In this document: piece by piece, positions 1-64,000 of the stretch
How positions within the stretch are numbered: position 1 is the stretch's first letter
Layout of the letters: every line of letters starts with the position of its first letter
Made by a program: the position numbers and the translations under genes
Assembly (NCBI GenBank): GCA_964531225.1
Contig: CAZHDB010000005.1
Coordinates: 7,350-71,349 of the forward strand
Origin: an uncultured Desulfurococcaceae archaeon
Lineage (GTDB): Archaea; Thermoproteota; Thermoprotei_A; Sulfolobales; Desulfurococcaceae
Direction: 5' to 3'
DNA: 64,000 nt
The notes under the pieces: generated by a model
Told to the model about the DNA's origin: nothing
The model's input: the letters and a program-made list of their open reading frames with translations, nothing else
The model's database searches: none

Positions 1-1
1 T

Positions 2-751
2 TTCGATATGACTATACAAGCATTCAAGATTAGTGAGGATCCAAGAGTGTATCTCCCAGTGCTTATTGGTTTAGACGCATTTACATTGAGTCATACTACA
101 ATGCCTGTTGATACACCCGAACAAGAAGAACTCGATAAATGGCTTGGACCTAGGAGGCAGGGATACGTAATCGACGGTAGTGAGCCACTAGCTTTAGGTA
201 ATCTTGCATGGCCTGAAGATAGTGAAGAATTCTTTATGGATCTCCAGCGAGGCATGGAGGAAGCTAAGAAGGTTATTAGAGAGGTTGATGAAAGTTATGG
301 AAAAACATTTGGTAGGAAATATGGAGGGCTTATACATTGTTATCACTGCGAAGATGCTAAGTATCATGCCGTAATAATGGGTGCTTGGAGCGGTGATTTA
401 ATGGAGGCAGTGGACATTCTTCGTGAAGAAGGCTATCCAATAGGCCTTATACGTATGAGATTTATACGCCCATTCCCTGATGAGGAAATGTACGAGATAC
501 TTAATGGTTCAAAAGGAGTCATAGTATTTGACCGTGCAATAAGCTTTGGAAGCTTGGGTCCATTATACTTGGATGTTGCTGCTAATTTGACCAAATATAC
601 ACGTAAACTACCTTATATGAGAAATATTGTTGCTGGTGTTGGCGGGGTTAATGTAACTCATAAAGACTTTTATGAACTAGTTAGGACTACAATAGATGAT
701 CTTGAGAAGGGTGTTGAACCACCTGTATTTACATGGTATCATCGGAGGTGA
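2..751 (+). CDS. 2-oxoacid:ferredoxin oxidoreductase alpha subunit, C-terminal part (5' end lies outside the window)
   Basis: The frame is open from the window edge. The C-terminal domain layout is POR/OFOR alpha-like. The TPP-binding beta subunit follows 6 nt later, behind a GGAGGTG Shine-Dalgarno (744-750). Confidence 0.8.
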   Translation, partial: FDMTIQAFKISEDPRVYLPVLIGLDAFTLSHTTMPVDTPEQEELDKWLGPRRQGYVIDGSEPLALGNLAWPEDSEEFFMDLQRGMEEAKKVIREVDESYGKTFGRKYGGLIHCYHCEDAKYHAVIMGAWSGDLMEAVDILREEGYPIGLIRMRFIRPFPDEEMYEILNGSKGVIVFDRAISFGSLGPLYLDVAANLTKYTRKLPYMRNIVAGVGGVNVTHKDFYELVRTTIDDLEKGVEPPVFTWYHRR

Positions 752-757
752 TCATGT

Positions 758-1654
758 ATGGCCAGACCCATTCCACCTCTGCCACGTGATATGAGGAATA
801 CCGTATTGCCAGGCCACTCGGCGTGTCATGGTTGTCCAATAACTATGGGATTGAAAGTTGTTGGTGCCGCATTTGGTAATAAGGTAGTACTCGTTGTACC
901 TGCTTGCTGTACCAGCGTTGTTGTCGGAGCATGGCCTGGAAACGCATTTAATGGAAGCATAGTCCATGTTGCATTTGCAAGTGCAGCGGCTGTTGCAAGC
1001 GGTATAGCTGAAGGACTACGGAAGAGAGGAGTGAAGGATGTACAGGTTGTTGCATGGGCTGGTGATGGGGGTACTGCAGATATAGGTATGGCTAGTCTAA
1101 GTGGAGCTGCAGAACGGAATAACGACTTTATCTACATAATGTATGATAATGAGGCGTACATGAATACGGGTATTCAGAGATCTAGTGCAACTCCTGTCGG
1201 TGCATGGACAACTACCACTCCACTCGGCAAACTTGAGCCTAAGAAGGATATTGCTAGAATAATGATTGCTCATGGAGTACCCTATGTAGCCACTGCTAGC
1301 GTAGGATATCCGCATGATTTTTATGCAAAGCTTAAGAAAGCGGCCAGCATTAGAGGCTTTAAATTCATATATCTACATGCTCCATGTCCCACGGGATGGA
1401 GATTTGATCCGGCATATACTGTCAAGGTTGCAAAATTAGCTGTGGAAACAGGGCTTGTAGCTCTCTATGAATACTATGATGGAAGAATACATCTATCAGG
1501 CCCTAGTAGACCCTATCTTGATAAGAATAAGAGAAAGCCTATAGAGGAGTATCTAAAGCTTCAAGGTAGATTTAAGAATATACGTGATGAGCATTTAAAG
1601 GTTATTGAGAAATATCTTGATGATATGTGGCTATGGATTAAGAAGCACATGTAG
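758..1654 (+). CDS. 2-oxoacid:ferredoxin oxidoreductase beta subunit (TPP-binding)
   Basis: N-terminal Cys motifs GHSACHGCP and VPACC. TPP-binding signature GDGGTADIG...NEAYMNTG. Size (298 aa) and position after the alpha subunit fit. Confidence 0.85.
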   Translation: MARPIPPLPRDMRNTVLPGHSACHGCPITMGLKVVGAAFGNKVVLVVPACCTSVVVGAWPGNAFNGSIVHVAFASAAAVASGIAEGLRKRGVKDVQVVAWAGDGGTADIGMASLSGAAERNNDFIYIMYDNEAYMNTGIQRSSATPVGAWTTTTPLGKLEPKKDIARIMIAHGVPYVATASVGYPHDFYAKLKKAASIRGFKFIYLHAPCPTGWRFDPAYTVKVAKLAVETGLVALYEYYDGRIHLSGPSRPYLDKNKRKPIEEYLKLQGRFKNIRDEHLKVIEKYLDDMWLWIKKHM

Positions 1655-1662
1655 TTTTTATT

Positions 1663-1694
1663 CAAATACTTTTAAACACAAATACTTTTAAACC
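1663..1694. repeat. Perfect tandem duplication of a 16-nt unit (caaatacttttaaac + a/c) between convergent genes
   Basis: Copy 1 is 1663-1678 and copy 2 is 1679-1694, differing only at the last base. The sequence is T-rich, consistent with duplicated archaeal oligo-T termination signals. Confidence 0.7.
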
Positions 1695-1882
1695 TACGTT
1701 GTAGGTAATGGGATCTTCTGTAATACGATAACAACTATTGTAAGAACTACAGCAAATATTATAATTACATAAGGCTTCATCTTAATCCCTACATCGGCTT
1801 CCTCATAGAATCTCACAAGTCCTGCAGCAGTAAATGGTCCGGGTGCTTCCTTTTTCTTCTTACCTTTCCTAGACTTAGGCAT
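1694..1882 (-). CDS. Preprotein translocase subunit Sec61-beta (archaeal SecG)
   Basis: 62 aa with a basic N-terminus (KSRKGKKKK), an AAGLVRFYEE motif and a single C-terminal TM helix. Confidence 0.75.
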   Translation of the reverse strand: MPKSRKGKKKKEAPGPFTAAGLVRFYEEADVGIKMKPYVIIIFAVVLTIVVIVLQKIPLPTT

Positions 1883-2010
1883 TGCTTACACCCTTTATCG
1901 GCATAACAATTTATTTTATCTAGCTTAAAAATCCTTTGTTAATTATTCTTATAGTAACCCTTATAGTCGGATTTAAATATCTTGATAAAGATTGTGGGTG
2001 GTGACTTATT

Positions 2011-2259
2011 ATGGATATAAGGGAGGCTCAAGAGATTATCAGAAGGACATACTATGAGCGCGATAAGAGCCGTGGATTGTTCTCTACATTTACATGGTTT
2101 GTTGAGGAAGTTGGAGAACTTGCTGAAGCATTGCTCAAGAGCGACTATAAAGCTTTAAACGAGGAGATTGCGGATGTATTTGCTTGGCTATTAAGTATAG
2201 CTAATCTAGTTGGAGTAGATCTAGACAATGCTTTCAGGAATAAGTATGTACAGACTTGA
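2011..2259 (+). CDS. MazG-like nucleotide pyrophosphohydrolase
   Basis: 82 aa with an EEVGELAEA...EEIADVFAWLL metal-binding helix pattern. SD-like GGTGGTGA lies upstream. Confidence 0.65.
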   Translation: MDIREAQEIIRRTYYERDKSRGLFSTFTWFVEEVGELAEALLKSDYKALNEEIADVFAWLLSIANLVGVDLDNAFRNKYVQT

Positions 2260-2977
2260 ATGATTTAATAATTTCCTTAGCTCTCTCAGGATCACTTTCA
2301 ATAATGGTTCCTGTAACAAGTATATCTGCACCAGCCCTAGCTATTTTCCTAGCTATATCGGGTTCTTTAACACCGCCGCCAGCCATAATTATTAATTTCT
2401 TAGATGCTTTCCTAGCAGTTGCTATAAAGTCTGGAGATACTGGTTTTGGTGCACCACTACCACCCTCTATATATAAGTACTTTAGCCCAAGCATTTCAGC
2501 AGCAAGTGCATAGGCTCCAACGATCTCGGGCTTACTTTCTGGTATAGGAACTATTCGGCCAACATGAGCTACTGCTGTAGAGCCGTAAACTACTAGGTAA
2601 CCTGTTGGAAGAGGTTCCAAGCCATACTTTCTTACTAGTGGTGCACCAGCTAATTGAGCACCCATTAGGTAATATGGATCTAGACTATTAAGGAGGATCA
2701 TGAAAAGTACTGCATCGGCCTCTGGTGTTAGGCAATTTATGTTTCCAGGAAAAACAATTACTGGTAACCCATGTTTTTTCAAAGCTTTAGCGGTCTTTGA
2801 AGCTTCCTCTGGGGTAACGCCTAGGCTCCCACCTATGAGGAACGCATCTGTACCTGCTTTAACCATCTCGGATGATATTATATCGATATCCTCCATAGGT
2901 TTATCCGGATCTATTAACGTAAAATGTAATTTTTTACCAGAAGATATCTTGTTGACTATATATTTATGGACTTTCAC
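2234..2977 (-). CDS. Geranylgeranylglyceryl phosphate synthase (PcrB/GGGPS family)
   Basis: Motifs FTLIDPDK, GTDAFLIGGS, VFPGN and a C-terminal GGGVK phosphate loop; 247 aa. Confidence 0.8.
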   Translation of the reverse strand: MKVHKYIVNKISSGKKLHFTLIDPDKPMEDIDIISSEMVKAGTDAFLIGGSLGVTPEEASKTAKALKKHGLPVIVFPGNINCLTPEADAVLFMILLNSLDPYYLMGAQLAGAPLVRKYGLEPLPTGYLVVYGSTAVAHVGRIVPIPESKPEIVGAYALAAEMLGLKYLYIEGGSGAPKPVSPDFIATARKASKKLIIMAGGGVKEPDIARKIARAGADILVTGTIIESDPERAKEIIKSFKSVHTYS

Positions 2978-3300
2978 TATATCTCCCCAGTAAGTTCCGA
3001 AACTTCCTCTCCTGTCTTCTTAACAAACGTGATCTCAATAGTACCTTCTGTAAATCTATCTATGAACTTACCATATACATCAACAGTTTCATATATTTCT
3101 GGCACTGACATTTCTGCTCTTAATCCACATGTGCCACATCTAATGATTGCTATTTTTCGACCCTCTTCATCGAATTCTTTATTAAACTCTATGGTTAGAC
3201 TTCTAGATCCGCAGTTGGGACACTGAAATACACTAGGTATTCTACGTACCTTCCTAACGACCTTCTTGTACTTCTTCCTTCTCCTACCCATACAGATCAC
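2977..3300 (-). CDS. Elf1-like transcription elongation factor (zinc ribbon)
   Basis: Basic N-terminus MGRRRKKYKK. CPNCG...CGTCG zinc ribbon followed by DVYGKFID, as in eukaryotic Elf1. The true start is probably the internal MGRRR. Confidence 0.65.
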   Translation of the reverse strand: MICMGRRRKKYKKVVRKVRRIPSVFQCPNCGSRSLTIEFNKEFDEEGRKIAIIRCGTCGLRAEMSVPEIYETVDVYGKFIDRFTEGTIEITFVKKTGEEVSELTGEI

Positions 3301-3319
3301 CTATATCGATTTACTACGA

Positions 3320-3733
3320 TTACTTTCTAGCTTTACTGGAGTATAATATTTTACGTACAACACGTGACCTACCATATTTTAGTATTTCGTAAATAGCTTC
3401 AAGACACTCTTCATGGGTCATCTCAATAACCCTATATATCCTCTTTTCCTCTGCAAGTTTTTGCCCAGCAATATGTAGGCATCCAAGGCTTTGCTTCTCG
3501 CTCATAACTCTTATGACAAAATGTTTACATGAACAATATAATCTAGGAACTATTATATGATCGCTTCTAGTACCTATGTAGAACCATATAGGTGCTTCAT
3601 ATTTGTTTTTTCCTTCTTTTATAACTATTTTTATGAATTTCCTCAATGTTACCGGAGATATAATTCTCTTCATAGACTCTAATTGCTTTACACTAAGCTC
3701 GTTTAAGTATTCCTTAACTACTCGATAATCCAT
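3320..3733 (-). CDS. Hypothetical protein with SWIM-type zinc-finger signature
   Basis: A CxC-x16-CxH pattern (YCSCKHFVIRVMSEKQSLGCLH). Its start overlaps the rpiA stop by 1 nt. Confidence 0.5.
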   Translation of the reverse strand: MDYRVVKEYLNELSVKQLESMKRIISPVTLRKFIKIVIKEGKNKYEAPIWFYIGTRSDHIIVPRLYCSCKHFVIRVMSEKQSLGCLHIAGQKLAEEKRIYRVIEMTHEECLEAIYEILKYGRSRVVRKILYSSKARK

Positions 3734-4449
3734 TATCGCGTACCTTTTAACACTTTTATCCTATCTTCATAGCCTATATATACCCTATCAACAAGGTCTC
3801 TTGGAAATATACCTGTTTCTATAACTCCATTAATTAATCTAAGTCTTTTATCGACTTCATCAGGTTTCTCAATAGGCTTTAAAGGATAAAGATCTATTAT
3901 TACGTTACCATTGTCACTTATTATAGGGCCGTCTTTCGCCTTACCCATTCTAAGAACAGGTTTGAATTGATCATTAAGACTTAGTTTCTCCAAGATCCAT
4001 GGCAGGGCATGTATAGTTACCTCTACAGGCACAGGTTTTTTATAGAGATAATTCTTCTCATTATATTTACTATAATCAACTAAGTAAACTCTATATTGTG
4101 CTCTTAATGCAATCATTTTTTCCCTTAGAAACGCTGCACCCCTGCCTTTAACTAAGTCACGATTACTCGACACTTCGTCTGCTCCATCGACATATATATC
4201 TACTATCTCAACACTAGATATATCAGCTAAGCATAAGTCTTTGGAATACTTTCTCACAAATAAAAGTGTATCAATAGATGATACTACAATTATTTTTCCC
4301 CTACATAATCTACTTCTAAGAAATTCACGAATAAAGTATTTGACGGTCGAACCAGTACCTAGACCAATAATACGTGATTCTTCAATTAAAGATGTTAAAT
4401 CATTAAAAGCTTTAACACTAACTCTCTCCTTAATGGCTTCAATATTCAA
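3733..4449 (-). CDS. rpiA: Ribose-5-phosphate isomerase A
   Basis: Motifs GLGTGSTV, YVDGADEV and KGRGAAFLREK. Confidence 0.85.
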   Translation of the reverse strand: MNIEAIKERVSVKAFNDLTSLIEESRIIGLGTGSTVKYFIREFLRSRLCRGKIIVVSSIDTLLFVRKYSKDLCLADISSVEIVDIYVDGADEVSSNRDLVKGRGAAFLREKMIALRAQYRVYLVDYSKYNEKNYLYKKPVPVEVTIHALPWILEKLSLNDQFKPVLRMGKAKDGPIISDNGNVIIDLYPLKPIEKPDEVDKRLRLINGVIETGIFPRDLVDRVYIGYEDRIKVLKGTR

Positions 4450-4552
4450 TAAACATCACCGCCAAAACTAGGATATCAATTAAATTATCTATAGAAACAA
4501 CTATTATAAAGACATATAACCGGAAACACTGACTACCATAGAATATGAGGAA

Positions 4553-4676
4553 GGGCCCGTCGTCTAGCCTGGACTAGGATGCGGGGTACACCCTTAAAGG
4601 GTGCCCGACTCGGGACCCATGCCGCTGGATTGGGCGAAACTCCCCGTGACCCGGGGTTCAAATCCCCGCGGGCCCA
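4553..4676 (+). tRNA. Intron-containing tRNA, probably tRNA-Pro(CGG), manual two-intron model
   Basis: Acceptor stem GGGCCCG/CGGGCCC with discriminator A. D-arm carries A14, G15, G18, G19 and A21. T-arm is CGGGG-TTCAAAT-CCCCG. Anticodon stem is CGGGG (4582-4586) paired with CCCCG (4642-4646). The only canonical 7-nt loop between the halves is CTCGGGA (4609-4615), flanked by 22-nt and 26-nt inserts. Confidence 0.75.
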
Positions 4677-4726
4677 TTACTATTTTATAATATGGGAATG
4701 TAGAAATGTGAAGGGCGCAACTCCTT

Positions 4727-5809
4727 TTATAAGATCTTCTTTAGGGATTCCTCATATGGTGGATAAATTATTCCTATTTCCGTAATGATCCCGGTAACGA
4801 GATCAGGATCTGTTATATCGAATGCGTAATTAAGAACTGGTATATCAGGTAAAGTAATTAAGTATTTACCCATAACTTTTCTCACTTCATCAGGGTCTCT
4901 TTCCTCAATTATCACATCATTAATACTTGACTCTAAGTCTATAGTACTCGTTGGTGCTGCCACATAGAATGGTATATTGTTCCTCTTAGCAGCTAATGCT
5001 ATCATATAGGTACCTATTTTGTTGATTACATAGCCTTCTTTAGTGATTCTATCGGCTCCAACAACTATTTTATCGACTAAGCCTTTCCTTATAACGTAGC
5101 CAGCCATATTATCCGTTATGAGCGTTACTGGAATACCTTCTTTAGTATATTCCCATGTATTTAGTCTAGCACCTTGTAGTACGGGCCTTGTCTCAGTAGT
5201 TATTACCTTAATCTTTTTACCACTATACCATGCGATTCTTATAACAGCGCCTACAGTACCATAACCTGCAGTAGCTAATGCACCGGCATTGCAGTGTGTC
5301 ATTATAGTGTCTCCTTCATTAACGATCTCTAAACCATGTTCACCAATACCAATATTAGCCCTTAAATCCTCATCCATAATAGAAAGGGCTTCACTCCTAA
5401 GTAATTGCCTAGCTTCAAGTACATCGTCCGTTTGATCAAGAACCTTTCTCATCCTCTCAAGAGCCCAGAAAAGATTATGAGCAGTAGGCCTAGTCTTCCA
5501 CAGAGTGTCTATTGCTTCAAAAATCTTCCTTCTAAATGAATCATAGTCTTCGTCTATTAATGTAAGCGCATAAGCGGCTATGCCGAGCGCCGCGGCGACA
5601 CCTATAGCAGGCGCACCCCTTATTTCCATATCCTTTATGGCAATAGCCAATCTCCAAGGATCGTCTGTACAGTATATCCTCTCCTCAAATGGTAGGAGAC
5701 GAGTATCAATCCAACAAACTTTTTCATTACGCCACCAAACAGCCCTAACCTTTAGAGGATATTTGTAACTCAAACAAGCCACCTCCTCTTGGAAAACAAT
5801 AGGTTTCAA
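4727..5809 (-). CDS. Methylthioribose-1-phosphate isomerase / aIF-2BI family protein
   Basis: eIF-2B alpha/beta/delta-related family motifs: IRGAPAIGVAAA, THCNAGALAT, ETRPVLQGARL, VGADRI. Confidence 0.75.
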   Translation of the reverse strand: MKPIVFQEEVACLSYKYPLKVRAVWWRNEKVCWIDTRLLPFEERIYCTDDPWRLAIAIKDMEIRGAPAIGVAAALGIAAYALTLIDEDYDSFRRKIFEAIDTLWKTRPTAHNLFWALERMRKVLDQTDDVLEARQLLRSEALSIMDEDLRANIGIGEHGLEIVNEGDTIMTHCNAGALATAGYGTVGAVIRIAWYSGKKIKVITTETRPVLQGARLNTWEYTKEGIPVTLITDNMAGYVIRKGLVDKIVVGADRITKEGYVINKIGTYMIALAAKRNNIPFYVAAPTSTIDLESSINDVIIEERDPDEVRKVMGKYLITLPDIPVLNYAFDITDPDLVTGIITEIGIIYPPYEESLKKIL

Positions 5810-5910
5810 GTAGGAAATAAGGATTTATGGATCTTGTCTGGATTTTAACATATCTTATATTTATCCTTATAATATTACTAGCGTGATAACTGTTTAGTAG
5901 GTGTATTAGA

Positions 5911-6435
5911 GTGGTCCAAAGTTGCAGTAGGGTCATAGAATTCGATCCCGGTAAATGTGTTGGCATATGCAGTGATCGCGTTCTAACAGATGCTCTTGAT
6001 AGACGTTGGTTTGGCCGTAGGGATGGTGATAAGTTAATACTGTCTATTGAAGAAATTGCCTATCTATTATTAAAGAATCAAGTTTGTGTACATATAAATG
6101 ATAAGGTCTATGATGATTTATCCAAACTCATGGACGATTATTATGATTGTTTTCAGAGAATGTTTTGGCCAAGATTACTAGTATATAATGATCTACGTGA
6201 CAGAGGTAGAAGGGTCCGTGTCCTTGTGGACGGAAAGTTTCTTGTTAAACATAAGGATAATACTTTGAGGTTACTTGTTGTTCTCGAGGAGAAGCAATTG
6301 ATTAGCGCATCCCAATTACTTGATCTTGTGAGACAAGCTCAGAGGAATGGACTTATATTCATAGCTGCTATTGTGTCTTTACAGGGCGATCTTACGTATT
6401 ATGAATTAAATGTTATTGATCTTAGGAGGGATTAG
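5911..6435 (+). CDS. tRNA-splicing endonuclease-like protein, probable structural (non-catalytic) subunit
   Basis: The SIEEIAYLL...VYNDLRDRGRRVR segment resembles EndA. I could not find the GxKFG...HS...K catalytic pattern in the C-terminal half. Confidence 0.5.
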   Translation: MVQSCSRVIEFDPGKCVGICSDRVLTDALDRRWFGRRDGDKLILSIEEIAYLLLKNQVCVHINDKVYDDLSKLMDDYYDCFQRMFWPRLLVYNDLRDRGRRVRVLVDGKFLVKHKDNTLRLLVVLEEKQLISASQLLDLVRQAQRNGLIFIAAIVSLQGDLTYYELNVIDLRRD

Positions 6436-6438
6436 TCT

Positions 6439-7728
6439 TTGGCAAAATTTATTCAAATCCCAAGGGGCACAAGAGATCTAGTTGGATCGGATGCTGAAAT
6501 TTTTGAATACTTAGTTGATAGTTTTAAGAGGATTGCTCGGCTCAACGGATTTAAACCAATTATTACCCCCACTATAGAATTCTTTGAATTATTTTCTCGA
6601 AAATCCGGAGAAGAAATTATTAGGTCCATGTATGTCTTTAAGGATAAGGCTGGCCGTCTCATAGCTCTAAGGCCTGAAGTCACTGCTAGTATTGTTCGTG
6701 CTTATCTCCGTAATCTTATTGGTGAGCCCAAACCCATATTGTTATACTATGTATCACAATGTTTCCGCTATGAAGAGCCTCAACGGGGGCGGTATCGTGA
6801 GTTTTGGCAACTAGGTCTCGAAGTTATTGGTGACAAGGATAAGCTTAACAGCGATCTTCGTGTTGTACTTACTATAAACGAGTATCTAGAAGGAATAAAT
6901 GTTGATCACCAGTTTATCGTTGGCAACGTAGGTATTTATAGGACTTTTATGGAATCACTTAAAATCCCTCAAGAAGATCAAGATCACGTATTACACCTTA
7001 TAGACAAGAATTTAATTGATGAGGCAAATGAATTCCTTAGTAAAAAATATGGTTCTAAAGCTACTAATATAATAACTGGCATAGCAAGAATAGATCTTGA
7101 CAATCTAGTAAACTACATTAATGAATATAAGGACATATTAGGCACTAAATACAATTCTGCTCTAGATCATGTAAATGATACTATAAGATTTATTGAATAT
7201 GCTAGAGGACTGGGCTTAAACATAAAGTATGAGCCAAAGCTTGTTCGTGGGTTAGCATATTACACTGGACTAATCTATGAGGTTAAGGCTCGAGGACTTG
7301 ATATAAGTATTGGTGGTGGAGGACGATATGATAATCTAACGATTGTCTATGGCGGATCACCAGAGTTCATGACTGGTGCTGCCCTTGGTCTTGATAGGAT
7401 AATGCTTGTAGTTGATAAAGAGAGTGTAATTAGTTCCAGGAGAGGCGATCGCAGAGTTATAGTTGTACTTATGAAAGACGATCTTGAAGGATATAGGTAT
7501 GGTTATACTATCGTTAAAATGCTTCATAGCCGTGGGGTAACTGCATCATTACATACAGGTAGACCTTCAAAACTGCTATCATATGCTTCAAAGAAAGATT
7601 ATACGCATGCAGTCATTATAGGAGGTAAAGAGGTCTCTGAAAATAAGGTTACAATTAAAAATCTATTAACTGGCAAGCAGGAGACAATAGATAAAAATAA
7701 GATTATAGAATCTATTATTGAGTCTTAA
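6439..7728 (+). CDS. hisS: Histidyl-tRNA synthetase
   Basis: RGTRD motif, class II motif 2 (FRYEEPQRGRYREFWQ) and GGGRYD. TTG start. Confidence 0.9.
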   Translation: MAKFIQIPRGTRDLVGSDAEIFEYLVDSFKRIARLNGFKPIITPTIEFFELFSRKSGEEIIRSMYVFKDKAGRLIALRPEVTASIVRAYLRNLIGEPKPILLYYVSQCFRYEEPQRGRYREFWQLGLEVIGDKDKLNSDLRVVLTINEYLEGINVDHQFIVGNVGIYRTFMESLKIPQEDQDHVLHLIDKNLIDEANEFLSKKYGSKATNIITGIARIDLDNLVNYINEYKDILGTKYNSALDHVNDTIRFIEYARGLGLNIKYEPKLVRGLAYYTGLIYEVKARGLDISIGGGGRYDNLTIVYGGSPEFMTGAALGLDRIMLVVDKESVISSRRGDRRVIVVLMKDDLEGYRYGYTIVKMLHSRGVTASLHTGRPSKLLSYASKKDYTHAVIIGGKEVSENKVTIKNLLTGKQETIDKNKIIESIIES

Positions 7729-7737
7729 TCTTGAAAT

Positions 7738-8613
7738 TTATTTTATTTGTTTCTTAACTAGCTCCATGTAGTACCTTGCTATAAGCGGATAGTCTTTATC
7801 CGTGTATCCATGTGCAGCGGCCTGCATATACATGGATGATAAAGTCTCACTTAGGTTTGAAGGCAGTCTCTTTTCCTTAAGTGACTGAGCTACATACCAA
7901 TAATCCTTACCAGCCATCCAAACCTTGAACCTTGGCGGATTCTCCTCCATAATCCTATTCCAATACCTCTCAATAGCTTTTCCGAACCATACGTTGCCAG
8001 TTATTTCATGGAATATATTTGGATCAATATTCCATGCCTTTAATAACAATAAACTTTCAGCTAATAGAGCTGGTAATGCAAGACCTATATTATTTAATGC
8101 TAATTTGATGACAGAAGCCCCAGGTATTTCACCAACATAATATATTCTATAACTATAATCCCTTAGCAGATCATATACCTTTTCATAAACATCTTTCTCA
8201 CCAGCTACTATCGATAAAAGCCGACACTCTATAGCTTCATCTGTACTGCCATAAACAGGGGCCTCTAGGTAAAGTATATTACGTCCTTTAAGATGCTTAT
8301 AGACCCTTAAACTGGCAATAGGAGTAACAGTGCTGGCGTTGATAAGAATAGATCCTTCACTGGCCGTAGATGCTCCATTGTTTCCAAAGACGATGTCGTA
8401 TAGTGCATTATCATCTGAGACAAACGCTATAGCTATCTTGGCCTGTTCAAGTAGTTCCTTGGGATTGCTGACTATTTTGATACCCAATTGTTCTCTTAGT
8501 TTTTCGGCCTTCCAACGACTCCTATTGTAGGCTATAATGTTATAACCTCGTTTCGCGAGACATTTTGCTAGGCTTGAACCCATTAAACCGGTACCTATTA
8601 TACCAATAAGCAT
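7738..8613 (-). CDS. NAD(P)-dependent beta-hydroxyacid dehydrogenase family oxidoreductase
   Basis: N-terminal Rossmann motif IGIIGTGLMGSS; 3-hydroxyisobutyrate/6-phosphogluconate dehydrogenase-like layout. Confidence 0.65.
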   Translation of the reverse strand: MLIGIIGTGLMGSSLAKCLAKRGYNIIAYNRSRWKAEKLREQLGIKIVSNPKELLEQAKIAIAFVSDDNALYDIVFGNNGASTASEGSILINASTVTPIASLRVYKHLKGRNILYLEAPVYGSTDEAIECRLLSIVAGEKDVYEKVYDLLRDYSYRIYYVGEIPGASVIKLALNNIGLALPALLAESLLLLKAWNIDPNIFHEITGNVWFGKAIERYWNRIMEENPPRFKVWMAGKDYWYVAQSLKEKRLPSNLSETLSSMYMQAAAHGYTDKDYPLIARYYMELVKKQIK

Positions 8614-8963
8614 AGAGTTACACCTACTATATACTCAGTATACAATCCTTAATCAAATAATTCATTGGTTTTTAAAGCATCAGACATGAAGCGCATTGAA
8701 AATTATTATGTAAGCGCATCTTAACAGAATAGGAGAACATATGTTCTATAAAAATCTCTAATATATTGAAATTATACATTCTATTGAACTAATTAATTAC
8801 TTTAAAACTTATTTTCCAAGTATATTACTGTACTGCCGAATGTACTATCAAAGAAGTTACGTTGCCTAGGTGATAAAGTTATTAAGAGGACTATTTGGAT
8901 ACTATTTGGTAGGTGTACCTAATATATTCGTTTAAAATAGTTATATAGCTTAATTGGAGGTGT

Positions 8964-10421
8964 TTGTTTTTGAGTCATAGTATTAGAATTGAAAGAATAG
9001 GTAAGTATGAATGGAGAATACCTAAAGGAGCCAAGTCTTGTATGAGAGTTGATGGTATATTATTTGCCGATGAATATCTTCTACAGAAAGCACGAGAGGA
9101 TCTATCACTTGTACAATTGGCTAATGTAGCATGTCTACCGGGTATACAGAGAGCAAGTTTTGCAATGCCCGATGTCCATCAAGGCTATGGATTCCCAATT
9201 GGTGGTGTTGCTGGTTTTAGTGTTGATGAGGGAGTCATTAGCCCTGGTGGCGTTGGTTATGATATTAATTGTGGCGTTAGATTGTTAAGGACTAATCTAG
9301 ATGAAAATGATGTTAGATCAAGACTTAGTGATCTTGTTACAGCTATTTTCCACAATGTCCCTAGCGGCGTCGGTAGTACTGGTAGAATTAGGGTTAGTAT
9401 TAGTGAATTGAATAAGGTTTTGGACGAAGGAGTTGAGTGGGCTATTTCAAAAGGTTTTGGATGGCCAGACGATCTTGAACATATTGAGGAGCGAGGTAGT
9501 TGGAGAGCTGCAGATTCCAGTTGTGTTAGTAATCGTGCTAAGCAACGTGGCCATAACCAACTTGGTACACTTGGTGCTGGCAATCATTTCCTTGAGATAC
9601 AAGTTGTTGATAAAATATATGATCCAGACGTTGCTAAGACTCTAGGAATTACTCATGAGGGACAAGTAACTATTATGATCCATACTGGTTCCCGTGGACT
9701 AGGACACCAGGTTGCTAGTGATTACTTACTGGTGATGGAACGTGCTATGAGGAAATACGGTATAAGACCCCCTGATCGCGAGCTTGCAAGCTTACCATTT
9801 AACACGCCTGAAGCACAGAACTATTTCAAGGCTATGGCTGCAGCAGCTAACTTTGCATGGACCAATAGACAATTAATCACTCATTGGGTTCGTGAAAGTT
9901 TTAGGCAGGTATTCCATACTGATCCGGATAAGTTTGATCTTGGAATAATATATGATGTAGCACATAACATTGCCAAAATCGAAGAACATGATGTCGATGG
10001 CAAGAGGATGAAGTTAGTAGTACATCGTAAAGGAGCAACCCGGGCATTTCCACCCGGTCACCCGGATATACCAAAGGACTATAAGGACGTCGGACAGCCA
10101 GTACTTATACCTGGATCAATGGGTACAGCAAGTTATGTAATGATTGGCACAACTAAGGGTGCACGTACATGGTATAGTGCACCACATGGTGCTGGCCGCT
10201 GGATGAGCCGACATGCAGCGATCCGTACATATAATCCATCAAGGATACAGCAGGACCTAGCCAGTAGAGGTATTATATTGAGAGCAGCTACACGTAGAGT
10301 CATAGCGGAAGAGGCGCCTGGCGCATACAAGGACGTTGATCGCGTGGCTCTTGTGGCACATCATGTTGGTATTGCTAAATTAGTTGCTAGACTTAGACCT
10401 ATAGGCGTTGTTAAAGGTTAA
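8964..10421 (+). CDS. rtcB: RNA-splicing ligase RtcB
   Basis: Motifs PDVHQGYG, GYDINCGVR, HTGSRGLGHQVA and HGAGR. The second in-frame TTG (8970) is better spaced from GGAGGTG (8956-8962), so the start may be 8970. Confidence 0.9.
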   Translation: MFLSHSIRIERIGKYEWRIPKGAKSCMRVDGILFADEYLLQKAREDLSLVQLANVACLPGIQRASFAMPDVHQGYGFPIGGVAGFSVDEGVISPGGVGYDINCGVRLLRTNLDENDVRSRLSDLVTAIFHNVPSGVGSTGRIRVSISELNKVLDEGVEWAISKGFGWPDDLEHIEERGSWRAADSSCVSNRAKQRGHNQLGTLGAGNHFLEIQVVDKIYDPDVAKTLGITHEGQVTIMIHTGSRGLGHQVASDYLLVMERAMRKYGIRPPDRELASLPFNTPEAQNYFKAMAAAANFAWTNRQLITHWVRESFRQVFHTDPDKFDLGIIYDVAHNIAKIEEHDVDGKRMKLVVHRKGATRAFPPGHPDIPKDYKDVGQPVLIPGSMGTASYVMIGTTKGARTWYSAPHGAGRWMSRHAAIRTYNPSRIQQDLASRGIILRAATRRVIAEEAPGAYKDVDRVALVAHHVGIAKLVARLRPIGVVKG

Positions 10422-11829
10422 ATAAAATATACAATATCACGTTTTCTACGATCATTATAATATTTCTCCAGCTATAAAGACTATACCCATCAATAACTTT
10501 ACAAGCAATTAACCATGCTGGAATAGATGAGGCAATAACATATCCATTTAGTCCACCAGGATCAATGGTTATAAAGGGAGAAGAGGCCATAGAAAGTAGC
10601 CCATAAGCCATAACATATGCTGTAATAGGCAGTATAAGTGCGTATAAGAGAAGAATGCGAGCACGTATAATGAGATGATCACGAATACTATAAAGTCTAC
10701 GCAGAAATTTAACAGTAAATCCTACATGACGACTATGATCATAGGAATATTCGATTGGTGATAAAATCATTTTTAGAATCCTAGCTACAAGAGGGGATGT
10801 ATTGACAATCGATGCTATACGATCACCTTTAAGTCCTATTTTAATCAATCTAGTAATTTCATAGGCTATATCTCTATAACTAATACTTCTATCGGAAAGA
10901 CGTTCAAGAGCCCGATCTATAGTAAATCCATGCTTCGTCTCGCTATAGAGATCTTCTGTTAGTTCATATAGTGAACTCTCAACACTTTTTATCCAATTAA
11001 TGAGGGCTCTTGATATAATGGTTGAAGTAATAGCTACCATAAGAAGCAATGGAAGAACTGTATATATTGGGGCGAATAACGGCAATAAGGAAGATAGTAG
11101 TACGTTTAAATATGAAAGTATTGTTACGATTGAAGGCTCGTATCTATATAACCTATAAACAATATGCCATGATAAAATGAATACAACACTATTAATAGTT
11201 AATAGTACGCAGTAGACGGGAGCTCTAGCTTTAATAGTACCCGGAAGACCAGATAGTACAATGACTGTTAATAGTACTATTAGGTATGCTTCATAAAAAT
11301 TTTCAATAAAGCCTACTACACCATTAATGTTTGTTTCAAGCCTAGACAGTTCCTCATTAAGCATAGTCTCTGTATAATTAAGTGTATCGCCAGTAGTTTG
11401 TAAAATACCTATATATCCCTCAAGAAATCTGGAGAATCTAGTACTCTTGAACACTGTAGCCAACTTAGATAATGCACGTATGTGGTCACTATATAGCTTT
11501 TCAAGAGACACATATTTCTGAGCAACATAACTTAACGTCTTACTGACTTCTATCTCTCCAGAAGCAATCATTCTAAATAAATCATTTACATGTAGACCTA
11601 TGGCTTCAAAGTTAATAAGTAACGATAAAAATTCAAGTAATTCTTTATCTATTTTCCTAATTCTATTTCTAAAAATAAAGATCTTTACATAGGGATAAAT
11701 AATTAATGATATAAATGGTGCGATTACTACGAGGGGATAAAGTCCCAAATAAGTTATAAGCCATAGATAGGTAAGTGCAGGAACTATAGAGATCAATATA
11801 GAGGTTCTTCTAATGTCTTTCATTAGCAT
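10411..11829 (-). CDS. Type IV pilus/archaellum-type polytopic membrane platform protein (TadC/FlaJ-like)
   Basis: 472-aa multi-TM protein. Its start overlaps the stop of the upstream secretion ATPase by 20 nt. Confidence 0.6.
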   Translation of the reverse strand: MLMKDIRRTSILISIVPALTYLWLITYLGLYPLVVIAPFISLIIYPYVKIFIFRNRIRKIDKELLEFLSLLINFEAIGLHVNDLFRMIASGEIEVSKTLSYVAQKYVSLEKLYSDHIRALSKLATVFKSTRFSRFLEGYIGILQTTGDTLNYTETMLNEELSRLETNINGVVGFIENFYEAYLIVLLTVIVLSGLPGTIKARAPVYCVLLTINSVVFILSWHIVYRLYRYEPSIVTILSYLNVLLSSLLPLFAPIYTVLPLLLMVAITSTIISRALINWIKSVESSLYELTEDLYSETKHGFTIDRALERLSDRSISYRDIAYEITRLIKIGLKGDRIASIVNTSPLVARILKMILSPIEYSYDHSRHVGFTVKFLRRLYSIRDHLIIRARILLLYALILPITAYVMAYGLLSMASSPFITIDPGGLNGYVIASSIPAWLIACKVIDGYSLYSWRNIIMIVENVILYILFNL

Positions 11830-13393
11830 TCATAATTGCCTCTGAAATTTCTTCTAATGTAATACTATAGAATCTATGAAGCTCATTAGATAGATCATTA
11901 ATATTGAATACTCCATTGGAGACTAACTGTGATAGGAATATTGTACGATTACTTAGTTCATCGATAGCTGTCTCTTGATCAAGTGATGAAGAGAGTCTTA
12001 TACTATTGCTTACAAGAGCCTCTATACTTTCGGGCTCAAATGATCCATTTTTAAAACACGCTATTTTCCGAAGGCTACGGACTCCATGAACTATCTCATA
12101 AATCTCTTTAACTCTTCTAAATCCCCTACTTCCACTCGGATCCATTATAACTATAGTCCATATACTATCCAATAGATTCCTTGGTATGGATATCGGGGGA
12201 GAAGATAATCTTTCAATAGCTGCTTGTGCATCATCTGCATGCATGGTAGCCAATACTCCATGACCAAGTCTGGATGCCTGTATGAGTAATCTAGCCTCTC
12301 TACCACGTACTTCACCAACAACTATATAGTCAGCTCTTCTTCTCAATGCAAACTTTAGCAATTTATATTCATCAATGTATAAATTAGTATTTGGATTAGG
12401 CCTTATAACCAGGGGATCCCATAATCCAGTTGTTGCCGTTATTTCCGGTGTGTCTTCTATTGTTATCACGCGCTTTGTAGGCGGAATTAGAGTAAGTAGT
12501 GCTTGCAATAATGTTGTTTTACCGGTACCCATACTTCCAACAATCAATATTGATCCGCGGAGTTCTAGAACTAGCCATAGATAGGCTGCTATTTGGGGAG
12601 TTAACACTCCTTGATCTATTAGCCTTGTAATTGTCCAAGGAGTACCTTGTTTCTTACGTAGTACAAAGCTACTGCCCTTCCTAGAAACCTCATTTGAATA
12701 TGTTAAAGCTACACGTATACCTTCCTTCGTTAATCCTTCTGCTATTGGATGAGCCAGACTTAGGTGTTTTCCTGTTTTACGAGCCAGTGCTAATACCAAG
12801 TTATCAATAACTTCTTTATCTAGTACAATGTTTGTCTCCATCCAGCCATACCACATATACTCTCTATGTATAATGAAAACTTTCTTATCATCTTGGTTAC
12901 AGCTTATTTCTTCGATTTTTTCATCAATAACTAATGGATATAATGGGCCATAGCCACTTTCTAATTTACTATAATGATACATTATTGCCATGGGATTCTT
13001 AAAAAATTTATTAACAAGCTCTATATCTTTAGATTCAAGAACCCTAGATATGCACTCTATGGATTTACACTTAGAATATACGTTTTCCTTATAAAGTACT
13101 TCTATGACTTCAATAGAATTACTGTCAATTATAGGTTCATTGACAACGTAGTATAGTTTTTCATTATTTCTTTTAATAATGATTTCGAGGCAATCTCTAA
13201 TATTGTAAATTGAGATTACAGTTCCCGGTATATTGCTCTCTCCTATACAATATTTGCTAATTAGATCTCTTATAACTAGGGATAATTGTTCATCTATGAA
13301 TATATTCTTCGTAAATAATGATCTAAGATCAAAGGATTTATTTCTAAGCTTATATAACAAGTTTGATATTCCATTAAAAATAGTCTTAGGCAA
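11810..13393 (-). CDS. Type II/IV secretion system ATPase (PilB/FlaI-like)
   Basis: Walker A GSMGTGKTT, Walker B/Asp box DYIVVGEVRGREA and His box ATMHA. Confidence 0.8.
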   Translation of the reverse strand: MPKTIFNGISNLLYKLRNKSFDLRSLFTKNIFIDEQLSLVIRDLISKYCIGESNIPGTVISIYNIRDCLEIIIKRNNEKLYYVVNEPIIDSNSIEVIEVLYKENVYSKCKSIECISRVLESKDIELVNKFFKNPMAIMYHYSKLESGYGPLYPLVIDEKIEEISCNQDDKKVFIIHREYMWYGWMETNIVLDKEVIDNLVLALARKTGKHLSLAHPIAEGLTKEGIRVALTYSNEVSRKGSSFVLRKKQGTPWTITRLIDQGVLTPQIAAYLWLVLELRGSILIVGSMGTGKTTLLQALLTLIPPTKRVITIEDTPEITATTGLWDPLVIRPNPNTNLYIDEYKLLKFALRRRADYIVVGEVRGREARLLIQASRLGHGVLATMHADDAQAAIERLSSPPISIPRNLLDSIWTIVIMDPSGSRGFRRVKEIYEIVHGVRSLRKIACFKNGSFEPESIEALVSNSIRLSSSLDQETAIDELSNRTIFLSQLVSNGVFNINDLSNELHRFYSITLEEISEAIMNANERH

Positions 13394-13431
13394 TGATCTA
13401 TCACCTAAATAATAAATAGTATATGATTAGC

Positions 13432-13845
13432 TTAGCTAAGTAGTTCAGCTTCAATAGGCTCAGTAGATTGTCCTTCATAATAAATTATTATATAGTGTTT
13501 TGTATTAGTTAGTGTTATACCGCTTTTAGAAAGAGTTATACTTTTTGTTTCGCCGGGCTTTATAGTCTCATTGACATTGGTGATCTCTATGTTTTCGGGT
13601 AAAATCATTATCTTATTTATTGTTGTAGATTTAGTACCAACAGCGACTACCTTTATATTTACATATATGGTTCCTGTACCTAGATCAACTATTTTAGCTG
13701 ATATAGGGGATAAAGTTACATATTCTCCGGGGGAACTAAGCGTCTCCATTAGATAATTATACAATATTATTCCTCCTGCAACAGTTGCCACAATCAATAT
13801 AGCTGTTGCTACCAATGGTGAAATAGCCCTCACGTTAACACCCAT
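13432..13845 (-). CDS. Archaeal type IV pilin-like protein with class III signal peptide
   Basis: N-terminus MGVNVRA/ISPLVATAILIVATVAGG is the typical prepilin-peptidase substrate pattern. A beta-rich domain follows. Confidence 0.7.
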   Translation of the reverse strand: MGVNVRAISPLVATAILIVATVAGGIILYNYLMETLSSPGEYVTLSPISAKIVDLGTGTIYVNIKVVAVGTKSTTINKIMILPENIEITNVNETIKPGETKSITLSKSGITLTNTKHYIIIYYEGQSTEPIEAELLS

Positions 13846-14015
13846 ATTTTAGAAGTAATGCTTTATTGGGGGACTCATTGAAAGAAATAAATATAGGTTT
13901 TAGGGAGAGTAGAGCGTAACTAATTGCTCCATAAAATCCTCCGCCCTTGTATCCCCGGTTTTAAAAGTAATTAAAAGGGTTAAGGAAATGTATAGAAGAA
14001 GGGTGAAGATTTAAA

Positions 14016-15815
14016 ATGGTAGCCGAGACATTAACGCCAGAGAAATTTAGGGCTTTAAGTCCAGCAAAGTTCTTTGCAAGGTATCGTGAAATAGCAGGAT
14101 TCTCCAATCCCACGAGAGCACTATACCAGACTGTCCGAGAACTTGTTGAAAACGCATTAGATGCTACAGACTCTCATGGCATATTGCCTAATATAAAGAT
14201 CGTTGTACGTCAAAGCCCTACAAATCCGAATCATTACATAGTATCTGTAGAGGATAATGGTATAGGTATACCGCCCCAACATGTGCCTAACGCATTTGGT
14301 AGAGTATTATATAGCTCAAAATATGTGCTAAGGCAGACGCGTGGAATGTATGGTCTTGGCGTTAAAGCAGCGATAATTTATGGGCAAATGACTACAGGCA
14401 ACCCCGTAGAAGTAGTTACTAGTACTATGGGATCTAAAAGAATTTATTATTTTAAATTGAGAATAGACTTGAATAAAAATGAACCTATTATACTTGAACG
14501 TGGTAGTTGGAGAAAAGCTAGAGACTGGCATGGAACAATAGCATCTATAACTATTGAAGGCGACTGGTCTAGGGCTAAGAGATACATCATAGAATATATA
14601 CGTAGAACAGCTGTTATCACGCCGTATGCAAACATAGTATTTGTAGCTCCTGATGGCGAGATCTATTATTATAGGCGTTCAATAGACAGGCTACCATTAC
14701 CACCCAAGGAAGTTAAGCCTCATCCCCAAGGAGTTGATCTAGAACTTCTTAAAGAACTTAGTAGAAATACTACAAAGATCTCCGTAAAGGAAATGCTAGT
14801 CAATGCATTCCAAGGATTAGGCGATAAAACTGCTGAAGAAATACTTAGGCTTTCTGGTATCGATCCTCTTAAGGAACCTAAAAAATTAACTGATAAAGAA
14901 TTAACAAAATTAGCTAATGTTATGAGGGGTGTTGATCTAGAACTTATTCAGAGACTAAGGGATTCGACGAAAGAATCTAAAGTAGTTGATATGTTAGTCA
15001 AGGGGCTTGTAGGTCTCGATAAGAAGACTATTAGAAAAATACTTAAGGAGAAAAACATTGATCCGGATAAAGATCCTAGGCAATTAGATGAAAGAGAGCT
15101 TGAAGAAATAGTATCGGCCTTAAGTAAGATCTATCCTAGAATAAGGCCTCCTACATCAGAAGCCTTATCTCCACTTGGAGAAGATATTATAAAGGCTGGC
15201 TTACAGAGGGTTTTCGAGCCTGAATTTGTGGAGGCAGTAACGCGTAGACCTAAGGCTTACCAAGGCCATCCATTTATTATAGAAGTAGGTATAGCTTATG
15301 GAGGCAAAGTACCCGTTTCTGATAGATACCCCATTCTCTTAAGATATGCTAATAAGATCCCATTGTTATATGATGAGAAAAGTGATGTTTCATGGAAGGT
15401 TATAGAACGAATTAATTGGGAACACTACAAGGTATCATTTCCAGCGCCACTACTCATATTAACACATGTATGTAGTACTAAGGTTCCATTTAAAGGCGTT
15501 GGCAAGGAGAGCGTAGCTGATGTACCGGAGATTGAAAGAGAACTCAGGCTTGCATTAAGGAATGTTTTACGTAAACTAAGGATCTATTTATCTCATAAGA
15601 TTAGGGAAATGGAGAAGAAAAGAAGAATAATAATTTTAACAAGATACGTACCTGAAATAGCCCGTAACCTGTCAATAATATTACGGGACTCGATAAGTCA
15701 TGATAATATAGAACCTTTATTGAAAGAGAAACTTGTAGAAGCAATAGCCTCAAGAATAGGACTTGAAAAGACCAAGGTTCTAGAGGCAATAGCTAATGTT
15801 GAAATAGGTGTTTAG
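14016..15815 (+). CDS. top6B: DNA topoisomerase VI subunit B
   Basis: GHKL/Bergerat motifs ELVENALDA, DNGIGI and GMYGLGVK. The top6A gene follows directly. At 599 aa it carries an internal 66-aa duplication. Confidence 0.9.
   Translation: MVAETLTPEKFRALSPAKFFARYREIAGFSNPTRALYQTVRELVENALDATDSHGILPNIKIVVRQSPTNPNHYIVSVEDNGIGIPPQHVPNAFGRVLYSSKYVLRQTRGMYGLGVKAAIIYGQMTTGNPVEVVTSTMGSKRIYYFKLRIDLNKNEPIILERGSWRKARDWHGTIASITIEGDWSRAKRYIIEYIRRTAVITPYANIVFVAPDGEIYYYRRSIDRLPLPPKEVKPHPQGVDLELLKELSRNTTKISVKEMLVNAFQGLGDKTAEEILRLSGIDPLKEPKKLTDKELTKLANVMRGVDLELIQRLRDSTKESKVVDMLVKGLVGLDKKTIRKILKEKNIDPDKDPRQLDERELEEIVSALSKIYPRIRPPTSEALSPLGEDIIKAGLQRVFEPEFVEAVTRRPKAYQGHPFIIEVGIAYGGKVPVSDRYPILLRYANKIPLLYDEKSDVSWKVIERINWEHYKVSFPAPLLILTHVCSTKVPFKGVGKESVADVPEIERELRLALRNVLRKLRIYLSHKIREMEKKRRIIILTRYVPEIARNLSIILRDSISHDNIEPLLKEKLVEAIASRIGLEKTKVLEAIANVEIGV
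14733..15128 (+). repeat. In-frame tandem duplication (2 x 198 bp) inside top6B
   Basis: Both copies start with the identical 15-mer gttgatctagaactt (14733 and 14931). By hand alignment the 66-aa units share about 25 identities (VDLEL...ML V..GL..KT...IL...IDP.K.P..L...EL). Confidence 0.8.
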
Positions 15816-15829
15816 GGAGGAGATACTAT

Positions 15830-17134
15830 ATGGCCTATATATCGCATATTGATAAAAAAGCTAGAGAAAGAGGAATAGAAGTATTTCGCAATAAGTTCCT
15901 TCGAATAGCTAAAAGGATCCTTGAAGGGCGTCCACCAGTTCTTATTATTCCTAAACGTACACTGTCTAATACTATATATGATGAGAGAAGAAATTTGTTA
16001 TTATTAGGCCCAGAGATGCTTCGAAGAAGCTTCTTAGACGTTAATGAATCACGTAAGTTTATGCAGACAACACTTATGGCGGCAATAATATATGATGCTC
16101 TCGTAAATAATGAGTATCCAACGATTCGTGATCTATATTACCGTGGTAAACACACTATAGTATATCGTGATGAAAAGGGTAGATTGAGGAGTGAATATAC
16201 CTGGAATGAACAGAGAGAAAGCGATAGTGTTATAAGAGATCTTGAAGTTTACCTAGGACTTCTACGTGAGGAGCTATTGATACTTAGTAAGGAGAAGGGT
16301 AAAGTTGTTGGTAATATGAGGATACGTAGTGGGGATGATGTAATTGATCTTAGTAGGATGGGCCACGGAGCATATGCTATAGAACCTACGCCAGACCTCA
16401 TAGAATTTATTGATGTTGATGCAGAGTTTGTACTTGTCGTTGAGAAAGATGCTGTTTTTCAGCAATTACATCGTTATGGTTTCTGGAGAAAATACAAAGC
16501 TATATTGATCACGAGTGCGGGCCAACCGGATCGTGCTACAAGACGTTTTGTAAGAAGACTTAGTGAAGAACTTAAGTTGCCGGTCTATGTACTTGCCGAC
16601 TCTGATCCTTATGGATTCTATATCTATAGCGTGTTCAAGATAGGGTCCATTACTTTATCTTATGAGAGTGAGCGATTAGCAACTCCGGATGCTAAATTCA
16701 TAGGTGTAATGATGAGTGATGTATTTGGAGACGATATCGTAAGGAAGCATTTAAGGAAATTCAAAGCCATCGAGGGAATGTCAGTTGATGAAATAAGTAA
16801 ATTGCCTAGAAAGAAGCCGTACCTATCTGAAAGTGAAAGAAAGAATTACATTATTAAGGCTAAACCGAAAGATGTTGAGAGAGCTGTTGAGCTTGTAGGC
16901 TATGATATCGCTGAAGCATGTTTAAATGACCGTGAGATGAAATCTAAAATTAAGAATAAAAAGGGCTTAGTAGGCTATCCATGGTTCCGTAAACCAGAGT
17001 GGATCCGTGAAATGTGTATCTTCTTCCAAACATTAGCTAAACTCGAAATAGAGGCTATGGCTAGTAAAGGATTGAAGTTCTTAGCTGACAAATACATTCC
17101 TGAGAAGATAGAGACAGGCGATTGGATAGATTAA
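15830..17134 (+). CDS. top6A: DNA topoisomerase VI subunit A (Spo11 family)
   Basis: Catalytic Tyr region IRDLYYRG. Toprim motifs VVEKDAVF and LADSDPYG. Confidence 0.9.
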   Translation: MAYISHIDKKARERGIEVFRNKFLRIAKRILEGRPPVLIIPKRTLSNTIYDERRNLLLLGPEMLRRSFLDVNESRKFMQTTLMAAIIYDALVNNEYPTIRDLYYRGKHTIVYRDEKGRLRSEYTWNEQRESDSVIRDLEVYLGLLREELLILSKEKGKVVGNMRIRSGDDVIDLSRMGHGAYAIEPTPDLIEFIDVDAEFVLVVEKDAVFQQLHRYGFWRKYKAILITSAGQPDRATRRFVRRLSEELKLPVYVLADSDPYGFYIYSVFKIGSITLSYESERLATPDAKFIGVMMSDVFGDDIVRKHLRKFKAIEGMSVDEISKLPRKKPYLSESERKNYIIKAKPKDVERAVELVGYDIAEACLNDREMKSKIKNKKGLVGYPWFRKPEWIREMCIFFQTLAKLEIEAMASKGLKFLADKYIPEKIETGDWID

Positions 17135-17212
17135 ATAGGCAATTAGGTTTTAATAATATAACACTGTTCTGTATATACATATCTTCGTGGATAACTATTT
17201 GGTGATAGAGAA

Positions 17213-17488
17213 ATGCCAATAAAAGTGACAGTAATATTTCTACACAGGGCTGGCGAACTTGTTGGAGATAAACATAGGATTACAAAACTCGAGTTACCAG
17301 ATAATGCTACATTGAAAGACCTTGTAATCACTATAAGAAACAAAATTAGTAAAAGAATTGGAGAGGGCATACTTTCCGGGAGATTATGGTTTAATATAAT
17401 CGTTGATGGGATATCAGTATCTTATCTAAATCATCCATTGAGGAACGGTAGTAGAATAGTATTCCTAACTCCAGAAATGGGTGGCTAG
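17213..17488 (+). CDS. MoaD/ThiS/Urm1-type ubiquitin-like beta-grasp protein with C-terminal Gly-Gly
   Basis: 91 aa ending ...FLTPEMGG immediately before the stop. Pattern typical of MoaD-like sulfur carriers/modifiers. Confidence 0.65.
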   Translation: MPIKVTVIFLHRAGELVGDKHRITKLELPDNATLKDLVITIRNKISKRIGEGILSGRLWFNIIVDGISVSYLNHPLRNGSRIVFLTPEMGG

Positions 17489-17925
17489 TAGCTCGCGAAT
17501 ACTAGTAGAGTATGTTTCAGATATAGTTGTAGCGCTTACTTAGATAGAAGGCATGCTAGGTCATATGAGCCTTTCTTTAAGGCTATTTGGGCTTGTTCTC
17601 GGGACTCTAAGCTCTTCTTCGGAGAACATCAACCTCATATCTATGAGTATTCATTCACCAAGTACATATTATATTAGCAACATACTCGCTACAAAACTGT
17701 CCCTATAGTTTTTATTAGCTTTAACTAGTTTTCTACTTCCTTGGCTATCACTACTGTCTATTAATAATCTTCTTTATTCTATATAGATAGCTATATTTTT
17801 AGTTAGAAGTATGTGATATTCTAAACAACTTTTGAATAAACTTAAATCATTTTAATATGAGCTTCTGGTCTCGGAGAATAGGTATTTCATTAAGCAAACA
17901 TGGAATTTTTAAACCAGACTAAGCT

Positions 17926-18369
17926 TCAGCTAACGGTAAAACTATATTCCTTACCATATTGTAGCGCAACCCTATCAACATACCATAGTTTAAAAATGGA
18001 CATTAAGGTAGCGCAGTAAAGTGTTGGCCAGAACATGTTAACGTATGCAAAATATATTGATGGTACAAAGAATATTGCGGTAAGAGTGTTTAGTAGAAAT
18101 GGTAGATCTGGTTGGGGCTTGCTTCTAAACTTGTTTAGCCATGCTTTTTCGCCTAAAACAGCTTTACTAAACCAGTTGTCGGTTCTTTTAGGTTTCGGGA
18201 AGACTATGGGATTAACTATCGTCCAAAGAATAACTATACCTAGGCCCACCCAATTATGGTACCATATGGTTAAATATAAGAATGGCGAAATAAGCATTCT
18301 AGTTAGTCCGCTCCAAGGATTTGAATGACGTAACCAAAACTCTTTTCTAAGCTTCTTAAGATTAACCAT
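17926..18369 (-). CDS. Hypothetical membrane protein
   Basis: 147 aa with about four hydrophobic helices. Flanked by unusually long non-coding stretches. Confidence 0.45.
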   Translation of the reverse strand: MVNLKKLRKEFWLRHSNPWSGLTRMLISPFLYLTIWYHNWVGLGIVILWTIVNPIVFPKPKRTDNWFSKAVLGEKAWLNKFRSKPQPDLPFLLNTLTAIFFVPSIYFAYVNMFWPTLYCATLMSIFKLWYVDRVALQYGKEYSFTVS

Positions 18370-19057
18370 GAACTATATCACCGCATTAACTTTCTACATT
18401 CACTACTTAAGTACTTTTGTAATATGAAGAAGACACTTTAGCATTAGTGAAATGAAAATAATGTGTAATTTTAAGGTTTTTAGCTACCATTTTGGAATGC
18501 TTTTATCGAAAAATCCCAATGACGGCTTAGTCGTTTTACTTACTATTATTGTTATTATGAAGTATACTCCTTATTATTTAGCGTATTTTAAATGGTGTTT
18601 CCAAAACAAATGTTGTTAAAAATAAGCATTAATACTTAAGCTAGGTGTCTGATGTAACACATGTTTTAGTAGTCCATTTTGTCCTAAGATCTAACACCAT
18701 ACCTTGGAAGAACTGTACCATGCTACTATATGACATTAGCAATAATGTTGCTAACAATGCTGGCAAATATAGCTAAAGCCGTCACTGTAGCAAACGCTGT
18801 TAGAATATCATTTGTGACTATGTATGGAGTTGCCAATAGAAACGCTTAGATAGCGGCTGAGCCAGGTCTCGCTCTTACTTCGTTTTTGCGTGTGTATGGG
18901 ATGCTATATAGAGAGCATGGATCGGCTTTACACGGCTTCAAAGATCTTCTAATTAAATTAGCCCTTCCTAATATTCCATTATTTGTTGTACAAGGCATAA
19001 TGGATATAAAATCCCTTTGTTATATTGTAGAAATAGTTGTAGTAGCTGAGTGGTTAT

Positions 19058-20026
19058 ATGTACAAGTACATATTTGGTCCTGTGAACTCTAGACGTCTAG
19101 GCCGTAGCCTCGGAGTTAATAATGTACCCTACAAGACGTGCTCTTACAGTTGTATATATTGCCAACTTGGCAGAACCACTCACTTTACACTGAAGAGAAA
19201 GTGTTTCTATAATTGGAGGGAAATCGTTGAGGAAATTATTAAGTTTGTTGAGGAGAGCAGGGGGAGCGTGGACTATGTTACCTTTGTACCTGATGGTGAG
19301 CCAACACTAGATGCTTGCATAGGGAGAATTATTGAAGGTGTTAAAAGAGAGTTGGATGTGAAGATCGCTGTTATAACTAATTCATCTCTACTATGGCTTA
19401 GAGACGTTCAGGAGGATCTCGCGCCAGCTGATCTAGTCTCGGTTAAAGTAGACGCTGTGAACGAGGAAATCTGGAGAAGAATAAACAGGCCGCATCCTTC
19501 ACTCAAGTTGGACAAAGTGCTTAGCGGGATTTTAGAGTTTTCAGAGAAATATAAGGGTGTACTTATATCTGAAACAATGCTTGTTCACGGAGTAAACACT
19601 AGCATAGACAGCTACAGAGGCATAGCATTATTTCTCGGAAAGCTGAAGCTAGATAAAACATATATTTCAATTCCTGTGAGACCTCCTGCAGAATCATTTG
19701 TCAAACCACCCACTGAAAAAGAATTAATTGAAGCCTACGAGGCATTCTCTAGGATACTTAGCGCTGAAAAAATCGAGTTATTAAACATGCCTGAACCACC
19801 TCCAAGTAAAGCCTTCGGAGAGCCAATAACATGGCTACTAAACACGGTATCAGTTCATCCATTAAAATACGAGTACGCCTTGAATGCGCTAAGAAACCTG
19901 GTTGAAAGCCCTGAAAAGCTTATAGAGGAGTTGATTGAAAGAGAGCTATTACTAAGAGTTGAATATGCAGGCAGTATATACATCATCAGAAACTTCAAGC
20001 AAGAACACGTAGACACCCCTCTATAA
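19058..20026 (+). CDS. Radical SAM domain protein
   Basis: CSYSCIYCQ (CxxxCxxC) cluster motif close to the N-terminus, preceded by GPVNSRRLGRSLG. Confidence 0.75.
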   Translation: MYKYIFGPVNSRRLGRSLGVNNVPYKTCSYSCIYCQLGRTTHFTLKRKCFYNWREIVEEIIKFVEESRGSVDYVTFVPDGEPTLDACIGRIIEGVKRELDVKIAVITNSSLLWLRDVQEDLAPADLVSVKVDAVNEEIWRRINRPHPSLKLDKVLSGILEFSEKYKGVLISETMLVHGVNTSIDSYRGIALFLGKLKLDKTYISIPVRPPAESFVKPPTEKELIEAYEAFSRILSAEKIELLNMPEPPPSKAFGEPITWLLNTVSVHPLKYEYALNALRNLVESPEKLIEELIERELLLRVEYAGSIYIIRNFKQEHVDTPL

Positions 20027-20180
20027 TTTCCATTAAGGACTCTTTATAAATATGTAGCTACATACTCAATAGAATAGGGAAAGCTGTGAGTATTTAAAGC
20101 AGGTAAGATTGCGATAGAATGCCTTGAACCGCATATGTGGGGTTTAGAGCTTATATTCCAGGTCTATTTATCATTGATAA

Positions 20181-20239
20181 TCAGCTGAGACAGGTTTATT
20201 CATCCCTTCTTAACTAGGTCTTTACCCCTTCCTCATCAT
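20181..20239 (-). ncRNA. C/D box sRNA candidate (weak)
   Basis: Minus strand reads ATGATGA-12 nt-GACC-13 nt-ATGAATA-12 nt(AACCTGTCTCAG)-CTGA. The D' box is poor. It lies 60 nt downstream of the small zinc-ribbon ORF. Confidence 0.35.
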
Positions 20240-20299
20240 CTAGTTGATAGTATCTAAGGTTCTTACTATAGGTTTAACGCTTAAGGAAAATGCTACGTT

Positions 20300-20455
20300 C
20301 TATTGCTCAACATATTCTATTATATCATGGTAAGTGTTATGTTTACAATAAGGACAATAATGATATAGTTTGGTAAATTCTTTCTTTAGATTATAACTTA
20401 CCTTTAAATGCCACTCTTTTTTACACTTATGGCAACGTAGTATCCAATACGGCAC
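20300..20455 (-). CDS. Small zinc-ribbon protein (51 aa, not in ORF track)
   Basis: GTG start 8 nt after the stop of the upstream ASCH gene. Product VPYWILRCHKCKKEW...YHYCPYCKHNTY carries two CxxC pairs. Confidence 0.45.
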   Translation of the reverse strand: MPYWILRCHKCKKEWHLKVSYNLKKEFTKLYHYCPYCKHNTYHDIIEYVEQ

Positions 20456-20462
20456 GATCCTT

Positions 20463-21059
20463 TCACCTCTTGATTAAACCTTTATCCTTGAGTTTATTAA
20501 GTACTTTCCGGAGTACTCTTCGCACAAGATGTCTCTTCTCAATTCCTCCAAAAAGACGATATGATGTTGCACGTATACTATTTGTTCTAGTTAAGTCAAG
20601 TAATATTTTTCTCTCCTCAGGACTAAGCTCATTAGATAGGTATCTAAGTCCCAACCTTGCCAGATCCGCCGGTTCAAGGCCCATATAAGGATGCTCTTGT
20701 GAAAGCTGATCAAGTCTTTGAATTATCTTAAATTCTATAAGTGTAACCCAATCATCATCACTTATATTTTCATAAATTTTCTTTAGCTCATTAATGAGTT
20801 CCTCACGATTTTTAAAACCATCTTTGATTGCATCTTCATCGCCTAGTTCTCTTATTCTTTTATGATATACTCGTGTAATTTTTACCTTAGCTATAGGTCT
20901 TCCTCCACCATGAATAATGATTTCTTCATATCTAGGCTTAACTATGCCCAGCCTAATAGTCAACGTCTTTTTCCCTTCAAGTATAAGGTCAACGTATCTT
21001 CCCTTTACCATTAGATGTCTTCCAATGAATCTCCTCCTCATATTAACATCCCTATTCAT
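20463..21059 (-). CDS. ASCH (PUA-like) domain protein with C-terminal helical/wHTH-like region
   Basis: N-terminal pattern VKGRYVDLILEGKKTLTIRLG...IKDGF is typical of ASCH domains. Confidence 0.55.
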   Translation of the reverse strand: MNRDVNMRRRFIGRHLMVKGRYVDLILEGKKTLTIRLGIVKPRYEEIIIHGGGRPIAKVKITRVYHKRIRELGDEDAIKDGFKNREELINELKKIYENISDDDWVTLIEFKIIQRLDQLSQEHPYMGLEPADLARLGLRYLSNELSPEERKILLDLTRTNSIRATSYRLFGGIEKRHLVRRVLRKVLNKLKDKGLIKR

Positions 21060-21173
21060 CGATGCCTAAGGTAGGCATTAGTTTATTGAGTTGTACGGTG
21101 AATTTCTAACTATTAGATAAAGGAGAAATTTTTATATGTTTAATAATGAAAATTATTGAGATAAATAATAATG

Positions 21174-23015
21174 TTATTGTACATAGCTAAAGCCCGGTCT
21201 ATGGCTTACAAAGTACGGTAAAGTTTGCGGGATCTTTGGATATCCATGCGTTTCTCTTTGTAAAATTTCTATGAATTCCTCTATATTCATTACCTTCTGA
21301 TCATTAGTTCTTCTGATTCTAACATTAATAGTGTTTGAGTCAACTTCTCTTTGTCCAATGACCACTATATATGGTATCCATTCTTTTGCAGCTTCTCTAA
21401 TCTTCTTACCAAGAGATTCATCTCGATCGTCTATATCGACTCGGAATCCATGACTCCTAATTCTTAGAGCTAATTCTTCGGCATATTTTAATTGTTTCTT
21501 TGTAATAGGGATTATGCGGACTTGGATAGGGGATATCCATGTGGGTATGTATGGAGTCTTTCCACTTAATTCTAGTTGTGCAGCAGTATCGAATACCATG
21601 TATATGTATCTTTCCAGTGAGCCAATAATAGCTGTATGTATAATTACTGGGTATTTCTTATCTCCGGTTTCAGTAATGTAGGTAATGCCAAAGCGCTCTC
21701 CATTGCCAATATCTATCTGGAAAGTTGCTATTTCACGTGGTCTTTTAAGATTATCAATAATATGGTATTCAACATTCAAGACCCAGTAATAAATACCTCC
21801 AGGTAATAGAGCGACTAATACTGGCTTACCTTCTTTTCTAACAAAATCTATTATATCATCAAAGTATTGTTCGAAGAAGTCACGGGTTATATTGTAAAGA
21901 GCTACATATTCTCTGCCGACTTTCTTAACCTCTTCAAAGATCTTTTCTTGAACCTTTTTAGAAACTTCGATAGCTTCCTTTAGATCCTTTGTAAGTATGT
22001 GAAGATCAGGCATGTAGAACTTTCTCATGCGAAAACAAATGTTTAATTCACCGCGTTTCTCGAGACGATAGCTATCAGCAAGCTCGAATACACCCATAGG
22101 TAAATTACGATAACTAATAACCCAGTCGCGAAGCATGGCAAATTGTTGATGGCAAGCTGCATATCTCAGTATATAACGGCTGCCTTCTACTTCTAACTCA
22201 TAGAGGCGATCTCCGAATAGTTTAGCATGCTCTAAAACAGGCTTTCTAGATAGATCAAATGTATTTGTACCCATAACTTTGAATATAGGTATACCAAGAC
22301 TCTGTGCAACAATCCATGAATATTGTCCAACAGCTTCCATGATAGCTGTTGCATGCGGCCCATATCTCATATGTCCATGATCACTAAATGGTTCCCATTC
22401 AAATCCAAACTTACGGCAATACTGATTAACTCTATTTATTCCGCCTGATAGTTCCTTTCCAAAAACTTCCTTTTCAACAAGTATCCTTAATTCGTCGTAA
22501 CCTGTATAATCAAATTCTTCCGGTTTATAGATCTTTCCTTCTGGAGTGAGTATTATGTATTCTTTTTTAATTTCTTGTCTAATTATTTCACCTGTTTTCT
22601 TCTTTTCAATACTTTTTGAAAGCTCGCTTAATGGATGACCCAGGCACTCAAGTTGAAAAGCTTTATACCATCCAAAAGGCGCTCTGTAGATATTAATATA
22701 TGTGCTATCCTTTAGTCTTCTCTCAAGATACTTAATGATATCAAGTGCTTTTGGCGGTGATGCAAGCCTATTTGATAGATGCGCATAAGGATATAACACT
22801 ATAGTGTCGGGCTTGACCTTGCTGGCCACATCAATGATCTCTGTAGATGCTTGATCAGCAACACTATGGTCATCGTTTTCTTCTATAGATGTAAATACAA
22901 CTAGGGCATTACTGAATTCCTTCTCTTTATTATCATCTACGGGCTCATGATCTTCTAATGCCTTTTCGGTAACACGATACCAAAATCTACGTGCATGAAT
23001 TAAGAGCAACTTCAT
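21174..23015 (-). CDS. thrS: Threonyl-tRNA synthetase, full length with archaeal-type N-terminal editing domain
   Basis: The N-terminus MKLLLIHARRFWY... resembles the archaeal ThrRS editing domain. A class II catalytic core and a C-terminal anticodon-binding domain follow. Confidence 0.85.
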   Translation of the reverse strand: MKLLLIHARRFWYRVTEKALEDHEPVDDNKEKEFSNALVVFTSIEENDDHSVADQASTEIIDVASKVKPDTIVLYPYAHLSNRLASPPKALDIIKYLERRLKDSTYINIYRAPFGWYKAFQLECLGHPLSELSKSIEKKKTGEIIRQEIKKEYIILTPEGKIYKPEEFDYTGYDELRILVEKEVFGKELSGGINRVNQYCRKFGFEWEPFSDHGHMRYGPHATAIMEAVGQYSWIVAQSLGIPIFKVMGTNTFDLSRKPVLEHAKLFGDRLYELEVEGSRYILRYAACHQQFAMLRDWVISYRNLPMGVFELADSYRLEKRGELNICFRMRKFYMPDLHILTKDLKEAIEVSKKVQEKIFEEVKKVGREYVALYNITRDFFEQYFDDIIDFVRKEGKPVLVALLPGGIYYWVLNVEYHIIDNLKRPREIATFQIDIGNGERFGITYITETGDKKYPVIIHTAIIGSLERYIYMVFDTAAQLELSGKTPYIPTWISPIQVRIIPITKKQLKYAEELALRIRSHGFRVDIDDRDESLGKKIREAAKEWIPYIVVIGQREVDSNTINVRIRRTNDQKVMNIEEFIEILQRETHGYPKIPQTLPYFVSHRPGFSYVQ

Positions 23016-23036
23016 GCGGGTATATCCTCCAACTAT

Positions 23037-23465
23037 TTATTGTACCGGAGTATATCTTTGTTCAGGAGGCTTTTGGGGTTGAGGAAGCCTCATAGGGGGT
23101 ATTGGTGGGGGCACACCAAGTGATCTACTAATGATTATTACATCTGCTATAATGTTATTAAATATTGCCTGTACTACTTGTTGTGGAATTTTCTTCTTAG
23201 ACATTATTTCGTCACGTATTTTACGGCCATCCTTGTCACGGGGCATGAATATTGCTTGGCCCTTGAGACTTATCTGTACAACTGGTGGTAAAGAGGCTAT
23301 GGCAAACGAGAAAGGAATGATTAAGGCTTCGTCCCTTCGAAACGGTGAAGCTGATGGTACTTGTAGATTTATCTGGAATTGTACTTGAGGTGGTAAGGTT
23401 TCTGATAATCTCTCGGCGTTAATGCTTGTCAAATGTACTGATAGCGTAAACATAATTTGTAGCAC
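23037..23465 (-). CDS. Hypothetical protein with Pro-rich C-terminus
   Basis: 142-aa ORF with no recognisable motif. Sits 21 nt upstream of thrS on the same strand. Confidence 0.4.
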   Translation of the reverse strand: MLQIMFTLSVHLTSINAERLSETLPPQVQFQINLQVPSASPFRRDEALIIPFSFAIASLPPVVQISLKGQAIFMPRDKDGRKIRDEIMSKKKIPQQVVQAIFNNIIADVIIISRSLGVPPPIPPMRLPQPQKPPEQRYTPVQ

Positions 23466-23534
23466 CTCTAACCATACTATACACGCTATAGTGTTTATTA
23501 AGGTTGAGTTGGAGCAATATAGGTTATAAGACCC

Positions 23535-23544
23535 TTTTATAAAA
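23535..23544 (+). promoter_or_regulatory. TATA-box-like element upstream of radA
   Basis: ttttataaaa lies about 26-35 nt upstream of the ATG at 23570, which would imply a leaderless or very short-leader transcript. Confidence 0.35.
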
Positions 23545-23554
23545 CACTAGAATA

Positions 23555-24526
23555 TTGGATGGGGTGAATATGGCAAAGGATAAACCCAGATCTATAGCAG
23601 ATCTACCTGGTGTAACAGCTTCAATAGCTAATAAGCTAATAGAAGCTGGTTTTCCAACGATAGAATCCATAGCAATATCCAGGCCGGAAGAAATTAGTCA
23701 GGCTGCCGGAATCCCTCTTACAACAGCAAATAAGATTGTGTGGGCAGCAAGGAAGGCACTTGATATAAGGTTTAAAACGGCACGAGAAGTAAAACTTGAG
23801 CGTATGAACATACAAAAGATCACCACTGGAAGCAAGAATCTTGATGACTTATTGGGAGGAGGTATTGAGACAAGAACGATAACAGAGTTCTTTGGAGAAT
23901 ATGGCACTGGCAAGACCAATATATGTCACCAATTAAGCGTTAATGTACAACTACCTCCTGAGAGAGGTGGTCTATCTGGTAAGGCAGCCTATATTGATAC
24001 AGAGGGTACTTTCCGATGGGAACGTATAGAGGCTATGTCTAGAGCTTTAGGTCTAGATCCTGATGAAGTTATGGATAATATACTGTATCAAAGGGTATAT
24101 AATAGTGATCATCAGATGGCTGTAGTCGATGAGTTATTTGTCCTTATACCTAAAGAGAACATTAGATTAGTAGTTGTTGATTCTGTAACCAGCCTGTTTC
24201 GTGCAGAATATCCTGGTAGAGAGAACCTCGCTATTAGACAGCAGAAATTAAATAAACATCTTCATCAACTCCTAAAAATGGCTGAAGCATACAATGTTGC
24301 AGTTGTGGTCACTAATCAAGTCATGGCTAGACCAGATGTATTCTATGGAGATCCGACGCAAGCTGTTGGCGGACATATACTGTACCATACTCCTGGTGTA
24401 AGGATTAAGCTTAGGAAAAGTAAGGGTAATAAGAGAATTGCACGTGTAGTTGATGCGCCACATCTACCTGAAGGAGAAGCTGTATTCATTATTACTGAAG
24501 AAGGTATACGTGATCCTGAGGATTAG
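23555..24526 (+). CDS. radA: DNA repair and recombination protein RadA
   Basis: N-terminal HhH domain, Walker A GEYGTGKT and Walker B LVVVDS. The likely true start is the ATG at 23570 (MAKDKP). Confidence 0.9.
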
Positions 24527-25335
24527 CTAAAGGCTAAAAATAAGTACTGAATAACTAGATCGCCGAAGATCATAAATAATAATGTGCCAAGCATTATGGG
24601 AACTATATATGGTATGCCATAGGTAATAATTATATAATCATCTGGGCTAAGAAGACCCTTGCTAATAAGTTCCCTTATTAGTTTCTGATGATCTCTATAT
24701 TCTTCATCGATATCAAATGATGTCCTAATAGTTCTTTCAATTCCTTCATTAGTTACTTTAAATTCTTCTAACAAATATCTATGCTTAAGTGTTAAATAGT
24801 TTCTAGCTTTAACAGGTTTAGCTGTAGCCAGAAGTATTATTTTCTTTACAAGACTCGTCTTTAGAGAACGATATACATTCTTATATCTTATTAAATTATA
24901 AAGTATATTAAACGGGATAATTGCGGCTATAAGTAAATTCGTATACAATAATATTGGTAATATAGGGGGTAAAAGTATAGGCATAATACGTGTTCCTGCG
25001 AATAATGTATATTTGTATATAGTAGGTAATGGAAACAATAATGCTAGTTCAGCTACAACTATTACATCAGCTCCACCAATCATATCGGTTTTATATAATC
25101 CATAGAATAGTAGTGGCCCTAAAAGCATAGACGTTAGTGTATAGATTGTAAACATTGTTAGGCCGTGTTTTAGGTCTATAGGTATTGAAAACAGGAATAA
25201 TATTATTGCGCCTACAAGTGATGCCCATGCATACTTATCAGGTATATCCCTATATTTTATATCAAGTATACTGAAATAAGTAAGTACTATGAATATATAG
25301 CATATCTTCGCAATAATTAATGAGAACTCATACAT
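24523..25335 (-). CDS. A24-family prepilin/preflagellin peptidase (PibD/FlaK-like)
   Basis: Polytopic membrane protein with the two Asp motifs [10 protein letters not shown] and IGGADV. Confidence 0.7.
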
Positions 25336-25336
25336 A

Positions 25337-25729
25337 TTGATCAGCTACTCTCCGGGAGTATACATGATAAACTTAAATATAAAGTCTAGAAATATAAAGT
25401 CAATCCTCAACCAATTAAGGCCATTATTCGAATGCGGATATATAAGAATGTACTCTGTAAAAAAGAACTTAACAATACTTATAATCATTGCTAAGGGCGA
25501 GTATAATGTAAAATATTTTAAGATTAAACGTAGCGACCGTCTAAGTGGGCTTATGATCGATGTCATAGAGGCTGGGATATTCATTAACGATCATATATTA
25601 TTTTCTATTAAATGGTTTAACACCTATTATACTATAGAATTTAATAAGAAGAATCCATACATAAACATAATTGTGGGAGAAATAGACGATCTTAAAGAGA
25701 TTATTGAGGGATTAATTTGTACAGAATAA
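25337..25729 (+). CDS. Hypothetical protein
   Basis: 130-aa ORF with a TTG start. Overlaps the downstream HIT gene by 13 nt. No motif recognised. Confidence 0.35.
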   Translation: MISYSPGVYMINLNIKSRNIKSILNQLRPLFECGYIRMYSVKKNLTILIIIAKGEYNVKYFKIKRSDRLSGLMIDVIEAGIFINDHILFSIKWFNTYYTIEFNKKNPYINIIVGEIDDLKEIIEGLICTE

Positions 25730-26244
25730 TATGGTCTCCATGGAGATATGAATACATAAAGACGTTTACAAGTGGTAAAGAATATAGAGAATGTATATTA
25801 TGCATTCTTCCTAGAAAAAGCGATGAAGAATCACTGATCATACATAGAGGTAATTATACTTATGTAGTACTCAATGCCTACCCGTATAATAGTGGTCATC
25901 TAATGATTGTACCCTACAGGCATGTAAAGGATCTTAATAGTTTATCTAATGAAGAATCAATGGAACTAGTGAACAACTTGAAATATAGTATAGATGTTTT
26001 AAGAAGAGCTTTAAAACCCGATGGTTTTAATATAGGAATAAATCTTGGTAGAGTGGCTGGTGCGGGTATAGAAGACCATATACATGTACATGTAGTGCCT
26101 AGATGGTGTGGTGACAGTAATTTCATGCCAGTTATAGCTGGTATAAAATCTTTACCTATAGCTTTGCGGGAAACGTATAATTTATTAAAAAAATACTGGG
26201 TTATATATGAAGATAGTGGTGGTGAAGAAGCCCTCGATCACTGA
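25717..26244 (+). CDS. HIT (histidine triad) family nucleotide hydrolase/transferase
   Basis: Histidine triad HIHVHVVPR. The N-terminus WSPWRYEYI matches the Ap4A-phosphorylase-like HIT subgroup. Confidence 0.75.
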   Translation: MYRIIWSPWRYEYIKTFTSGKEYRECILCILPRKSDEESLIIHRGNYTYVVLNAYPYNSGHLMIVPYRHVKDLNSLSNEESMELVNNLKYSIDVLRRALKPDGFNIGINLGRVAGAGIEDHIHVHVVPRWCGDSNFMPVIAGIKSLPIALRETYNLLKKYWVIYEDSGGEEALDH

Positions 26245-26265
26245 TAAAATGATGAAGACGGGGTT

Positions 26266-27621
26266 TTACCGAGCTTTTACCTCCTTATCAACTTCTTTAA
26301 GAATACTCTCAATAATTTCAAACGCCTTATCAACAGCTTCGATGGTAATGTTTAAAGGAGGAGCTATACGCAGTGTTGATAATCCAGCACTTATGACGAG
26401 CACACCGCGTTTAAATGATTCATTTATTACTTTTGCAAGTTCTTTTTTAGCTGGTTCCTTAGTCTCTCTATTTCGGACAAGCTCTACGCCTATCATAAGT
26501 CCTTTACCACGTACATCGCCTATGATTTCAAGGTGATCTTGCAATTCTCGGAATCTCTTCATAATATATTCTCCAACCCGAGATGCGTTTTCAAGCAACC
26601 CTTCCTCTTCAATAATACGTATAACCTCTGATCCTACTCTACACGCTATTGGATTTCCGCCAAACGTTGTTGCATGGCTACCCCTTTCTAGATCCATGAT
26701 CTCTGCTCTACCCACTACGGCTGATAAGGGTAGCCCTGAAGCTATAGCCTTAGCTATAGCCACTAGATCAGGCTCTACATTCCAGTGTTGTATAGCCCAC
26801 CATTTCCCTGTACGGCCCATACCACTCTGGACTTCATCGTCGACAAGTAGTATCCCATATTCATCGGCTAATTTGCGGAGCCCGGGTAGAAAGTTATCTG
26901 GAGGTACAACATAGCCTCCTTCGCCTTGTATAGGTTCAAAGAATATTGCCGCGACTTCATCTCCATGAACGTATTTACCGAGGATGTAATCCTCTATAAA
27001 TGCTAATGCTTGCTCGCCACACTCTATAGGGTCATCTGTATTAAAGGGACATCTATACGGGTATGGGTAGGGAGCATGGATTACACATGGAAGCATTGGC
27101 GCAAACCAGCGATGCTGTACAGGTTTACTAGCTGTTAATGAATTAGCACCCATAGTTCTACCATGAAACGCTCCATAAAATGCTATCAGATAAGGCCTCT
27201 TGTTGCGGAAATGTCCACGACTAATCTTTATACACGCCTCTATAGCCTCTGCACCACTGTTTCCATAGAATACTTTTTTATCACCACCCATAGGAGCTAT
27301 TGATACCAATTTCTCAGCAAGATCTACAGCTTCTCTATAGTAGAAATCCGTTAAACTATAATGAGTGATCTTGCCTAGCATTTCCTTTAAGGCATTCAAT
27401 ACTCTAGGATGATTATGTCCAACATTAAGTACTGCGAGACCACTATTAAAATCAATGTACCTATTACCATCAACATCTTCTACAATAAATCCGTCTCCAC
27501 GTTCAATAACAAGCGGATACCAACGTACAAATGATTGCATTAGAAGTTTTTCATCACGTTCAAGTATTTCTTTAGCTTTTGGTCCAGGAGGTTCTACTTT
27601 TATTAAGGGGGCATCAACCAT
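26266..27621 (-). CDS. Class III PLP-dependent aminotransferase (4-aminobutyrate/acetylornithine type)
   Basis: Motifs GNSGAEA, DEVQSGMGRTGK and a PLP-lysine region IAKAIASG. Confidence 0.8.
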   Translation of the reverse strand: MVDAPLIKVEPPGPKAKEILERDEKLLMQSFVRWYPLVIERGDGFIVEDVDGNRYIDFNSGLAVLNVGHNHPRVLNALKEMLGKITHYSLTDFYYREAVDLAEKLVSIAPMGGDKKVFYGNSGAEAIEACIKISRGHFRNKRPYLIAFYGAFHGRTMGANSLTASKPVQHRWFAPMLPCVIHAPYPYPYRCPFNTDDPIECGEQALAFIEDYILGKYVHGDEVAAIFFEPIQGEGGYVVPPDNFLPGLRKLADEYGILLVDDEVQSGMGRTGKWWAIQHWNVEPDLVAIAKAIASGLPLSAVVGRAEIMDLERGSHATTFGGNPIACRVGSEVIRIIEEEGLLENASRVGEYIMKRFRELQDHLEIIGDVRGKGLMIGVELVRNRETKEPAKKELAKVINESFKRGVLVISAGLSTLRIAPPLNITIEAVDKAFEIIESILKEVDKEVKAR

Positions 27622-27728
27622 AACTGATCCTCCACATACTAAGAATAATTCTACGATAATAATATGTTGTCTAAGCAGAATAAATATCTATCTCTATACA
27701 TATCAATATCTAGATAGGTAGAGAGATT

Positions 27729-27950
27729 ATGTTGCTCGCGAAAGAAGACTTCAGAATTATAGATAAATATCTTTTCCTAAACCAAACAAGGTTTCGTATT
27801 CAAGTTAGAGGTACTAATATAGTATTTAACGTACAAGCAGATAATGAAGATGAGGCCCTTGAAAAAGCTGTTGATCTTGCAAGAGAGACGGGATTATCTA
27901 GAGAAATAATTGACAAGATAAGAGAGCGTATTAAAGCCGGTCATCAATGA
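27729..27950 (+). CDS. Hypothetical small protein
   Basis: 73-aa ORF with no motif. Confidence 0.35.
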   Translation: MLLAKEDFRIIDKYLFLNQTRFRIQVRGTNIVFNVQADNEDEALEKAVDLARETGLSREIIDKIRERIKAGHQ

Positions 27951-27992
27951 TACACAATTATATAAACTGCATACACAGATGTTAACTATTAG

Positions 27993-28052
27993 ATGAAGAC
28001 ACTTGCCCCCCATGGACTCTTATAAGGGGATGATGACATTACCGCGAACTGA
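27993..28052 (+). ncRNA. C/D box sRNA candidate
   Basis: ATGAAGA-12 nt(CACTTGCCCCCC)-ATGG-14 nt-ATGATGA-12 nt(CATTACCGCGAA)-CTGA, in a convergent intergenic gap. C and D' are imperfect. Confidence 0.45.
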
Positions 28053-28056
28053 TATT

Positions 28057-28296
28057 CTATATTCTTTTAGCCTTAACCTTTTTAAGTAATTCAAGTCTTT
28101 CTTCAAATTCTTCAATAATTTTTCCGATGTATTTACCCAAGGTTTCTTCAGGAACTCTTTCAAGTAATAGTTTTAGAAATCTTGAGGCACATCTACTACT
28201 ATGAAATGTTAGCTTATACGTGCCATACTCTATAACTATACCTTGTCCGTGGGGAAATTTTCTACCACATACAATACACGTGTATTTGGTCTTCAT
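28057..28296 (-). CDS. L24e/TRASH-like zinc-ribbon protein (paralogue, not the ribosomal protein itself)
   Basis: CIVCGRKFPHGQG...TFHSSRC follows the L24e CxxCG..PG.G...F.SS.C pattern, with His replacing the third Cys. The C-terminal helix is unrelated. Confidence 0.4.
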   Translation of the reverse strand: MKTKYTCIVCGRKFPHGQGIVIEYGTYKLTFHSSRCASRFLKLLLERVPEETLGKYIGKIIEEFEERLELLKKVKAKRI

Positions 28297-29027
28297 TATT
28301 CTTCACACTCTTTAATAGCTCCAGTATTTAGTAATCTATCTCTTAACTCGCTAATTCGCTCACTATACAGTCTAAGCTTAAAGCCTTTAGCCTTGGGATT
28401 AATTATTTCTATGAATTTCCTTTTGGGATTATATTTGAAACACTGTCCTTCCTCAAATCTTACAAACATTCTTTCGTTAGTTAAAACTCCTTTTTTATAG
28501 ACAGAGAATTTTTGAGGTAACATTATATTTTCGACGGTAAATCTATTTAATAAAAGTATTCTTATGACAGTAATAGCTGAGAATACAACCTCGTACATTA
28601 TGAAGAAATTGAGAAAGGATACAAGTATAGGATCTTTAGTAATTCTATCTATTAATTCACTAACGAAGGGTGCTATAAGAGTTGGATATATAGAGAAGAT
28701 CACAAGTGCTATTGGTAGCGTAGCAAAGCCTAACATCATACCTTTCATTTGTTTCATGAGCTCTTTATTTAGTAGTTTATCGGTCATAGCGATCTTCATG
28801 GCATTTGGCTCCTTAAATAGTAAACTCTTAAGATCTTCGGGCTTAGGCTTGGTTTTCCTCATTGTGGTATATGAGGTGATACCCATGAGCAAGAACATGT
28901 ATAATATTATTACCAGCCAAAAATATTGTCTAAGGAATACTGATATAAATGAGAAGGCTATGATAGATGCTTGAGAGATCGCGATCATCTTCTTATTTGA
29001 TGGTTGCCCATTCATATTATTAAGCAC
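28296..29027 (-). CDS. Hypothetical membrane protein with soluble C-terminal domain
   Basis: 243 aa with four to five TM segments followed by a roughly 80-aa soluble tail. Overlaps the downstream gene by 1 nt. Confidence 0.45.
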   Translation of the reverse strand: MLNNMNGQPSNKKMIAISQASIIAFSFISVFLRQYFWLVIILYMFLLMGITSYTTMRKTKPKPEDLKSLLFKEPNAMKIAMTDKLLNKELMKQMKGMMLGFATLPIALVIFSIYPTLIAPFVSELIDRITKDPILVSFLNFFIMYEVVFSAITVIRILLLNRFTVENIMLPQKFSVYKKGVLTNERMFVRFEEGQCFKYNPKRKFIEIINPKAKGFKLRLYSERISELRDRLLNTGAIKECEE

Positions 29028-29129
29028 CTACATATCAAAAATATAAAAACACACTTATAAGCTACATGCATACCAATAACTAAGTGTTAATCTAATTAAA
29101 GGGTTTTGATATAGAACAGTATACTGGAT

Positions 29130-29183
29130 ATGATGACACGCCACGGACAGAGTACTTTCAATGAAGAGGGCACGTGTTACTGA
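29130..29183 (+). ncRNA. C/D box sRNA candidate
   Basis: ATGATGA-11 nt-CAGA-9 nt-ATGAAGA-12 nt(GGGCACGTGTTA)-CTGA, 54 nt in total. The C' box contains the ATG that the ORF track uses as the start of 29161..29829. Confidence 0.6.
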
Positions 29184-29829
29184 TCAAATACTTAGATTAG
29201 GGGATGAAGAAATGATTTCTACAGATACAATGAAGAAGTTATCCCCGACAGACCCATCTATTAATTTTAAATTTAGACTTACATTCACTCTAGTATTTGT
29301 TTCAGGCACTATCGTTAGTAAAATTATAAGAGATCTAATTAGTTGCAATATAAAGAATGTTGTCTATTTGGGCGAAGACACTCTAGGAGTCACGGTAACA
29401 TTTAGATTAGGGAAAAGAAATATTATAAATAGTTTCTTCAATATTCTTAGGCAATACTCAAATAAAATTCGTATGCTATGTTACGAGCTAAGGGCATCTG
29501 TACCATCTAAGCGATTAAATAAACTTCCATTAAGAATCATTAAGCAAGCCGTCATAAACAATAATACAGCGTCAATAGCGTCCATAAATAATAGATATGT
29601 ATGGGTATACGTAAATAATAAGAAAAATAAGGTTATATTAAAATTTATTGAGGCGAAGATTATTAGTGCACATACACTTGATCCTGCATCATTGCCCCAA
29701 TCATTGTTTATAGTGTGTAAAGACAGCATTAACATAGAGGAACTCATAAATGAAATTAATGAAAAGATAAAGGAATACCTAGTACTTGCGATGAGAAAAG
29801 ATATAATGGGCACAGAATTTAATCATTAA
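29161..29829 (+). CDS. Hypothetical protein (start uncertain)
   Basis: 222-aa Asn/Ile-rich ORF. The first 23 nt overlap the C/D candidate. The in-frame ATG at 29212 is an alternative start. Confidence 0.4.
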   Translation: MKRARVTDQILRLGDEEMISTDTMKKLSPTDPSINFKFRLTFTLVFVSGTIVSKIIRDLISCNIKNVVYLGEDTLGVTVTFRLGKRNIINSFFNILRQYSNKIRMLCYELRASVPSKRLNKLPLRIIKQAVINNNTASIASINNRYVWVYVNNKKNKVILKFIEAKIISAHTLDPASLPQSLFIVCKDSINIEELINEINEKIKEYLVLAMRKDIMGTEFNH

Positions 29830-29832
29830 TTG

Positions 29833-29886
29833 ATGATGAACGCCCTATCTCATGACTAGTAGATGATGTATAAGAACTCCGGCTGA
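29833..29886 (+). ncRNA. C/D box sRNA candidate
   Basis: ATGATGA-12 nt(ACGCCCTATCTC)-ATGA-7 nt-ATGATGT-13 nt(ATAAGAACTCCGG)-CTGA, 54 nt. Flanks TTG/CAA can form a short terminal stem. Starts 4 nt after a stop codon. Confidence 0.65.
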
Positions 29887-29989
29887 CAAATATACACTAT
29901 AATTATCATACTATTAATGATGGAATACCTATATAAAGAACTATGCTTAAATAGAACCTAATTAGAACCCATATTGTAGACTACAAGAG

Positions 29990-30274
29990 GTGGACAAGGG
30001 AATGGTTTTAGGTGCAAATGTAAAGATTATAGATGTATCGAGAAAACCCATATCTGACTATGTGTTTGACGCTGTTGTTAATTTTAATCAAGGAGTAGAA
30101 GAAATCATTATCAAAGGAAGAGGAGATTTCATAAGTAAGGCAGTTGATGTTTATAGGATATTGTCAGAGAGATTAGGAGACTCTATAGAGATCATTAATA
30201 TAGAGATCGGTAGTGAAAGGTTTAGAGGAAGAAGAAGATCTTATATAGCTATACACGTTAAGAGGAGACTTTAG
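29990..30274 (+). CDS. Alba family DNA/RNA-binding protein, divergent paralogue (Alba2-like)
   Basis: Alba fold pattern ...EIIIKGRGDFISKAVDVYRIL...; 94 aa. Confidence 0.7.
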   Translation: MDKGMVLGANVKIIDVSRKPISDYVFDAVVNFNQGVEEIIIKGRGDFISKAVDVYRILSERLGDSIEIINIEIGSERFRGRRRSYIAIHVKRRL

Positions 30275-33200
30275 CGAATTCCCTAGCCATATACCACTCA
30301 TGATCTATTAGCTTATGGCTTACTAATTTACTAAGTATATCTTCTATAGCTTCTACTGCATCTACTTCCCCAACAGTTATCATATCAATAAGTTTCTCCA
30401 TATGTCTGGTAGTCTCAATAGATACTAGATCGGGATAGTTATTAACTAGATAATTATATATCTCGATACCCGTCTTAGTAGGTATTAGGTATTTCCTTTT
30501 CTTAGACTCAATAATGTATCCATGGCGACGTATCTTCGACAATATTGATGCATATGTACTTGGCCTTCCTATGCCAACTTCTTTCATCTTCCTTATAGTT
30601 AAGCCATGATCCATTAGCTTCTCTCTAGAAGTTCTATACTTTCTAATACTAGTTATGTCGAGTTCTATGATGTTTGTATTTGGAAGCCATGTATAAACTA
30701 CTGGTTTAGCTACTAAATCAAAACCGTGACTCTTAACCATGTATGGTATTTCGATCTCAACAAGATATTTTCTTGATAATTCTGTAATAACTTTTGCACA
30801 TAAAACACTATACTCTCTCATTTGGCTAGCCATAAACCTTCTAAAGATCAGATCATATAGTCTAATATGTAATGGCGTTAAGTATATAGGTATGTTAATT
30901 AATCCTTCAGCTAATGCCTTCTCAAGATCGGTTGCATCCCATGGATGAGTAGGCCTTATAGCTTCATGGGTACCCTTACTTCCCCAATGTCTAGGGACAA
31001 GGTATTCATTAAGACCCTTTTCCTTAGCATAGTTCTTAGCAATTTCAATACCTGTATTGGATACATATGTTGAGTCAGTCCTATGATATGTTATAAGACC
31101 TGATTCAAAGAGTTCTTGGGCAAGTTTCATAGCAAGTGTTGCAGGTATACCTATTCGTGAGGCATCATATAATAGTTCATCAGTTGTATATGGAGGCTTA
31201 GGTTTAACAATTTTCTCAAATCTATCTATAACTCTAATAACGATTTTATTCCTCTTCACGACCTCTTCATAGATCTCTTTAGCAACATCGTTATTATCTA
31301 TACAAATCCTTATAGGCAAGTAGGGCTTCTCAGAACCAGCCATGATGGATATTGCAGTGCATTGTTTCTCTTTCCACTTCCTATAGGCATCAATGATCCA
31401 CCCGAGAACAGGTGTCTGTACACGGCCTGCTCCAAGCCAGTGCTTATTAAATTTATTCCATAACTCAGTACTGAGACTAAACCCTATAATTCGATCAAGT
31501 ATTCTGCGATAGAGTTGTGCCTGAACAAGATTTATATTTAGAGATTTCTTCTCTTTAAGTGCCTTTTCAAGCTCTTTCCTAGTTATTTCATGGAATTCTA
31601 CCCTGTAGACATAATTATTTAATGGCTTTACTACAAGATAGATGTCAAAGGCAATTTTTTCGCCTTCAGTATCAGGGTCTGTACCGATTAGTATTTCATC
31701 TACTTCACTGGCTAGTTTTCTTAAAACATTAACTACTTCCAAAGCATCATAAATACTTGTACTACCACATCTTGGACAAGAATTTCCATGGCTAAACTGG
31801 TGCCCGCATAAACGGCACCTTTTAATGGTGTTATATACAGGATTATACTCTTTACTATCTACGTTATACTCTAAACCATAGAGTCCTCTAGAGGGATCTG
31901 TTGTCAAATCAAATATGTGTCCACGAGTGGCTAAAATATTTAGATACATAATCCTATTTCCATCTACAATAGGTGTTTCATAAACTATTAATTGGCCTAT
32001 CCTTCTCCTGGCTGGTTTACCAAAGAAATTAGCTATTGTCCTAGCCTTAGTGGGTGATTCAACAACTAATAATACGGTCTTAAAATGTATGTTGTATGAA
32101 CTACCTTTTCTAGACCTAGATCTTTTGATTTTCTCGAGTTCTCTTTTAATATTTATCCTTGTAAACTTCTTAAATGATGCCTCTTTACTTATAAACTTCA
32201 TTTTAACCTCTAATGCTCTTACAAGCTCCTCTAATTCCTTATCTTCTATGATTATCGACAAACCATGGGTCATATCTCCATTATATAGTCTTGACGTGCG
32301 TCCACTAGCTTGTATATAGGTCATTAAGTCTGGTATTAAGCCTATATATTTAGAACTATGCTTAATAAGTACTATAGTTCCAACTACAATCTTTTGTTTT
32401 ATATCAAGTATTTCTTTTAATTTATTAAGTGTATACTCCATTATCTCTTCTATAGTATTATACCATTCAATGATCCTAGTACTTGATACATCGTCAATAG
32501 TTATTCTCTTTTTAAGTAGTGATGTTATTATACGATATTCTTTACGATTAATATATCTGAGTATCCTTGACAGTCTAAACATGTATTCTCTAACACTATA
32601 TCCATTCTCGCTAAGGTGAATAAGCATTCTATATAGAGTTCTAATATTAGCTAATAAATTATTGATCTCTATTGAGAAGCAGGGCGTACCAATAAATATA
32701 ATGTATTTTATTTTCTCTGGCGAATCAATGCCTCTAACACTAACTCCATAGTATGAACCGGATCCAATAACTATATCTACTCTTCCATCAAGAAGCTTCT
32801 TCACGTTAGCTGGCGTGGCCTTAGCTACTGTATAGTCTGTATTTCTACTTAAATAATCAATTATGTCATCTATTGATATATAATGTTTTAATGGATGAAA
32901 CGAGCTTATTAATATAATTCCTCCGGGACCAACTTTATTAACTATTCTATAGACCCATTGAAGGATTTTGTTTTTCTCAGTGACAATATATGTATCACAT
33001 ACATCTCTTGCGTAGAGAGTTATACCTGCAACATCGAATTCTAATAACTCCCTCATAACAGCGATGTAGGGTCCACGGGCTCTTCCAGTAGCGCTTGCTA
33101 CTATGATCTGTCCATGCCTATTTTTAGCTTTAGCTTCTCTAAGCTTTGCCTCTATATCAAGATATTTCTTCAAAGCCTCATTGTATTTATCCTCTAAACC

Positions 33201-33938
33201 GTTTGCCTTTAATACTAAGAGCCTACTTCTTAGATCGGTGAGTTCTCTAGCAAGCATTATAGTCTCCTGATTATATCCTAGCATATTGAGTAGTCTCACA
33301 ATATTCTTTGATCGATTAAGTATGGAGTCAACATCATCTGCGATAATTATGTCGAAGAACTTCTTCTCAAATAAAGCTGGATGTCTTGATAAGAACGCAT
33401 TTGTTATAACCAGAATATCATAGTCATCTTTCCTAATACGATCAATTATTTCGTCTCTATGGCTCTTTCTGGAAGATGAATCATAAAATAATATTCTACC
33501 ATTATAATTAGAGGATTTGGCCATTGAAGATAGCCGATTATATATCTGCTTAGCCAGACTTGATGTCGGGGCTAATATTAGTACCTTCTTCTTATATCTG
33601 CTACTCATATATAGCGAGAATGTTGCTAGTAATGTTGTTTTGCCGATACCCGTTGGTGCTATAATACTTGTGTTCTCGCCCTTGAACAATCTTTTAAGCC
33701 ATATACGTTGACTACCCCATAAACTATAGCCTCCAGTAGCTCTCCTAAAATACTCCTCAAACTCTATGATCTCATTTTCGATCGATCTATTGTACTCTAC
33801 GAGTCCGAGTTTATAACTTGTACTTTGTCTAGAACATTTCCTACAAATGCCATAATTCATTATAGAGTAAGCATCAGCTTCTCCACCACATGAAGGACAT
33901 AAGCCGCTGTATATAGGATTAACTGGCAAGTTTAACAT
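30258..33938 (-). CDS. rgy: Reverse gyrase
   Basis: N-terminal Zn finger CPSCGG...CRKC. Helicase motifs APTGIGKTT and ADDVDS. Toprim motifs VVESPTKA and DPDTEGE. A second Zn finger CRLCG...CPRCG. Topo IA active site YHRTDS. 1226 aa. Confidence 0.95.
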   Translation of the reverse strand: MLNLPVNPIYSGLCPSCGGEADAYSIMNYGICRKCSRQSTSYKLGLVEYNRSIENEIIEFEEYFRRATGGYSLWGSQRIWLKRLFKGENTSIIAPTGIGKTTLLATFSLYMSSRYKKKVLILAPTSSLAKQIYNRLSSMAKSSNYNGRILFYDSSSRKSHRDEIIDRIRKDDYDILVITNAFLSRHPALFEKKFFDIIIADDVDSILNRSKNIVRLLNMLGYNQETIMLARELTDLRSRLLVLKANGLEDKYNEALKKYLDIEAKLREAKAKNRHGQIIVASATGRARGPYIAVMRELLEFDVAGITLYARDVCDTYIVTEKNKILQWVYRIVNKVGPGGIILISSFHPLKHYISIDDIIDYLSRNTDYTVAKATPANVKKLLDGRVDIVIGSGSYYGVSVRGIDSPEKIKYIIFIGTPCFSIEINNLLANIRTLYRMLIHLSENGYSVREYMFRLSRILRYINRKEYRIITSLLKKRITIDDVSSTRIIEWYNTIEEIMEYTLNKLKEILDIKQKIVVGTIVLIKHSSKYIGLIPDLMTYIQASGRTSRLYNGDMTHGLSIIIEDKELEELVRALEVKMKFISKEASFKKFTRINIKRELEKIKRSRSRKGSSYNIHFKTVLLVVESPTKARTIANFFGKPARRRIGQLIVYETPIVDGNRIMYLNILATRGHIFDLTTDPSRGLYGLEYNVDSKEYNPVYNTIKRCRLCGHQFSHGNSCPRCGSTSIYDALEVVNVLRKLASEVDEILIGTDPDTEGEKIAFDIYLVVKPLNNYVYRVEFHEITRKELEKALKEKKSLNINLVQAQLYRRILDRIIGFSLSTELWNKFNKHWLGAGRVQTPVLGWIIDAYRKWKEKQCTAISIMAGSEKPYLPIRICIDNNDVAKEIYEEVVKRNKIVIRVIDRFEKIVKPKPPYTTDELLYDASRIGIPATLAMKLAQELFESGLITYHRTDSTYVSNTGIEIAKNYAKEKGLNEYLVPRHWGSKGTHEAIRPTHPWDATDLEKALAEGLINIPIYLTPLHIRLYDLIFRRFMASQMREYSVLCAKVITELSRKYLVEIEIPYMVKSHGFDLVAKPVVYTWLPNTNIIELDITSIRKYRTSREKLMDHGLTIRKMKEVGIGRPSTYASILSKIRRHGYIIESKKRKYLIPTKTGIEIYNYLVNNYPDLVSIETTRHMEKLIDMITVGEVDAVEAIEDILSKLVSHKLIDHEWYMAREFAKVSS

Positions 33939-34078
33939 ACCCCTTCCGATAATACCATGTAGGTTGGCGGATTGGAATTAAAATGGAGAGGCCTAATAAC
34001 ACTAGGTGGGAAACACTTATATACAGCTACCCAAATATCATGGATTCCAGTAATATCTAGTATAGGAGGAGAATAGAC

Positions 34079-34372
34079 ATGGCCGAGGCAACACCTCAAC
34101 CAAGCAATACGGTTCTAGTAGGTAAGAAAAACGTCATGAACTACGTACTAGCAGTACTAACCCTAATACATCAAGGCGTTAAAGAGGTAGTAGTAAAGGC
34201 TAGGGGACGTGCTATTAGTAAGGCAGTTGACACTGTAGAGATCGTTAGAAGCAGATTCCTACCAGAGAAGGTAAAAGTTAAGGACATCAAGATCGGTAGT
34301 CAAACAGTAACCAATCCTAACGGCCGCCAGACACGTGTAAGCACAATAGAGATCGTATTAGAAGCAGAGTAA
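34079..34372 (+). CDS. albA: Alba (Sso10b-type) chromatin/RNA-binding protein
   Basis: Canonical pattern [15 protein letters not shown]...[21 protein letters not shown]; 97 aa. Confidence 0.85.
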
Positions 34373-34414
34373 TCGGGTTAGTAGAGATAGTAATACAATA
34401 CCAATGTATTTTTC

Positions 34415-34735
34415 TCATGCACTTTCTCTTTCGTGCTGTTTACATCGTTTTAAAATATATTTTGATAAATAATTATCAAGTATTTCATATAAACCCCTAC
34501 ATTTATATATGACTTTATCTACTTTAATGAGGAAGCCCATTCTATATAATCTCTTAATGATATTATATGCCACCTTCCTATTACAGCAGAATTCTTTAAT
34601 AAGCAAATCTGATGCTTCACCTATATTGAAGTTTCCAGAGCCATAGACCTTATATATCAAATAATATGCTAAAAATTCTCTCTTCTTAGGCCAGCGAGTA
34701 ATATATTTATGTTCAGTAGCCTGGTTAGACATCAT
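34415..34735 (-). CDS. Hypothetical winged-helix-like protein (start uncertain)
   Basis: The IGEASDLL...VAYNIIKRLYRMGFL pattern suggests a wHTH. The first 23 nt (ATGATGT...) coincide with the C' box, guide and D box of a C/D sRNA candidate. Confidence 0.45.
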   Translation of the reverse strand: MMSNQATEHKYITRWPKKREFLAYYLIYKVYGSGNFNIGEASDLLIKEFCCNRKVAYNIIKRLYRMGFLIKVDKVIYKCRGLYEILDNYLSKYILKRCKQHERESA

Positions 34736-34765
34736 CTACTCATCAGCCCTTACAAGAATCATCAT
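34713..34765 (-). ncRNA. C/D box sRNA candidate (best in window)
   Basis: Minus strand reads ATGATGA-12 nt(TTCTTGTAAGGG)-CTGA-7 nt-ATGATGT-12 nt(CTAACCAGGCTA)-CTGA, 53 nt. Both spacers are exactly 12 nt and both D boxes are consensus. Confidence 0.75.
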
Positions 34766-34777
34766 GCCCGAGCCCAA

Positions 34778-35110
34778 TTATTCCTCAAATAACTCTACGA
34801 TTATCCTCGCTTTAATCTTCTTCCTCGTAAATGGAGGAGGTTCTTCACCGAGATCTATTGCAAATACGATGGGGTTTTCAAGACCATCTCTAAATCTGAT
34901 CTCTGCAACATAATGTTTCTTAGGCCCTTTCTCCATACTTTTAATTAAGGCATCATAGATCCTTGATAAAGCCATTTGTAGAGCTATAGGACTAGAGAAA
35001 TCCTCTGGTGTCAAGCGGATAGTTGAAAAATCCTTTATAACTTCACCAATTCTACCTTCTCCTTCAAATATTGCTATCTTTCTCTTCATTTCACCCTCTT
35101 CATAATCCAT
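34778..35110 (-). CDS. Hypothetical protein
   Basis: 110-aa ORF with no motif. Confidence 0.4.
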   Translation of the reverse strand: MDYEEGEMKRKIAIFEGEGRIGEVIKDFSTIRLTPEDFSSPIALQMALSRIYDALIKSMEKGPKKHYVAEIRFRDGLENPIVFAIDLGEEPPPFTRKKIKARIIVELFEE

Positions 35111-35188
35111 TGTAAACCCTCCAAGTGTTTATCAAGGCTTATGTTGTATTAACAAGTTAATTAAACTCTCCTCATAGAAAATATTGTA

Positions 35189-35929
35189 TTGGGTATAAAT
35201 TGTATGGCCAACATACCAGCTAATGTATTTATCCTCGAAAGTAGTATATTATGGGATATAGATAATGAGTTATTATTAAAATTACTCAATACATTGAAAA
35301 GCTATGATGTACTTAAAGCTGAAGAGACTGGATATACACTTGTCAGGACAGTTAACAATAGAAGACTATACCTATCTATCGGCATTAATAGTCTCTTTAT
35401 ACATGGAAATAAAGAATTACATGATCTATTTAAACAACATGGTATCAGGTACTACGTTAATCTAAAAAGTGTATGGATCAAAACATGTAGATTACGTAGA
35501 GACATATTGATAGGAGATCTTTTAAGAAAAACCATTGATCGATTGAAGACCGTTAGGCAGGGAGAGTGTATTTACATAAATGATTCTGGCAACATATGTA
35601 GTTCCGTATCTAATGATGTAAAGTTACAAATATGTCATAACATTACTGATGAAGAAAATATAGTGCCCTTGAAACCCTATCATCCAGTATCTTATGGAGT
35701 GATTCGCCATGTCGACTTCTATGATAAAAGGTATAGGAAGGCATTGGAAAGGTATCTTACTGAAAAGACAAACTATGATACACTAGCCTATGTAGTTGTG
35801 GACAGCAACTATAAATCTTTTATCGATGTGAATGAAATTAAAAGATTCGTTAGAATAAACTTCATTCCAAGGAGCATTGATCTATTTAAATTACTTCTTA
35901 ACTCAATATTCTACACATTATGTGTTTAG
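35189..35929 (+). CDS. Hypothetical protein
   Basis: 246-aa ORF with no motif. Its 3' end overlaps the convergent xpb 3' end by 12 nt. Confidence 0.4.
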   Translation: MGINCMANIPANVFILESSILWDIDNELLLKLLNTLKSYDVLKAEETGYTLVRTVNNRRLYLSIGINSLFIHGNKELHDLFKQHGIRYYVNLKSVWIKTCRLRRDILIGDLLRKTIDRLKTVRQGECIYINDSGNICSSVSNDVKLQICHNITDEENIVPLKPYHPVSYGVIRHVDFYDKRYRKALERYLTEKTNYDTLAYVVVDSNYKSFIDVNEIKRFVRINFIPRSIDLFKLLLNSIFYTLCV

Positions 35930-37582
35930 ATCACTATAATCAAATAATATGCTCTTTCTCTTTTTAGATAGGTATTCATCAGGCGTGCCCTCAATGACTA
36001 TTTCATAAAGCTTAGCCTCCTGATTACCTGATTTAGGCCTTAACAGTCTACCCAGTCTCTGTATAAATTGCCGTCTAGACCCAGTACCTGATACGAGTAT
36101 ACCTACATTAGCATCAGGAATATCTAGTCCTTCATCACCTACAGTTGTTACAACAAGTATACCACTTGGTGCCTTCTTAAATTCCTCAAGTATTCTTTTC
36201 CTAGTCTTTGAATCAAGTTCGCCAGTTAATAGGTAAGCATTTAATTCTTCACTAATTTTCTTAGCCTGTTCAATATACTGGGTAAATATAATGATCTTGT
36301 TACCAGACTTAAGCTCTTTACTAGCTATTTCAACCGCCTTTTTGATCTTATTCTTTGAATTAGCAACTAATAATCTAAGTCTACTATGTATGCGTAATGC
36401 ATCAGCCGCCTTCTTATCACCCCTTCTAGCAGCTTCTAAAACTTCTTTAAAACTACGATTACCTGTCAATACTCTGAAGGTCTTTCTAAGCTCACGATAT
36501 TCCCTAATCTCATCCGGAGCTAATCTAACCTTTACAGTATACACTCTGTACCTAGCAAGATATCCTCTAGCAGATAACTCTGCAGCAGTAACATGATAGA
36601 TGACTCCCCCCATTAAGGGGAACAACTCTATATGTTTACCATCTTCCCTAACAACTGTTGCTGAAAGCCCCATTCTATATGGTGCTATCGAATGTATAGC
36701 TATAGTCTTAAACTTATCAGCTGGCAAATGATGGCATTCATCGATTATTAAGAAGTCGTAATATCTACCAAGAAGCCCCATATTACGAAATGCTGATTGA
36801 TAAGTAGTGATCGTTATAGGTGCTAGCCTCTTTATTTCTGCATAAAATAGTCCTACATAGGGCTTATCAATATCTGTAAACCTATAGATCATTTCTCTCC
36901 ATTGAAACATTTGCTCCTTAGTGTACGTTACAATAAGGGTCCTCCTACTAATAACCGGTATAGCGGCTATAGCAATAACGGTCTTGCCAGAACCAGTTGG
37001 TAAGGCAATAATCCCTTTACCGCCATTATCTATCCATTTCCTAAGAGCCTCTTTCTGATAATCTCTAAGTTTGCCAGTAAATTTCAGTTTAAAGCTAAGC
37101 CTCTTCTCAATAGTTAAATTATCACTGTCGTCCAAAGAGAAATCATTATCTACAATATACTTCCTAAAGTCATATAATTTATCAGCACGCATAGTATACA
37201 TTATACCATAATCATCCTTACCCACATACCTAGTGCCGAAAACTCGAAGATCCTCCTTTATAATCTTGTATATACTCCATGGTATGTGCGTTATGACTTC
37301 TCTATGGGAATCATCCCACTTTATCCTAATGAGTGTCTTATCCCTATAACCCTCCTTGATCAATTCAAGATCTTCTTGTGGAATTTCTACGCCAGCTTCT
37401 TCAAGTAAATTAATTATATCCTCTACAGTATATCCATTAGCAATAGCCTTTTCAATATTGATCTTGAAAACTGATCCCTCTCCTCTATAATAACCTAGAT
37501 AGTCGGCTATTTTCATAATTTCCTTGAATAAGTGTTCATCAAGCCATTTTTTAACAACAATTCTTACTTGTCTATTCATCAA
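35918..37582 (-). CDS. xpb: XPB/Rad25-type DNA repair helicase
   Basis: Motif I LPTGSGKT, motif II DECHH, RED motif (VVREDGK) and motif VI QFIQRLGRLLR. Confidence 0.85.
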   Translation of the reverse strand: MMNRQVRIVVKKWLDEHLFKEIMKIADYLGYYRGEGSVFKINIEKAIANGYTVEDIINLLEEAGVEIPQEDLELIKEGYRDKTLIRIKWDDSHREVITHIPWSIYKIIKEDLRVFGTRYVGKDDYGIMYTMRADKLYDFRKYIVDNDFSLDDSDNLTIEKRLSFKLKFTGKLRDYQKEALRKWIDNGGKGIIALPTGSGKTVIAIAAIPVISRRTLIVTYTKEQMFQWREMIYRFTDIDKPYVGLFYAEIKRLAPITITTYQSAFRNMGLLGRYYDFLIIDECHHLPADKFKTIAIHSIAPYRMGLSATVVREDGKHIELFPLMGGVIYHVTAAELSARGYLARYRVYTVKVRLAPDEIREYRELRKTFRVLTGNRSFKEVLEAARRGDKKAADALRIHSRLRLLVANSKNKIKKAVEIASKELKSGNKIIIFTQYIEQAKKISEELNAYLLTGELDSKTRKRILEEFKKAPSGILVVTTVGDEGLDIPDANVGILVSGTGSRRQFIQRLGRLLRPKSGNQEAKLYEIVIEGTPDEYLSKKRKSILFDYSDLNT

Positions 37583-37922
37583 CTTCTCCCATAGGATTCT
37601 CAGTGTATATCTTATATGATACTTTACTGCAATCCCATCTATATTTGCTAAGGTATTTTAAGATATGTTTTCCAACATAGAACTTTATAACACCCCTAAT
37701 ACTTTGAATAATGATGGTGTTTCTGAGAATATACTCGATATCTCTATCAAGCTCCTTATCTTTATGGATAATTATTGCTGGATAAAAATCTACAAGGTCT
37801 AATTCTGCTGGATATTTATAGAATACAATATGATATATTATGCATAAATTATTAAAACCCCATGAACGCCCCGCTATACATAATTCGATATAATTTGCAT
37901 TGTTATACCATGCATCGTGCAA
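37572..37922 (-). CDS. Hypothetical protein overlapping the xpb start (possible gene remnant)
   Basis: 116-aa ORF with a TTG start. The frame stays open upstream to 38024 without an ATG. It overlaps xpb by 11 nt and abuts the TnpB remnant. Confidence 0.35.
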   Translation of the reverse strand: MHDAWYNNANYIELCIAGRSWGFNNLCIIYHIVFYKYPAELDLVDFYPAIIIHKDKELDRDIEYILRNTIIIQSIRGVIKFYVGKHILKYLSKYRWDCSKVSYKIYTENPMGEVDE

Positions 37923-38001
37923 TGCACTATAAATCCTGTCCTCTAATGTCTCAGTTTCATCACATAATATCTTTAATGTGTCAATAATTCTGGATATAAC
38001 A

Positions 38002-38462
38002 TCATCCAGAGACGGTATTAGGGTTCACCTCTCTATATGATTTTATATGAATGTATATGAACGTCATCGGCTCATCTTTTGTTAACTCGCTCTTCGGTCT
38101 GGTTTCATACGTCATTGAGCAGGTGCCCCACGACCCAGAGCGTGGGGCTATGGATTTGAGTGCTTTTAGGTAGATGTTTATTGCTCCTACCATGTCTCTA
38201 TCTGCTATGAACTTGCATCTGGGACATACTCCTAACCTATGGCTATAGACTAGCGTTTCTCCGTATCTAGGCTACCGTCGTAGGTAACAACTTTCTTTAG
38301 GTTAACATCTAGAGAAATAGTGTTTCTTGGCTTGTATATAAAACTTGCAACGGCATTACCTAAAACAATAGTGTAAGGAGGTCGCCGCGTGGGTTTTTCC
38401 TCATGTTTTTCATCAGTTTTTAAGACCCCGTTCATCCCCCACATACTCGTATTTGATAACAA
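38002..38462 (-). pseudogene. Degraded IS200/IS605-family TnpB (OrfB) remnant
   Basis: Two frames are involved. One encodes a RuvC-I-like piece (RNTISLDVNLKKVVTYDGS). After a stop and frame change, the other encodes the Zn-finger/RuvC-III end (GVCPRCKFIADRDMVGAINIYLKA). The first roughly 150 aa and the central part of a normal TnpB are absent. Confidence 0.6.
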
Positions 38463-38504
38463 CCTTTAAAACTTATTTAAATAGTCCTATGTAGATGTAT
38501 AGAG

Positions 38505-38557
38505 GTGATGAGGGCACTCGGGAATGAACATAGATGATTATTTTCCTGCATCACTGA
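38505..38557 (+). ncRNA. C/D box sRNA candidate
   Basis: GTGATGA-12 nt(GGGCACTCGGGA)-ATGA-6 nt-ATGATTA-13 nt(TTTTCCTGCATCA)-CTGA, 53 nt. The D' box ATGA contains the annotated ATG of 38524..39330. C' is degenerate. Confidence 0.5.
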
Positions 38558-39330
38558 CTAAACCACATGCCTTAAATGTCAAGAGAATTAAATCTAATCT
38601 CGAGTCATGGTTTTCTATAGATAAATATATGGCTTTAAGGGCAAGATTATTGGCTATTGAGTTTCTTAGACTGCTTAAGAGAAGAGCCTCATATAAACAC
38701 TTATCAGAAATTACGGGCGTTTCTCAATCCGTTTTATGCCGTTATGTACGTGGCTCTATAGTACCTAGTTTCTCCCAGTCAATAAATATTTTGGCATCAT
38801 TGGCTTCAGCCATTAATATAGATAATATCATTAAGAGATTTCTTGAGAAGGAACAATCGATTGTAATTGATCTATCTAGACTACTTAAAGATCCATACTT
38901 GGTAAAAATAATAGCCTTTATACTTCTTGCTGAACTTGCCGGTAAGAAAATCGATAAAATCGTTGTTGGGAGTCCCACGGTTTTGCCTATAGCAACTATT
39001 ATATCATTAGAACTTGGTAGCAACATCGTTCTTGTTAAGAGAAGAAAATATCCTAATGTAAGTTATTATGAAGAAGTCATTGTTAGGTCTATGAAGGATG
39101 TTGAAACATTATATGTTGATAGGGATATGATTAGTAGGAGAGATAATATCGTTATTATAACCGACTTAGTAATTACTGGTAGGACTTTAAGGGCATTACT
39201 AAATATTGCGGCTAGAGCCAGGGCAGTAGTTACTGATGTAATTGCCATTGTTGCTATAGGTACTGAATGGAGGAAGCGGGTTGGAAAGAGTATTGTTTAC
39301 TTAAGTCATATAGAGAAGCCTATGTTTTAG
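38524..39330 (+). CDS. HTH domain fused to a phosphoribosyltransferase-like domain (putative metabolite-sensing regulator)
   Basis: HTH segment HLSEITGVSQSVLCRYVRG. PRPP-binding loop NIVIITDLVITGRTL. The start is uncertain because of the sRNA overlap; the next Met is codon 36. Confidence 0.6.
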   Translation: MNIDDYFPASLTKPHALNVKRIKSNLESWFSIDKYMALRARLLAIEFLRLLKRRASYKHLSEITGVSQSVLCRYVRGSIVPSFSQSINILASLASAINIDNIIKRFLEKEQSIVIDLSRLLKDPYLVKIIAFILLAELAGKKIDKIVVGSPTVLPIATIISLELGSNIVLVKRRKYPNVSYYEEVIVRSMKDVETLYVDRDMISRRDNIVIITDLVITGRTLRALLNIAARARAVVTDVIAIVAIGTEWRKRVGKSIVYLSHIEKPMF

Positions 39331-39406
39331 TTGACTATTCATACCACTATTTTATTAAGCTTAGATCATAAATAATATTTTAGTAGGGGAATGAGGTGTA
39401 CACTAT

Positions 39407-39823
39407 ATGAGGATTAAGGAGATCGTTAAAGTTGATAGTAAAGGTAGAATAACTATTCCTCTTGTTATTAGGGAAGCACTGGATATACGGGAGGGAATGA
39501 ATGTACTATTAATTGCTGATATTAGTAAAAAAGAAGTTATTGTATCGCCTATATCTGAAGAAGCTCGGCTATTGGAAATAGAGTTTGAATTAGAAGACAG
39601 ACCTGGCGCCTTAGCTGAAGTTGTAAGTGAACTTGCTAGACAGGGTGTTGATATGATTATAACTAGGTGTACCGCTTTAAAACGCGGTGAAACAGCTGAA
39701 TGCCTTGTAGTAGCAGATACATCTAAATCTACAATAACTGCTGAAAAAGAACTTGAGAGACTACTTAGCCGCCTTGAACCTATTAGAATGGTTAAAGTAA
39801 GATCTTTTCAAAAATCATTATAA
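39407..39823 (+). CDS. AbrB/SpoVT-domain protein fused to an ACT domain
   Basis: N-terminal VDSKGRITIPLVIREAL (SpoVT-AbrB). C-terminal LEDRPGALAEVVSELARQGVDM (ACT). Confidence 0.65.
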   Translation: MRIKEIVKVDSKGRITIPLVIREALDIREGMNVLLIADISKKEVIVSPISEEARLLEIEFELEDRPGALAEVVSELARQGVDMIITRCTALKRGETAECLVVADTSKSTITAEKELERLLSRLEPIRMVKVRSFQKSL

Positions 39824-39980
39824 AATAAGGATCTTAAGAATAACTGATGTTTATGAATAAATAAGGGAGTTATTATACTATTCTGAGTTTGCTTCAAAGA
39901 TCATTGCTTCATCGCTTATAAAATGACGTCTTATTAAATATTTTTAGGAATTGCTATATATCACTATCTAGGTGTAGTGT

Positions 39981-40757
39981 ATGGAATTAACCATACGTGT
40001 TGGATGTTGCGGGTTTCCTGTATCACGAAGGAAATACTATAATACATTTTCATTAGTTGAGTTACAAAACACTTTCTATAATCTTCCTTCAATTCAATGG
40101 GTAGAAAGTCTGAGAAAAGAAATACCTAAAGGGTTTATTATAACTATGAAGGCGTGGCAAGTAATAACGCATCCAAGTAAGAGTCCTACATGGAAAAAAC
40201 TTAAGGAGAAACCAAGTGGCATATTGGAGAACTATGGATGGCTTAAGCCTACTAATGAAAATATCGTTGCATGGGAAAAAGTATTGGATATAGCTGTGAA
40301 ACTAGATGCAAAAGTTATTGTTCTTCAAACTCCGGCTTCAATGCCATATAGCGATGAATCCATTAATTGGACTAAGGAGTTTTTCAAACAAATAACATCA
40401 ATTACTCCGAAAAATATAGTCATTGGATGGGAGCCCCGTGGACAATGGGTTAATGGAGAGGCACTGAGTGTACTTCGAAGTATACTTAAGGAGTATAATA
40501 TAACCCATATAGTTGATCTTTTTAGGAGAAAACCTGTGTACATACATGGGATTAATTATGTTAGATTACATGGTATAGGAAAGGGTGAGACGAACTATAA
40601 GTATAAATATACAGATGAGGATCTTGAGAAACTATATGAGATGCTCTTGGAGATCGGTTATAGGGAGAACTTCATACTATTTAATAATGTCCATATGTTT
40701 AACGACGGACAAAGATTCAAGCAGGTACTAGTCGGCAAGGGAATAAATGTACTATAG
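39981..40757 (+). CDS. DUF72 family protein
   Basis: N-terminal pattern VGCCGFP....YY..FSLVELQNTFYNLP is characteristic of DUF72/UPF0759. Confidence 0.6.
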   Translation: MELTIRVGCCGFPVSRRKYYNTFSLVELQNTFYNLPSIQWVESLRKEIPKGFIITMKAWQVITHPSKSPTWKKLKEKPSGILENYGWLKPTNENIVAWEKVLDIAVKLDAKVIVLQTPASMPYSDESINWTKEFFKQITSITPKNIVIGWEPRGQWVNGEALSVLRSILKEYNITHIVDLFRRKPVYIHGINYVRLHGIGKGETNYKYKYTDEDLEKLYEMLLEIGYRENFILFNNVHMFNDGQRFKQVLVGKGINVL

Positions 40758-40845
40758 AGGCCTTCATCCCTCAATATGGGCTACCCTCATCGGGGTGGGG
40801 CATCACTGTCCCCCGCCGCGGATACCATATGTCATCGGTACGGCC
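40758..40845. other. GC-rich (about 60% by hand count) structured island of unknown function
   Basis: Nested complementarity: GGCC (40759-40762)/GGCC (40842-40845), ATATGG (40774-40779)/CCATAT (40825-40830), GGTGGGG (40794-40800)/CCCCGCC (40811-40817). TCATCGG occurs twice. Confidence 0.3.
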
Positions 40846-40931
40846 AATTGATATTTTAGACAAGGGAACAGATTAATTTTGTTGTATATAATTATTTTCT
40901 ATGGAGAAAGTATATTGGAGGTTTAAAGATA

Positions 40932-41186
40932 TTGACTATTTATTGGGAAAGATGTAGCGTATGTGGTAAATACCATGTACTGAAGCAATGTATCCTTGAT
41001 GAAGACCTAATGGTGTGTCCTTATTGCTGTTTAATATGTCCTAAAAGAAATATTTGTCATAATCCAACATGGCTTCCGACTTTAAAGATCGCTATTAAAG
41101 CCGAGGCTAGACCTAGGAAGCGTGAAGCTGAAAAGATAATATTGGATCTACTTAGTAGACTCGAGGAGAGTGAAAAGAAGAGCTAA
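40932..41186 (+). CDS. Cys-rich small protein (putative metal-binding)
   Basis: 84 aa containing CSVCG...C....CPYCCLICPKRNICH. TTG start. Confidence 0.4.
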   Translation: MTIYWERCSVCGKYHVLKQCILDEDLMVCPYCCLICPKRNICHNPTWLPTLKIAIKAEARPRKREAEKIILDLLSRLEESEKKS

Positions 41187-41938
41187 GCTGACCTAGGCGC
41201 TATCCAATATATTATAGAACCGCCTGTTGGTAATTCAAATTCTACTCTCAATGGCTTATCTGTATCAAATTGAATTTCAACATTTTTGGATGCGGCTGCA
41301 GCTTTTAAAGTAGCTTCTAATAAACCAATACTATATCTTGCAAGAGCCTTTTCAACTGTAGCCGTTAATGTGATCAGTGGATTATCTTGTTCAAATATTC
41401 CTTCATATTCCTTTTGTTGTGCCATGGATTTTATAACGAGCTTCCCGTCTTTATACATGAATATGGCTTCTTCACCAACTATTTTCAGATCCCTTATAAT
41501 GTTCTTATAATCATCAGATAACATGCGTGCAGATACGGCCAATTCTATAGAAGGTTCTGGAAGCCTCTCAGAAACTCTTTCCTTCAAACTCAACAGGAAT
41601 ACACGTTCAATACCTGTCTTTTTATCCTTAAACATAAACTTTAGCATTTTATTTTCGCTATCAAGTTCTAGTATAACAAGATCATTTCTAGTGCCTCTGC
41701 GAGCAATACGATTAAACTCGTCGGAACCAATAACAAAGAAAGTCTCTTCTTCACAAATGTACTCTTCAAAAGCTATTGACGGTATTTTTAATATCGTCAT
41801 AGTGGTCTTATCAGGACTTAGTACACGTACCTCGAGAGCGTCAGGTTCTGCATAGAAAGGTATTTCATCAACTATCTTTGCTAATGTTTGGGCTACGTAT
41901 TTAAACTTTGATGCTGATGGATAAATGGCCCTAAACAT
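41183..41938 (-). CDS. pcn: DNA polymerase sliding clamp (PCNA)
   Basis: 251 aa with an N-terminus MFRAIYPSASKFKYVAQTLAKIVDE and a two-domain PCNA-like layout. Confidence 0.8.
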   Translation of the reverse strand: MFRAIYPSASKFKYVAQTLAKIVDEIPFYAEPDALEVRVLSPDKTTMTILKIPSIAFEEYICEEETFFVIGSDEFNRIARRGTRNDLVILELDSENKMLKFMFKDKKTGIERVFLLSLKERVSERLPEPSIELAVSARMLSDDYKNIIRDLKIVGEEAIFMYKDGKLVIKSMAQQKEYEGIFEQDNPLITLTATVEKALARYSIGLLEATLKAAAASKNVEIQFDTDKPLRVEFELPTGGSIIYWIAPRSA

Positions 41939-42035
41939 ATATCTTCACCTTAGCTGGATACCACGTCTATATCCTATATATCGTTGACGAATTATATTAA
42001 CCTATAGTGTAATTCTTTTACATGGGTGTAATGCT

Positions 42036-42422
42036 TTGGCTTCGATAGAGATAGTAATTGATCTTGGTAAATACAAATATATAGATCTACCATTGGATAA
42101 AGCCATAGAATTTGTTGATAAGGCTATCGAAATATATGGTGAGACGTTAGATCTTAGTGAGACAAGTAGGTATGTAAAGAATTTTGATGAATTCTATGGA
42201 TACATGAGGAGAAAATTTAAGGATTTTATAGCACCTCCTAAATCATCTAGGGAAGTAGTTCTTGGTAAAACCTTTATCCACAAGGTTAAATTGTATGTTC
42301 ATGGTTCTAATGAGAAAAGAGTATTGCTAGTAGTTGATCGACGAGTTCCTCTAGATATTCTAAAGAAAATACTTAATGATATTGGCTATGATAATGTAAA
42401 GGTTGAAAAGAGCCTATTTTGA
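42036..42422 (+). CDS. Hypothetical protein
   Basis: 128-aa ORF with a TTG start and no motif. Confidence 0.35.
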   Translation: MASIEIVIDLGKYKYIDLPLDKAIEFVDKAIEIYGETLDLSETSRYVKNFDEFYGYMRRKFKDFIAPPKSSREVVLGKTFIHKVKLYVHGSNEKRVLLVVDRRVPLDILKKILNDIGYDNVKVEKSLF

Positions 42423-42755
42423 TTTTTTACTAGCCTTACTTTTCTTGCTTTTGCTACTCTTTTTAGCACTTTTTCTAGATTTTTTACCTTTTTTAGATGA
42501 TTTCTTTGATTTGGTCTTCTTTTTAGCCTTTTTCTTTGCCTCAGCCAACTCCTTTTTTATTTTTATTCTCGCAGTCCTCCTTCTTGTCATAATCTTTGCT
42601 AGTTCATCAATGGGTATTGCTCCCTCAAGAAACCTATACCAGAGCTCGGTTTTTACAATAAACTCGTTGAAATCTATAAGGGAGATCTCTTTGGCTTTTT
42701 TCTCAGCTTCAATATATTCTTCTGGAATAATTGCTTCTTCATATTCTTCGGCCAA
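42414..42755 (-). CDS. Rpo13-like protein (crenarchaeal RNA polymerase subunit candidate) with Lys/Ser-rich tail
   Basis: Acidic N-terminus. The core ISLIDFNEFIVKTELWYRFLEGAIPIDELAKIM resembles, from memory, the Sulfolobus Rpo13 helix-turn-helix. The roughly 45-aa tail is KKKAKKKTKSKKSSKK... Confidence 0.5.
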   Translation of the reverse strand: MAEEYEEAIIPEEYIEAEKKAKEISLIDFNEFIVKTELWYRFLEGAIPIDELAKIMTRRRTARIKIKKELAEAKKKAKKKTKSKKSSKKGKKSRKSAKKSSKSKKSKASKKSK

Positions 42756-42871
42756 CTATTAACCACCATTTAGAGCATATTCTCTATAGACGGTGTAGAA
42801 CATGAGTCTCAAAACTTATATTTATTACTATACTTTAGATATTTAAGAATTACCGTACCATTTAGGACCAT

Positions 42872-44845
42872 TTAGGCTGCGTTTAGTAATATGGATGTAT
42901 CTATTAAGTATGTTTTATTTTCAATATTAGCTATTGCATGATGTTTTGGTAAACTGGATATAGCAATTTTTAAAACATTAATCTTTTGACTGTGTAGGTA
43001 ACCTGCTAAGCTTTTTGATATATAGTCTAGATTTCTGTATTCCCCTATATTAAATACAATTTTTATTGATGTATTGAGTATTACTGATTCATTTAGATCT
43101 AGTGGTTGTTGACTAATAATGATCATTCCGATTCCATATTTTCTACTCTCCATTAAAAGTCTCGATATTAAAGCCTTGCTTCTACTCCTTTTAAATAATA
43201 GATGGGCTTCGTCAATAACTATAGTAGCTTCTCTTTTTCTAAATGTGTACATCGCATTAATGAGTTTATACATTAATGTGTCAACATATAATGCCCGCGC
43301 ATGATCCGATGGCAATGATGCAAGTAGTACCACTGTTGGCTTTGTAAGCAATGTTTGCAAACCGATCTTGGTTTCCATAAAGATATTTGATAATAACATT
43401 CTAAGATAAGCTCTTAATCTTTCAAGAGTTAACCTGTATTGGTCACTTATTTCTCCTTCAAGTAATTCATTTAAAACTTGATATACATCATAAAATGTGG
43501 GGGCGGGCTTATCCCATGTAGAACTATTGTCATCGAATATACCATGCGCCTCATAGGTTTTAAGAATTACTTCTTCAAGGGCGTTTCTTTGTATATAACC
43601 AAGTCCATATATCGATTGTATTATATCTGCTAATTCAATAGCCCTTTCCCTAGGTGATCTGCCTTCTAAGTCCAAGGGATTGATCGAAGCTTTATCGGCT
43701 TCTAACAAGTTCACATCTTTACCCAAATACTCTAGTAGGTCTATGTATTCATTGTGATGATCAATTATGAGGAAGGGTATTTCATACTTTTTATAAATTT
43801 GTATAGCTAGGTTTTTAGCTAATGAAGACTTGCCTGTACCACTTGCCCCAAATATAGATACATGTCTATTCTTTAGCTTATCTAAATCTATTACTATGGG
43901 TTTTTCTATTTTCTTCCAATACCAAGTTTTCTTTCCTTTTTTAAAGCTTTCAAGTATAGGCTTCTGATCTATTTCGTAATAGGGATTATAGATTTTATCG
44001 TAGACCAATACTGCTTTTGCCATTCCCAGCAATACGCCTTTCTCCTTAGTAATAGTCCTTTCACCAACTATCAATGCAGATAGAAATAGAAGAGGATATA
44101 TAGATAAAGAGATCCATGGTAAGGCTATAGCTATTCCCGTTAATACAGGTATTAAAGATTCCTTAGACAGGACAGTTATAAGTATGGATATTATGAGGGA
44201 TAATAAAATTCCATAAAGGAACTGATGGAAAGCCTGAGATACTTCTGCCCCGGGATGTAAAGTGAAATATAGATCCTTATACATTCCTGTAAAATATAGA
44301 AAGTACATACTTATACCGGATATTGAAAATAGTAAAGCCAAGTTGGACAATAGAACATTAGTCAATATCTTGCCTAGCCTAATCCTAATTCTTTTAAATG
44401 ATGATTTAACTAGTTCTAGGTATATTCTATCATTAAACTCTCTTCTACTTAAAAATTGGTATCCTACGAATACCGCGAATCCTAAAGTTAAGGGGGGAAA
44501 TATTGAAAGAAGTAATAAAATACTACCGTATCCATAGAGATCTCCTATAACCTGCTTTAAAGAATACAGTTCCAATATTATAAATGACGCTGTTAAAACA
44601 AGGGATCTTGTCGTACCAGCTACAATAATAGTCATTAATAATGGAATAATGAAAATTGTTAAGAAATATAGTAATACATGTATAAATTGGTTTGAAAAAA
44701 TTCCAGCATTTATTCCGCCAGTCCATAAGGTGTTTAGAAAGTCTTGTAATAATTTAGGAGACGTACTAATTGTATGGACTAAGATTGTGTTTAAGGCTAG
44801 TAAGATAATCATTGTCTCTAGTTTAATATACTGACTACTGTTCAT
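42872..44845 (-). CDS. Polytopic membrane domain fused to a HerA/DUF87-type P-loop ATPase
   Basis: The N-terminal roughly 290 aa hold about 8 hydrophobic helices. The C-terminal part has Walker A GASGTGKSS, Walker B VIDEAHLLF and the ESRKYGIGMIIISQQP motif. Confidence 0.7.
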   Translation of the reverse strand: MNSSQYIKLETMIILLALNTILVHTISTSPKLLQDFLNTLWTGGINAGIFSNQFIHVLLYFLTIFIIPLLMTIIVAGTTRSLVLTASFIILELYSLKQVIGDLYGYGSILLLLSIFPPLTLGFAVFVGYQFLSRREFNDRIYLELVKSSFKRIRIRLGKILTNVLLSNLALLFSISGISMYFLYFTGMYKDLYFTLHPGAEVSQAFHQFLYGILLSLIISILITVLSKESLIPVLTGIAIALPWISLSIYPLLFLSALIVGERTITKEKGVLLGMAKAVLVYDKIYNPYYEIDQKPILESFKKGKKTWYWKKIEKPIVIDLDKLKNRHVSIFGASGTGKSSLAKNLAIQIYKKYEIPFLIIDHHNEYIDLLEYLGKDVNLLEADKASINPLDLEGRSPRERAIELADIIQSIYGLGYIQRNALEEVILKTYEAHGIFDDNSSTWDKPAPTFYDVYQVLNELLEGEISDQYRLTLERLRAYLRMLLSNIFMETKIGLQTLLTKPTVVLLASLPSDHARALYVDTLMYKLINAMYTFRKREATIVIDEAHLLFKRSRSKALISRLLMESRKYGIGMIIISQQPLDLNESVILNTSIKIVFNIGEYRNLDYISKSLAGYLHSQKINVLKIAISSLPKHHAIANIENKTYLIDTSILLNAA

Positions 44846-44919
44846 TTCTAAGCTCCAACATATTTTCTCTACAAGTATATGTTTCTATTATAAAGGGCTA
44901 TATTCATTATTCTGGAAGT

Positions 44920-47802
44920 ATGAATAGTAGAGTGGATAGTATGGATACAAAGCCCACCATAGACGTTAGAGAAGTATTTAGAGACGAATGTGTAGCTGAT
45001 TGTCTATCTAGCATAGGCTACAAAAAGATCTCTACCTTACAGTATAGGGTTTTTAAGAAAGTATTAATGGGATATACAGTCATAGTTATAGCACCTACAG
45101 GGATCGGCAAGACTGAAGCTGCAGTATTTCCCGTATTCTATAATATTAGTAGAAAGAGGATTAAGCCCATTGGAGCCATCTATGTTACTCCATTAAGAGC
45201 ACTTAATAGAGACATGGAGTATAGATTAAAGAAAATAGCCCAGTGTTTCGGTTTATCCGTGGCATTAAGACATGGCGATACGCCCCAGTCTTTAAGAAGA
45301 AAAATTAGAGAAAATCCTCCACACTTACTCATTACAACACCGGAGACTTTTCAATATATTCTTGCCGATAGTAGATTTAGAGAATATCTAGTAAATGTAA
45401 GATACGTAGTTATAGATGAATATAGGGAAATGATTACAAGTAAAAGAGGTATCGAATTATTATCTGCTATAAATATTCTTGAGAGGATAATTGGTAAAAG
45501 AATTATAAAGATAGGGTTAACAGCTACTCTAAGGAGAGTATATGAAGCATTATCTCTAATGGATAATTTATTATACTCCGATATTGTCGAGGCAAGTGTA
45601 GGTAAAGGAATGGAACTCTCTATAGAGACCCTCAGCGAAGAATATACTTCTCTTGACTATGAAGTTGATCCTGGCTTTTATAGTCGTTTATCTAGAGTTA
45701 AGGAATTAATTAATAGGTATAAATATGTCCTAGTCTTTGTTAATACAAGGGATCTTGCAGAAAGGATTGGCTGGGGCTTATCTTGTCTATTTGGCTTTAA
45801 AGATAAGGTAATGGTTCATCATGGAAGTTTGTCTAGACAACACAGGCTTAGAGCTGAGAGATTATTTAGAGATAGGAAGATTAATGCCCTAGTCGCAACA
45901 TCTAGCCTTGAACTGGGTATTGATATAGGTCATGTAGAGTATGTCGTGCAATACATGTCCCCAAGACAGGCTGTAAGACTTATTCAGAGAATTGGAAGAA
46001 GCATCCATAGAATCGAAGGTTTGCCTAGGGGGTCAATAATTACTTTGGGAAACTTCTTTGACGTACTCGAGTCAATAGTTATTGGCAGAAGAGCTCTCCT
46101 AGGTCAACTCGAGGATGAAGATATTCCTCAAAAACCGCTTGATGTACTGGCTCATCAAGTAGTTCTAAGGATTCTGGTAGAACCTGGCATTAAATATGAT
46201 GATTTATTTTTAGAATTTCATACTTCCAGAGTATTTAATGGACTGAGTGAAGAAGAGTTTAAACAAGTAGTTGACTACCTCGTGCTATCCCGTATTGTTA
46301 GGATTAGAGATAATAGACTTTATCCTAGCTATAGAGCAAAGATCTATTTCTATCGTACAACAATGATTCCAGATACAAGAAGTATAGCTGTTATCGATGT
46401 GAGCACTGGTAGGAAAATTGGTGTATTGAATGAGGAGTTCATAATACTAAATCTCGAAGAAAACTCAATACTTGTACTGGGTGGTGGTTCATGGAGAGTC
46501 ATAGGATTTGATCAGGATGAGGGCAAGCTCTATGTAGAGCCAGTTGAGGAAAAAACCCAGATCATTATACCAAGATGGGAAGGCGAAAGCATTCCTGTCG
46601 AGTATAAGGTTGCCCGAGAAATGGGTGCTTTTGTTAGACTAGCCATTGAGAGAGATCTGGATTACGCAATTAATAGGCTTGGCTACCATAATTTAAAGAT
46701 CTCCAAGGAATCCACGAAGATCATAGATAATTTACTTAATTCCATGTCATATACCGATAAAGTCTTACCTAGTGATCGTAGTATGGTTATCGAAATTAAT
46801 TCTGAGAATAAATACATCATATTATATGGGTTCTTTGGTTCAAAGGTATCTAATACGCTTAAGGAGATAATTCTTGCTTTAACTAGAAAACACATATATG
46901 CAAACGTATCGGCGTACGCTACACCATATTATATTATTGTATCATTCGAGAATTATAGGCCCAAGATCGATGATGTAAACGAAATTATTTATAGATTAAA
47001 AGCTCTAGGCAGTAATTTTAAGCTCTTCGAGAAATATGTCTCAAAGATTATAAAGGAAAGCAAAACCTTCTTATGGAGGATATTCTTCGTTGGACAGAGA
47101 TTCGGAGCCATAGATATTAGGAAGAAAGAAAAGCTCTCCAAGAGCATTCTCAAGGCCTTAGCTGATACAGTTATTGGAGTAGAAGCCTATAGAGAGACCT
47201 TGCTTAGGGATTACGATCTTATAAATACTTATCATTTATTACGAAGGTTATATATGGGGACATTGAAGGTCTATGTGTTTGTAGATCGAGAGCATGTTTA
47301 TCCATTATTTAAAGAAGCTATAAATAGGATACCTGGTTCAATAGAATTAAACGTAGTCGATCTCGAGACGTATAAACGTCGATTACTGAAGAAAAAAATC
47401 TCACTTATATGCATGATCTGTAGCTATAAATGGAGCTTAAGAGTAGAGGATGTGATTAAAGAGCATCATATAGAATGTCCTAAATGCGGCTCCAGATACG
47501 TAGCTACAGTAAAAGGTGATGGAGATAAGGAGCAGAGAATAGTGAGAAGAGTTCTTAACAAGAAGAAGCTTAGACATGACGAAAAGCAAATTTACAAAGA
47601 TCTTCAGAGACGAGGTTTACTTGTAATGGACTTTGGTCCCAAAGCTGTACTTATACTTGCGTCGCGTGGCGTTGGTTTTACTGAAGCAGTTAGAATAATA
47701 AATAAGTATAGAGGAGATGAAAAGGAATTAATTAAGTTACTTTATGAAGCTGAGAAGAAGTTCATACGCATTAAGAAGTATTTAGACAAACCTAGGGTAT
47801 AA
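44920..47802 (+). CDS. Lhr-like large superfamily 2 helicase with C-terminal zinc ribbon
   Basis: Motif I APTGIGKTEAA, DEYREM, HHGSLSRQHR and SSLELGIDIG. C-terminal CMICSY...CPKCGS. 960 aa. Confidence 0.75.
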   Translation: MNSRVDSMDTKPTIDVREVFRDECVADCLSSIGYKKISTLQYRVFKKVLMGYTVIVIAPTGIGKTEAAVFPVFYNISRKRIKPIGAIYVTPLRALNRDMEYRLKKIAQCFGLSVALRHGDTPQSLRRKIRENPPHLLITTPETFQYILADSRFREYLVNVRYVVIDEYREMITSKRGIELLSAINILERIIGKRIIKIGLTATLRRVYEALSLMDNLLYSDIVEASVGKGMELSIETLSEEYTSLDYEVDPGFYSRLSRVKELINRYKYVLVFVNTRDLAERIGWGLSCLFGFKDKVMVHHGSLSRQHRLRAERLFRDRKINALVATSSLELGIDIGHVEYVVQYMSPRQAVRLIQRIGRSIHRIEGLPRGSIITLGNFFDVLESIVIGRRALLGQLEDEDIPQKPLDVLAHQVVLRILVEPGIKYDDLFLEFHTSRVFNGLSEEEFKQVVDYLVLSRIVRIRDNRLYPSYRAKIYFYRTTMIPDTRSIAVIDVSTGRKIGVLNEEFIILNLEENSILVLGGGSWRVIGFDQDEGKLYVEPVEEKTQIIIPRWEGESIPVEYKVAREMGAFVRLAIERDLDYAINRLGYHNLKISKESTKIIDNLLNSMSYTDKVLPSDRSMVIEINSENKYIILYGFFGSKVSNTLKEIILALTRKHIYANVSAYATPYYIIVSFENYRPKIDDVNEIIYRLKALGSNFKLFEKYVSKIIKESKTFLWRIFFVGQRFGAIDIRKKEKLSKSILKALADTVIGVEAYRETLLRDYDLINTYHLLRRLYMGTLKVYVFVDREHVYPLFKEAINRIPGSIELNVVDLETYKRRLLKKKISLICMICSYKWSLRVEDVIKEHHIECPKCGSRYVATVKGDGDKEQRIVRRVLNKKKLRHDEKQIYKDLQRRGLLVMDFGPKAVLILASRGVGFTEAVRIINKYRGDEKELIKLLYEAEKKFIRIKKYLDKPRV

Positions 47803-49756
47803 GACCTAGTGCTCTAAACGATTCAATCACTTCTTCTCGTCTATATTTAGTTGATCTTTTCCATGCTTTCGCGTTACCAGTAATTAATGGTACAAGAATT
47901 TTTTCAACAAGAACATCGGCTAACGGGCAGACTTCTAGACATAGCCTACAGCCACTACATGGTATCTTTGGCAATGGGCCTTGGCTAGTTAGCCTAATTA
48001 CATTCATTGGGCACCATATAACGCAGCTGATGCATCTTGCACAGCCGTGTATCCTATATATTATTTTTAGTACATCGATGAGATCCTCTATACCCTTTTC
48101 TTCATGTATTCTATATTTAACTGTGTTCTTATCGATAATGACTTCCGCTTTGCTGCTAATTATTGACCAGCTAAGTGTGTCTTTATTTCTGGATATAGTT
48201 AAGTGCTTTAGCATTCTTATATTAGTTGAAAATTGTTGCTGAGCAGTATCTGGTACAAGATCTTTATTGAATACTAGATATTTCCAGTTATTAGCCTCCT
48301 TATGTTCTATAGGCGTTAAGTTAATTCTGCTATTGAGTAATCTAAGCCTATATTCTTTGATCCAGTCAATTTTATAACTAGGTATTTTTATGGCAAGTCT
48401 TTGCTTTGCAACCGCTGGAGTTAACCAACGCCATAAACCATATTTTATCCATTCCTGTGGCTGACTAAGTCTCTTTCTCCATTGTTCAAGTACATCGATC
48501 CATTTCTGCCATAGGTTAGGATATGTCCTTTTAACTTCATTGAACTCTGCCAAAGTACTAGATGGGCACATATAGCATCCAAGTCTCTCGAAACCTAGAT
48601 CGTATAGTTTATTATAGGGTAATTTGTGTTCGAATATATATAGCCATATATGTAACTGACTCCATTCTTGTATAGGCGTTATACTCAATAGGTGGGGTAT
48701 CCATCTATTTCTCCAAACCCTTGGGCTCTTAGCTCGATCAATAGACTCATAAGCTCTTTGACCAACAATATTTAGTGCCCCGCTAGGCCACTTATGCCTT
48801 GCAATACGTGCTAATGGAACGAGTTTAACGATTTTACAGCACCATCTATAATCCTTGCCTGGAGGACCAAAGATCTCTACTGCATCCCAAAAAGCATTTC
48901 CAGCACTGGCAACTACTTTCTCTAAGCCATATCTATCGGCAATAGAATCTACATTAGATACGGTATCTGGAAGCTCTAAACCAGTATCATTAAATAGTAG
49001 TTTAACGTCTCCCAATGTCTCTAAAGTTAGATGGAGTGCTGTAAGACTATCCTTTCCTCCGGAATATGACACAACAACTTCTTTTCCTACTTTTTCAGAC
49101 ATAGAGTATAGAAAGGCCTTTGCTCTTGATTCGAAATAGTACAAGCCGTACTTATTATGTTTTAAGACATCGTGTAGATTGGCATTACGTTCACTAGTCT
49201 CCCTAGGTCTATGAATATATTTAAAAACCTTGGTAATGACAACTGTTCCATCAATATTTTCAGCTAATCCTCTAACCTTACCTTTGCAATCTACTACTAC
49301 GACTTGTCTACTACTTGAAGAATAGTTTTCTCTAATAATCCTCTTCTCACGTATAAAACCATCATATGTTACGTAGTCTACCAGGTTTTCTTCATAAGCA
49401 ATTAATGCACCAGTAGAACTAAGTCTAAATCTCCATCCTCCTCTAAATGGATCATAGAATAACTGGCCAATGACATTACCTGAACTTATAATTTCCCACA
49501 TTTGATCCCAGTGGGGAACTTTATTTAATAGAATAAACTTGTTATGGATAAATCTATTATATATAGCATCATCATTAAATTCGTATCTAATGGCCATAAG
49601 AAGCTTTTCATAATCCTTTATAAAACCAGGCCTAGCGTCCCCAGGATCAGTCATCCTTAATTTAAATACATTATCTTCATTGCCAGGCTCGGGCTTAATA
49701 AGCGGAACATTATATATGGGATCCCAGTAAATTGTTGCTCTAACAGGCCATGACAC
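47792..49756 (-). CDS. PAPS-reductase-family PP-loop protein with N-terminal extension and C-terminal 4Fe-4S ferredoxin-like domain
   Basis: PP-loop VVSYSGGKDSLTALHL. C-terminal Cys clusters CARCISCVIWCP and CSGCRLCLEVCP. 654 aa. Confidence 0.65.
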   Translation of the reverse strand: MSWPVRATIYWDPIYNVPLIKPEPGNEDNVFKLRMTDPGDARPGFIKDYEKLLMAIRYEFNDDAIYNRFIHNKFILLNKVPHWDQMWEIISSGNVIGQLFYDPFRGGWRFRLSSTGALIAYEENLVDYVTYDGFIREKRIIRENYSSSSRQVVVVDCKGKVRGLAENIDGTVVITKVFKYIHRPRETSERNANLHDVLKHNKYGLYYFESRAKAFLYSMSEKVGKEVVVSYSGGKDSLTALHLTLETLGDVKLLFNDTGLELPDTVSNVDSIADRYGLEKVVASAGNAFWDAVEIFGPPGKDYRWCCKIVKLVPLARIARHKWPSGALNIVGQRAYESIDRAKSPRVWRNRWIPHLLSITPIQEWSQLHIWLYIFEHKLPYNKLYDLGFERLGCYMCPSSTLAEFNEVKRTYPNLWQKWIDVLEQWRKRLSQPQEWIKYGLWRWLTPAVAKQRLAIKIPSYKIDWIKEYRLRLLNSRINLTPIEHKEANNWKYLVFNKDLVPDTAQQQFSTNIRMLKHLTISRNKDTLSWSIISSKAEVIIDKNTVKYRIHEEKGIEDLIDVLKIIYRIHGCARCISCVIWCPMNVIRLTSQGPLPKIPCSGCRLCLEVCPLADVLVEKILVPLITGNAKAWKRSTKYRREEVIESFRALGLIP

Positions 49757-49966
49757 TATAAATCACCTCTATTTCTCTAGCAATAAAGTAATACCTATAG
49801 TCCCTTATATCCTAGTAGATCGTATATTATTTAGACTTTTGCCTAAACCATTAATTAAGAATTCTTTATAGATCCTTGAAGATGATGTAGACAATTCGGG
49901 AGAACCTTTAAATACCTTCCCATATACTCACGATAAACACGAGTTAAGTAAATTGTGAATATATAG

Positions 49967-52900
49967 GTGTCACATATGAATAGAATTATATACTCTGTAC
50001 TACTTGCTATACTACTCACACTAAACCTAACAGCTGTCGCAACGGCATCACCAACATTTGCACCAGCACAAGCTCCAGGAGTAACTGCAGATATTGAGGT
50101 ATTATCACCATTAAACATAACCGATCCACTGTTAATAGGTAAAGACATATCAATATACTTACCTGGATGCTGTTTATTAGCAGTAGTTGATGTAAAGTCC
50201 CTAGAAGATCAAGGTGTCGACATAGGTTTAGTTGATGTACTGTTTACACCAGATGCAAACTGGTGGGGTGCAGAAGTAGTTAAGTATATTGACTTAAACA
50301 CAACAACTGATGGATGGATAAACAACCCTGAAACAGGAGTTAACTACGCTATTATCAGAAGCTCTACAGATCCAAACATTGTATTACTAGCAATAGATCT
50401 AAGTACAATAGACTTATCTAATGTCGTTGTTCACAGAGAGGCCTTTGGAGACATAGTAGTTATGAACTTGTATGGTATACCTCTATGGCTTAGAGTAAGA
50501 GACTATAACCCGCCATCGCCACCAGATAGTGCTTTAAGTGTAAATAGATTCGCCGTTATACAGCCTCCAGTAATCGATTGGGATGAATATATAACAGTTG
50601 AATACTTCATTGGTAACACAGAAGCAGACAAGGCAAAATATGGTACAAAGGTTAATATAACAATTAGATTACCTGACGAAATCAAGTACTTACTTAACAT
50701 AACTGGCGGCGCACCCGAATTAACATTCGAGAATGTTACTGTATTCAATGTAACAATGTTTAACCTAGACAATCCTGCAGATAGAGACCTGCTTTATAGC
50801 AATCTATTCCTAGTGCCGCAGGACAATGATTATCTAGAATTAGTGGATTGGGACATTTCTGCAGATGGTACTGTATTGAACATAACAGGCTACGTAAGAG
50901 ACTTCGCGCCTCTAGCAGTTCACGAAGATGCATCATCTGAGCCTAAGGCGTTCTATGGATTTGAGGTCTACTTAGAGTTTAACCGCACTGCCGATGTAGG
51001 TTATGGATTAAATCTATCAGAACTACCACCATGCCCTAATGTAGTTGATAATGATACGATTAGCTTCGTATTTAGTACTACAGGCTCAACATCAACAGTA
51101 TATGTTGAGGTATGGACATCATTAGAAGTAGTAGGCAATTATACCGATGTAGCATTTGATCCCTCTGATCTTAATCCCGGAGATGTTGTAAGGTTCAAGC
51201 TGCACAACCTACCAGTTCCCTATAATGATACGCTGTATCAAGTAGTATTTACGACATCATATACAACAATTGTATCAACAACCTTTAGCTACGTTGGAAC
51301 AGAATCAACACCTGCTGAAGGTATAGTAGTGTATGATGTGACATTACCTGATGGTGAATGGGGTGGATTAACAGCTTATGTAACATTCGTATTTAGGAGA
51401 GTAGGCTATGAGATACATGTTAGTGAGCACCCATCATGCTATCCTGTAACTGTTGTTGTAAAGCCTTATGCTGACATATTTGTATTACTCAATGATCCTT
51501 CATACATAGTTGCTCAGGACGGTGTTATTTATAGACAATTCGTACACTGGAGTCAATCAGACTATACGGCAGCACCAGGCGATTATATACTTGTTAAAGG
51601 CTATGGCTTTATAACTGAAGGAGGACTAGACGTTCTCATTAACGAGACAATAACGCTTAAGAAACTTCTAGAAAGGAACAGTTCATCAGATCCGGGTCTT
51701 GAACCTGGTAGGGCAATTCTTGTAGTAAAGGTTAATGTAACTGAAAACGGAGTAATATGTCCATGTAGAGATAATAGGTTAACTGTTGTAGGCACACTCT
51801 ATAATAGCACTAACAGATACACTACTGATGAGAACCTAACAATAGACTTTAGACCGGATCTATGGAAGATACTTGTCAATCCAGATCTACTATATGATCC
51901 TGTAGCACAGACAGTCTATGTAACACAGGAGAGACTATCATTATTCGATGTATACTATGACCTAGTTGATGATCCAGTGGCTCCGGGTGGCGATAAATTT
52001 GTTGAGGATACATTAGATGAGGAGTTCAGACTAGAAGTAATAGGTGTTAATGCGTCGAGCGTCGAGCTATTGTTTGACAATACCTATCCACACTTCCTTA
52101 ACTTCACATGGAATAATGTTAGTCTACAGTGTGGCTATGCGTATGTGGACTATACTGGTGCTACAATACCATTCTATCCAATGGGTACCTACACCTTAGT
52201 GGTACTTAATGGCACTACTGTCCTAGTGCCTGAGGCCATTAATGGTTCAGACGTCTTTGAAGTACATCCGAACCTGGATATCGACGTATTACCAGATGAC
52301 GATACGTCTGGCAGGAGATGCTGTAACGTAACATTCAATGTTGTTGGCGGACTACCTGATGACGTATTAACATTCCATGGTAATGCAGTGATAGAGATTA
52401 CTACTGACGAGTTCGGAGGACCAACTGTATGGAGAACCGAGGCAATATCTGTAGATGTAGCTACTAATACTTATGGTATTGGCAACACTACAATATATGG
52501 AACAGTATTCTACGACTCAACAGAGCTCCAGAATGATGTAAAGTCCTACATGGATGGACACTCATTCTCTGGTGAAGGAGATATATCGTTTACAATAGAT
52601 TATAGTGGTGAGCTAGACTACTTCACTAATGACACACTAGTAATATGGTATGTCTACTGGGGTACTAATACTGAAAGAGAGTTTACACTTGAAGTAACTG
52701 GTACAGTACATTACTTTGAAGTTACTGACGAGATTGATTGGACAGTCTCTGTAAAAGTACCTAGGACAAGAGTTGTAGTATCTGTACCCGAGACAGTTTT
52801 ACCTGGAGACAATATTACTATACAGATATTTGTACATGAGACTGCTGTATCTCATGACCAAGTAACTCCTGAGAAACTATGGGAGTTAATGTATCCATAC

Positions 52901-54535
52901 TGGATTAGTGTAAGATTGGTAGACGTATCAGCATCAACGAGCGGTAGTTGGGTCGCATTATATGGTGGATGGTTAAGATTTGACTCTGGTACGACTGAAG
53001 TAGAATTACCTAATGGCAAAGTTGCAAAGCTTGTACGCGTATTAGAGGATGTTGATGGCGACGGCGTCGATGAGGTTGTATTCCTTGTCGTCATACCTGC
53101 ACCTATAACAACATATGATGTGACACTAAGAGTTGATGTAAACATCACATTAGCTTATGAGAACACGGGTACCCCGACATTCCTTGACCTAGTAGACGAT
53201 GAATGTACATTTGAAGCAAACTATACTGGCGCTAGATTGTGGGCTACTCACTACACTCATGTCCTATATGGAGGCGATCATCATCTTACAACAGTACTTG
53301 GACTATTAGAGGCTAAGCTAGACTATATTAAGGATGATACAGTCTATATCAGAGGAAAAGTCGATGACGTATGGACGTTTATAACCGTTGATCTAATGGA
53401 CTTCCTAGAGGCTATGAACAACTCTATAATAACAAAGATTGATGGCAGTACTGCCACTATATTAACCACGCTTGGAGAGATCAATGTAAGCTTAACAGAC
53501 CTAATGACAACACTGGCTGGCGAAATAGAATTTAAGATCGACGAGTCCACAGCAACAATTATTGCAAAGCTTGAGGATGTCAATGCGACATTATACCTCA
53601 AGATCGATGAGAGTACTGACTTCTTAGCATCATTAGTCGGCGATCTATTTACCAGGCTTGACGAATTAGAGGCCAACGTAGTCTATACAATACTTGCTGT
53701 AAACGAGTCGGTAGTAGGGCATATAGATGTCGTTGCTGACGACTTGAGATATGATATACTACTAAGAATCGATGAAGCGGAAGAAACACTAAGCGATCTA
53801 ATAACTGTCAAGGCCGATGAGATCGAATATCTCATTAATGAGGCAAACATAACGATAGTGGCCAAGATCGGTGAATCAACATTGACAATAACTGATGCAG
53901 TTGATAGTGCTAAGGCCGACCTCGAAGTCTATATTGATGGACAGACTGCTACCATTAGAAGCGATATAGCCGCTGTAAAGACTGATACTGAGAGTATAAT
54001 CGACTTAGTAAATGCTCTACAGACAAGTGTCAGCGACTTATCTGTAAAGCTAGTACAGGTAAATGACACACTATATGCATTAGTATTAAGTGTTGGAGAT
54101 GATGTAAAGGCAACAATCATTGGTAAGGCAGACGACATATTAGGATTCCTCAACGAGTTTAAGACAGCTACTGAGACAAGCTTTAGCAATGTATTATCAG
54201 CTATTGATGAATTAGGTACTGATGTTGAGGCTGCTAAGGCAGAAGTACTAGCCAACTTATCGAGTGTATACAGTGATCTATCAAGCAAGCTTGATGACTT
54301 AAGCTCAGCAATATCGGATGCCAGTACAAGCATAGAAGACAAAATTACAAGCGCTAAGAATGAGTTAAGCACCAAGGTAGAAACACTAGCTGGAGACTTA
54401 AAGAGTACTGTTGAAGAGAAGACTGATGCTGTAAACAGCAATGTAACGACTTTCAGTCTAACACTATTGATACTTGTAATAGTCTTAATAGGACTAGTAG
54501 GCTACAGCTTAATAGTTGCCAGAAGAGCTAGGTAA
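49967..54535 (+). CDS. Tetrabrachion-like S-layer glycoprotein (signal peptide, large sequon-rich ectodomain, long coiled-coil stalk, C-terminal TM anchor)
   Basis: The likely start is the ATG at 49976 (MNRIIYSVLLAILLTLNLTAVATA), behind AGGTG. There are many NxS/T sequons. The last roughly 420 aa are coiled coil, ending in TFSLTLLILVIVLIGLVGYSLIVARRAR. 1522 aa. Confidence 0.75.
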   Translation: MSHMNRIIYSVLLAILLTLNLTAVATASPTFAPAQAPGVTADIEVLSPLNITDPLLIGKDISIYLPGCCLLAVVDVKSLEDQGVDIGLVDVLFTPDANWWGAEVVKYIDLNTTTDGWINNPETGVNYAIIRSSTDPNIVLLAIDLSTIDLSNVVVHREAFGDIVVMNLYGIPLWLRVRDYNPPSPPDSALSVNRFAVIQPPVIDWDEYITVEYFIGNTEADKAKYGTKVNITIRLPDEIKYLLNITGGAPELTFENVTVFNVTMFNLDNPADRDLLYSNLFLVPQDNDYLELVDWDISADGTVLNITGYVRDFAPLAVHEDASSEPKAFYGFEVYLEFNRTADVGYGLNLSELPPCPNVVDNDTISFVFSTTGSTSTVYVEVWTSLEVVGNYTDVAFDPSDLNPGDVVRFKLHNLPVPYNDTLYQVVFTTSYTTIVSTTFSYVGTESTPAEGIVVYDVTLPDGEWGGLTAYVTFVFRRVGYEIHVSEHPSCYPVTVVVKPYADIFVLLNDPSYIVAQDGVIYRQFVHWSQSDYTAAPGDYILVKGYGFITEGGLDVLINETITLKKLLERNSSSDPGLEPGRAILVVKVNVTENGVICPCRDNRLTVVGTLYNSTNRYTTDENLTIDFRPDLWKILVNPDLLYDPVAQTVYVTQERLSLFDVYYDLVDDPVAPGGDKFVEDTLDEEFRLEVIGVNASSVELLFDNTYPHFLNFTWNNVSLQCGYAYVDYTGATIPFYPMGTYTLVVLNGTTVLVPEAINGSDVFEVHPNLDIDVLPDDDTSGRRCCNVTFNVVGGLPDDVLTFHGNAVIEITTDEFGGPTVWRTEAISVDVATNTYGIGNTTIYGTVFYDSTELQNDVKSYMDGHSFSGEGDISFTIDYSGELDYFTNDTLVIWYVYWGTNTEREFTLEVTGTVHYFEVTDEIDWTVSVKVPRTRVVVSVPETVLPGDNITIQIFVHETAVSHDQVTPEKLWELMYPYWISVRLVDVSASTSGSWVALYGGWLRFDSGTTEVELPNGKVAKLVRVLEDVDGDGVDEVVFLVVIPAPITTYDVTLRVDVNITLAYENTGTPTFLDLVDDECTFEANYTGARLWATHYTHVLYGGDHHLTTVLGLLEAKLDYIKDDTVYIRGKVDDVWTFITVDLMDFLEAMNNSIITKIDGSTATILTTLGEINVSLTDLMTTLAGEIEFKIDESTATIIAKLEDVNATLYLKIDESTDFLASLVGDLFTRLDELEANVVYTILAVNESVVGHIDVVADDLRYDILLRIDEAEETLSDLITVKADEIEYLINEANITIVAKIGESTLTITDAVDSAKADLEVYIDGQTATIRSDIAAVKTDTESIIDLVNALQTSVSDLSVKLVQVNDTLYALVLSVGDDVKATIIGKADDILGFLNEFKTATETSFSNVLSAIDELGTDVEAAKAEVLANLSSVYSDLSSKLDDLSSAISDASTSIEDKITSAKNELSTKVETLAGDLKSTVEEKTDAVNSNVTTFSLTLLILVIVLIGLVGYSLIVARRAR
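53438..54163 (+). repeat. 22 consecutive in-register 11-residue (undecad) repeats within the stalk
   Basis: IDGSTATILTT/LGEINVSLTDL/MTTLAGEIEFK/IDESTATIIAK/LEDVNATLYLK/IDESTDFLASL/... /DDILGFLNEFK, with hydrophobic residues recurring at positions 1, 4-5 and 8. Confidence 0.75.
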
Positions 54536-54542
54536 ATGCTAT

Positions 54543-54571
54543 AAAAATATTTAAATTACCAAATATTTTTT
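54543..54571 (+). terminator. Perfect 10-bp inverted repeat plus T-run after the S-layer gene
   Basis: AAAAATATTT (54543-54552), loop aaattacc, then AAATATTTTT (54561-70) followed by T. It starts 8 nt after the stop codon. Confidence 0.45.
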
Positions 54572-54685
54572 ATAAATACTTCACTTTTAATGTTTCAACA
54601 TATTTCTTTACTCGAGACATTATTGATTATAACTAGTTTTATACAGAACCATTTTTAAGGATTTTAAGAAGGTCTAGGGAGGTAG

Positions 54686-55123
54686 TTGAGATCATTAACA
54701 CAGTACCTATCAATGGCTATTATATTGTCAATAATGGTATCCGTATCTGCATTATTGACTACATACATAAACAATGTATATGAGTCCGTGTTAAGGGTTA
54801 AAGGAAATCTCTTCGATAATGCAATTGTTTTAAATAAATTAGAATTAGAAGGAAATAAGATTGTTATAATAGACTTTAAAAGAGAAGCGATAATTTATGA
54901 CATTATTATAATTTATCCCTTAAACAATTATAGTTACTCCATACTTAGGTTCATAGGCAACGGGACTAAACAGGTACATTATTATAATGTAACAATATTT
55001 TATCAAAATATAACTTGTCTTCATGATAAACTCGTTGGCATAAGAAACTCATTAATAATTATAAGAGTGCCCATAGGACTACGTATAAAAATATATTCTA
55101 TGGAGGACATTCATTATGCTTAG
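54686..55123 (+). CDS. Hypothetical N-terminally anchored/pilin-like protein, first gene of the Ced-like operon
   Basis: TTG start behind GGGAGGT. N-terminus MRS-LTQYLSMAIILSIMVSVSALL, followed by a beta-rich domain. Overlaps the next gene by 8 nt. Confidence 0.5.
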   Translation: MRSLTQYLSMAIILSIMVSVSALLTTYINNVYESVLRVKGNLFDNAIVLNKLELEGNKIVIIDFKREAIIYDIIIIYPLNNYSYSILRFIGNGTKQVHYYNVTIFYQNITCLHDKLVGIRNSLIIIRVPIGLRIKIYSMEDIHYA

Positions 55124-57224
55124 ATCCATGTCAGCATATCCTTTAGCGATCATGTTAACAATATCACTAATTACAATAACAGTAGTGACAATAAACTCTA
55201 TGGCAAAGATATCAACACTAACAACTAGTATTAATGAAAAAGAGAAAACGACACCAATAACCTATTACTTGTATAATGACTCTTTATACATAATACCTAT
55301 TAAGAGGTACAGTGGCAGTATAAGAATAATTGCAATAGATGAGCACGGGTATATTGATGTACTAGAACTAAATAGATCTTTATTAAAGAATAAAATAGCA
55401 TATGGTCCTATACCATTATATTATAAATATCTAATTATTCAAAATGAAGATCATGTAATATTGGATGTATTAGGAGAATTGGATTCTAAAAGCATCAATA
55501 TGGAGTTCCTCCATCCACTACCTCCATCATTATATGTTCATCCGGCCCTCTCTGTAGTAGATTACATAGATCAACATAGTGGGATAAACAATTATTATGA
55601 AGTAGTTCCAAAAATTAATGATATTATTGAAAACATACTCTATCCTAATTTAACTTATAAAATAGATAATGAATTATATAAGCCTACGGCTATTAATCAG
55701 AGTATACAAATAAAGACAAATAGCAGTAAATACTACAGTCCGAACGATACTTTTCTAATCAATATAACAAATATATTAATGCACGGTACTCAATACTACG
55801 GAGGATATCTCGTTAGAATCGAAATTAACTCAACAAAACCTTTAGAGTTTGTAGAGGGATTAAGCGATAACTATACTCATCATAACCAAGTTTATCCTCG
55901 CAATACAGAGACTATTGAAGTAGTTGAAACACATACTCTATTAAATAAAACTGTTGATTCAGGTTATATAACTGATATCTTAATAAATGCTACACACGAA
56001 ATACTGAATGCATCAATTATAGGATTATGGTCTGGAAGAGTTGTAGCAGCATTCTATGAAATAACATACAATTTAACACTCACCAATGGTTCATCAAGTA
56101 CTTCCTATATTGTTAGAACAAATACAACAAGTATCAACATAAATAATTACACTATGATTATAAATAAGATGTTTAATAATATTAGCTATTCTTCGTCGAA
56201 TAGTTCTATTAAAGCAATATTGATAATTAGATACAATATTGTACCCATAGAGATTGGTAGTGAGCCTTTGTTACTTGATCTCTATTCTCATATACACGGT
56301 AACATTCAAAATAGATCGTTACGAATTATAAGACATAATACACTGCAATTAATCACAGATGATATAGAGAATTTTATAGTTGATCGAAACAGTATATTAA
56401 TCTATTCAACTATGTATTCATTAAAGAATAATATTTCATATAGGATACTGACAAACAATTCAATCCTTGATCGTGGTAATAATCTCCACATTTTACTTAA
56501 TTTTTATGGTAGAGCAAACATCTCCATAACCGAATACGCTTTGCCTGACATAGTAATTAATGATAACGGGATTATATTAACTAATATTGTTAATAATGCA
56601 ACTATATCGGGCAATATGTCGGGTATTTTATGGTTTAATACCAATGAAAAACCATTACATATAAGATATAAAGTCCCATCGATAGTCAAGATCGGTATTG
56701 TACAATTATATATAAGTACGTATTCTGTTTTACTTAGGGATTACTACGAAAATAAAACGTATATATACAATGGCACATTTTATTTAGTAAATGGCTCCAA
56801 AATTAGATTTATACAAAATGTAATCATATTACGTAATATAACCTATGCACAGCCCTATATCTATTTTCCCTGTACTATAAATCTAACTATGTATATTGGA
56901 TATACGGATGGGCAAATGGAGATAATAAATACAAGTTATGGCAAGCCTTTATACAGATTGAGGAATATGCTTATCAGAAATATAACAGTTAAATTAAATC
57001 ATTATGGATCCCGAATATATGGCTCCTTAAATACTCCATTTCTATTTATTAATTTCAGAAATACTACTGATTACGCCTTTATTGAAAAAGATATGCTTAG
57101 GCATATCAATATTTTTGGGAATATTATTGTTATTTATAGGACAAGGATTTATGGTTATGAAGTATCTCTATTACTTTCGCCAACCCCTCCCTTTATTAAA
57201 TATCCCGAACCTATACTAGGGTAA
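55116..57224 (+). CDS. Large Asn-rich, sequon-rich extracellular protein with pilin-like N-terminus
   Basis: N-terminus MLRS-MSAYPLAIMLTISLITITVV. 702 aa with more than 25 NxS/T sequons and no further TM. The next gene starts 5 nt downstream. Confidence 0.5.
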   Translation: MLRSMSAYPLAIMLTISLITITVVTINSMAKISTLTTSINEKEKTTPITYYLYNDSLYIIPIKRYSGSIRIIAIDEHGYIDVLELNRSLLKNKIAYGPIPLYYKYLIIQNEDHVILDVLGELDSKSINMEFLHPLPPSLYVHPALSVVDYIDQHSGINNYYEVVPKINDIIENILYPNLTYKIDNELYKPTAINQSIQIKTNSSKYYSPNDTFLINITNILMHGTQYYGGYLVRIEINSTKPLEFVEGLSDNYTHHNQVYPRNTETIEVVETHTLLNKTVDSGYITDILINATHEILNASIIGLWSGRVVAAFYEITYNLTLTNGSSSTSYIVRTNTTSININNYTMIINKMFNNISYSSSNSSIKAILIIRYNIVPIEIGSEPLLLDLYSHIHGNIQNRSLRIIRHNTLQLITDDIENFIVDRNSILIYSTMYSLKNNISYRILTNNSILDRGNNLHILLNFYGRANISITEYALPDIVINDNGIILTNIVNNATISGNMSGILWFNTNEKPLHIRYKVPSIVKIGIVQLYISTYSVLLRDYYENKTYIYNGTFYLVNGSKIRFIQNVIILRNITYAQPYIYFPCTINLTMYIGYTDGQMEIINTSYGKPLYRLRNMLIRNITVKLNHYGSRIYGSLNTPFLFINFRNTTDYAFIEKDMLRHINIFGNIIVIYRTRIYGYEVSLLLSPTPPFIKYPEPILG

Positions 57225-57229
57225 TCGGT

Positions 57230-57496
57230 ATGACTGATATTATAGGGTTCATACAGGATCTCATCATAAATATAACGCTAGTAGCTTGGATAATGTTCTT
57301 ACTAACATGGGTTATTGGATGGGCTTTAAAGGGAGCACCAATACCTTTTCTAAGGATTAAGAGAACGGGTCAAAAATTTATAGAAGACGCAGTATGGGCA
57401 GCATTCTGGTTAGCAATGGGCACAACAGTATTTGCCTTAATAGCTTATATTGTTACACAGTTTCAGCAACCATTTCCAGAACCACCAACGATCTAG
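57230..57496 (+). CDS. Two-helix hairpin membrane protein, CedA1/VirB2-like pilin candidate
   Basis: 88 aa made of a hydrophobic helix, a basic loop (KGAPIPFLRIKRTGQK) and a second hydrophobic helix. Sits immediately upstream of the polytopic CedA-like gene. Confidence 0.55.
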   Translation: MTDIIGFIQDLIINITLVAWIMFLLTWVIGWALKGAPIPFLRIKRTGQKFIEDAVWAAFWLAMGTTVFALIAYIVTQFQQPFPEPPTI

Positions 57497-57521
57497 TATT
57501 TTCTGGAGGGTCTAGTGTGTT

Positions 57522-58925
57522 ATGGAGTATGAATTACTTGTTACAGCATTTTACTTATCAGCTCTCTCCTATTACATAGGTACATTACTCTACATGCTAC
57601 CTATACCTTTCTACGGTGTAAAGAAATGGGCTCCCACACTCATGGTTGACGGCATATTCTCAGCTATATTGGTCTTTGCATACACTATACTACTATGGCT
57701 GATAGAATATTTTGGAGAATTACTAGGTAGTGACTGGACTTCATTCTATACATGGCTTGGAGTGAAAACAGGTATTGTTGCTACATTAATGACTGTATTA
57801 AGAGTAATTGCTGCAAGCGCATCCTTTACTGGTGCAAAAGTTATTGTTAGTAGCGTTATATCGCCACTAATATCATCGCTAACATATGTTACAATGACAT
57901 TATTAACAATAGCTATGATAGCAGTAATTATAACAAGTTATGGAGCTAGACTACTTACGCTAGGAATATTATTACATGCGGTACCATTTAGACTAACTAG
58001 AGCCAGCGGAGCCATGATCATTTCAATAATAATGGTTTTCTCTATAGGCTTACCAATAATGCCTTTATATGTAGAGCTATTATCTCAACCTATTGGAGTA
58101 CCGGACTTAATAGTAGTTGACTATGGCATAGCATATGTAAAGATACATGTTAATGACAGTATTGGAAACCCTATATCATTTCCTGTATTTAAAGCCTTTA
58201 CACATGATAATATGACTTTAGCTGTCTATTATGGTGGAGAAGATGGTATAATAGATGCAACACGCCAGGATAGCGGGTTACCTGGTTCTAGAAGCTATAA
58301 TGTAGATATAGATATTGCTGGAATACACTTATTTAAAACAATAGATCCTGTTAAAGAATACATGAATGGAAATAATACGTTTTATAAGCTACATATATCA
58401 ATTAATAATACACTTCAACTTGAACCATTACATTTGATCTATTTAGAAGGAATTAGTATACAAAATTATTCATTAGGCTCCGGATACTACGAACTTGTTG
58501 TCTATAGTTATGAAAGTAATTACTTCTATGTAATAACTTGTCAGCAAGATACTGTAATAGTGTATATTGATGGTGAAATAGAGAGTCCGTTGGAAACAAT
58601 AAGTTACACATGGTATAACATTGATATGGTTAGTCTTAAATATCAATTATCATCAGGGCAACATACTATCGCTATCGAAATTTCGTATAATGAGATCCCT
58701 GTTCCTGAAGTCGATGAAGTCTATTACTTAAGAGATATAGCTAATATATCGTTGCTTAGTCCCTTAACGATAATTAACCCTATAGTATATTTAATATTTA
58801 ATTTATTCATAGCTCCGCTATCTTATATTGTAGTCTTAGTGTCATCATCATATGCTTTAGCTAAACTGATTGGTGGTACTACTCCAAGCCTATTTCGTGC
58901 ACTAACTGTAGGAGGAAGGCTTTAA
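57522..58925 (+). CDS. Polytopic membrane protein, CedA/VirB6-like candidate, with inserted extracellular beta-rich domain
   Basis: About six TM helices in the first 190 aa, a roughly 240-aa soluble region, then a C-terminal TM pair. Confidence 0.5.
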   Translation: MEYELLVTAFYLSALSYYIGTLLYMLPIPFYGVKKWAPTLMVDGIFSAILVFAYTILLWLIEYFGELLGSDWTSFYTWLGVKTGIVATLMTVLRVIAASASFTGAKVIVSSVISPLISSLTYVTMTLLTIAMIAVIITSYGARLLTLGILLHAVPFRLTRASGAMIISIIMVFSIGLPIMPLYVELLSQPIGVPDLIVVDYGIAYVKIHVNDSIGNPISFPVFKAFTHDNMTLAVYYGGEDGIIDATRQDSGLPGSRSYNVDIDIAGIHLFKTIDPVKEYMNGNNTFYKLHISINNTLQLEPLHLIYLEGISIQNYSLGSGYYELVVYSYESNYFYVITCQQDTVIVYIDGEIESPLETISYTWYNIDMVSLKYQLSSGQHTIAIEISYNEIPVPEVDEVYYLRDIANISLLSPLTIINPIVYLIFNLFIAPLSYIVVLVSSSYALAKLIGGTTPSLFRALTVGGRL

Positions 58926-59089
58926 TGAATATTGAATGGATTATATTATTAATGATGATATTCGTTATCGCGATTTCTTTAATGACTATAGAGCCTCCAA
59001 GATCTTTTATGATCAATGTATTATTTGTGTCAATAATATTATTTTTAAAACTGTTAATAAAGAAGGTGAATAAAGAACATGAAATTTAG
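58925..59089 (+). CDS. 54-aa two-TM protein (CedA2-like candidate), not in ORF track
   Basis: The ATG shares its A with the upstream TAA (TAATG). Product is MNIEWIILLMMIFVIAISLMTIEPPRSFMINVLFVSIILFLKLLIKKVNKEHEI. Overlaps the ATPase start by 11 nt. Confidence 0.55.
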   Translation: MNIEWIILLMMIFVIAISLMTIEPPRSFMINVLFVSIILFLKLLIKKVNKEHEI

Positions 59090-60746
59090 TGAGATCTTGG
59101 AAGCATTAATTGGCTATAAAGTTTCTTTCGAGATTAAAGATGGAATATTATTTATTATAAAAGGTAAGAAAGTTCATGGAATAAAATATTTAGTATCTAA
59201 TGAAGTTGACTATGGATTTAGAGATCTTGATCCCAGTAGGCTTTATAGAATCGTTGAAACATATACAAGTCTTTATTCAAGAATGCCTGTTGGAACAGAG
59301 ATAAAAATTGTAAAGCTCAATATAGACAGGAGAAAATTATTGAAACGTATTGAAAATGAAATGCTAAACATTAGAGCAGCTATTGATATAGTAAAAGAGC
59401 CTCATACTATTAAGAAACAAGAACTTAGACTCAGGCTTCTTGAAAGACTTTATGAGAAGATAATCTCATCAAAGGATATTGAAAGAATAATTCTTATAAT
59501 AAAGATTAGAAGTGAAGGAACAAGTATAGCTACTGTAAAAGAATCATTAGATACACTTTCTGAAATGATTATTAGCTTCTTTAAACTTGGCCTCGGGATA
59601 ATTCTTAGAAGTGTAAGCGATAGTGAAGTGAGAGAAATCATTAGATACGAGCTAGGAATAGTAGAGAAACCTAAAGGGAAACCGATAATTATTGAGACCC
59701 CCAAGCTTGCATCACTACAACCTATACCTTTTAACAAGAAACCCGGCATAGAGAAGATGGAAGGAATTTATATAGGTAATGATCTAGAAAGCGGGTGGCC
59801 AATTATTATTGACAAAGATGCATTAAGTAAGCATATAGCTGTAATTGGACCTACAGGCAAGGGTAAAACAGTAACTCTAGCCACTATAATGGAGTCAATG
59901 GTTGCTTTAGGAGATTCAAATATCATAGCCATTGATTTTAAGGGAGATCTGGCATCATTAATTAATAAAAATCTAATAAGAGTTCTCGAACCAAATAGCT
60001 TACCCTTAAATTTACTTATTAAGCCTGATTATATACCTCGTATTGACTGGGCCCTCATAGTTAATGATCTATTAATTAATGTAATGAAGATCGATCCAAA
60101 GCGTTCATCTGCTATATTAAGTGCTATTGTTGAGGGCAAGATAGATAGTTTAAATGCCGAGAAAATATTATTGAATAGAGATCTTGCTATATTAGCTAAT
60201 GTTATTGAGCTAGTTACTTCAGCTCCTAACTATTCAAAACTATATGATCTATTAGTTAAAGGTAATATATTATTTAGTCTTAGAGGTTATGGAACTACGT
60301 TTCAAAATATGTATGGAGGATTAGTATTGTCGATAATATCATACCTTGTCTCTATAGGTAGAATTCAGAGATCACCTGTAATAATTGATGAGGCATGGAG
60401 GATCATGAGAATAAAGTCTTTTAGAACTCTAGTAAAGGAGGGTAGAAGTAAAGGTGTTGGGGTAATCTATGCTGTTCAGAATATCGAAGATATACCGGAG
60501 GATATACTTGATAACACAAACACAATCATAGCTTTCGGGTCATATAGCGATAATTATGTTGACAAGATTAGGAGAGTACTTGGATTAAATAGGCATTATC
60601 TTGAGAAAATGAAACATTTATCAGTAGGTGAAGCAATCATAGTTACATCAATTGATCCGCATCCTCTAGTAATCAGAATAGAGCCGCCGAGTAAATTGGA
60701 GGAGAAGATTAAAGCTTCTAAGGAAATAAGATATATTATAGAATGA
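59079..60746 (+). CDS. VirB4/HerA-type ATPase, CedB-like candidate
   Basis: Walker A GPTGKGKTV, Walker B VIIDEAWRIM and GRSKGVGVIYAVQN. SD AAGGTGA lies upstream. 555 aa. Confidence 0.7.
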   Translation: MKFSEILEALIGYKVSFEIKDGILFIIKGKKVHGIKYLVSNEVDYGFRDLDPSRLYRIVETYTSLYSRMPVGTEIKIVKLNIDRRKLLKRIENEMLNIRAAIDIVKEPHTIKKQELRLRLLERLYEKIISSKDIERIILIIKIRSEGTSIATVKESLDTLSEMIISFFKLGLGIILRSVSDSEVREIIRYELGIVEKPKGKPIIIETPKLASLQPIPFNKKPGIEKMEGIYIGNDLESGWPIIIDKDALSKHIAVIGPTGKGKTVTLATIMESMVALGDSNIIAIDFKGDLASLINKNLIRVLEPNSLPLNLLIKPDYIPRIDWALIVNDLLINVMKIDPKRSSAILSAIVEGKIDSLNAEKILLNRDLAILANVIELVTSAPNYSKLYDLLVKGNILFSLRGYGTTFQNMYGGLVLSIISYLVSIGRIQRSPVIIDEAWRIMRIKSFRTLVKEGRSKGVGVIYAVQNIEDIPEDILDNTNTIIAFGSYSDNYVDKIRRVLGLNRHYLEKMKHLSVGEAIIVTSIDPHPLVIRIEPPSKLEEKIKASKEIRYIIE

Positions 60747-60808
60747 TGACTGGTGGGCTTTACAGACCCACCTAAAATATTGGGTATGAAGAGTGCGGTC
60801 GTATCTGA
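60743..60808 (+). ncRNA. C/D box sRNA candidate overlapping the stop codon of the ATPase gene
   Basis: ATGATGA-13 nt-CAGA-19 nt (an internal ACCCA/TGGGT stem that shares its A with the CAGA box)-ATGAAGA-12 nt(GTGCGGTCGTAT)-CTGA-TGTTTTT. Alternatively, GGTGGG (60752-57)/CCCACC (60767-72) could be a terminator-like hairpin. Confidence 0.4.
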
Positions 60809-60881
60809 TGTTTTTAGTGGAAAACACTAATTAGCTACGAATATATAATGGGTTGGATATGTTGTTAAGATGGTGTAGGAG

Positions 60882-61859
60882 GTGAATAGTAGTGGGTGGA
60901 AGGCAGAGAACAAGTTTGTTTCTGACAAAGGAGAAGAAAACAGTTGCTACAGAGACGAAGCAGACAAAGAGTGGGAGAAAAGGAAAGAAGAGATAGGTCT
61001 TTATAAGCGGAAAATCGATTTAATTGTTTTCCTACCAGACTCGTTATTGGTAAATGAACCTAGTCTTCGAGATAAGACTTATAAATATTTACAGATTGTT
61101 CGTTCTCTCTCTATTTTCCGTGTAAATAAGCTCATTATATATCGTGATCCATTACTTGATAATGAGCCGAGATATGATAAGGAGTTAATAACGAAGCTCC
61201 ATAACTATTACTTAGTGCCTCCCTATTTACGCAAGAAACTTATTCCAATAGATCCAATGTTAAAATATGTGGGCGCTGCACCGCCTCTTAGACTACTTAT
61301 ACATAGTGTAGGAAGTAAACCAGTAATTGGCGAATATAGGCAGGGATATGTTGAGAAAAAACATAGTAGCTATGTTCTAGTTGATGCTGGTCTACAAAAA
61401 CTAATTAGGGTAATATGTATTGATGAATGTCCTTCTAGAGAAAAAATAATACTTTTTAAACTAACCAGCACTAGACCTCTTGAGGGTGAATATAGAAAGT
61501 TATATCAATCAATACTATATACTGGTCCCATACTGGAATATAAGGATGATCTTCTTAAAGAAATAAAGAAGTTAAGAGAAAAAGCGTACTATTTAATGGC
61601 AACAAGTAAATATGGTAGGAAGATCTGCTTAAACCTGCTCACGTCATTAAAGAAATCATTTGAAGAACTATACAAGGGTATAGCGATACTCTTTGGCGCA
61701 CCATATTACGGGTTACATGAGATATTTAAAGGATATGGTAAATCTTTAGGAGAATACGTAGATATAGTTATAAACACCCTTCCAAATCAAGGTACAAAGA
61801 CAGTGAGAACGGAGGAAGCACTACACTCAACACTATCAATAATAAATCTAATAATTTAA
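60882..61859 (+). CDS. SPOUT-superfamily putative RNA methyltransferase (DUF171/COG2106-like)
   Basis: The core IDLIVFLPDSLL...LQIVRSLSIFRVNKLIIY is typical of the family. Position directly upstream of rpl3 matches many archaea. The N-terminal roughly 40 aa and the GTG start are uncertain. Confidence 0.55.
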   Translation: MNSSGWKAENKFVSDKGEENSCYRDEADKEWEKRKEEIGLYKRKIDLIVFLPDSLLVNEPSLRDKTYKYLQIVRSLSIFRVNKLIIYRDPLLDNEPRYDKELITKLHNYYLVPPYLRKKLIPIDPMLKYVGAAPPLRLLIHSVGSKPVIGEYRQGYVEKKHSSYVLVDAGLQKLIRVICIDECPSREKIILFKLTSTRPLEGEYRKLYQSILYTGPILEYKDDLLKEIKKLREKAYYLMATSKYGRKICLNLLTSLKKSFEELYKGIAILFGAPYYGLHEIFKGYGKSLGEYVDIVINTLPNQGTKTVRTEEALHSTLSIINLII

Positions 61860-61922
61860 ATGCATAGAGTTTAATACACCCAATCCCAGTTAAACCATAA
61901 TACTGGCATTAGGTGGCATGGA

Positions 61923-63056
61923 ATGGGACATCGTAAGAAGAGTGCTCCGAGAAGAGGTAGTTTAGGAGTCAGGCCTAGGAAGAGGGCAGCTCGTATAGTA
62001 CCTCGTGTCAAGTCATGGCCAGAGATAACTAGTGAGAAGCCACTATTGCTTGGTTTTGCAGGCTATAAAGCTGGAATGACTCATGCAATAATAATTGATG
62101 ATCGTCCAAATACTTTGACTAGCGGTAAAGAAATTTTCATACCCATAACAGTACTAGAGACCCCTCCTCTCATAATCCTTGGTATTCGAGGCTATAAATA
62201 CCATATATCAACTGGCCTAAAAAGTATAGGAGAAGTCTGGAGAAGTCCGATAGAAGCTCTTGAAGGAATCGCTAATGAATATTCTAAGAATCCATTTGTT
62301 GGCAAAGATGCCGAGGATATTGTTAGGCAATATCTTAAGGGCCTTAGAAAGAAGATCCCAAGTATCGTGAAAGAAGATGAGAAAGAGAAGTACAGATATA
62401 AGTTTCTAGAAGGTAATTGGGAAGCTAAGCTTGAGAAATTATTTAGTGAAGAACTAGATGATGTTAGAGTTATTGCTTCAACAATACCCGTTGTAACGGG
62501 TATTGGTAAGAAAAAGCCTGAGATACTTGAGATCAGGATTGGCGGTGGTAAAGAGTTTCAGCAGAGGCTAGATTATGCAAGAAACATAATCGGAGGTATT
62601 GTAGGGGTTAAGGAGGTATTTAGAGAGGGCCAGTTTATAGATATTATAGGCGTTACTAAGGGTAAAGGATTCCAAGGAGTCATAAAGAGATTTGGCGTAA
62701 AGGAGTTGCCTAGATGGCATAAGCACCGCAAGGGTAGTAGGAAGGTGGGTACACGTAGCCCTGGATTCGGTACAATAAGTACTGTTCCACAGCCGGGCCA
62801 AATGGGCTTTCATAGGAGGACTGAATACAATAAGAGGATCATTAGGATAGGAGACAATGGCTTAGAGGTTACTCCTGCAGGCGGCTTTCCTGGATATGGG
62901 ATTGTTAAGACTGCTTACATGCTTGTACAAGGCTCAATCATAGGTGCTAGAAAAAGACTACTAGTACTAAGACATCCTATTCGTCCACCAGACTGGGCAC
63001 CGGAAGGCCCTCCACAAATAGTCTACCTAAGCCTTACAAGTAAGCAAAGTGCTTAA
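61923..63056 (+). CDS. rpl3: 50S ribosomal protein L3
   Basis: N-terminus [22 protein letters not shown] plus FQGVIKRFG and [12 protein letters not shown] motifs. Confidence 0.95.
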
Positions 63057-63064
63057 ACAGTGGG

Positions 63065-63889
63065 GTGCAGGATATGGTCTGGACAATAGTTCATACACTT
63101 AAGCTTGAGAAGTTAAAGGTGCCAGTTTATGGAGTTAATGGAGAGCCTATAGGCGAGACCGAGCTTCCAGATATATTCTCTCTAATAATTAGGAAAGACT
63201 TGATTAGAAGAGCGTTTCATTCGGCTTTTACTGCAAGACTACAGCCTAAGGGCAGGGATCCATTAGCTGGTAAAAGAACTACGGCTAGGAGCTGGGGTGT
63301 AGGATATGGAATGGCCCGAGTACCAAGGCTACCTAATGGACGTGCAGCCTTCATTTCTTTTGCTCGCGGAGGACATCGTGCATTTCCACCAAGACCTGAT
63401 AAAAGAATTCATGAAGAAATTAATAGGAAGGAAATGGCCTATGCCATTATATCAGCGTTAGCTGCAACCGCTAAACCAGAATTTGTTAGAGCACGTGGAC
63501 ACGTATTTAGTGCTGAAAAATTACCCATAATTGTCGATGACGGTGTTGAAAAGGGTATTATTAAGGCTAGAGATGCCCGCGAATTCCTTAAGAAGATAGG
63601 TGTTTGGGAAGATATCGAGAGGGCTGGGAGAAGGACGAGGATCAGGGCTGGCCGTGGCAAGATGCGTGGTAGAAGGTATATTGAGCCTCGTAGTGTATTG
63701 TTCGTATTAAATAATACTTATAGCGAATTCGCGCTAGCCGTTAGAAATATGCCCGGCGTAGATGTTACAACACCTAATTTGCTCAACATACTATACTTAG
63801 CTCCAGGCGGCGTTCCTGGTAGATTAACGGTATATTCAGTGTCTGCTCTAGAAGCGATTGCATCAAAGTATAAGGTGGTAACATTATGA
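63065..63889 (+). CDS. rpl4: 50S ribosomal protein L4
   Basis: Follows rpl3. Contains L4-type segments [26 protein letters not shown] and [12 protein letters not shown]. The start may be the ATG at 63074. Confidence 0.9.
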
Positions 63890-64000
63890 GTGATCCGTAT
63901 AAGATAATTATTAGGCCTGTCCATACAGAGAAGGCTATTAACCTCATAGAGAAAGATAATACGCTAACTCTAATAGTTGATAGAAAGGCTACTAAAGGAG
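63886..64000 (+). CDS. rpl23: 50S ribosomal protein L23 (3' end lies outside the window)
   Basis: The ATG overlaps the rpl4 stop (ATGA). Product is [38 protein letters not shown]. Confidence 0.85.

What the first reader, a model, noticed from the sequence alone, without database searches (positions are those of the whole stretch)
54686..57224. Two uncharacterised pilin-like, sequon-rich proteins translationally coupled upstream of the Ced-like genes
A 145-aa and a 702-aa protein overlap each other by 8 nt and sit only 5 nt upstream of the CedA1-like gene. This extends the module to a six-gene operon. Both share a short N-terminus of the form M(x)RS-[LM]-[TS]-x-Y followed by a roughly 20-residue hydrophobic helix (MRSLTQYLSMAIIL..., MLRSMSAYPLAIML...). 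That resembles a class III (prepilin-peptidase) signal with Ser at -1. The large protein is extremely Asn/Ile/Tyr-rich, has more than 25 NxS/T sequons and no other TM segment. I know of no described Ced component with these properties. They could be tip, adhesin or minor-pilin-like accessories that mix T4P-type processing with a T4SS-type pilus, or they could be S-layer-traversing parts.
Basis: inference. Interest (0 to 1): 0.7.

Follow-up and report, generated by a model that had tools for sequence, protein, structure and literature searches.

The report
Pilin-like surface-protein pair beside Ced genes
Two real, fast-evolving genes for sugar-coated surface proteins with pilin-type N-termini always sit directly in front of the archaeal DNA-import (Ced) genes in one group of hot-vent archaea. 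They are an optional accessory, probably for cell contact, and not a core part of the machine or of its damage-induced operon.

Summary
ORFs of 145 aa (54686-55123) and 702 aa (55116-57224) overlap by 8 nt and end 5 nt before cedA1. Each has one N-terminal hydrophobic helix. The large one has 32 sequons against about 11 expected.

Both belong to a tiny unannotated family: about 10 clusters among 1.84 billion representatives, with no Pfam, NCBIfam or PDB match. Every member whose context I could read lies directly upstream of cedA1, with or without the neighbouring giant S-layer-like gene.

Across the large family the N-terminus reads [KR][GAS]|[LVIM][ST]xYP. This fits the archaeal class III (PibD) rule even at 16-26% identity. 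The small family fits in only 8 of 14 members.

The pair is not core. Most ced loci lack it. In the window's own clade it is frameshifted or cleanly deleted while the ced genes stay intact. It evolves 2-10 times faster than the ced genes.

The "six-gene coupled operon" is only partly right. cedA1 keeps its own conserved DNA-damage-type promoter (ACTTTC plus a TATA box), and that promoter lies inside the last 15 codons of the 702-aa ORF.

Best reading: an accessory adhesin or minor-pilin-like module for Ced-mediated exchange. Structure prediction failed, so the function remains inferred.

The parts
54566..54571 (+). T6 run, terminator-like, 31 nt after the stop of the giant upstream gene. It separates that gene from the pair.
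   Evidence: A T>=6 run lies 9-43 nt after the giant gene's stop in 12 of 12 loci. Sequence read.
54640..54661 (+). Conserved AT-rich block TATACAGAACCATTTTTAAGGA, the presumed TATA/promoter region of the small gene. It carries no DDRE.
   Evidence: The block is conserved in the window, L001, L002, L003, L005 and L041. The best DDRE PWM score in the 120 nt upstream of the small gene is 1.8, which is random-like.
54686..55123 (+). Small gene, 145 aa. N-terminus MRS|LTQYLS..., one hydrophobic helix (residues 4-29), then a beta-rich ectodomain of about 110 aa with 4 sequons.
   Evidence: The AF2 model shows helix 2-44 followed by beta strands, but with pLDDT 54.
55116..57224 (+). Large gene, 702 aa. 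N-terminus MLRS|MSAYPLAIML..., one hydrophobic helix (residues 5-30), then a beta-rich ectodomain of about 670 aa with 32 sequons.
   Evidence: Y8 and P9 are invariant across the family.
55116..55205 (+). Class III-type signal of the large protein. The leader is MLRS (55116-55127), the predicted PibD site follows Ser4, and the H-domain is residues 5-30.
   Evidence: [KR][GAS] precedes [LVIM][ST]xYP in all family members. The rule is taken from PMC4371748.
57173..57203 (+). cedA1 promoter embedded in the last 15 codons of the large ORF. It has the DDRE hexamer ACTTTC (57173-57178), a C-rich spacer, and the TATA-like TTTATTAAATAT (57192-57203).
   Evidence: It occupies the same position (-38 to -62) in almost all ced loci, with or without the pair. 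It is the top PWM hit in the whole window. A PWM trained only on pair-lacking loci scores it 12.6, above the 99th percentile of 11.0. The Sulfolobus DDRE consensus AATAGTTTCRG comes from PMC6061795.
57230..57496 (+). cedA1, the VirB2-like Ced pilin, 88 aa.
   Evidence: NCBIfam NF041797 scores 123.6 bits, above the cutoff of 100.
57522..58925 (+). cedA-like gene, 467 aa. The N-terminal ~190 aa match CedA, followed by an extracellular insert of about 220 aa and a C-terminal TM segment.
58925..59089 (+). 54-aa protein with two TM segments, in the cedA2 position.
   Evidence: Its position is conserved, and no family model matches it.
59079..60746 (+). cedB-like HerA/VirB4-type ATPase, 555 aa.

Best explanation
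The two genes form an accessory, rapidly evolving and frequently lost module. It encodes one small and one large N-glycosylated cell-surface protein with type IV pilin-like (class III) N-termini. The module is permanently attached to the 5' side of the ced DNA-import genes in a subgroup of Desulfurococcaceae.

Proposed working:
1. Both proteins are inserted by the Sec pathway. (Inferred.)
2. The prepilin peptidase PibD removes the 3-4-residue leader, at least from the large protein. (Inferred.)
3. The retained N-terminal hydrophobic helix anchors the protein or lets it co-assemble. The small protein looks like a paralogue of the large protein's N-terminal module. The conserved 8-nt overlap between the genes suggests coupled, roughly matched synthesis and a heteromeric pair. 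(Inferred.)
4. The 670-residue glycosylated ectodomain acts outside the cell as a contact or recognition factor for Ced-mediated DNA exchange, that is, in mating-pair formation. This is the role played by Ups pilins (UpsA, or the large minor pilin UpsC) in Sulfolobales, and by VirB5- or PrgB-type adhesins in bacterial conjugation. (Inferred.)

It is not part of the core translocon, and it is not under the same damage-responsive promoter element as cedA1-cedB. Read-through from its own promoter into ced is possible.

Shown directly: the genes exist; the family is narrow; the adjacency to cedA1 is strict; the N-terminal motif is conserved; sequons are enriched; the ced promoter overlaps the large ORF; the module is lost polymorphically.
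For: Family size. The family is tiny and unannotated. There were 5 hits in 5.8 billion clusters and 10 representatives in 1.84 billion. Pfam, NCBIfam and PDB gave nothing.

Linkage to cedA1. Every context read is directly upstream of cedA1: the window, L001-3, L005-8, L010, L025, L038-42, L043-46, L048, L049 and L059-61. In L038-L040 the giant S-layer-like gene is absent, so the link is to ced and not to that gene.

N-terminal motif. The large family keeps [KR] at -2 and only G, A or S at -1, then [LVIM][ST]xYP, while overall identity falls to 16-26%. This meets the published archaeal rule of G/A/S at -1 and a charge at -2 (PMC4371748). In the window only three ORFs pass this rule: the pair, and a canonical pilin next to a T2SSE/T2SSF pilus locus at 10411-13845. 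A PilB/PilC-type assembly locus with its own pilin is therefore present in the window.

Independent parallel. An unrelated 642-643-aa sequon-rich protein with a textbook class III signal (MKYSKAERRKG|LSNLIGALL) occupies the same slot before cedA1 in another lineage: L028, L087, L091 and L093.

Small versus large. hhalign of the two families gives probability 78% and E = 1.8e-5 over the helix plus the first strands.

Sequons. The large protein has 32 against 10.8 expected.

Evolutionary rate. dN/dS is 0.25-0.28 for the pair against 0.03-0.14 for the ced genes. Identity to the window is 22-62% for the pair against 37-93% for the ced genes.

Loss. Within one clade the pair is intact, frameshifted or deleted while the ced genes stay intact. 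This is typical of surface recognition factors.

Literature context. Aeropyrum pernix (Desulfurococcales) and some other Ced-bearing crenarchaea lack Ups (PMC9905601), and S-layer-interacting Ced partners are anticipated (PMC11823120).
Against: - The small protein breaks the class III rule in 6 of 14 members. There is P, Q, C or V at -1, Y at -2, or an unalignable motif. P and Q occur in the window's closest relatives.
- The leaders are only 2-7 residues long, and the conserved Y-P at +4/+5 is not typical of known archaeal pilins.
- No pilus ATPase or PilC gene is in the module. The window's pilus locus is 41 kb away.
- AF2 models are unreliable (pLDDT 54 and 38), and Foldseek gave nothing with E <= 0.001. 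A pilin or adhesin fold is therefore not shown.
- The region upstream of the small gene lacks the DDRE in 13 of 14 loci, so co-induction with ced is not indicated.
- Most ced loci work without the pair.
- No expression, cleavage or glycosylation data exist.
Confidence: 0.45

Rival explanations
1. The proteins are uncleaved signal-anchored (type II) membrane glycoproteins that form a structural extracellular part of the Ced apparatus. They could be a scaffold or sheath spanning the wide space under a tetrabrachion-type S-layer, loosely analogous to VirB8/VirB10. The N-terminal motif would then be a helix-packing contact with CedA/CedA1 and not a peptidase site.
For: Adjacency to cedA1 is strict. 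The small family has non-permissive residues at -1. The conserved Y-P (large) or Y-x-S (small) within the helix suggests a packing motif. CedA of this lineage has its own 220-aa extracellular insert. A giant S-layer-like gene is adjacent in about two thirds of pair loci.
Against: A structural core part should not be missing from most ced loci with the same long CedA. Nor should it be frameshifted or deleted in near-identical relatives whose ced genes stay intact. Strict G/A/S at -1 in the large family is unexplained by a plain anchor. The module evolves 2-10 times faster than the ced genes.
Confidence: 0.22
2. The proteins are minor subunits or a tip complex of the Ced (VirB2-like CedA1) pilus itself. 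On this reading, proteins processed in the type IV pilin manner insert their N-terminal helices into the lipid-containing CedA1 filament and cap it as a VirB5-like adhesin.
For: The genes lie immediately 5' of the pilin gene cedA1, as virB5 lies near virB2. Each protein has a single N-terminal helix plus an ectodomain. Bacterial VirB5 is a pilus-tip adhesin (cited in PMC11868833). An analogous class III protein precedes cedA1 in a second lineage.
Against: There is no sequence or fold similarity to VirB5 or to any PDB entry. The predicted ectodomains are beta-rich and not helical. The A. pernix CedA1 pilus assembles in a species whose published ced locus has no such genes (PMC9905601 and PMC11823120). 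No precedent exists for PibD substrates in a VirB2-type pilus. The DDRE promoter would express cedA1 without the pair.
Confidence: 0.12
3. The pair is functionally unrelated to Ced. On this reading the proteins are S-layer-associated or generic surface glycoproteins that sit between the S-layer gene and ced, kept there by chance or by hitch-hiking.
For: The pair has its own promoter region without a DDRE. It is optional. A giant tetrabrachion-like gene lies directly upstream in many loci.
Against: The pair stays adjacent to cedA1 where the giant gene is absent (L038-L040). The giant gene stays where the pair is deleted (L004 and L047). No family member was seen anywhere else, despite divergence to about 20% identity. 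A terminator-like T6 run separates the giant gene from the pair in 12 of 12 loci, and 11 of 12 loci have no such run between the large gene's stop and cedA1.
Confidence: 0.12

Closest known systems
UpsC (Saci_1302), the large minor type IV pilin of the UV-inducible Ups pili of Sulfolobales (PMC11823120)
   Same: Both have a class III-type N-terminus followed by an unusually large, heavily sequon-bearing ectodomain that AlphaFold cannot model. Both are linked to the Ups/Ced DNA-exchange pathway, are encoded away from the pilus assembly genes, and have a proposed tip or recognition role.
   Different: The large protein is 702 aa against about 49 kDa for UpsC. The pair is encoded next to cedA1, and UpsC is not. 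The pair has a partner small gene. UpsC is UV/DDRE-regulated, and the pair's own upstream region lacks the DDRE. The pair occurs in Desulfurococcaceae, where I did not test for Ups genes; A. pernix, in the same order, lacks Ups (PMC9905601).
Archaeal type IV pilins and other PibD substrates, including the bindosome sugar-binding proteins of Sulfolobus (PMC4371748)
   Same: Both have a short charged leader, [KR] at -2, G/A/S at -1, [LIVM][ST] at +1/+2, an H-domain of about 25 residues directly after the site, and N-glycosylation sequons. Large non-filament proteins with class III signals have precedent in the bindosome.
   Different: The invariant Y-P at +4/+5 is unusual. The small partner often breaks the -1 rule. 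No Pfam or NCBIfam pilin model matches, though the window's canonical pilin also gets no Pfam hit. No adjacent assembly ATPase or PilC is present.
VirB5 / TraC-type minor pilins and PrgB-type adhesins of bacterial conjugative type IV secretion systems
   Same: Both are accessory extracellular proteins encoded beside the pilin or channel genes of a DNA-transfer machine. Both have an expected role in contact with the partner cell. Both are fast-evolving and variable.
   Different: No sequence or structural similarity was detected. The predicted ectodomain is beta-rich. The signal is class III-like and not Sec/SPase I or LPXTG. The system imports DNA.
Described Ced components CedA, CedA1, CedA2, CedB, CedD and CedE (PMC9905601, PMC11823120, PMC11868833)
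   Same: The pair has the same locus and the same strand, and it is always adjacent to cedA1.
   Different: The pair is not homologous to any of them. It is absent from Sulfolobales and from most Desulfurococcales ced loci. It is extracellular and glycosylated, where the known components are polytopic or cytoplasmic. It is dispensable in close relatives.

Membership tests
Archaeal class III signal peptide (PibD substrate / type IV pilin-like) proteins | Small residue (G/A/S) at -1 and a charged residue ([KR], sometimes D/E) at -2 of the cleavage site (PMC4371748) | tested here: met
   Large family: RS, KS, RA, KA or KG in every member. The window's small protein is RS, so it is met in the window. 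Across the small family, however, only 8 of 14 members comply: P, Q, C or V at -1, Y at -2, or an unalignable motif in the rest.
Archaeal class III signal peptide (PibD substrate / type IV pilin-like) proteins | The processing site precedes an uninterrupted hydrophobic H-domain of about 20 residues, and the leader is short and charged | tested here: met
   The KD >= 1.6 segments are residues 4-29 and 5-30, starting right after the site, and the leaders are 3-4 residues. My simple rule is selective. It passes only 3 ORFs of >=60 aa in the window and, among 933 ORFs of the fetched loci, only members of the pair plus one spurious ORF.
Archaeal class III signal peptide (PibD substrate / type IV pilin-like) proteins | Actual cleavage by the prepilin peptidase PibD | not testable with these tools
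   This needs an in vitro PibD assay or N-terminal mass spectrometry.
Archaeal class III signal peptide (PibD substrate / type IV pilin-like) proteins | Pilin fold: a long N-terminal alpha-helix packed on a beta-sheet head | tested here: inconclusive
   The AF2 models show helix 2-44 plus strands (small) and helix 9-39 plus a beta domain at 48-119 (large). Mean pLDDT is only 54 and 38, and Foldseek against PDB has no hit with E <= 0.001.
Archaeal class III signal peptide (PibD substrate / type IV pilin-like) proteins | An associated PilB-type ATPase and PilC-type membrane protein | tested here: inconclusive
   None is in the module. A T2SSE ATPase, a T2SSF-like protein and a canonical pilin lie at 10411-13845 on the - strand, 41 kb away. 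No evidence links the two.
Ced (crenarchaeal exchange of DNA) system component | Genomic co-occurrence or adjacency with cedA1/cedA/cedB | tested here: met
   All readable contexts of the family are directly 5' of cedA1.
Ced (crenarchaeal exchange of DNA) system component | Presence wherever the Ced system is present (a core component) | tested here: not met
   The pair is absent from about 20 of 34 genome loci and about 50 of 80 metagenome loci, including all Sulfolobaceae. It is deleted or frameshifted in close relatives.
Ced (crenarchaeal exchange of DNA) system component | A DNA-damage-responsive promoter element (5'-ANTTTC-3' DDRE; PMC6061795) as for cedA1 | tested here: not met
   The DDRE sits before cedA1, inside the large ORF's 3' end. 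The best PWM score upstream of the small gene is 1.8 in the window and random-like in 13 of 14 loci.
Ced (crenarchaeal exchange of DNA) system component | Requirement for DNA import or exchange | not testable with these tools
   This needs genetics, and the lineage is known only from metagenome assemblies.
VirB5-like T4SS minor pilin / tip adhesin | Sequence or fold similarity to VirB5/TraC (an elongated helical bundle) | tested here: not met
   Profile searches against PDB found no VirB5/TraC-like entry: none at all for the large family, and only chance PsaJ hits (E >= 0.16) for the small one. The predicted secondary structure is mostly beta. The models are poor, so fold-level similarity is not strictly excluded.

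The most novel reading that the evidence does not exclude
The Ced apparatus of these archaea may be a hybrid. Proteins processed like type IV pilins by PibD would be built into, or cap, the VirB2-like CedA1 conjugative-type pilus as a variable adhesin. A type IV pilus-style signal would then be recruited to a type IV secretion-style filament. The recurrence of an unrelated class III protein in the same slot in a second lineage (L028, L087, L091 and L093) would then reflect a general design principle for how Ups-less archaea choose DNA-exchange partners.
Probability: 0.12. Interest if true: 0.85.

Novelty: new variant of a known kind. Interest (0 to 1): 0.55.

Why it matters
How Ced-bearing archaea without Ups pili find and hold a partner cell is unknown. 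It is also unknown what lies outside the membrane in the Ced machine. The authors of the Ced/Ups papers expect unidentified extracellular or S-layer-interacting parts.

This pair is a concrete candidate that can be tested. It is strictly ced-linked, surface-exposed, glycosylated, pilin-like at its N-terminus, hypervariable and polymorphically lost. These are the properties expected of a recognition or adhesion determinant, or of a virus-targeted surface structure.

A second result stands on its own. The Sulfolobus-type DNA-damage promoter element is conserved in front of cedA1 across Desulfurococcaceae. Here it is overprinted by the 3' end of a coding gene, and this overlap can explain the family's conserved C-terminal peptide.

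Tried and rejected
1. AlphaFold2 on both proteins, each with a 5-sequence alignment, gave mean pLDDT 54 and 38. Foldseek against PDB gave no hit with E <= 0.001 for either model, only scattered unrelated folds. That was a planning error.
2. Pfam and NCBIfam scans of the window proteins and of all 11 aligned large-family members gave nothing. hmmsearch of both family profiles against PDB sequences gave nothing for A4 and only chance hits to PsaJ TM helices for A5.
3. I considered that the pair belongs to the giant tetrabrachion-like S-layer gene. I rejected this because L038-L040 have the pair without that gene and L004/L047 have that gene without the pair.
4. The L003 contig seemed to show the pair unlinked from ced. 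It turned out to be a chimeric assembly that still carries the first 25 codons of cedA1.
5. I tested whether the L028-type 643-aa class III protein is a distant family member. hhalign gave probability 0.1%, so it is treated as an independent analogue.
6. I tested whether the small protein resembles the window's canonical pilin. It shows no significant similarity.
7. I looked for a DDRE upstream of the small gene to support co-regulation. It was not found, except in L008.
8. The sigma-70 promoter/terminator scanner was not used, because it does not apply to archaea.
Full report
**Observation**

The two ORFs are exactly as described. The small one runs 54686-55123 (145 aa, TTG start preceded by GGGAGGT). 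The large one runs 55116-57224 (702 aa). They overlap by 8 nt, and the large gene's stop lies 5 nt before the cedA1 ATG at 57230.

The downstream genes are Ced-like. NCBIfam CedA1 scores 123.6 bits against a cutoff of 100. The 467-aa protein matches CedA over its first ~190 residues. A 54-aa two-TM protein follows. The 555-aa ATPase matches CedB below its cutoff.

Each of the two proteins has a single N-terminal hydrophobic segment. The large one carries 32 sequons against 10.8 +/- 2.9 in composition-preserving shuffles. Cytoplasmic CedB has 1 against 2.5 expected.

Both genes are under purifying selection: dN/dS is 0.25-0.28 between the window and L002.

**What family**

Neither protein matches Pfam, NCBIfam or any PDB sequence.

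The word-indexed search of 5.8 billion clusters returned only five relatives for each protein. The exhaustive profile search of 1.84 billion representatives found ten, some at about 20% identity but full length.

The window matches a 'Thermoprotei archaeon' MAG record. Relatives are Desulfurococcaceae MAGs from hydrothermal samples.

**Linkage to ced**

I read contexts in three ways:
- exact-protein look-ups;
- a genome scan seeded with a CedA alignment (34 loci);
- a metagenome scan seeded with a CedA1 alignment (80 loci).

Every family member whose context could be read lies as small-then-large directly 5' of cedA1.

In about two thirds of these loci a giant (1500-2300 aa) tetrabrachion-like, C-terminally anchored glycoprotein gene lies upstream. 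L038-L040 carry the pair without that gene. L004, L031 and L047 carry that gene without the pair. The association is therefore with ced.

A T6 run follows the giant gene's stop in 12 of 12 loci. No T>=5 run lies between the large gene's stop and cedA1 in 11 of 12.

One apparent exception, L003, is a chimeric contig that still holds the first 25 codons of cedA1.

**The pair is not a core part**

Most ced loci lack the pair, including those with the same long CedA. There cedA1 follows a divergently transcribed PAPS-reductase-like gene.

Three states occur within the window's own clade, where CedA1 is 95-99% identical:
- The large gene is intact in the window, L003 and L045.
- It carries 1-nt deletions in L005 and L043, which share an A6-to-A5 change at codon ~90, and different ones in L044.
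- The whole pair is deleted in L004, L031 and L047, leaving only the last ~60 nt of the large gene.

The ced genes are intact in all of these.

The pair also diverges much faster. Identity to the window is 22-62%, against 70-93% for CedA1, 40-82% for CedA and 37-80% for CedB.

**N-termini**

Across the large family the N-terminus reads M(x)0-6[KR][GAS]|[LVIM][ST]xYP[LVIM]. Y and P are invariant, and only G, A or S ever occurs at -1.

[quoted passage not shown] The large family meets it throughout.

A simple implementation of the rule picks only three ORFs in the 64-kb window: the pair, and a canonical pilin (MGVNVRA|ISPLVATAILIV, 13432-13845 on the - strand). That pilin sits next to a T2SSE ATPase and a T2SSF-like protein. 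Among 933 ORFs in the fetched genome loci, the rule picks only members of the pair plus one spurious ORF.

The small family shares [LV][ST]xY[LIV]S but is less consistent. The -1 residue is G, A or S in 8 of 14 members, and P, Q, C or V in others. P and Q occur in the window's nearest relatives. The window's own small protein (RS|LT) passes the rule.

Profile-profile comparison aligns the small protein's residues 2-86 with the large protein's 3-83 (probability 78%, E = 1.8e-5). The small protein therefore looks like a paralogue of the large one's N-terminal module.

In a different lineage (L028, L087, L091 and L093), a 642-643-aa sequon-rich protein holds the same position before cedA1. It has a textbook class III signal (…RRKG|LSNLIGALL…) and is not detectably related to this family. 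This is independent support for a functional tie between class III-type surface proteins and cedA1.

**Promoter finding**

Aligning the 90 nt before cedA1 from all loci reveals a conserved A[CG]TTTC[GA] element at -38 to -62. A C-rich spacer and a TATA-like box follow it. The arrangement is present whether or not the pair is present, and also in Sulfolobaceae.

The element matches the Sulfolobus DNA-damage-responsive element: 5'-ANTTTC-3', consensus AATAGTTTCRG. It is bound by Orc1-2, is required for induction of cedA1, and lies -23 to -55 from the ATG (PMC6061795).

In the window the element lies at 57173-57203, inside the last 15 codons of the 702-aa ORF. The family's conserved C-terminal peptide LSP(N/T)PP(L/F)IK(Y/N)P is this promoter read as codons.

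This site is the best PWM hit in the whole window. With a PWM trained only on pair-lacking loci it scores 12.6. Sites in the other pair loci score 8.3-17.0, against a 99th percentile of 11.0 for random 120-nt windows. The best score upstream of the small gene is 1.8 in the window, and it is random-like in 13 of 14 loci.

So cedA1-cedB have their own, presumably damage-inducible, promoter whose TATA box is about 30 nt before the cedA1 start. On this reading the 5-nt spacing more likely arises because the large ORF runs across that promoter than because of translational coupling. The pair has a separate promoter region at 54640-54661, conserved in the close clade. Read-through into ced is plausible but unproven.

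**Structure**

AF2 on the shallow alignments gave pLDDT 54 (small: helix 2-44, then strands) and 38 (large: helix 9-39, and a beta domain at 48-119 with pLDDT ~72). Foldseek against PDB returned no hit with E <= 0.001. The helix-plus-beta layout is compatible with a pilin-like lollipop, but this is not evidence.

**Interpretation**

The best-supported reading is an accessory, hypervariable, extracellular two-protein module with type IV pilin-like N-termini that serves Ced-mediated DNA exchange at the cell surface. Its probable roles are partner contact and recognition.

The closest analogue is UpsC. UpsC is a large glycosylated minor pilin with a class III signal. It is essential for aggregation, is encoded outside the ups operon, and cannot be modelled by AlphaFold (PMC11823120). 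Aeropyrum pernix (Desulfurococcales) and some other Ced-bearing crenarchaea lack Ups (PMC9905601).

Rivals are:
- an uncleaved structural part of the Ced envelope complex;
- a VirB5-like cap on the CedA1 pilus, which is the most novel reading;
- an unrelated surface protein.

The optional and decaying distribution argues against a core structural role. The strict adjacency across deep divergence argues against no relation to Ced.

None of the Ced papers I read (PMC9905601, PMC11823120 and PMC11868833) describes such a component.

**Verdict**

The class III reading is good for the large protein and weak for the small one. The strict ced linkage holds. The claim of a single coupled six-gene operon is weakened by the internal ced promoter.
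- This is a new, narrow family: a new variant of a known kind (an accessory pilin-like or adhesin protein of a DNA-transfer system).
- Interest is moderate to high because it offers a testable candidate for the missing extracellular part of Ced. The function remains inferred.

Noticed in passing
window 57173-57203 (and -38 to -62 before cedA1 in L001-L122): A Sulfolobus-type DNA-damage-responsive element (A[CG]TTTC[GA]) plus a TATA box is conserved before cedA1 across Desulfurococcaceae and Sulfolobaceae. In pair-bearing loci it is overprinted by the 3' end of the large ORF, which can explain that family's conserved C-terminal peptide LSPxPPxIKxP.
   Followed up: yes
window 57522-58925: CedA of this lineage is 450-480 aa, against the 259-position NCBIfam model. 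The N-terminal ~190 aa match CedA. A ~220-aa sequon-bearing extracellular insert and a C-terminal TM segment follow. 39 homologues were found, including Staphylothermus and Thermosphaera.
   Followed up: partly
window 49967-54535: A 1522-aa tetrabrachion-like protein with an N-terminal signal, 37 sequons (z = 7.8), a C-terminal coiled coil and a TM anchor. It is probably the S-layer protein. Homologues of 1500-2300 aa precede the pair in about two thirds of loci. A T6 terminator-like run lies at 54566-54571.
   Followed up: partly
window 42872-49756: There is conserved synteny upstream of ced in most Desulfurococcaceae loci. It comprises a HerA/VirB4-type ATPase whose best match is CedD (77 bits, below cutoff) and whose orthologues in the related loci are multi-TM (42872-44845, - strand), an Lhr-type helicase (44920-47802, + strand) and a PAPS-reductase/4Fe-4S protein (47792-49756, - strand). 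Further upstream lie PCNA, XPB and reverse gyrase, so this is a DNA-repair-rich neighbourhood.
   Followed up: partly
window 10411-13845 (- strand): A type IV pilus locus with a canonical pilin (137 aa, MGVNVRA|ISPLVATAILIV), a T2SSE ATPase (527 aa) and a T2SSF-like membrane protein (472 aa). A weak DDRE-like site (AGTTAC + C-rich + TATA, PWM 8.4) lies upstream of the pilin gene, starting at 13925 on the - strand. It could be a Ups-like, damage-induced pilus.
   Followed up: partly
L005 1702-3793; L043 1734-3837; L044 4012-5992: The large gene carries 1-nt deletions in independent assemblies. L005 and L043 share an A6-to-A5 change in a poly-A tract at codon ~90, which could be slippage-type phase variation and not simple decay.
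   Followed up: partly
L003 2808-3838: This Logan contig is chimeric. The first ~25 codons of cedA1 are joined in frame to the coiled-coil region of the giant S-layer-like gene.
   Followed up: yes
L028 (binned as Nitratiruptor sp.), L031 (binned as Woesearchaeota): These contigs carry crenarchaeal ced genes but are assigned to unrelated MAG bins. They are probably mis-binned.
   Followed up: no
L041 7965-8001: The conserved N-terminus (VKA|LSSYPIALL) of the large protein lies upstream of the called ATG. No ATG, GTG or TTG is in frame after the preceding stop. A GAGGGGG Shine-Dalgarno-like motif precedes ACG GTT. This suggests a non-canonical start codon or a sequencing error.
   Followed up: no
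L028 565-2496; L087 4035-5966; L091 567-2495; L093 507-2438: A second, unrelated family of 642-643-aa sequon-rich proteins with a textbook class III signal (RRKG|LSN[VL]IGALL) lies directly upstream of cedA1, with no small partner gene. Its stop codon overlaps the TATA-like box of the cedA1 promoter.
   Followed up: partly

Follow-up and report, generated by a model that had tools for sequence, protein, structure and literature searches.

Gene content and order at the locus

The 64-kb stretch of DNA analyzed here (referred to as the window), from an uncultured Desulfurococcaceae archaeon, contains four co-directional genes that encode proteins of 88, 467, 54, and 555 aa (Table 1). The open reading frame (ORF) list bears out the first-pass annotation with respect to their sizes, positions, and common plus-strand orientation, as well as the two overlapping junctions. 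The sequence TAATG at 58923-58927 is a 1-nt stop/start overlap between cedA and the 54-aa ORF, and the ATG at 59079 and the TAG at 59087-59089 delimit an 11-nt overlap between the 54-aa ORF and cedB.

The gene order cedA1-cedA-cedA2 agrees with that of saci_0569, saci_0568, and saci_0567 in S. acidocaldarius (PMC11823120). In the synteny comparison called for by the first-pass annotation, we found the order cedA1-cedA-small ORF-cedB in dozens of species; when the small ORF is treated as optional, about 60 of 83 loci follow this order, and these represent many genera. With dozens of independent genomes sharing the four-gene order, the arrangement goes far beyond what chance would produce. The recurrent cluster is chromosomal in all cases and usually lies alongside the rpl3 operon, with a PF02598 methyltransferase gene and rpl3 as the next genes in Desulfurococcaceae and several other loci.

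Table 1. Positions of genes and sequence features in the window
Feature	Position	Strand	Description
CedD-like membrane ATPase gene	42872..44845	-	657 aa; 12 kb upstream; VirB4/HerA-type ATPase domain
145-aa ORF	54686-55123		Upstream of cedA1
702-aa ORF	55116-57224		Directly upstream of cedA1
DDRE-like hexamer	57173..57178	+	ACTTTC (ANTTTC class); 57 nt upstream of the cedA1 ATG, within the 3' end of the 702-aa ORF
TATA-like box	57192..57202	+	TTTATTAAATA; about 28 to 38 nt upstream of the cedA1 start codon, read from sequence
cedA1	57230..57496	+	88 aa; VirB2-like Ced pilin; two hydrophobic helices, basic loop, no signal peptide, Pro-rich C-terminal tail
cedA	57522..58925	+	467 aa; polytopic membrane protein
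Insert in cedA	58089..58751	+	Residues ~190-410; tandem beta-sandwich, acidic, sequon-rich, predicted extracellular
Small two-TM protein gene	58925..59089	+	54 aa; CedA2 position
cedB	59079..60746	+	555 aa; VirB4/HerA-clade ATPase, no TM segment
Walker A of CedB	59847-59870		GPTGKGKT; residues 257-264
Walker B of CedB	60381-60398		IIDEAW; residues 435-440
Candidate end of transcription unit	60752..60815	+	Inverted repeat GGTGGG...CCCACC (60752-60772); T5 run 60811-60815

The CedA1 pilin and the CedA membrane protein

From its sequence, we identify the 88-aa protein as the CedA1 pilin. It scored 123.6 bits on NCBIfam model NF041797, above the cutoff of 100, and matched the Ced pilin of A. pernix (CedA1, APE_0220a), known from a cryo-EM structure (PDB 8DFU; Beltran et al. 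2023, PMC9905601), with an E value of 3.9e-25 over residues 2-74, a region in which the two are about 60% identical by eye. Hydropathy confirmed the two-helix hairpin with a basic loop that had been proposed for this protein, which has the length (approximately 80 to 90 aa), helix-loop-helix fold, basic loop, and lack of a signal peptide that characterize these pilins. Like the A. pernix pilin, it has an unprocessed N-terminus, but its Pro-rich C-terminal tail (QPFPEPPTI) sets it apart. Twenty-eight columns are invariant among CedA1 orthologs (n=5).

The 467-aa protein is polytopic by hydropathy, as the first-pass annotation had claimed, and fits CedA, a polytopic protein (6 to 7 TM helices) with a CedA1-like N-terminus. 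Its AlphaFold model (pLDDT 83.9) contains a helical bundle and a C-terminal TM helix; residues 1-187 form the CedA1-like hairpin and the bundle, and residues 414-450 form the TM helix. Homology between the CedA N-terminus and CedA1 has been published (PMC9905601). The CedA-family profile matched the 8dfu pilin via residues 4-63 (E=0.0018), and Pfam family PF27251, named “CedA1,” matches CedA homologs in precomputed annotation. The best NCBIfam family was NF041796, CedA (E=1e-40), a model that, at 259 positions, is exactly as long as the short CedA of Sulfolobaceae (locus L061) and hence does not include the insert described below. No VirB6/TrwI match to CedA was found in a profile-versus-PDB sequence search or among the top 50 Foldseek matches, in which beta domains dominate; the VirB6 link of CedA was reported by HHpred only (PMC9905601).

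The additional CedA domain that was noticed in the first pass is real, but it spans about 220 aa instead of about 240 aa and is not peculiar to this locus. Hydropathy delimits a nonhydrophobic stretch at approximately residues 189-410, which alignment to the 259-aa CedA of L061 places between the last two TM helices, and AlphaFold predicts an all-beta fold for residues 204-390 with a pLDDT of about 90. Foldseek returned only generic Ig-, transthyretin-, or CNA-B-like matches for the insert, and its second beta-sandwich subdomain weakly resembles CE2_N/CBM-like modules. With 2.7 sequons per 100 aa, versus 0.0 to 0.5 in cytoplasmic controls, an excess of acidic residues, and loops rich in K/R on the opposite side, the insert is probably extracellular. 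A search of 1.84 billion representatives recovered 12 relatives of the insert, 10 of which were CedA-length proteins with the domain equally placed. Desulfurococcaceae, Pyrodictiaceae, and Acidilobaceae normally have the long CedA with the insert of about 220 aa; the short form was found in the Sulfolobaceae locus only.

The CedB ATPase and the small two-TM protein

Walker A and Walker B motifs are present in the 555-aa ATPase as claimed. The best NCBIfam family of this protein was NF041017, CedB (E=5e-35), which matched residues 16-535 to model positions 60-587 of 590. Strict NCBIfam equivalog membership was reached by CedA1 only, with CedA at 140 bits against a cutoff of 330 and CedB at 121 bits against 700. 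These shortfalls reflect divergence plus the insert; no rival family scored higher, and our reading of the numbers is that models NF041796 and NF041017 are tuned to Sulfolobales sequences. The AlphaFold model of CedB has a pLDDT of 85.1.

The 54-aa protein has two TM helices by hydropathy. A two-TM ORF of 48 to 74 aa fills the slot after cedA in 43 loci, including that of the Sulfolobaceae (L061). An HMM built from Desulfurococcaceae small proteins recovered non-training members at E values of ≤5e-9; the CedA2-position ORF of L061 gave a nonsignificant E value of 0.17 but ranked directly behind the family members and before all unrelated ORFs and shuffles. No CedA2 match for the 54-aa protein was found in NCBIfam. 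The earlier assignment as CedA2 agrees with position and two-TM architecture, on which we regard the protein as a candidate CedA2 counterpart; sequence homology was not demonstrable. Codon differences in the small ORF spare second positions (e.g., 30/8/32 in comparison with L005), and two related public contigs have gene calls for its counterparts, whereas a third has none. The small protein is invariably present where CedB is without its own membrane helix. The contingency table of small protein versus CedB N-terminal TM helix was 9/34/19/0, no locus being without both (Fisher p=1.6e-9, a value inflated by treating related genomes as independent). We speculate that the 54-aa protein is possibly a membrane tether for the TM-less CedB.

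Putative promoter and terminator, and neighboring genes

The hexamer upstream of cedA1 is a putative Orc1-2-type DNA damage response element (DDRE). The ANTTTC motif was defined, and its role at the S. islandicus cedA1 promoter shown experimentally, in PMC6061795. Among 80 non-identical cedA1 loci, 41 carry A[CG]TTTC at about -50 to -68, compared with 2.5% of random 61-nt windows, a comparison in which related genomes are treated as independent and P values are inflated. A DDRE position weight matrix, from whose training set the window and its close relatives were left out, scored highest in the whole window, both strands included, at 57168-57187 (21.3 bits, compared with 14.7 for the runner-up). 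A TATA-like box occurs at equal distance in the close relatives L002, L004, L006, and L007 and would imply a short-leader transcript beginning just before cedA1. The 702-aa gene ends 5 nt before cedA1, and read-through co-transcription from it is possible. At the other end of the cluster, an inverted repeat and a T5 run fall within the 135-nt gap before the next gene, a probable end of the transcription unit as read from the letters.

None of the window ORFs scanned was an Orc1-2 gene. Only one of eight Acidilobaceae-labelled loci has the hexamer, and A. pernix needs no UV treatment to form Ced pili (PMC9905601); damage inducibility is therefore not universal.

Twelve kilobases from the cluster, we found a second ATPase gene, the product of which has several N-terminal hydrophobic, TM-like segments (residues 1-262); this combination of a TM domain with an ATPase domain agrees with CedD. 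Its best NCBIfam match was CedD, NF053655 (77 bits, E=1e-21, cutoff 600), with the VirB4-like CD1110 model close behind at 61 bits. Homologs are found at the corresponding upstream position at most loci of Desulfurococcaceae and several of Pyrodictiaceae, and the CedD-like ATPase is a probable distal partner of the Ced cluster. No CedE paralog was found within the window. Repair genes also occur in the neighborhood, with those for Lhr and PCNA near and those for RadA and XPB further off.

Comparison with known systems

On the evidence of homology, architecture, synteny, and motif conservation, we are highly confident that the cluster constitutes this archaeon's chromosomal system for crenarchaeal exchange of DNA (Ced). 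The first-pass assignment had been made from architecture only; alignment now backs it for CedA1, CedA, and CedB. The Ced machine of crenarchaea is already known, and what is new here is another copy, without earlier annotation. In the literature accessible to us, we found no description of the family-wide details, namely, the DDRE-like and TATA-like boxes in the 702-aa gene end, the complementarity of the small protein and the CedB TM helix, and the CedD-like gene.

The window shares with the Ced systems of S. acidocaldarius and Saccharolobus islandicus (CedA1, saci_0569; CedA, saci_0568; CedA2, saci_0567; CedB, saci_0748; CedD, saci_0667) the protein families, the order cedA1-cedA-small two-TM gene, an ANTTTC-type putative DDRE before cedA1, and a CedD-like second ATPase. 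It differs in that cedB lies inside the cluster and not elsewhere in the genome, and in the beta-rich CedA ectodomain. Moreover, CedB of the window has no TM segment and matches its model only from position 60, whereas Sulfolobales CedB is described as membrane bound (PMC11823120). Acidilobaceae-labelled loci share the long CedA and adjacent cedB with the window but have no small two-TM gene, carry a TM helix on CedB instead, and are mostly without the DDRE-like hexamer. Aeropyrum, which we take to belong to the Acidilobaceae grouping, contributed no locus to the 80 compared.

The Ted system of Thermoproteales (TedC/TedA/TedB; PDB 8DFT) is built from the same three functional kinds of protein: its pilin resembles VirB2, its channel VirB6, and its ATPase VirB4. 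A Sec signal peptide is cleaved from TedC, which has no recognizable sequence similarity to Ced components (PMC9905601); the window proteins match Ced models directly. With the inner-membrane complex of the bacterial conjugative type IV secretion system (T4SS) of R388 (TrwL/VirB2, TrwI/VirB6, and TrwK/VirB4; PDB 7O41 and 8RTD), the cluster has in common that the best structural matches of the CedB model are TrwK/VirB4 and that the pilin is VirB2-like according to the literature. Ced differs from the bacterial T4SS in being chromosomal and domesticated, and the Ced family imports DNA. VirB3, VirB5, VirB7-11, and relaxase families were not found among the neighbors scanned.

Alternative explanations

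The HerA-NurA helicase of DNA-end resection belongs to the same ATPase superfamily as CedB, with a shared DUF87/HerA_C core. We considered whether the ATPase could be a repair helicase of the HerA type, or a translocase resembling FtsK, that happens to lie beside unrelated membrane proteins. The top Pfam matches of CedB are indeed DUF87/HerA central and HerA_C, and S. solfataricus HerA matches the CedB model with a Foldseek E value of 9e-15, R388 TrwK/VirB4 being only narrowly ahead. However, all of the top five PDB matches are TrwK/VirB4 (E values of 5e-17 to 6e-15), and the CedB family model matches at full length with 121 bits, compared to 47 for CedD, 26 for VirB4, and 31 to 44, with partial coverage, for HerA models. 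No FtsK model appeared in the NCBIfam match list, and Pfam FtsK_SpoIIIE scored 25 bits. No NurA, Mre11, or Rad50 gene is adjacent to cedB; the gene lies within a membrane protein operon, its start codon overlaps the small membrane protein gene, and its neighbor is a bona fide Ced pilin. The model scores and VirB4 structural matches refute a HerA/FtsK identity, which we find scarcely credible, and the first-pass expectation that the ATPase would be closer to CedB/VirB4 than to HerA or FtsK withstood this check. A second idea, that the genes are a transfer module belonging to a conjugative plasmid or element that has integrated (a DNA-exporting T4SS) and not a domesticated import system, draws on the homology of the components with VirB2 and VirB4 (and VirB6 according to the literature), the nearby TraG/VirD4-like ATPase, and the lower G+C content at 54 to 60 kb (31 to 32%) than in the flanks. 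It is largely refuted by synteny and strikes us as very improbable: in many genera the ced genes occupy a constant chromosomal slot, between a PAPS reductase-like gene and the methyltransferase/rpl3 operon. The neighbors scanned are core housekeeping genes and include no integrase, relaxase, or plasmid replication gene, and a search of 72,556 plasmids yielded no CedA matches and only remote ATPase-core matches for CedB.

The extent and the role of the Ced unit can also be read differently. The 145-aa and 702-aa ORFs overlap by 8 nt, and the 150 nt in front of the first are AT rich and contain TATA-like boxes as well as a Shine-Dalgarno-like site. Their class III (type IV pilin-like) signal peptide-like N-termini, [KR][GAS]-[LVM][ST]xY followed by a hydrophobic helix, recur at nine loci, and a surface location of the 702-aa protein would fit its sequon density of 4.6 per 100 aa. 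These two genes could be co-transcribed with cedA1-cedB in a unit larger than four genes, with an Ups-like adhesion or contact function. We think this unlikely, however, in view of the conserved DDRE-plus-TATA promoter inside the 702-aa gene end, which argues for a separate ced transcript, and of the absence of a Pfam pilin family match for either ORF. Homologs of the 702-aa protein fall into only 5 clusters, and the pair is missing from most Ced loci; because it is confined to loci in which a tetrabrachion-like S-layer gene shares the slot, it covaries with that gene and not with ced. A genuine Ced-type machine might, in turn, serve mainly in pilus-based adhesion or biofilm formation, or in bidirectional transfer or export of DNA, instead of damage-induced import. 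The direction of DNA transfer is not readable from sequence, Ced pili are constitutive in A. pernix (PMC9905601), CedA1 and CedE of S. islandicus also influence export (PMC11868833), and the large CedA ectodomain, with its possible CBM-like module, suggests a role in surface interaction. Nevertheless, the conserved DDRE-like box ties expression to the DNA damage regulon, the neighborhood is rich in repair functions, and the sole functional data for the Ced family concern import; we consider this reading quite improbable.

Proposed mechanism and implications

By homology with characterized systems, the chromosomal Ced cluster would operate as follows. CedA1 would be pulled from the membrane and polymerized into a VirB2-like, lipid-containing pilus. 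CedA would be a VirB6-like membrane platform or channel; its N-terminal hairpin is a CedA1 paralog. In this lineage, CedA would display its glycosylatable tandem beta-sandwich outside the cell. CedB, as a hexameric ATPase of the VirB4/HerA clade, would power assembly and/or DNA translocation, and the likeliest role of the translationally coupled 54-aa protein is to dock CedB, which has no membrane helix in this clade, to the CedA complex, or else to act as a minor pilin. The motor is probably made complete by the CedD-like membrane ATPase. A promoter of their own appears to drive the four genes, with the DDRE-like ACTTTC and the TATA-like box in the end of the preceding gene; given such a promoter, expression would probably be DNA damage induced through an Orc1-2-type regulator, as in Sulfolobales. 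The proposed role, import of DNA between cells, takes its direction from the characterized family members.

As a more speculative joint reading, which we put forward with considerable doubt, the CedA ectodomain in crenarchaea without Ups pili may be a glycan- or S-layer-binding module that serves partner recognition or spans the S-layer gap for the Ced pilus, and Sulfolobaceae may have lost it after Ups pili assumed this role. If this is true, the conserved DDRE box before cedA1 in Desulfurococcaceae and Pyrodictiaceae would mean that the Orc1-2 DNA damage regulon, together with its hold over DNA import, is older than the Sulfolobales.

The four genes encode a Ced system

The first-pass annotation had described four co-directional genes as a Ced-type DNA-transfer module. 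The coordinates, sizes, and forward orientation of the four open reading frames (ORFs) were exactly as it claimed, and both junctions, the TAATG at 58923 to 58927 and the 11-nt overlap at 59079 to 59089, were found, as were the two Walker motifs of the ATPase. By hydropathy, the 467-aa protein is polytopic, the 54-aa protein has two transmembrane (TM) segments, and the 88-aa protein is the helix/basic-loop/helix hairpin on which the pilin assignment had been made to depend. The module had been correctly recognized: CedA1 exceeds its family cutoff, CedA and CedB are the best families for the two larger proteins, and the gene order is conserved.

Features of the ced locus and its surroundings (window positions)
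Feature	Position	Strand	Description
DNA-transaction genes (Topo VI-A, RadA, reverse gyrase, XPB, PCNA)	15830-17134, 23555-24526, 30258-33938, 35918-37582, 41183-41938
113-aa ORF	42414-42755	-	Directly downstream of CedD-like gene; acidic N-terminal half, extremely Lys/Ser-rich basic tail
CedD-like membrane ATPase	42872-44845	-	657 aa; several N-terminal TM-like segments in residues 1-262, ATPase domain
Lhr-type DEXH helicase	44920-47802	+
PAPS-reductase-like/ferredoxin-domain protein	47792-49756	-
Tetrabrachion-like S-layer protein	49967-54535	+	1522 aa, secreted; C-terminal coiled-coil stalk and TM anchor; weak Pfam Tetrabrachion match
Pilin-like ORF	54686-55123	+	145 aa; tightly packed with next ORF
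Pilin-like ORF	55116-57224	+	702 aa
ACTTTC hexamer	57173-57178		Upstream of cedA1, within 3' end of 702-aa ORF
TATA-like TTTATTAAATA	57192-57202		Upstream of cedA1, within 3' end of 702-aa ORF
cedA1	57230-57496	+	88 aa
cedA	57522-58925	+	467 aa
Small ORF, CedA2 position	58925-59089	+	54 aa
cedB	59079-60746	+	555 aa; GPTGKGKT, residues 257-264; IIDEAW, residues 435-440
Inverted repeat	60752-60772		3' of cedB
T5 run	60811-60815		3' of cedB

The 88-aa protein scored 123.6 bits against the NCBIfam CedA1 model NF041797 (curated cutoff, 100) and aligned from residue 2 onward with the Aeropyrum pernix Ced pilin solved by cryo-EM (8DFU; E=3.9e-25). Since Ted-type pilins carry a signal peptide (PMC9905601), the score and the start of the alignment identify it as an unprocessed pilin of the Ced type, not the Ted type. 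Residues 77 to 88 (57460 to 57493) form a Pro-rich C-terminal tail, QPFPEPPTI (consensus, QPxPxPPT), which is kept in the window protein and the three related CedA1 sequences aligned with it; the A. pernix sequence was compared to residue 74 of 84, i.e., ending before the tail region. Judging by the geometry of the solved pilus, the tail would probably be displayed on the outside of the filament.

The best NCBIfam family for the 555-aa ATPase was CedB (NF041017; E=5e-35; residues 16 to 535 against model positions 60 to 587 of 590). Its score of 121 falls below the equivalog cutoff of 700, which we attribute to divergence; no rival family scored better (CedD, 47 bits; HerA, 31 to 44; VirB4, 26). 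An AlphaFold model built with 40 homologs (pLDDT 85) had conjugative R388 TrwK/VirB4 as its top five Foldseek matches in the PDB (E 5e-17 to 6e-15), with S. solfataricus HerA just behind (E=9e-15). A best match to HerA or FtsK had been named as evidence against the module, and CedB was found instead.

Sites resembling a Shine-Dalgarno sequence (GGAGG or AGGAG) lie before cedA and before the small gene, and cedA1 has none, a pattern that fits a first gene with a short leader and coupled genes after it. We infer that cedA1 through cedB are cotranscribed and inducible.

Most CedA proteins carry a large beta-rich insert

A Thermoprotei MAG in the public record encodes a protein, labeled "hypothetical protein," with 100% identity to the CedA of the window. 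The window protein had CedA as its best NCBIfam match (NF041796; E=1e-40), followed by the paralog CedE (E=7e-29), and CedA1 matched weakly. The CedA score, 140 against an equivalog cutoff of 330, was not bettered by rival families, and we attribute the shortfall to divergence and to an insert. In a search of the PDB with a CedA-family profile, residues 4 to 63 matched the 8DFU pilin (E=0.0018), reproducing the published observation that the CedA N terminus is a paralog of CedA1 (PMC9905601); VirB6 was not found in that search. The Pfam copy that we searched with the three membrane proteins gave no match, and the newer Pfam family PF27251 ("CedA1") was seen as a precomputed label only.

The first-pass annotation had noted an extra domain in CedA. 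The domain is real, but it is the majority form in the family and not distinctive of this locus. In the AlphaFold model (35 homologs; pLDDT 84), helices span residues 2 to 187, an all-beta region spans 204 to 390 (pLDDT about 90), and a last helix spans 414 to 450; hydropathy likewise shows a nonhydrophobic stretch at about 189 to 410. Alignment with a 259-aa Sulfolobaceae CedA places the insert between the last two TM helices. Essentially every locus from Desulfurococcaceae, Pyrodictiaceae, Acidilobaceae, and Ignisphaera has a CedA of 450 to 500 aa; the short form was seen only in the Sulfolobaceae locus L061, and one other locus (L063) has an intermediate ORF of 326 aa. The 259-aa CedA of the model organisms (Sulfolobaceae) appears to be the reduced form.

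We infer that the insert would be extracellular from its sequon density, its strongly acidic composition (28 D+E versus 9 K+R), and the K/R-rich loops on the opposite face of CedA, including an invariant PFRLTR at residue 155. The insert has 2.7 sequons per 100 aa, compared with 2.4 in the S-layer protein and 0.0 to 0.5 in cytoplasmic controls; across homologs the density is 2.37, versus 0.26 in CedB homologs.

When 1.84 billion representatives were searched exhaustively with the insert (phmmer), 12 relatives were returned, 10 of which are of CedA length with the domain in the same position. In the two outliers the match is confined to the second subdomain and lies where Pfam places CE2_N, the N-terminal beta-sandwich of a carbohydrate esterase. 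This link (phmmer E=1.8e-4) has moderate support, and since the profile comparison reached a probability of 66% over 49 columns (hhalign), we treat the possible CBM-like nature of the second beta-subdomain as a lead rather than a finding. Foldseek with the whole CedA model returned mostly generic beta-sandwiches (Ig-, transthyretin-, or CNA-B-pilin-like folds) and the S-layer protein SlaB; VirB6 was absent from these matches, which gave no functional clue.

A small two-TM protein and a TM helix in CedB are complementary

A two-TM ORF of 48 to 74 aa occupies the cedA-cedB gap in 43 loci. The Desulfurococcaceae ORFs form a coherent family, whose HMM recovers nontraining members at E ≤5e-9. Codon differences among orthologs of the 54-aa protein avoid second positions (e.g., 30/8/32 against the ortholog in locus L005), as expected for a hydrophobic coding sequence. 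When the HMM was run over all ORFs of all loci, a cedA-adjacent small ORF in L049 scored E=0.006, and next came the ORF in the CedA2 position in Sulfolobaceae, at a nonsignificant E=0.17. The proposal that the 54-aa protein is CedA2 agrees with its position and two-TM architecture; its sequence homology to the Sulfolobaceae ORF is not significant.

CedB in the window has no TM segment by hydropathy. The small ORF occurs with a TM-less CedB in 34 loci, among them the window and every one of its Desulfurococcaceae relatives; a TM-anchored CedB without the small ORF occurs in 19, both features in 9, and neither in 0. The two features are complementary (Fisher p=1.6e-9, uncorrected for phylogeny, so that shared ancestry is ignored). 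This complementarity, taken with the 11 nt that the small gene shares with cedB, suggests a role for the small protein in docking CedB to the membrane complex. It could also be a minor pilin, a role put forward for CedA2 (PMC11823120).

The cluster is chromosomal and syntenic

Synteny was assessed in contigs encoding diverse homologs and in 80 cedA1-anchored loci from species-representative genomes. The order cedA1, cedA, cedB is kept in about 60 of 83 loci, and the arrangement in the window is that of Sulfolobus acidocaldarius cedA1/cedA/cedA2 (saci_0569, saci_0568, and saci_0567) (PMC11823120) and of L061 (cedA1, 80 aa; cedA, 259 aa; then a 56-aa two-TM ORF). A PF02598 methyltransferase gene and the rpl3-rpl4-rpl23-rpl2 operon directly follow the cluster in the Desulfurococcaceae loci and several others; on the upstream side, many loci with this setting have genes for an Lhr helicase, a DUF87/TraG-like membrane ATPase, and a PAPS-reductase-like protein. 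Several MAG loci (L020, L023 to L026, L028, L029, L033, and L034) encode cedA1 and a long cedA (451 to 471 aa) without an adjacent cedB, so that a long CedA, as in Desulfurococcales, goes with the split arrangement known from Sulfolobaceae. Two further loci, L030 and L031, are identical, mutually inverted 16-kb ced loci at the two ends of one 71.9-kb contig (CAZCAU010000002.1), probably a palindromic assembly artifact rather than a real duplication.

Could the cluster be an integrated conjugative element? Within 54001 to 60000, G+C falls to 31 to 32% over the pilin-like and ced genes; the S-layer and ribosomal-protein genes on either side have 39 to 42%. Given the conserved synteny, the composition of membrane proteins is a likelier cause of this drop than recent acquisition. 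Elsewhere the window consists of core chromosomal genes (RadA, reverse gyrase, XPB, Topo VI-A, RtcB, aminoacyl-tRNA synthetases, and PCNA), and 72,556 plasmids yielded no CedA relative and, for CedB, remote ATPase-core matches only. Given the synteny, the core surroundings, and the plasmid searches, an integrated element is very unlikely. As to the extent of the chromosomal unit, the window and 8 other loci have a three-gene cassette between the PAPS-reductase-like gene and cedA1, made up of the tetrabrachion-like S-layer gene and two ORFs. The 145- and 702-aa ORFs and their counterparts in the 8 loci have N termini resembling class III (type IV pilin-like) signals, [KR][GAS]-[LVM][ST]xY followed by a hydrophobic helix, and the 702-aa protein has 32 N-glycosylation sequons. 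These ORFs covary with the S-layer gene, always accompanying an S-layer-like gene, and not with ced; some of the loci have the tetrabrachion-like homologs (1322 to 2339 aa) in that slot. A homolog search with the 702-aa protein returned 5 clusters only; it is therefore no conserved component of Ced. Neither ORF family matched a Pfam pilin family, the only hint being a subthreshold DUF7289 (E=0.006). Covariation with the S-layer gene, narrow distribution, and the lack of a pilin match led us to exclude the pair from the Ced unit, and a six-gene unit joining the two ORFs to cedA1-cedB is improbable.

A CedD-like ATPase lies upstream

The 657-aa ORF had CedD as its best NCBIfam match (77 bits, below cutoff), followed by VirB4-like CD1110; the gene was detected with NCBIfam only. 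Many Desulfurococcaceae and Pyrodictiaceae loci have a CedD-like gene at this conserved place upstream of ced, and the ORF probably encodes the CedD partner reported in 2025 (PMC11868833, PMC11823120). A phmmer search over the window found no CedA/CedE or CedB paralogs elsewhere. The adjacent 113-aa ORF had no family match, and about a dozen loci carry weak homologs (19 to 36 bits) at the corresponding position; the product of this ORF could be a DNA-binding partner of CedD. The Lhr and PAPS-reductase-like genes converge, with 3' ends overlapping by 11 nt, and are conserved between the CedD-like gene and cedA1 in many genera. Lhr lies near the Ced genes, in addition to the other DNA-transaction genes of the window.

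A DDRE-like box precedes cedA1

Of 80 nonidentical loci, 41 have the hexamer A[CG]TTTC between -50 and -68, compared with 2.5% of random windows; the loci that have it are mainly from Desulfurococcaceae and Pyrodictiaceae (1 of 8 among Acidilobaceae-labeled loci). Extended sites, e.g., AATAGTTTCGG, are similar to the S. islandicus DNA-damage-response element (DDRE) consensus AATAGTTTCRGWDTACTCWS, which is bound by Orc1-2 and needed for damage-induced cedA1 expression (PMC6061795). A crude TATA regular expression matched at -42 to -24 in 24 of 83 loci, a count that is low partly through mechanically called start codons; we relied on the hexamer statistics.

A PWM trained without the clade of the window had its best match in the whole 64 kb at the cedA1 site (21.3 bits; next, 14.7); before the CedD-like and Lhr genes it detected no DDRE-like site. 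The distance from motif to cedA1 is kept both where the 702-aa gene is the upstream neighbor and where the divergent PAPS-reductase-like gene is, so the motif belongs to cedA1. No Orc1-2-type regulator was found among the window ORFs scanned. The spread of the DDRE beyond Sulfolobales is an open question raised by the Orc1-2 authors (PMC6061795, Discussion), and the literature searched contained no report of this element outside that order. Judging from the upstream sequences, a DDRE-like box at cedA1 appears to reach well beyond Sulfolobales.

Implications

The locus is a further Ced system, not a new kind of system, and in itself adds an unannotated example in a Desulfurococcaceae MAG. The comparative by-products are more useful. 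Most lineages have a CedA ectodomain of approximately 220 aa that current Ced models leave unaccounted for. The small two-TM protein and the N-terminal TM helix of CedB appear to be alternative membrane attachments of the motor, which offers a concrete hypothesis for the unexplained CedA2. The distribution of the ectodomain, the complementary occurrence of the small protein and the CedB helix, and the DDRE beyond Sulfolobales are all directly testable.
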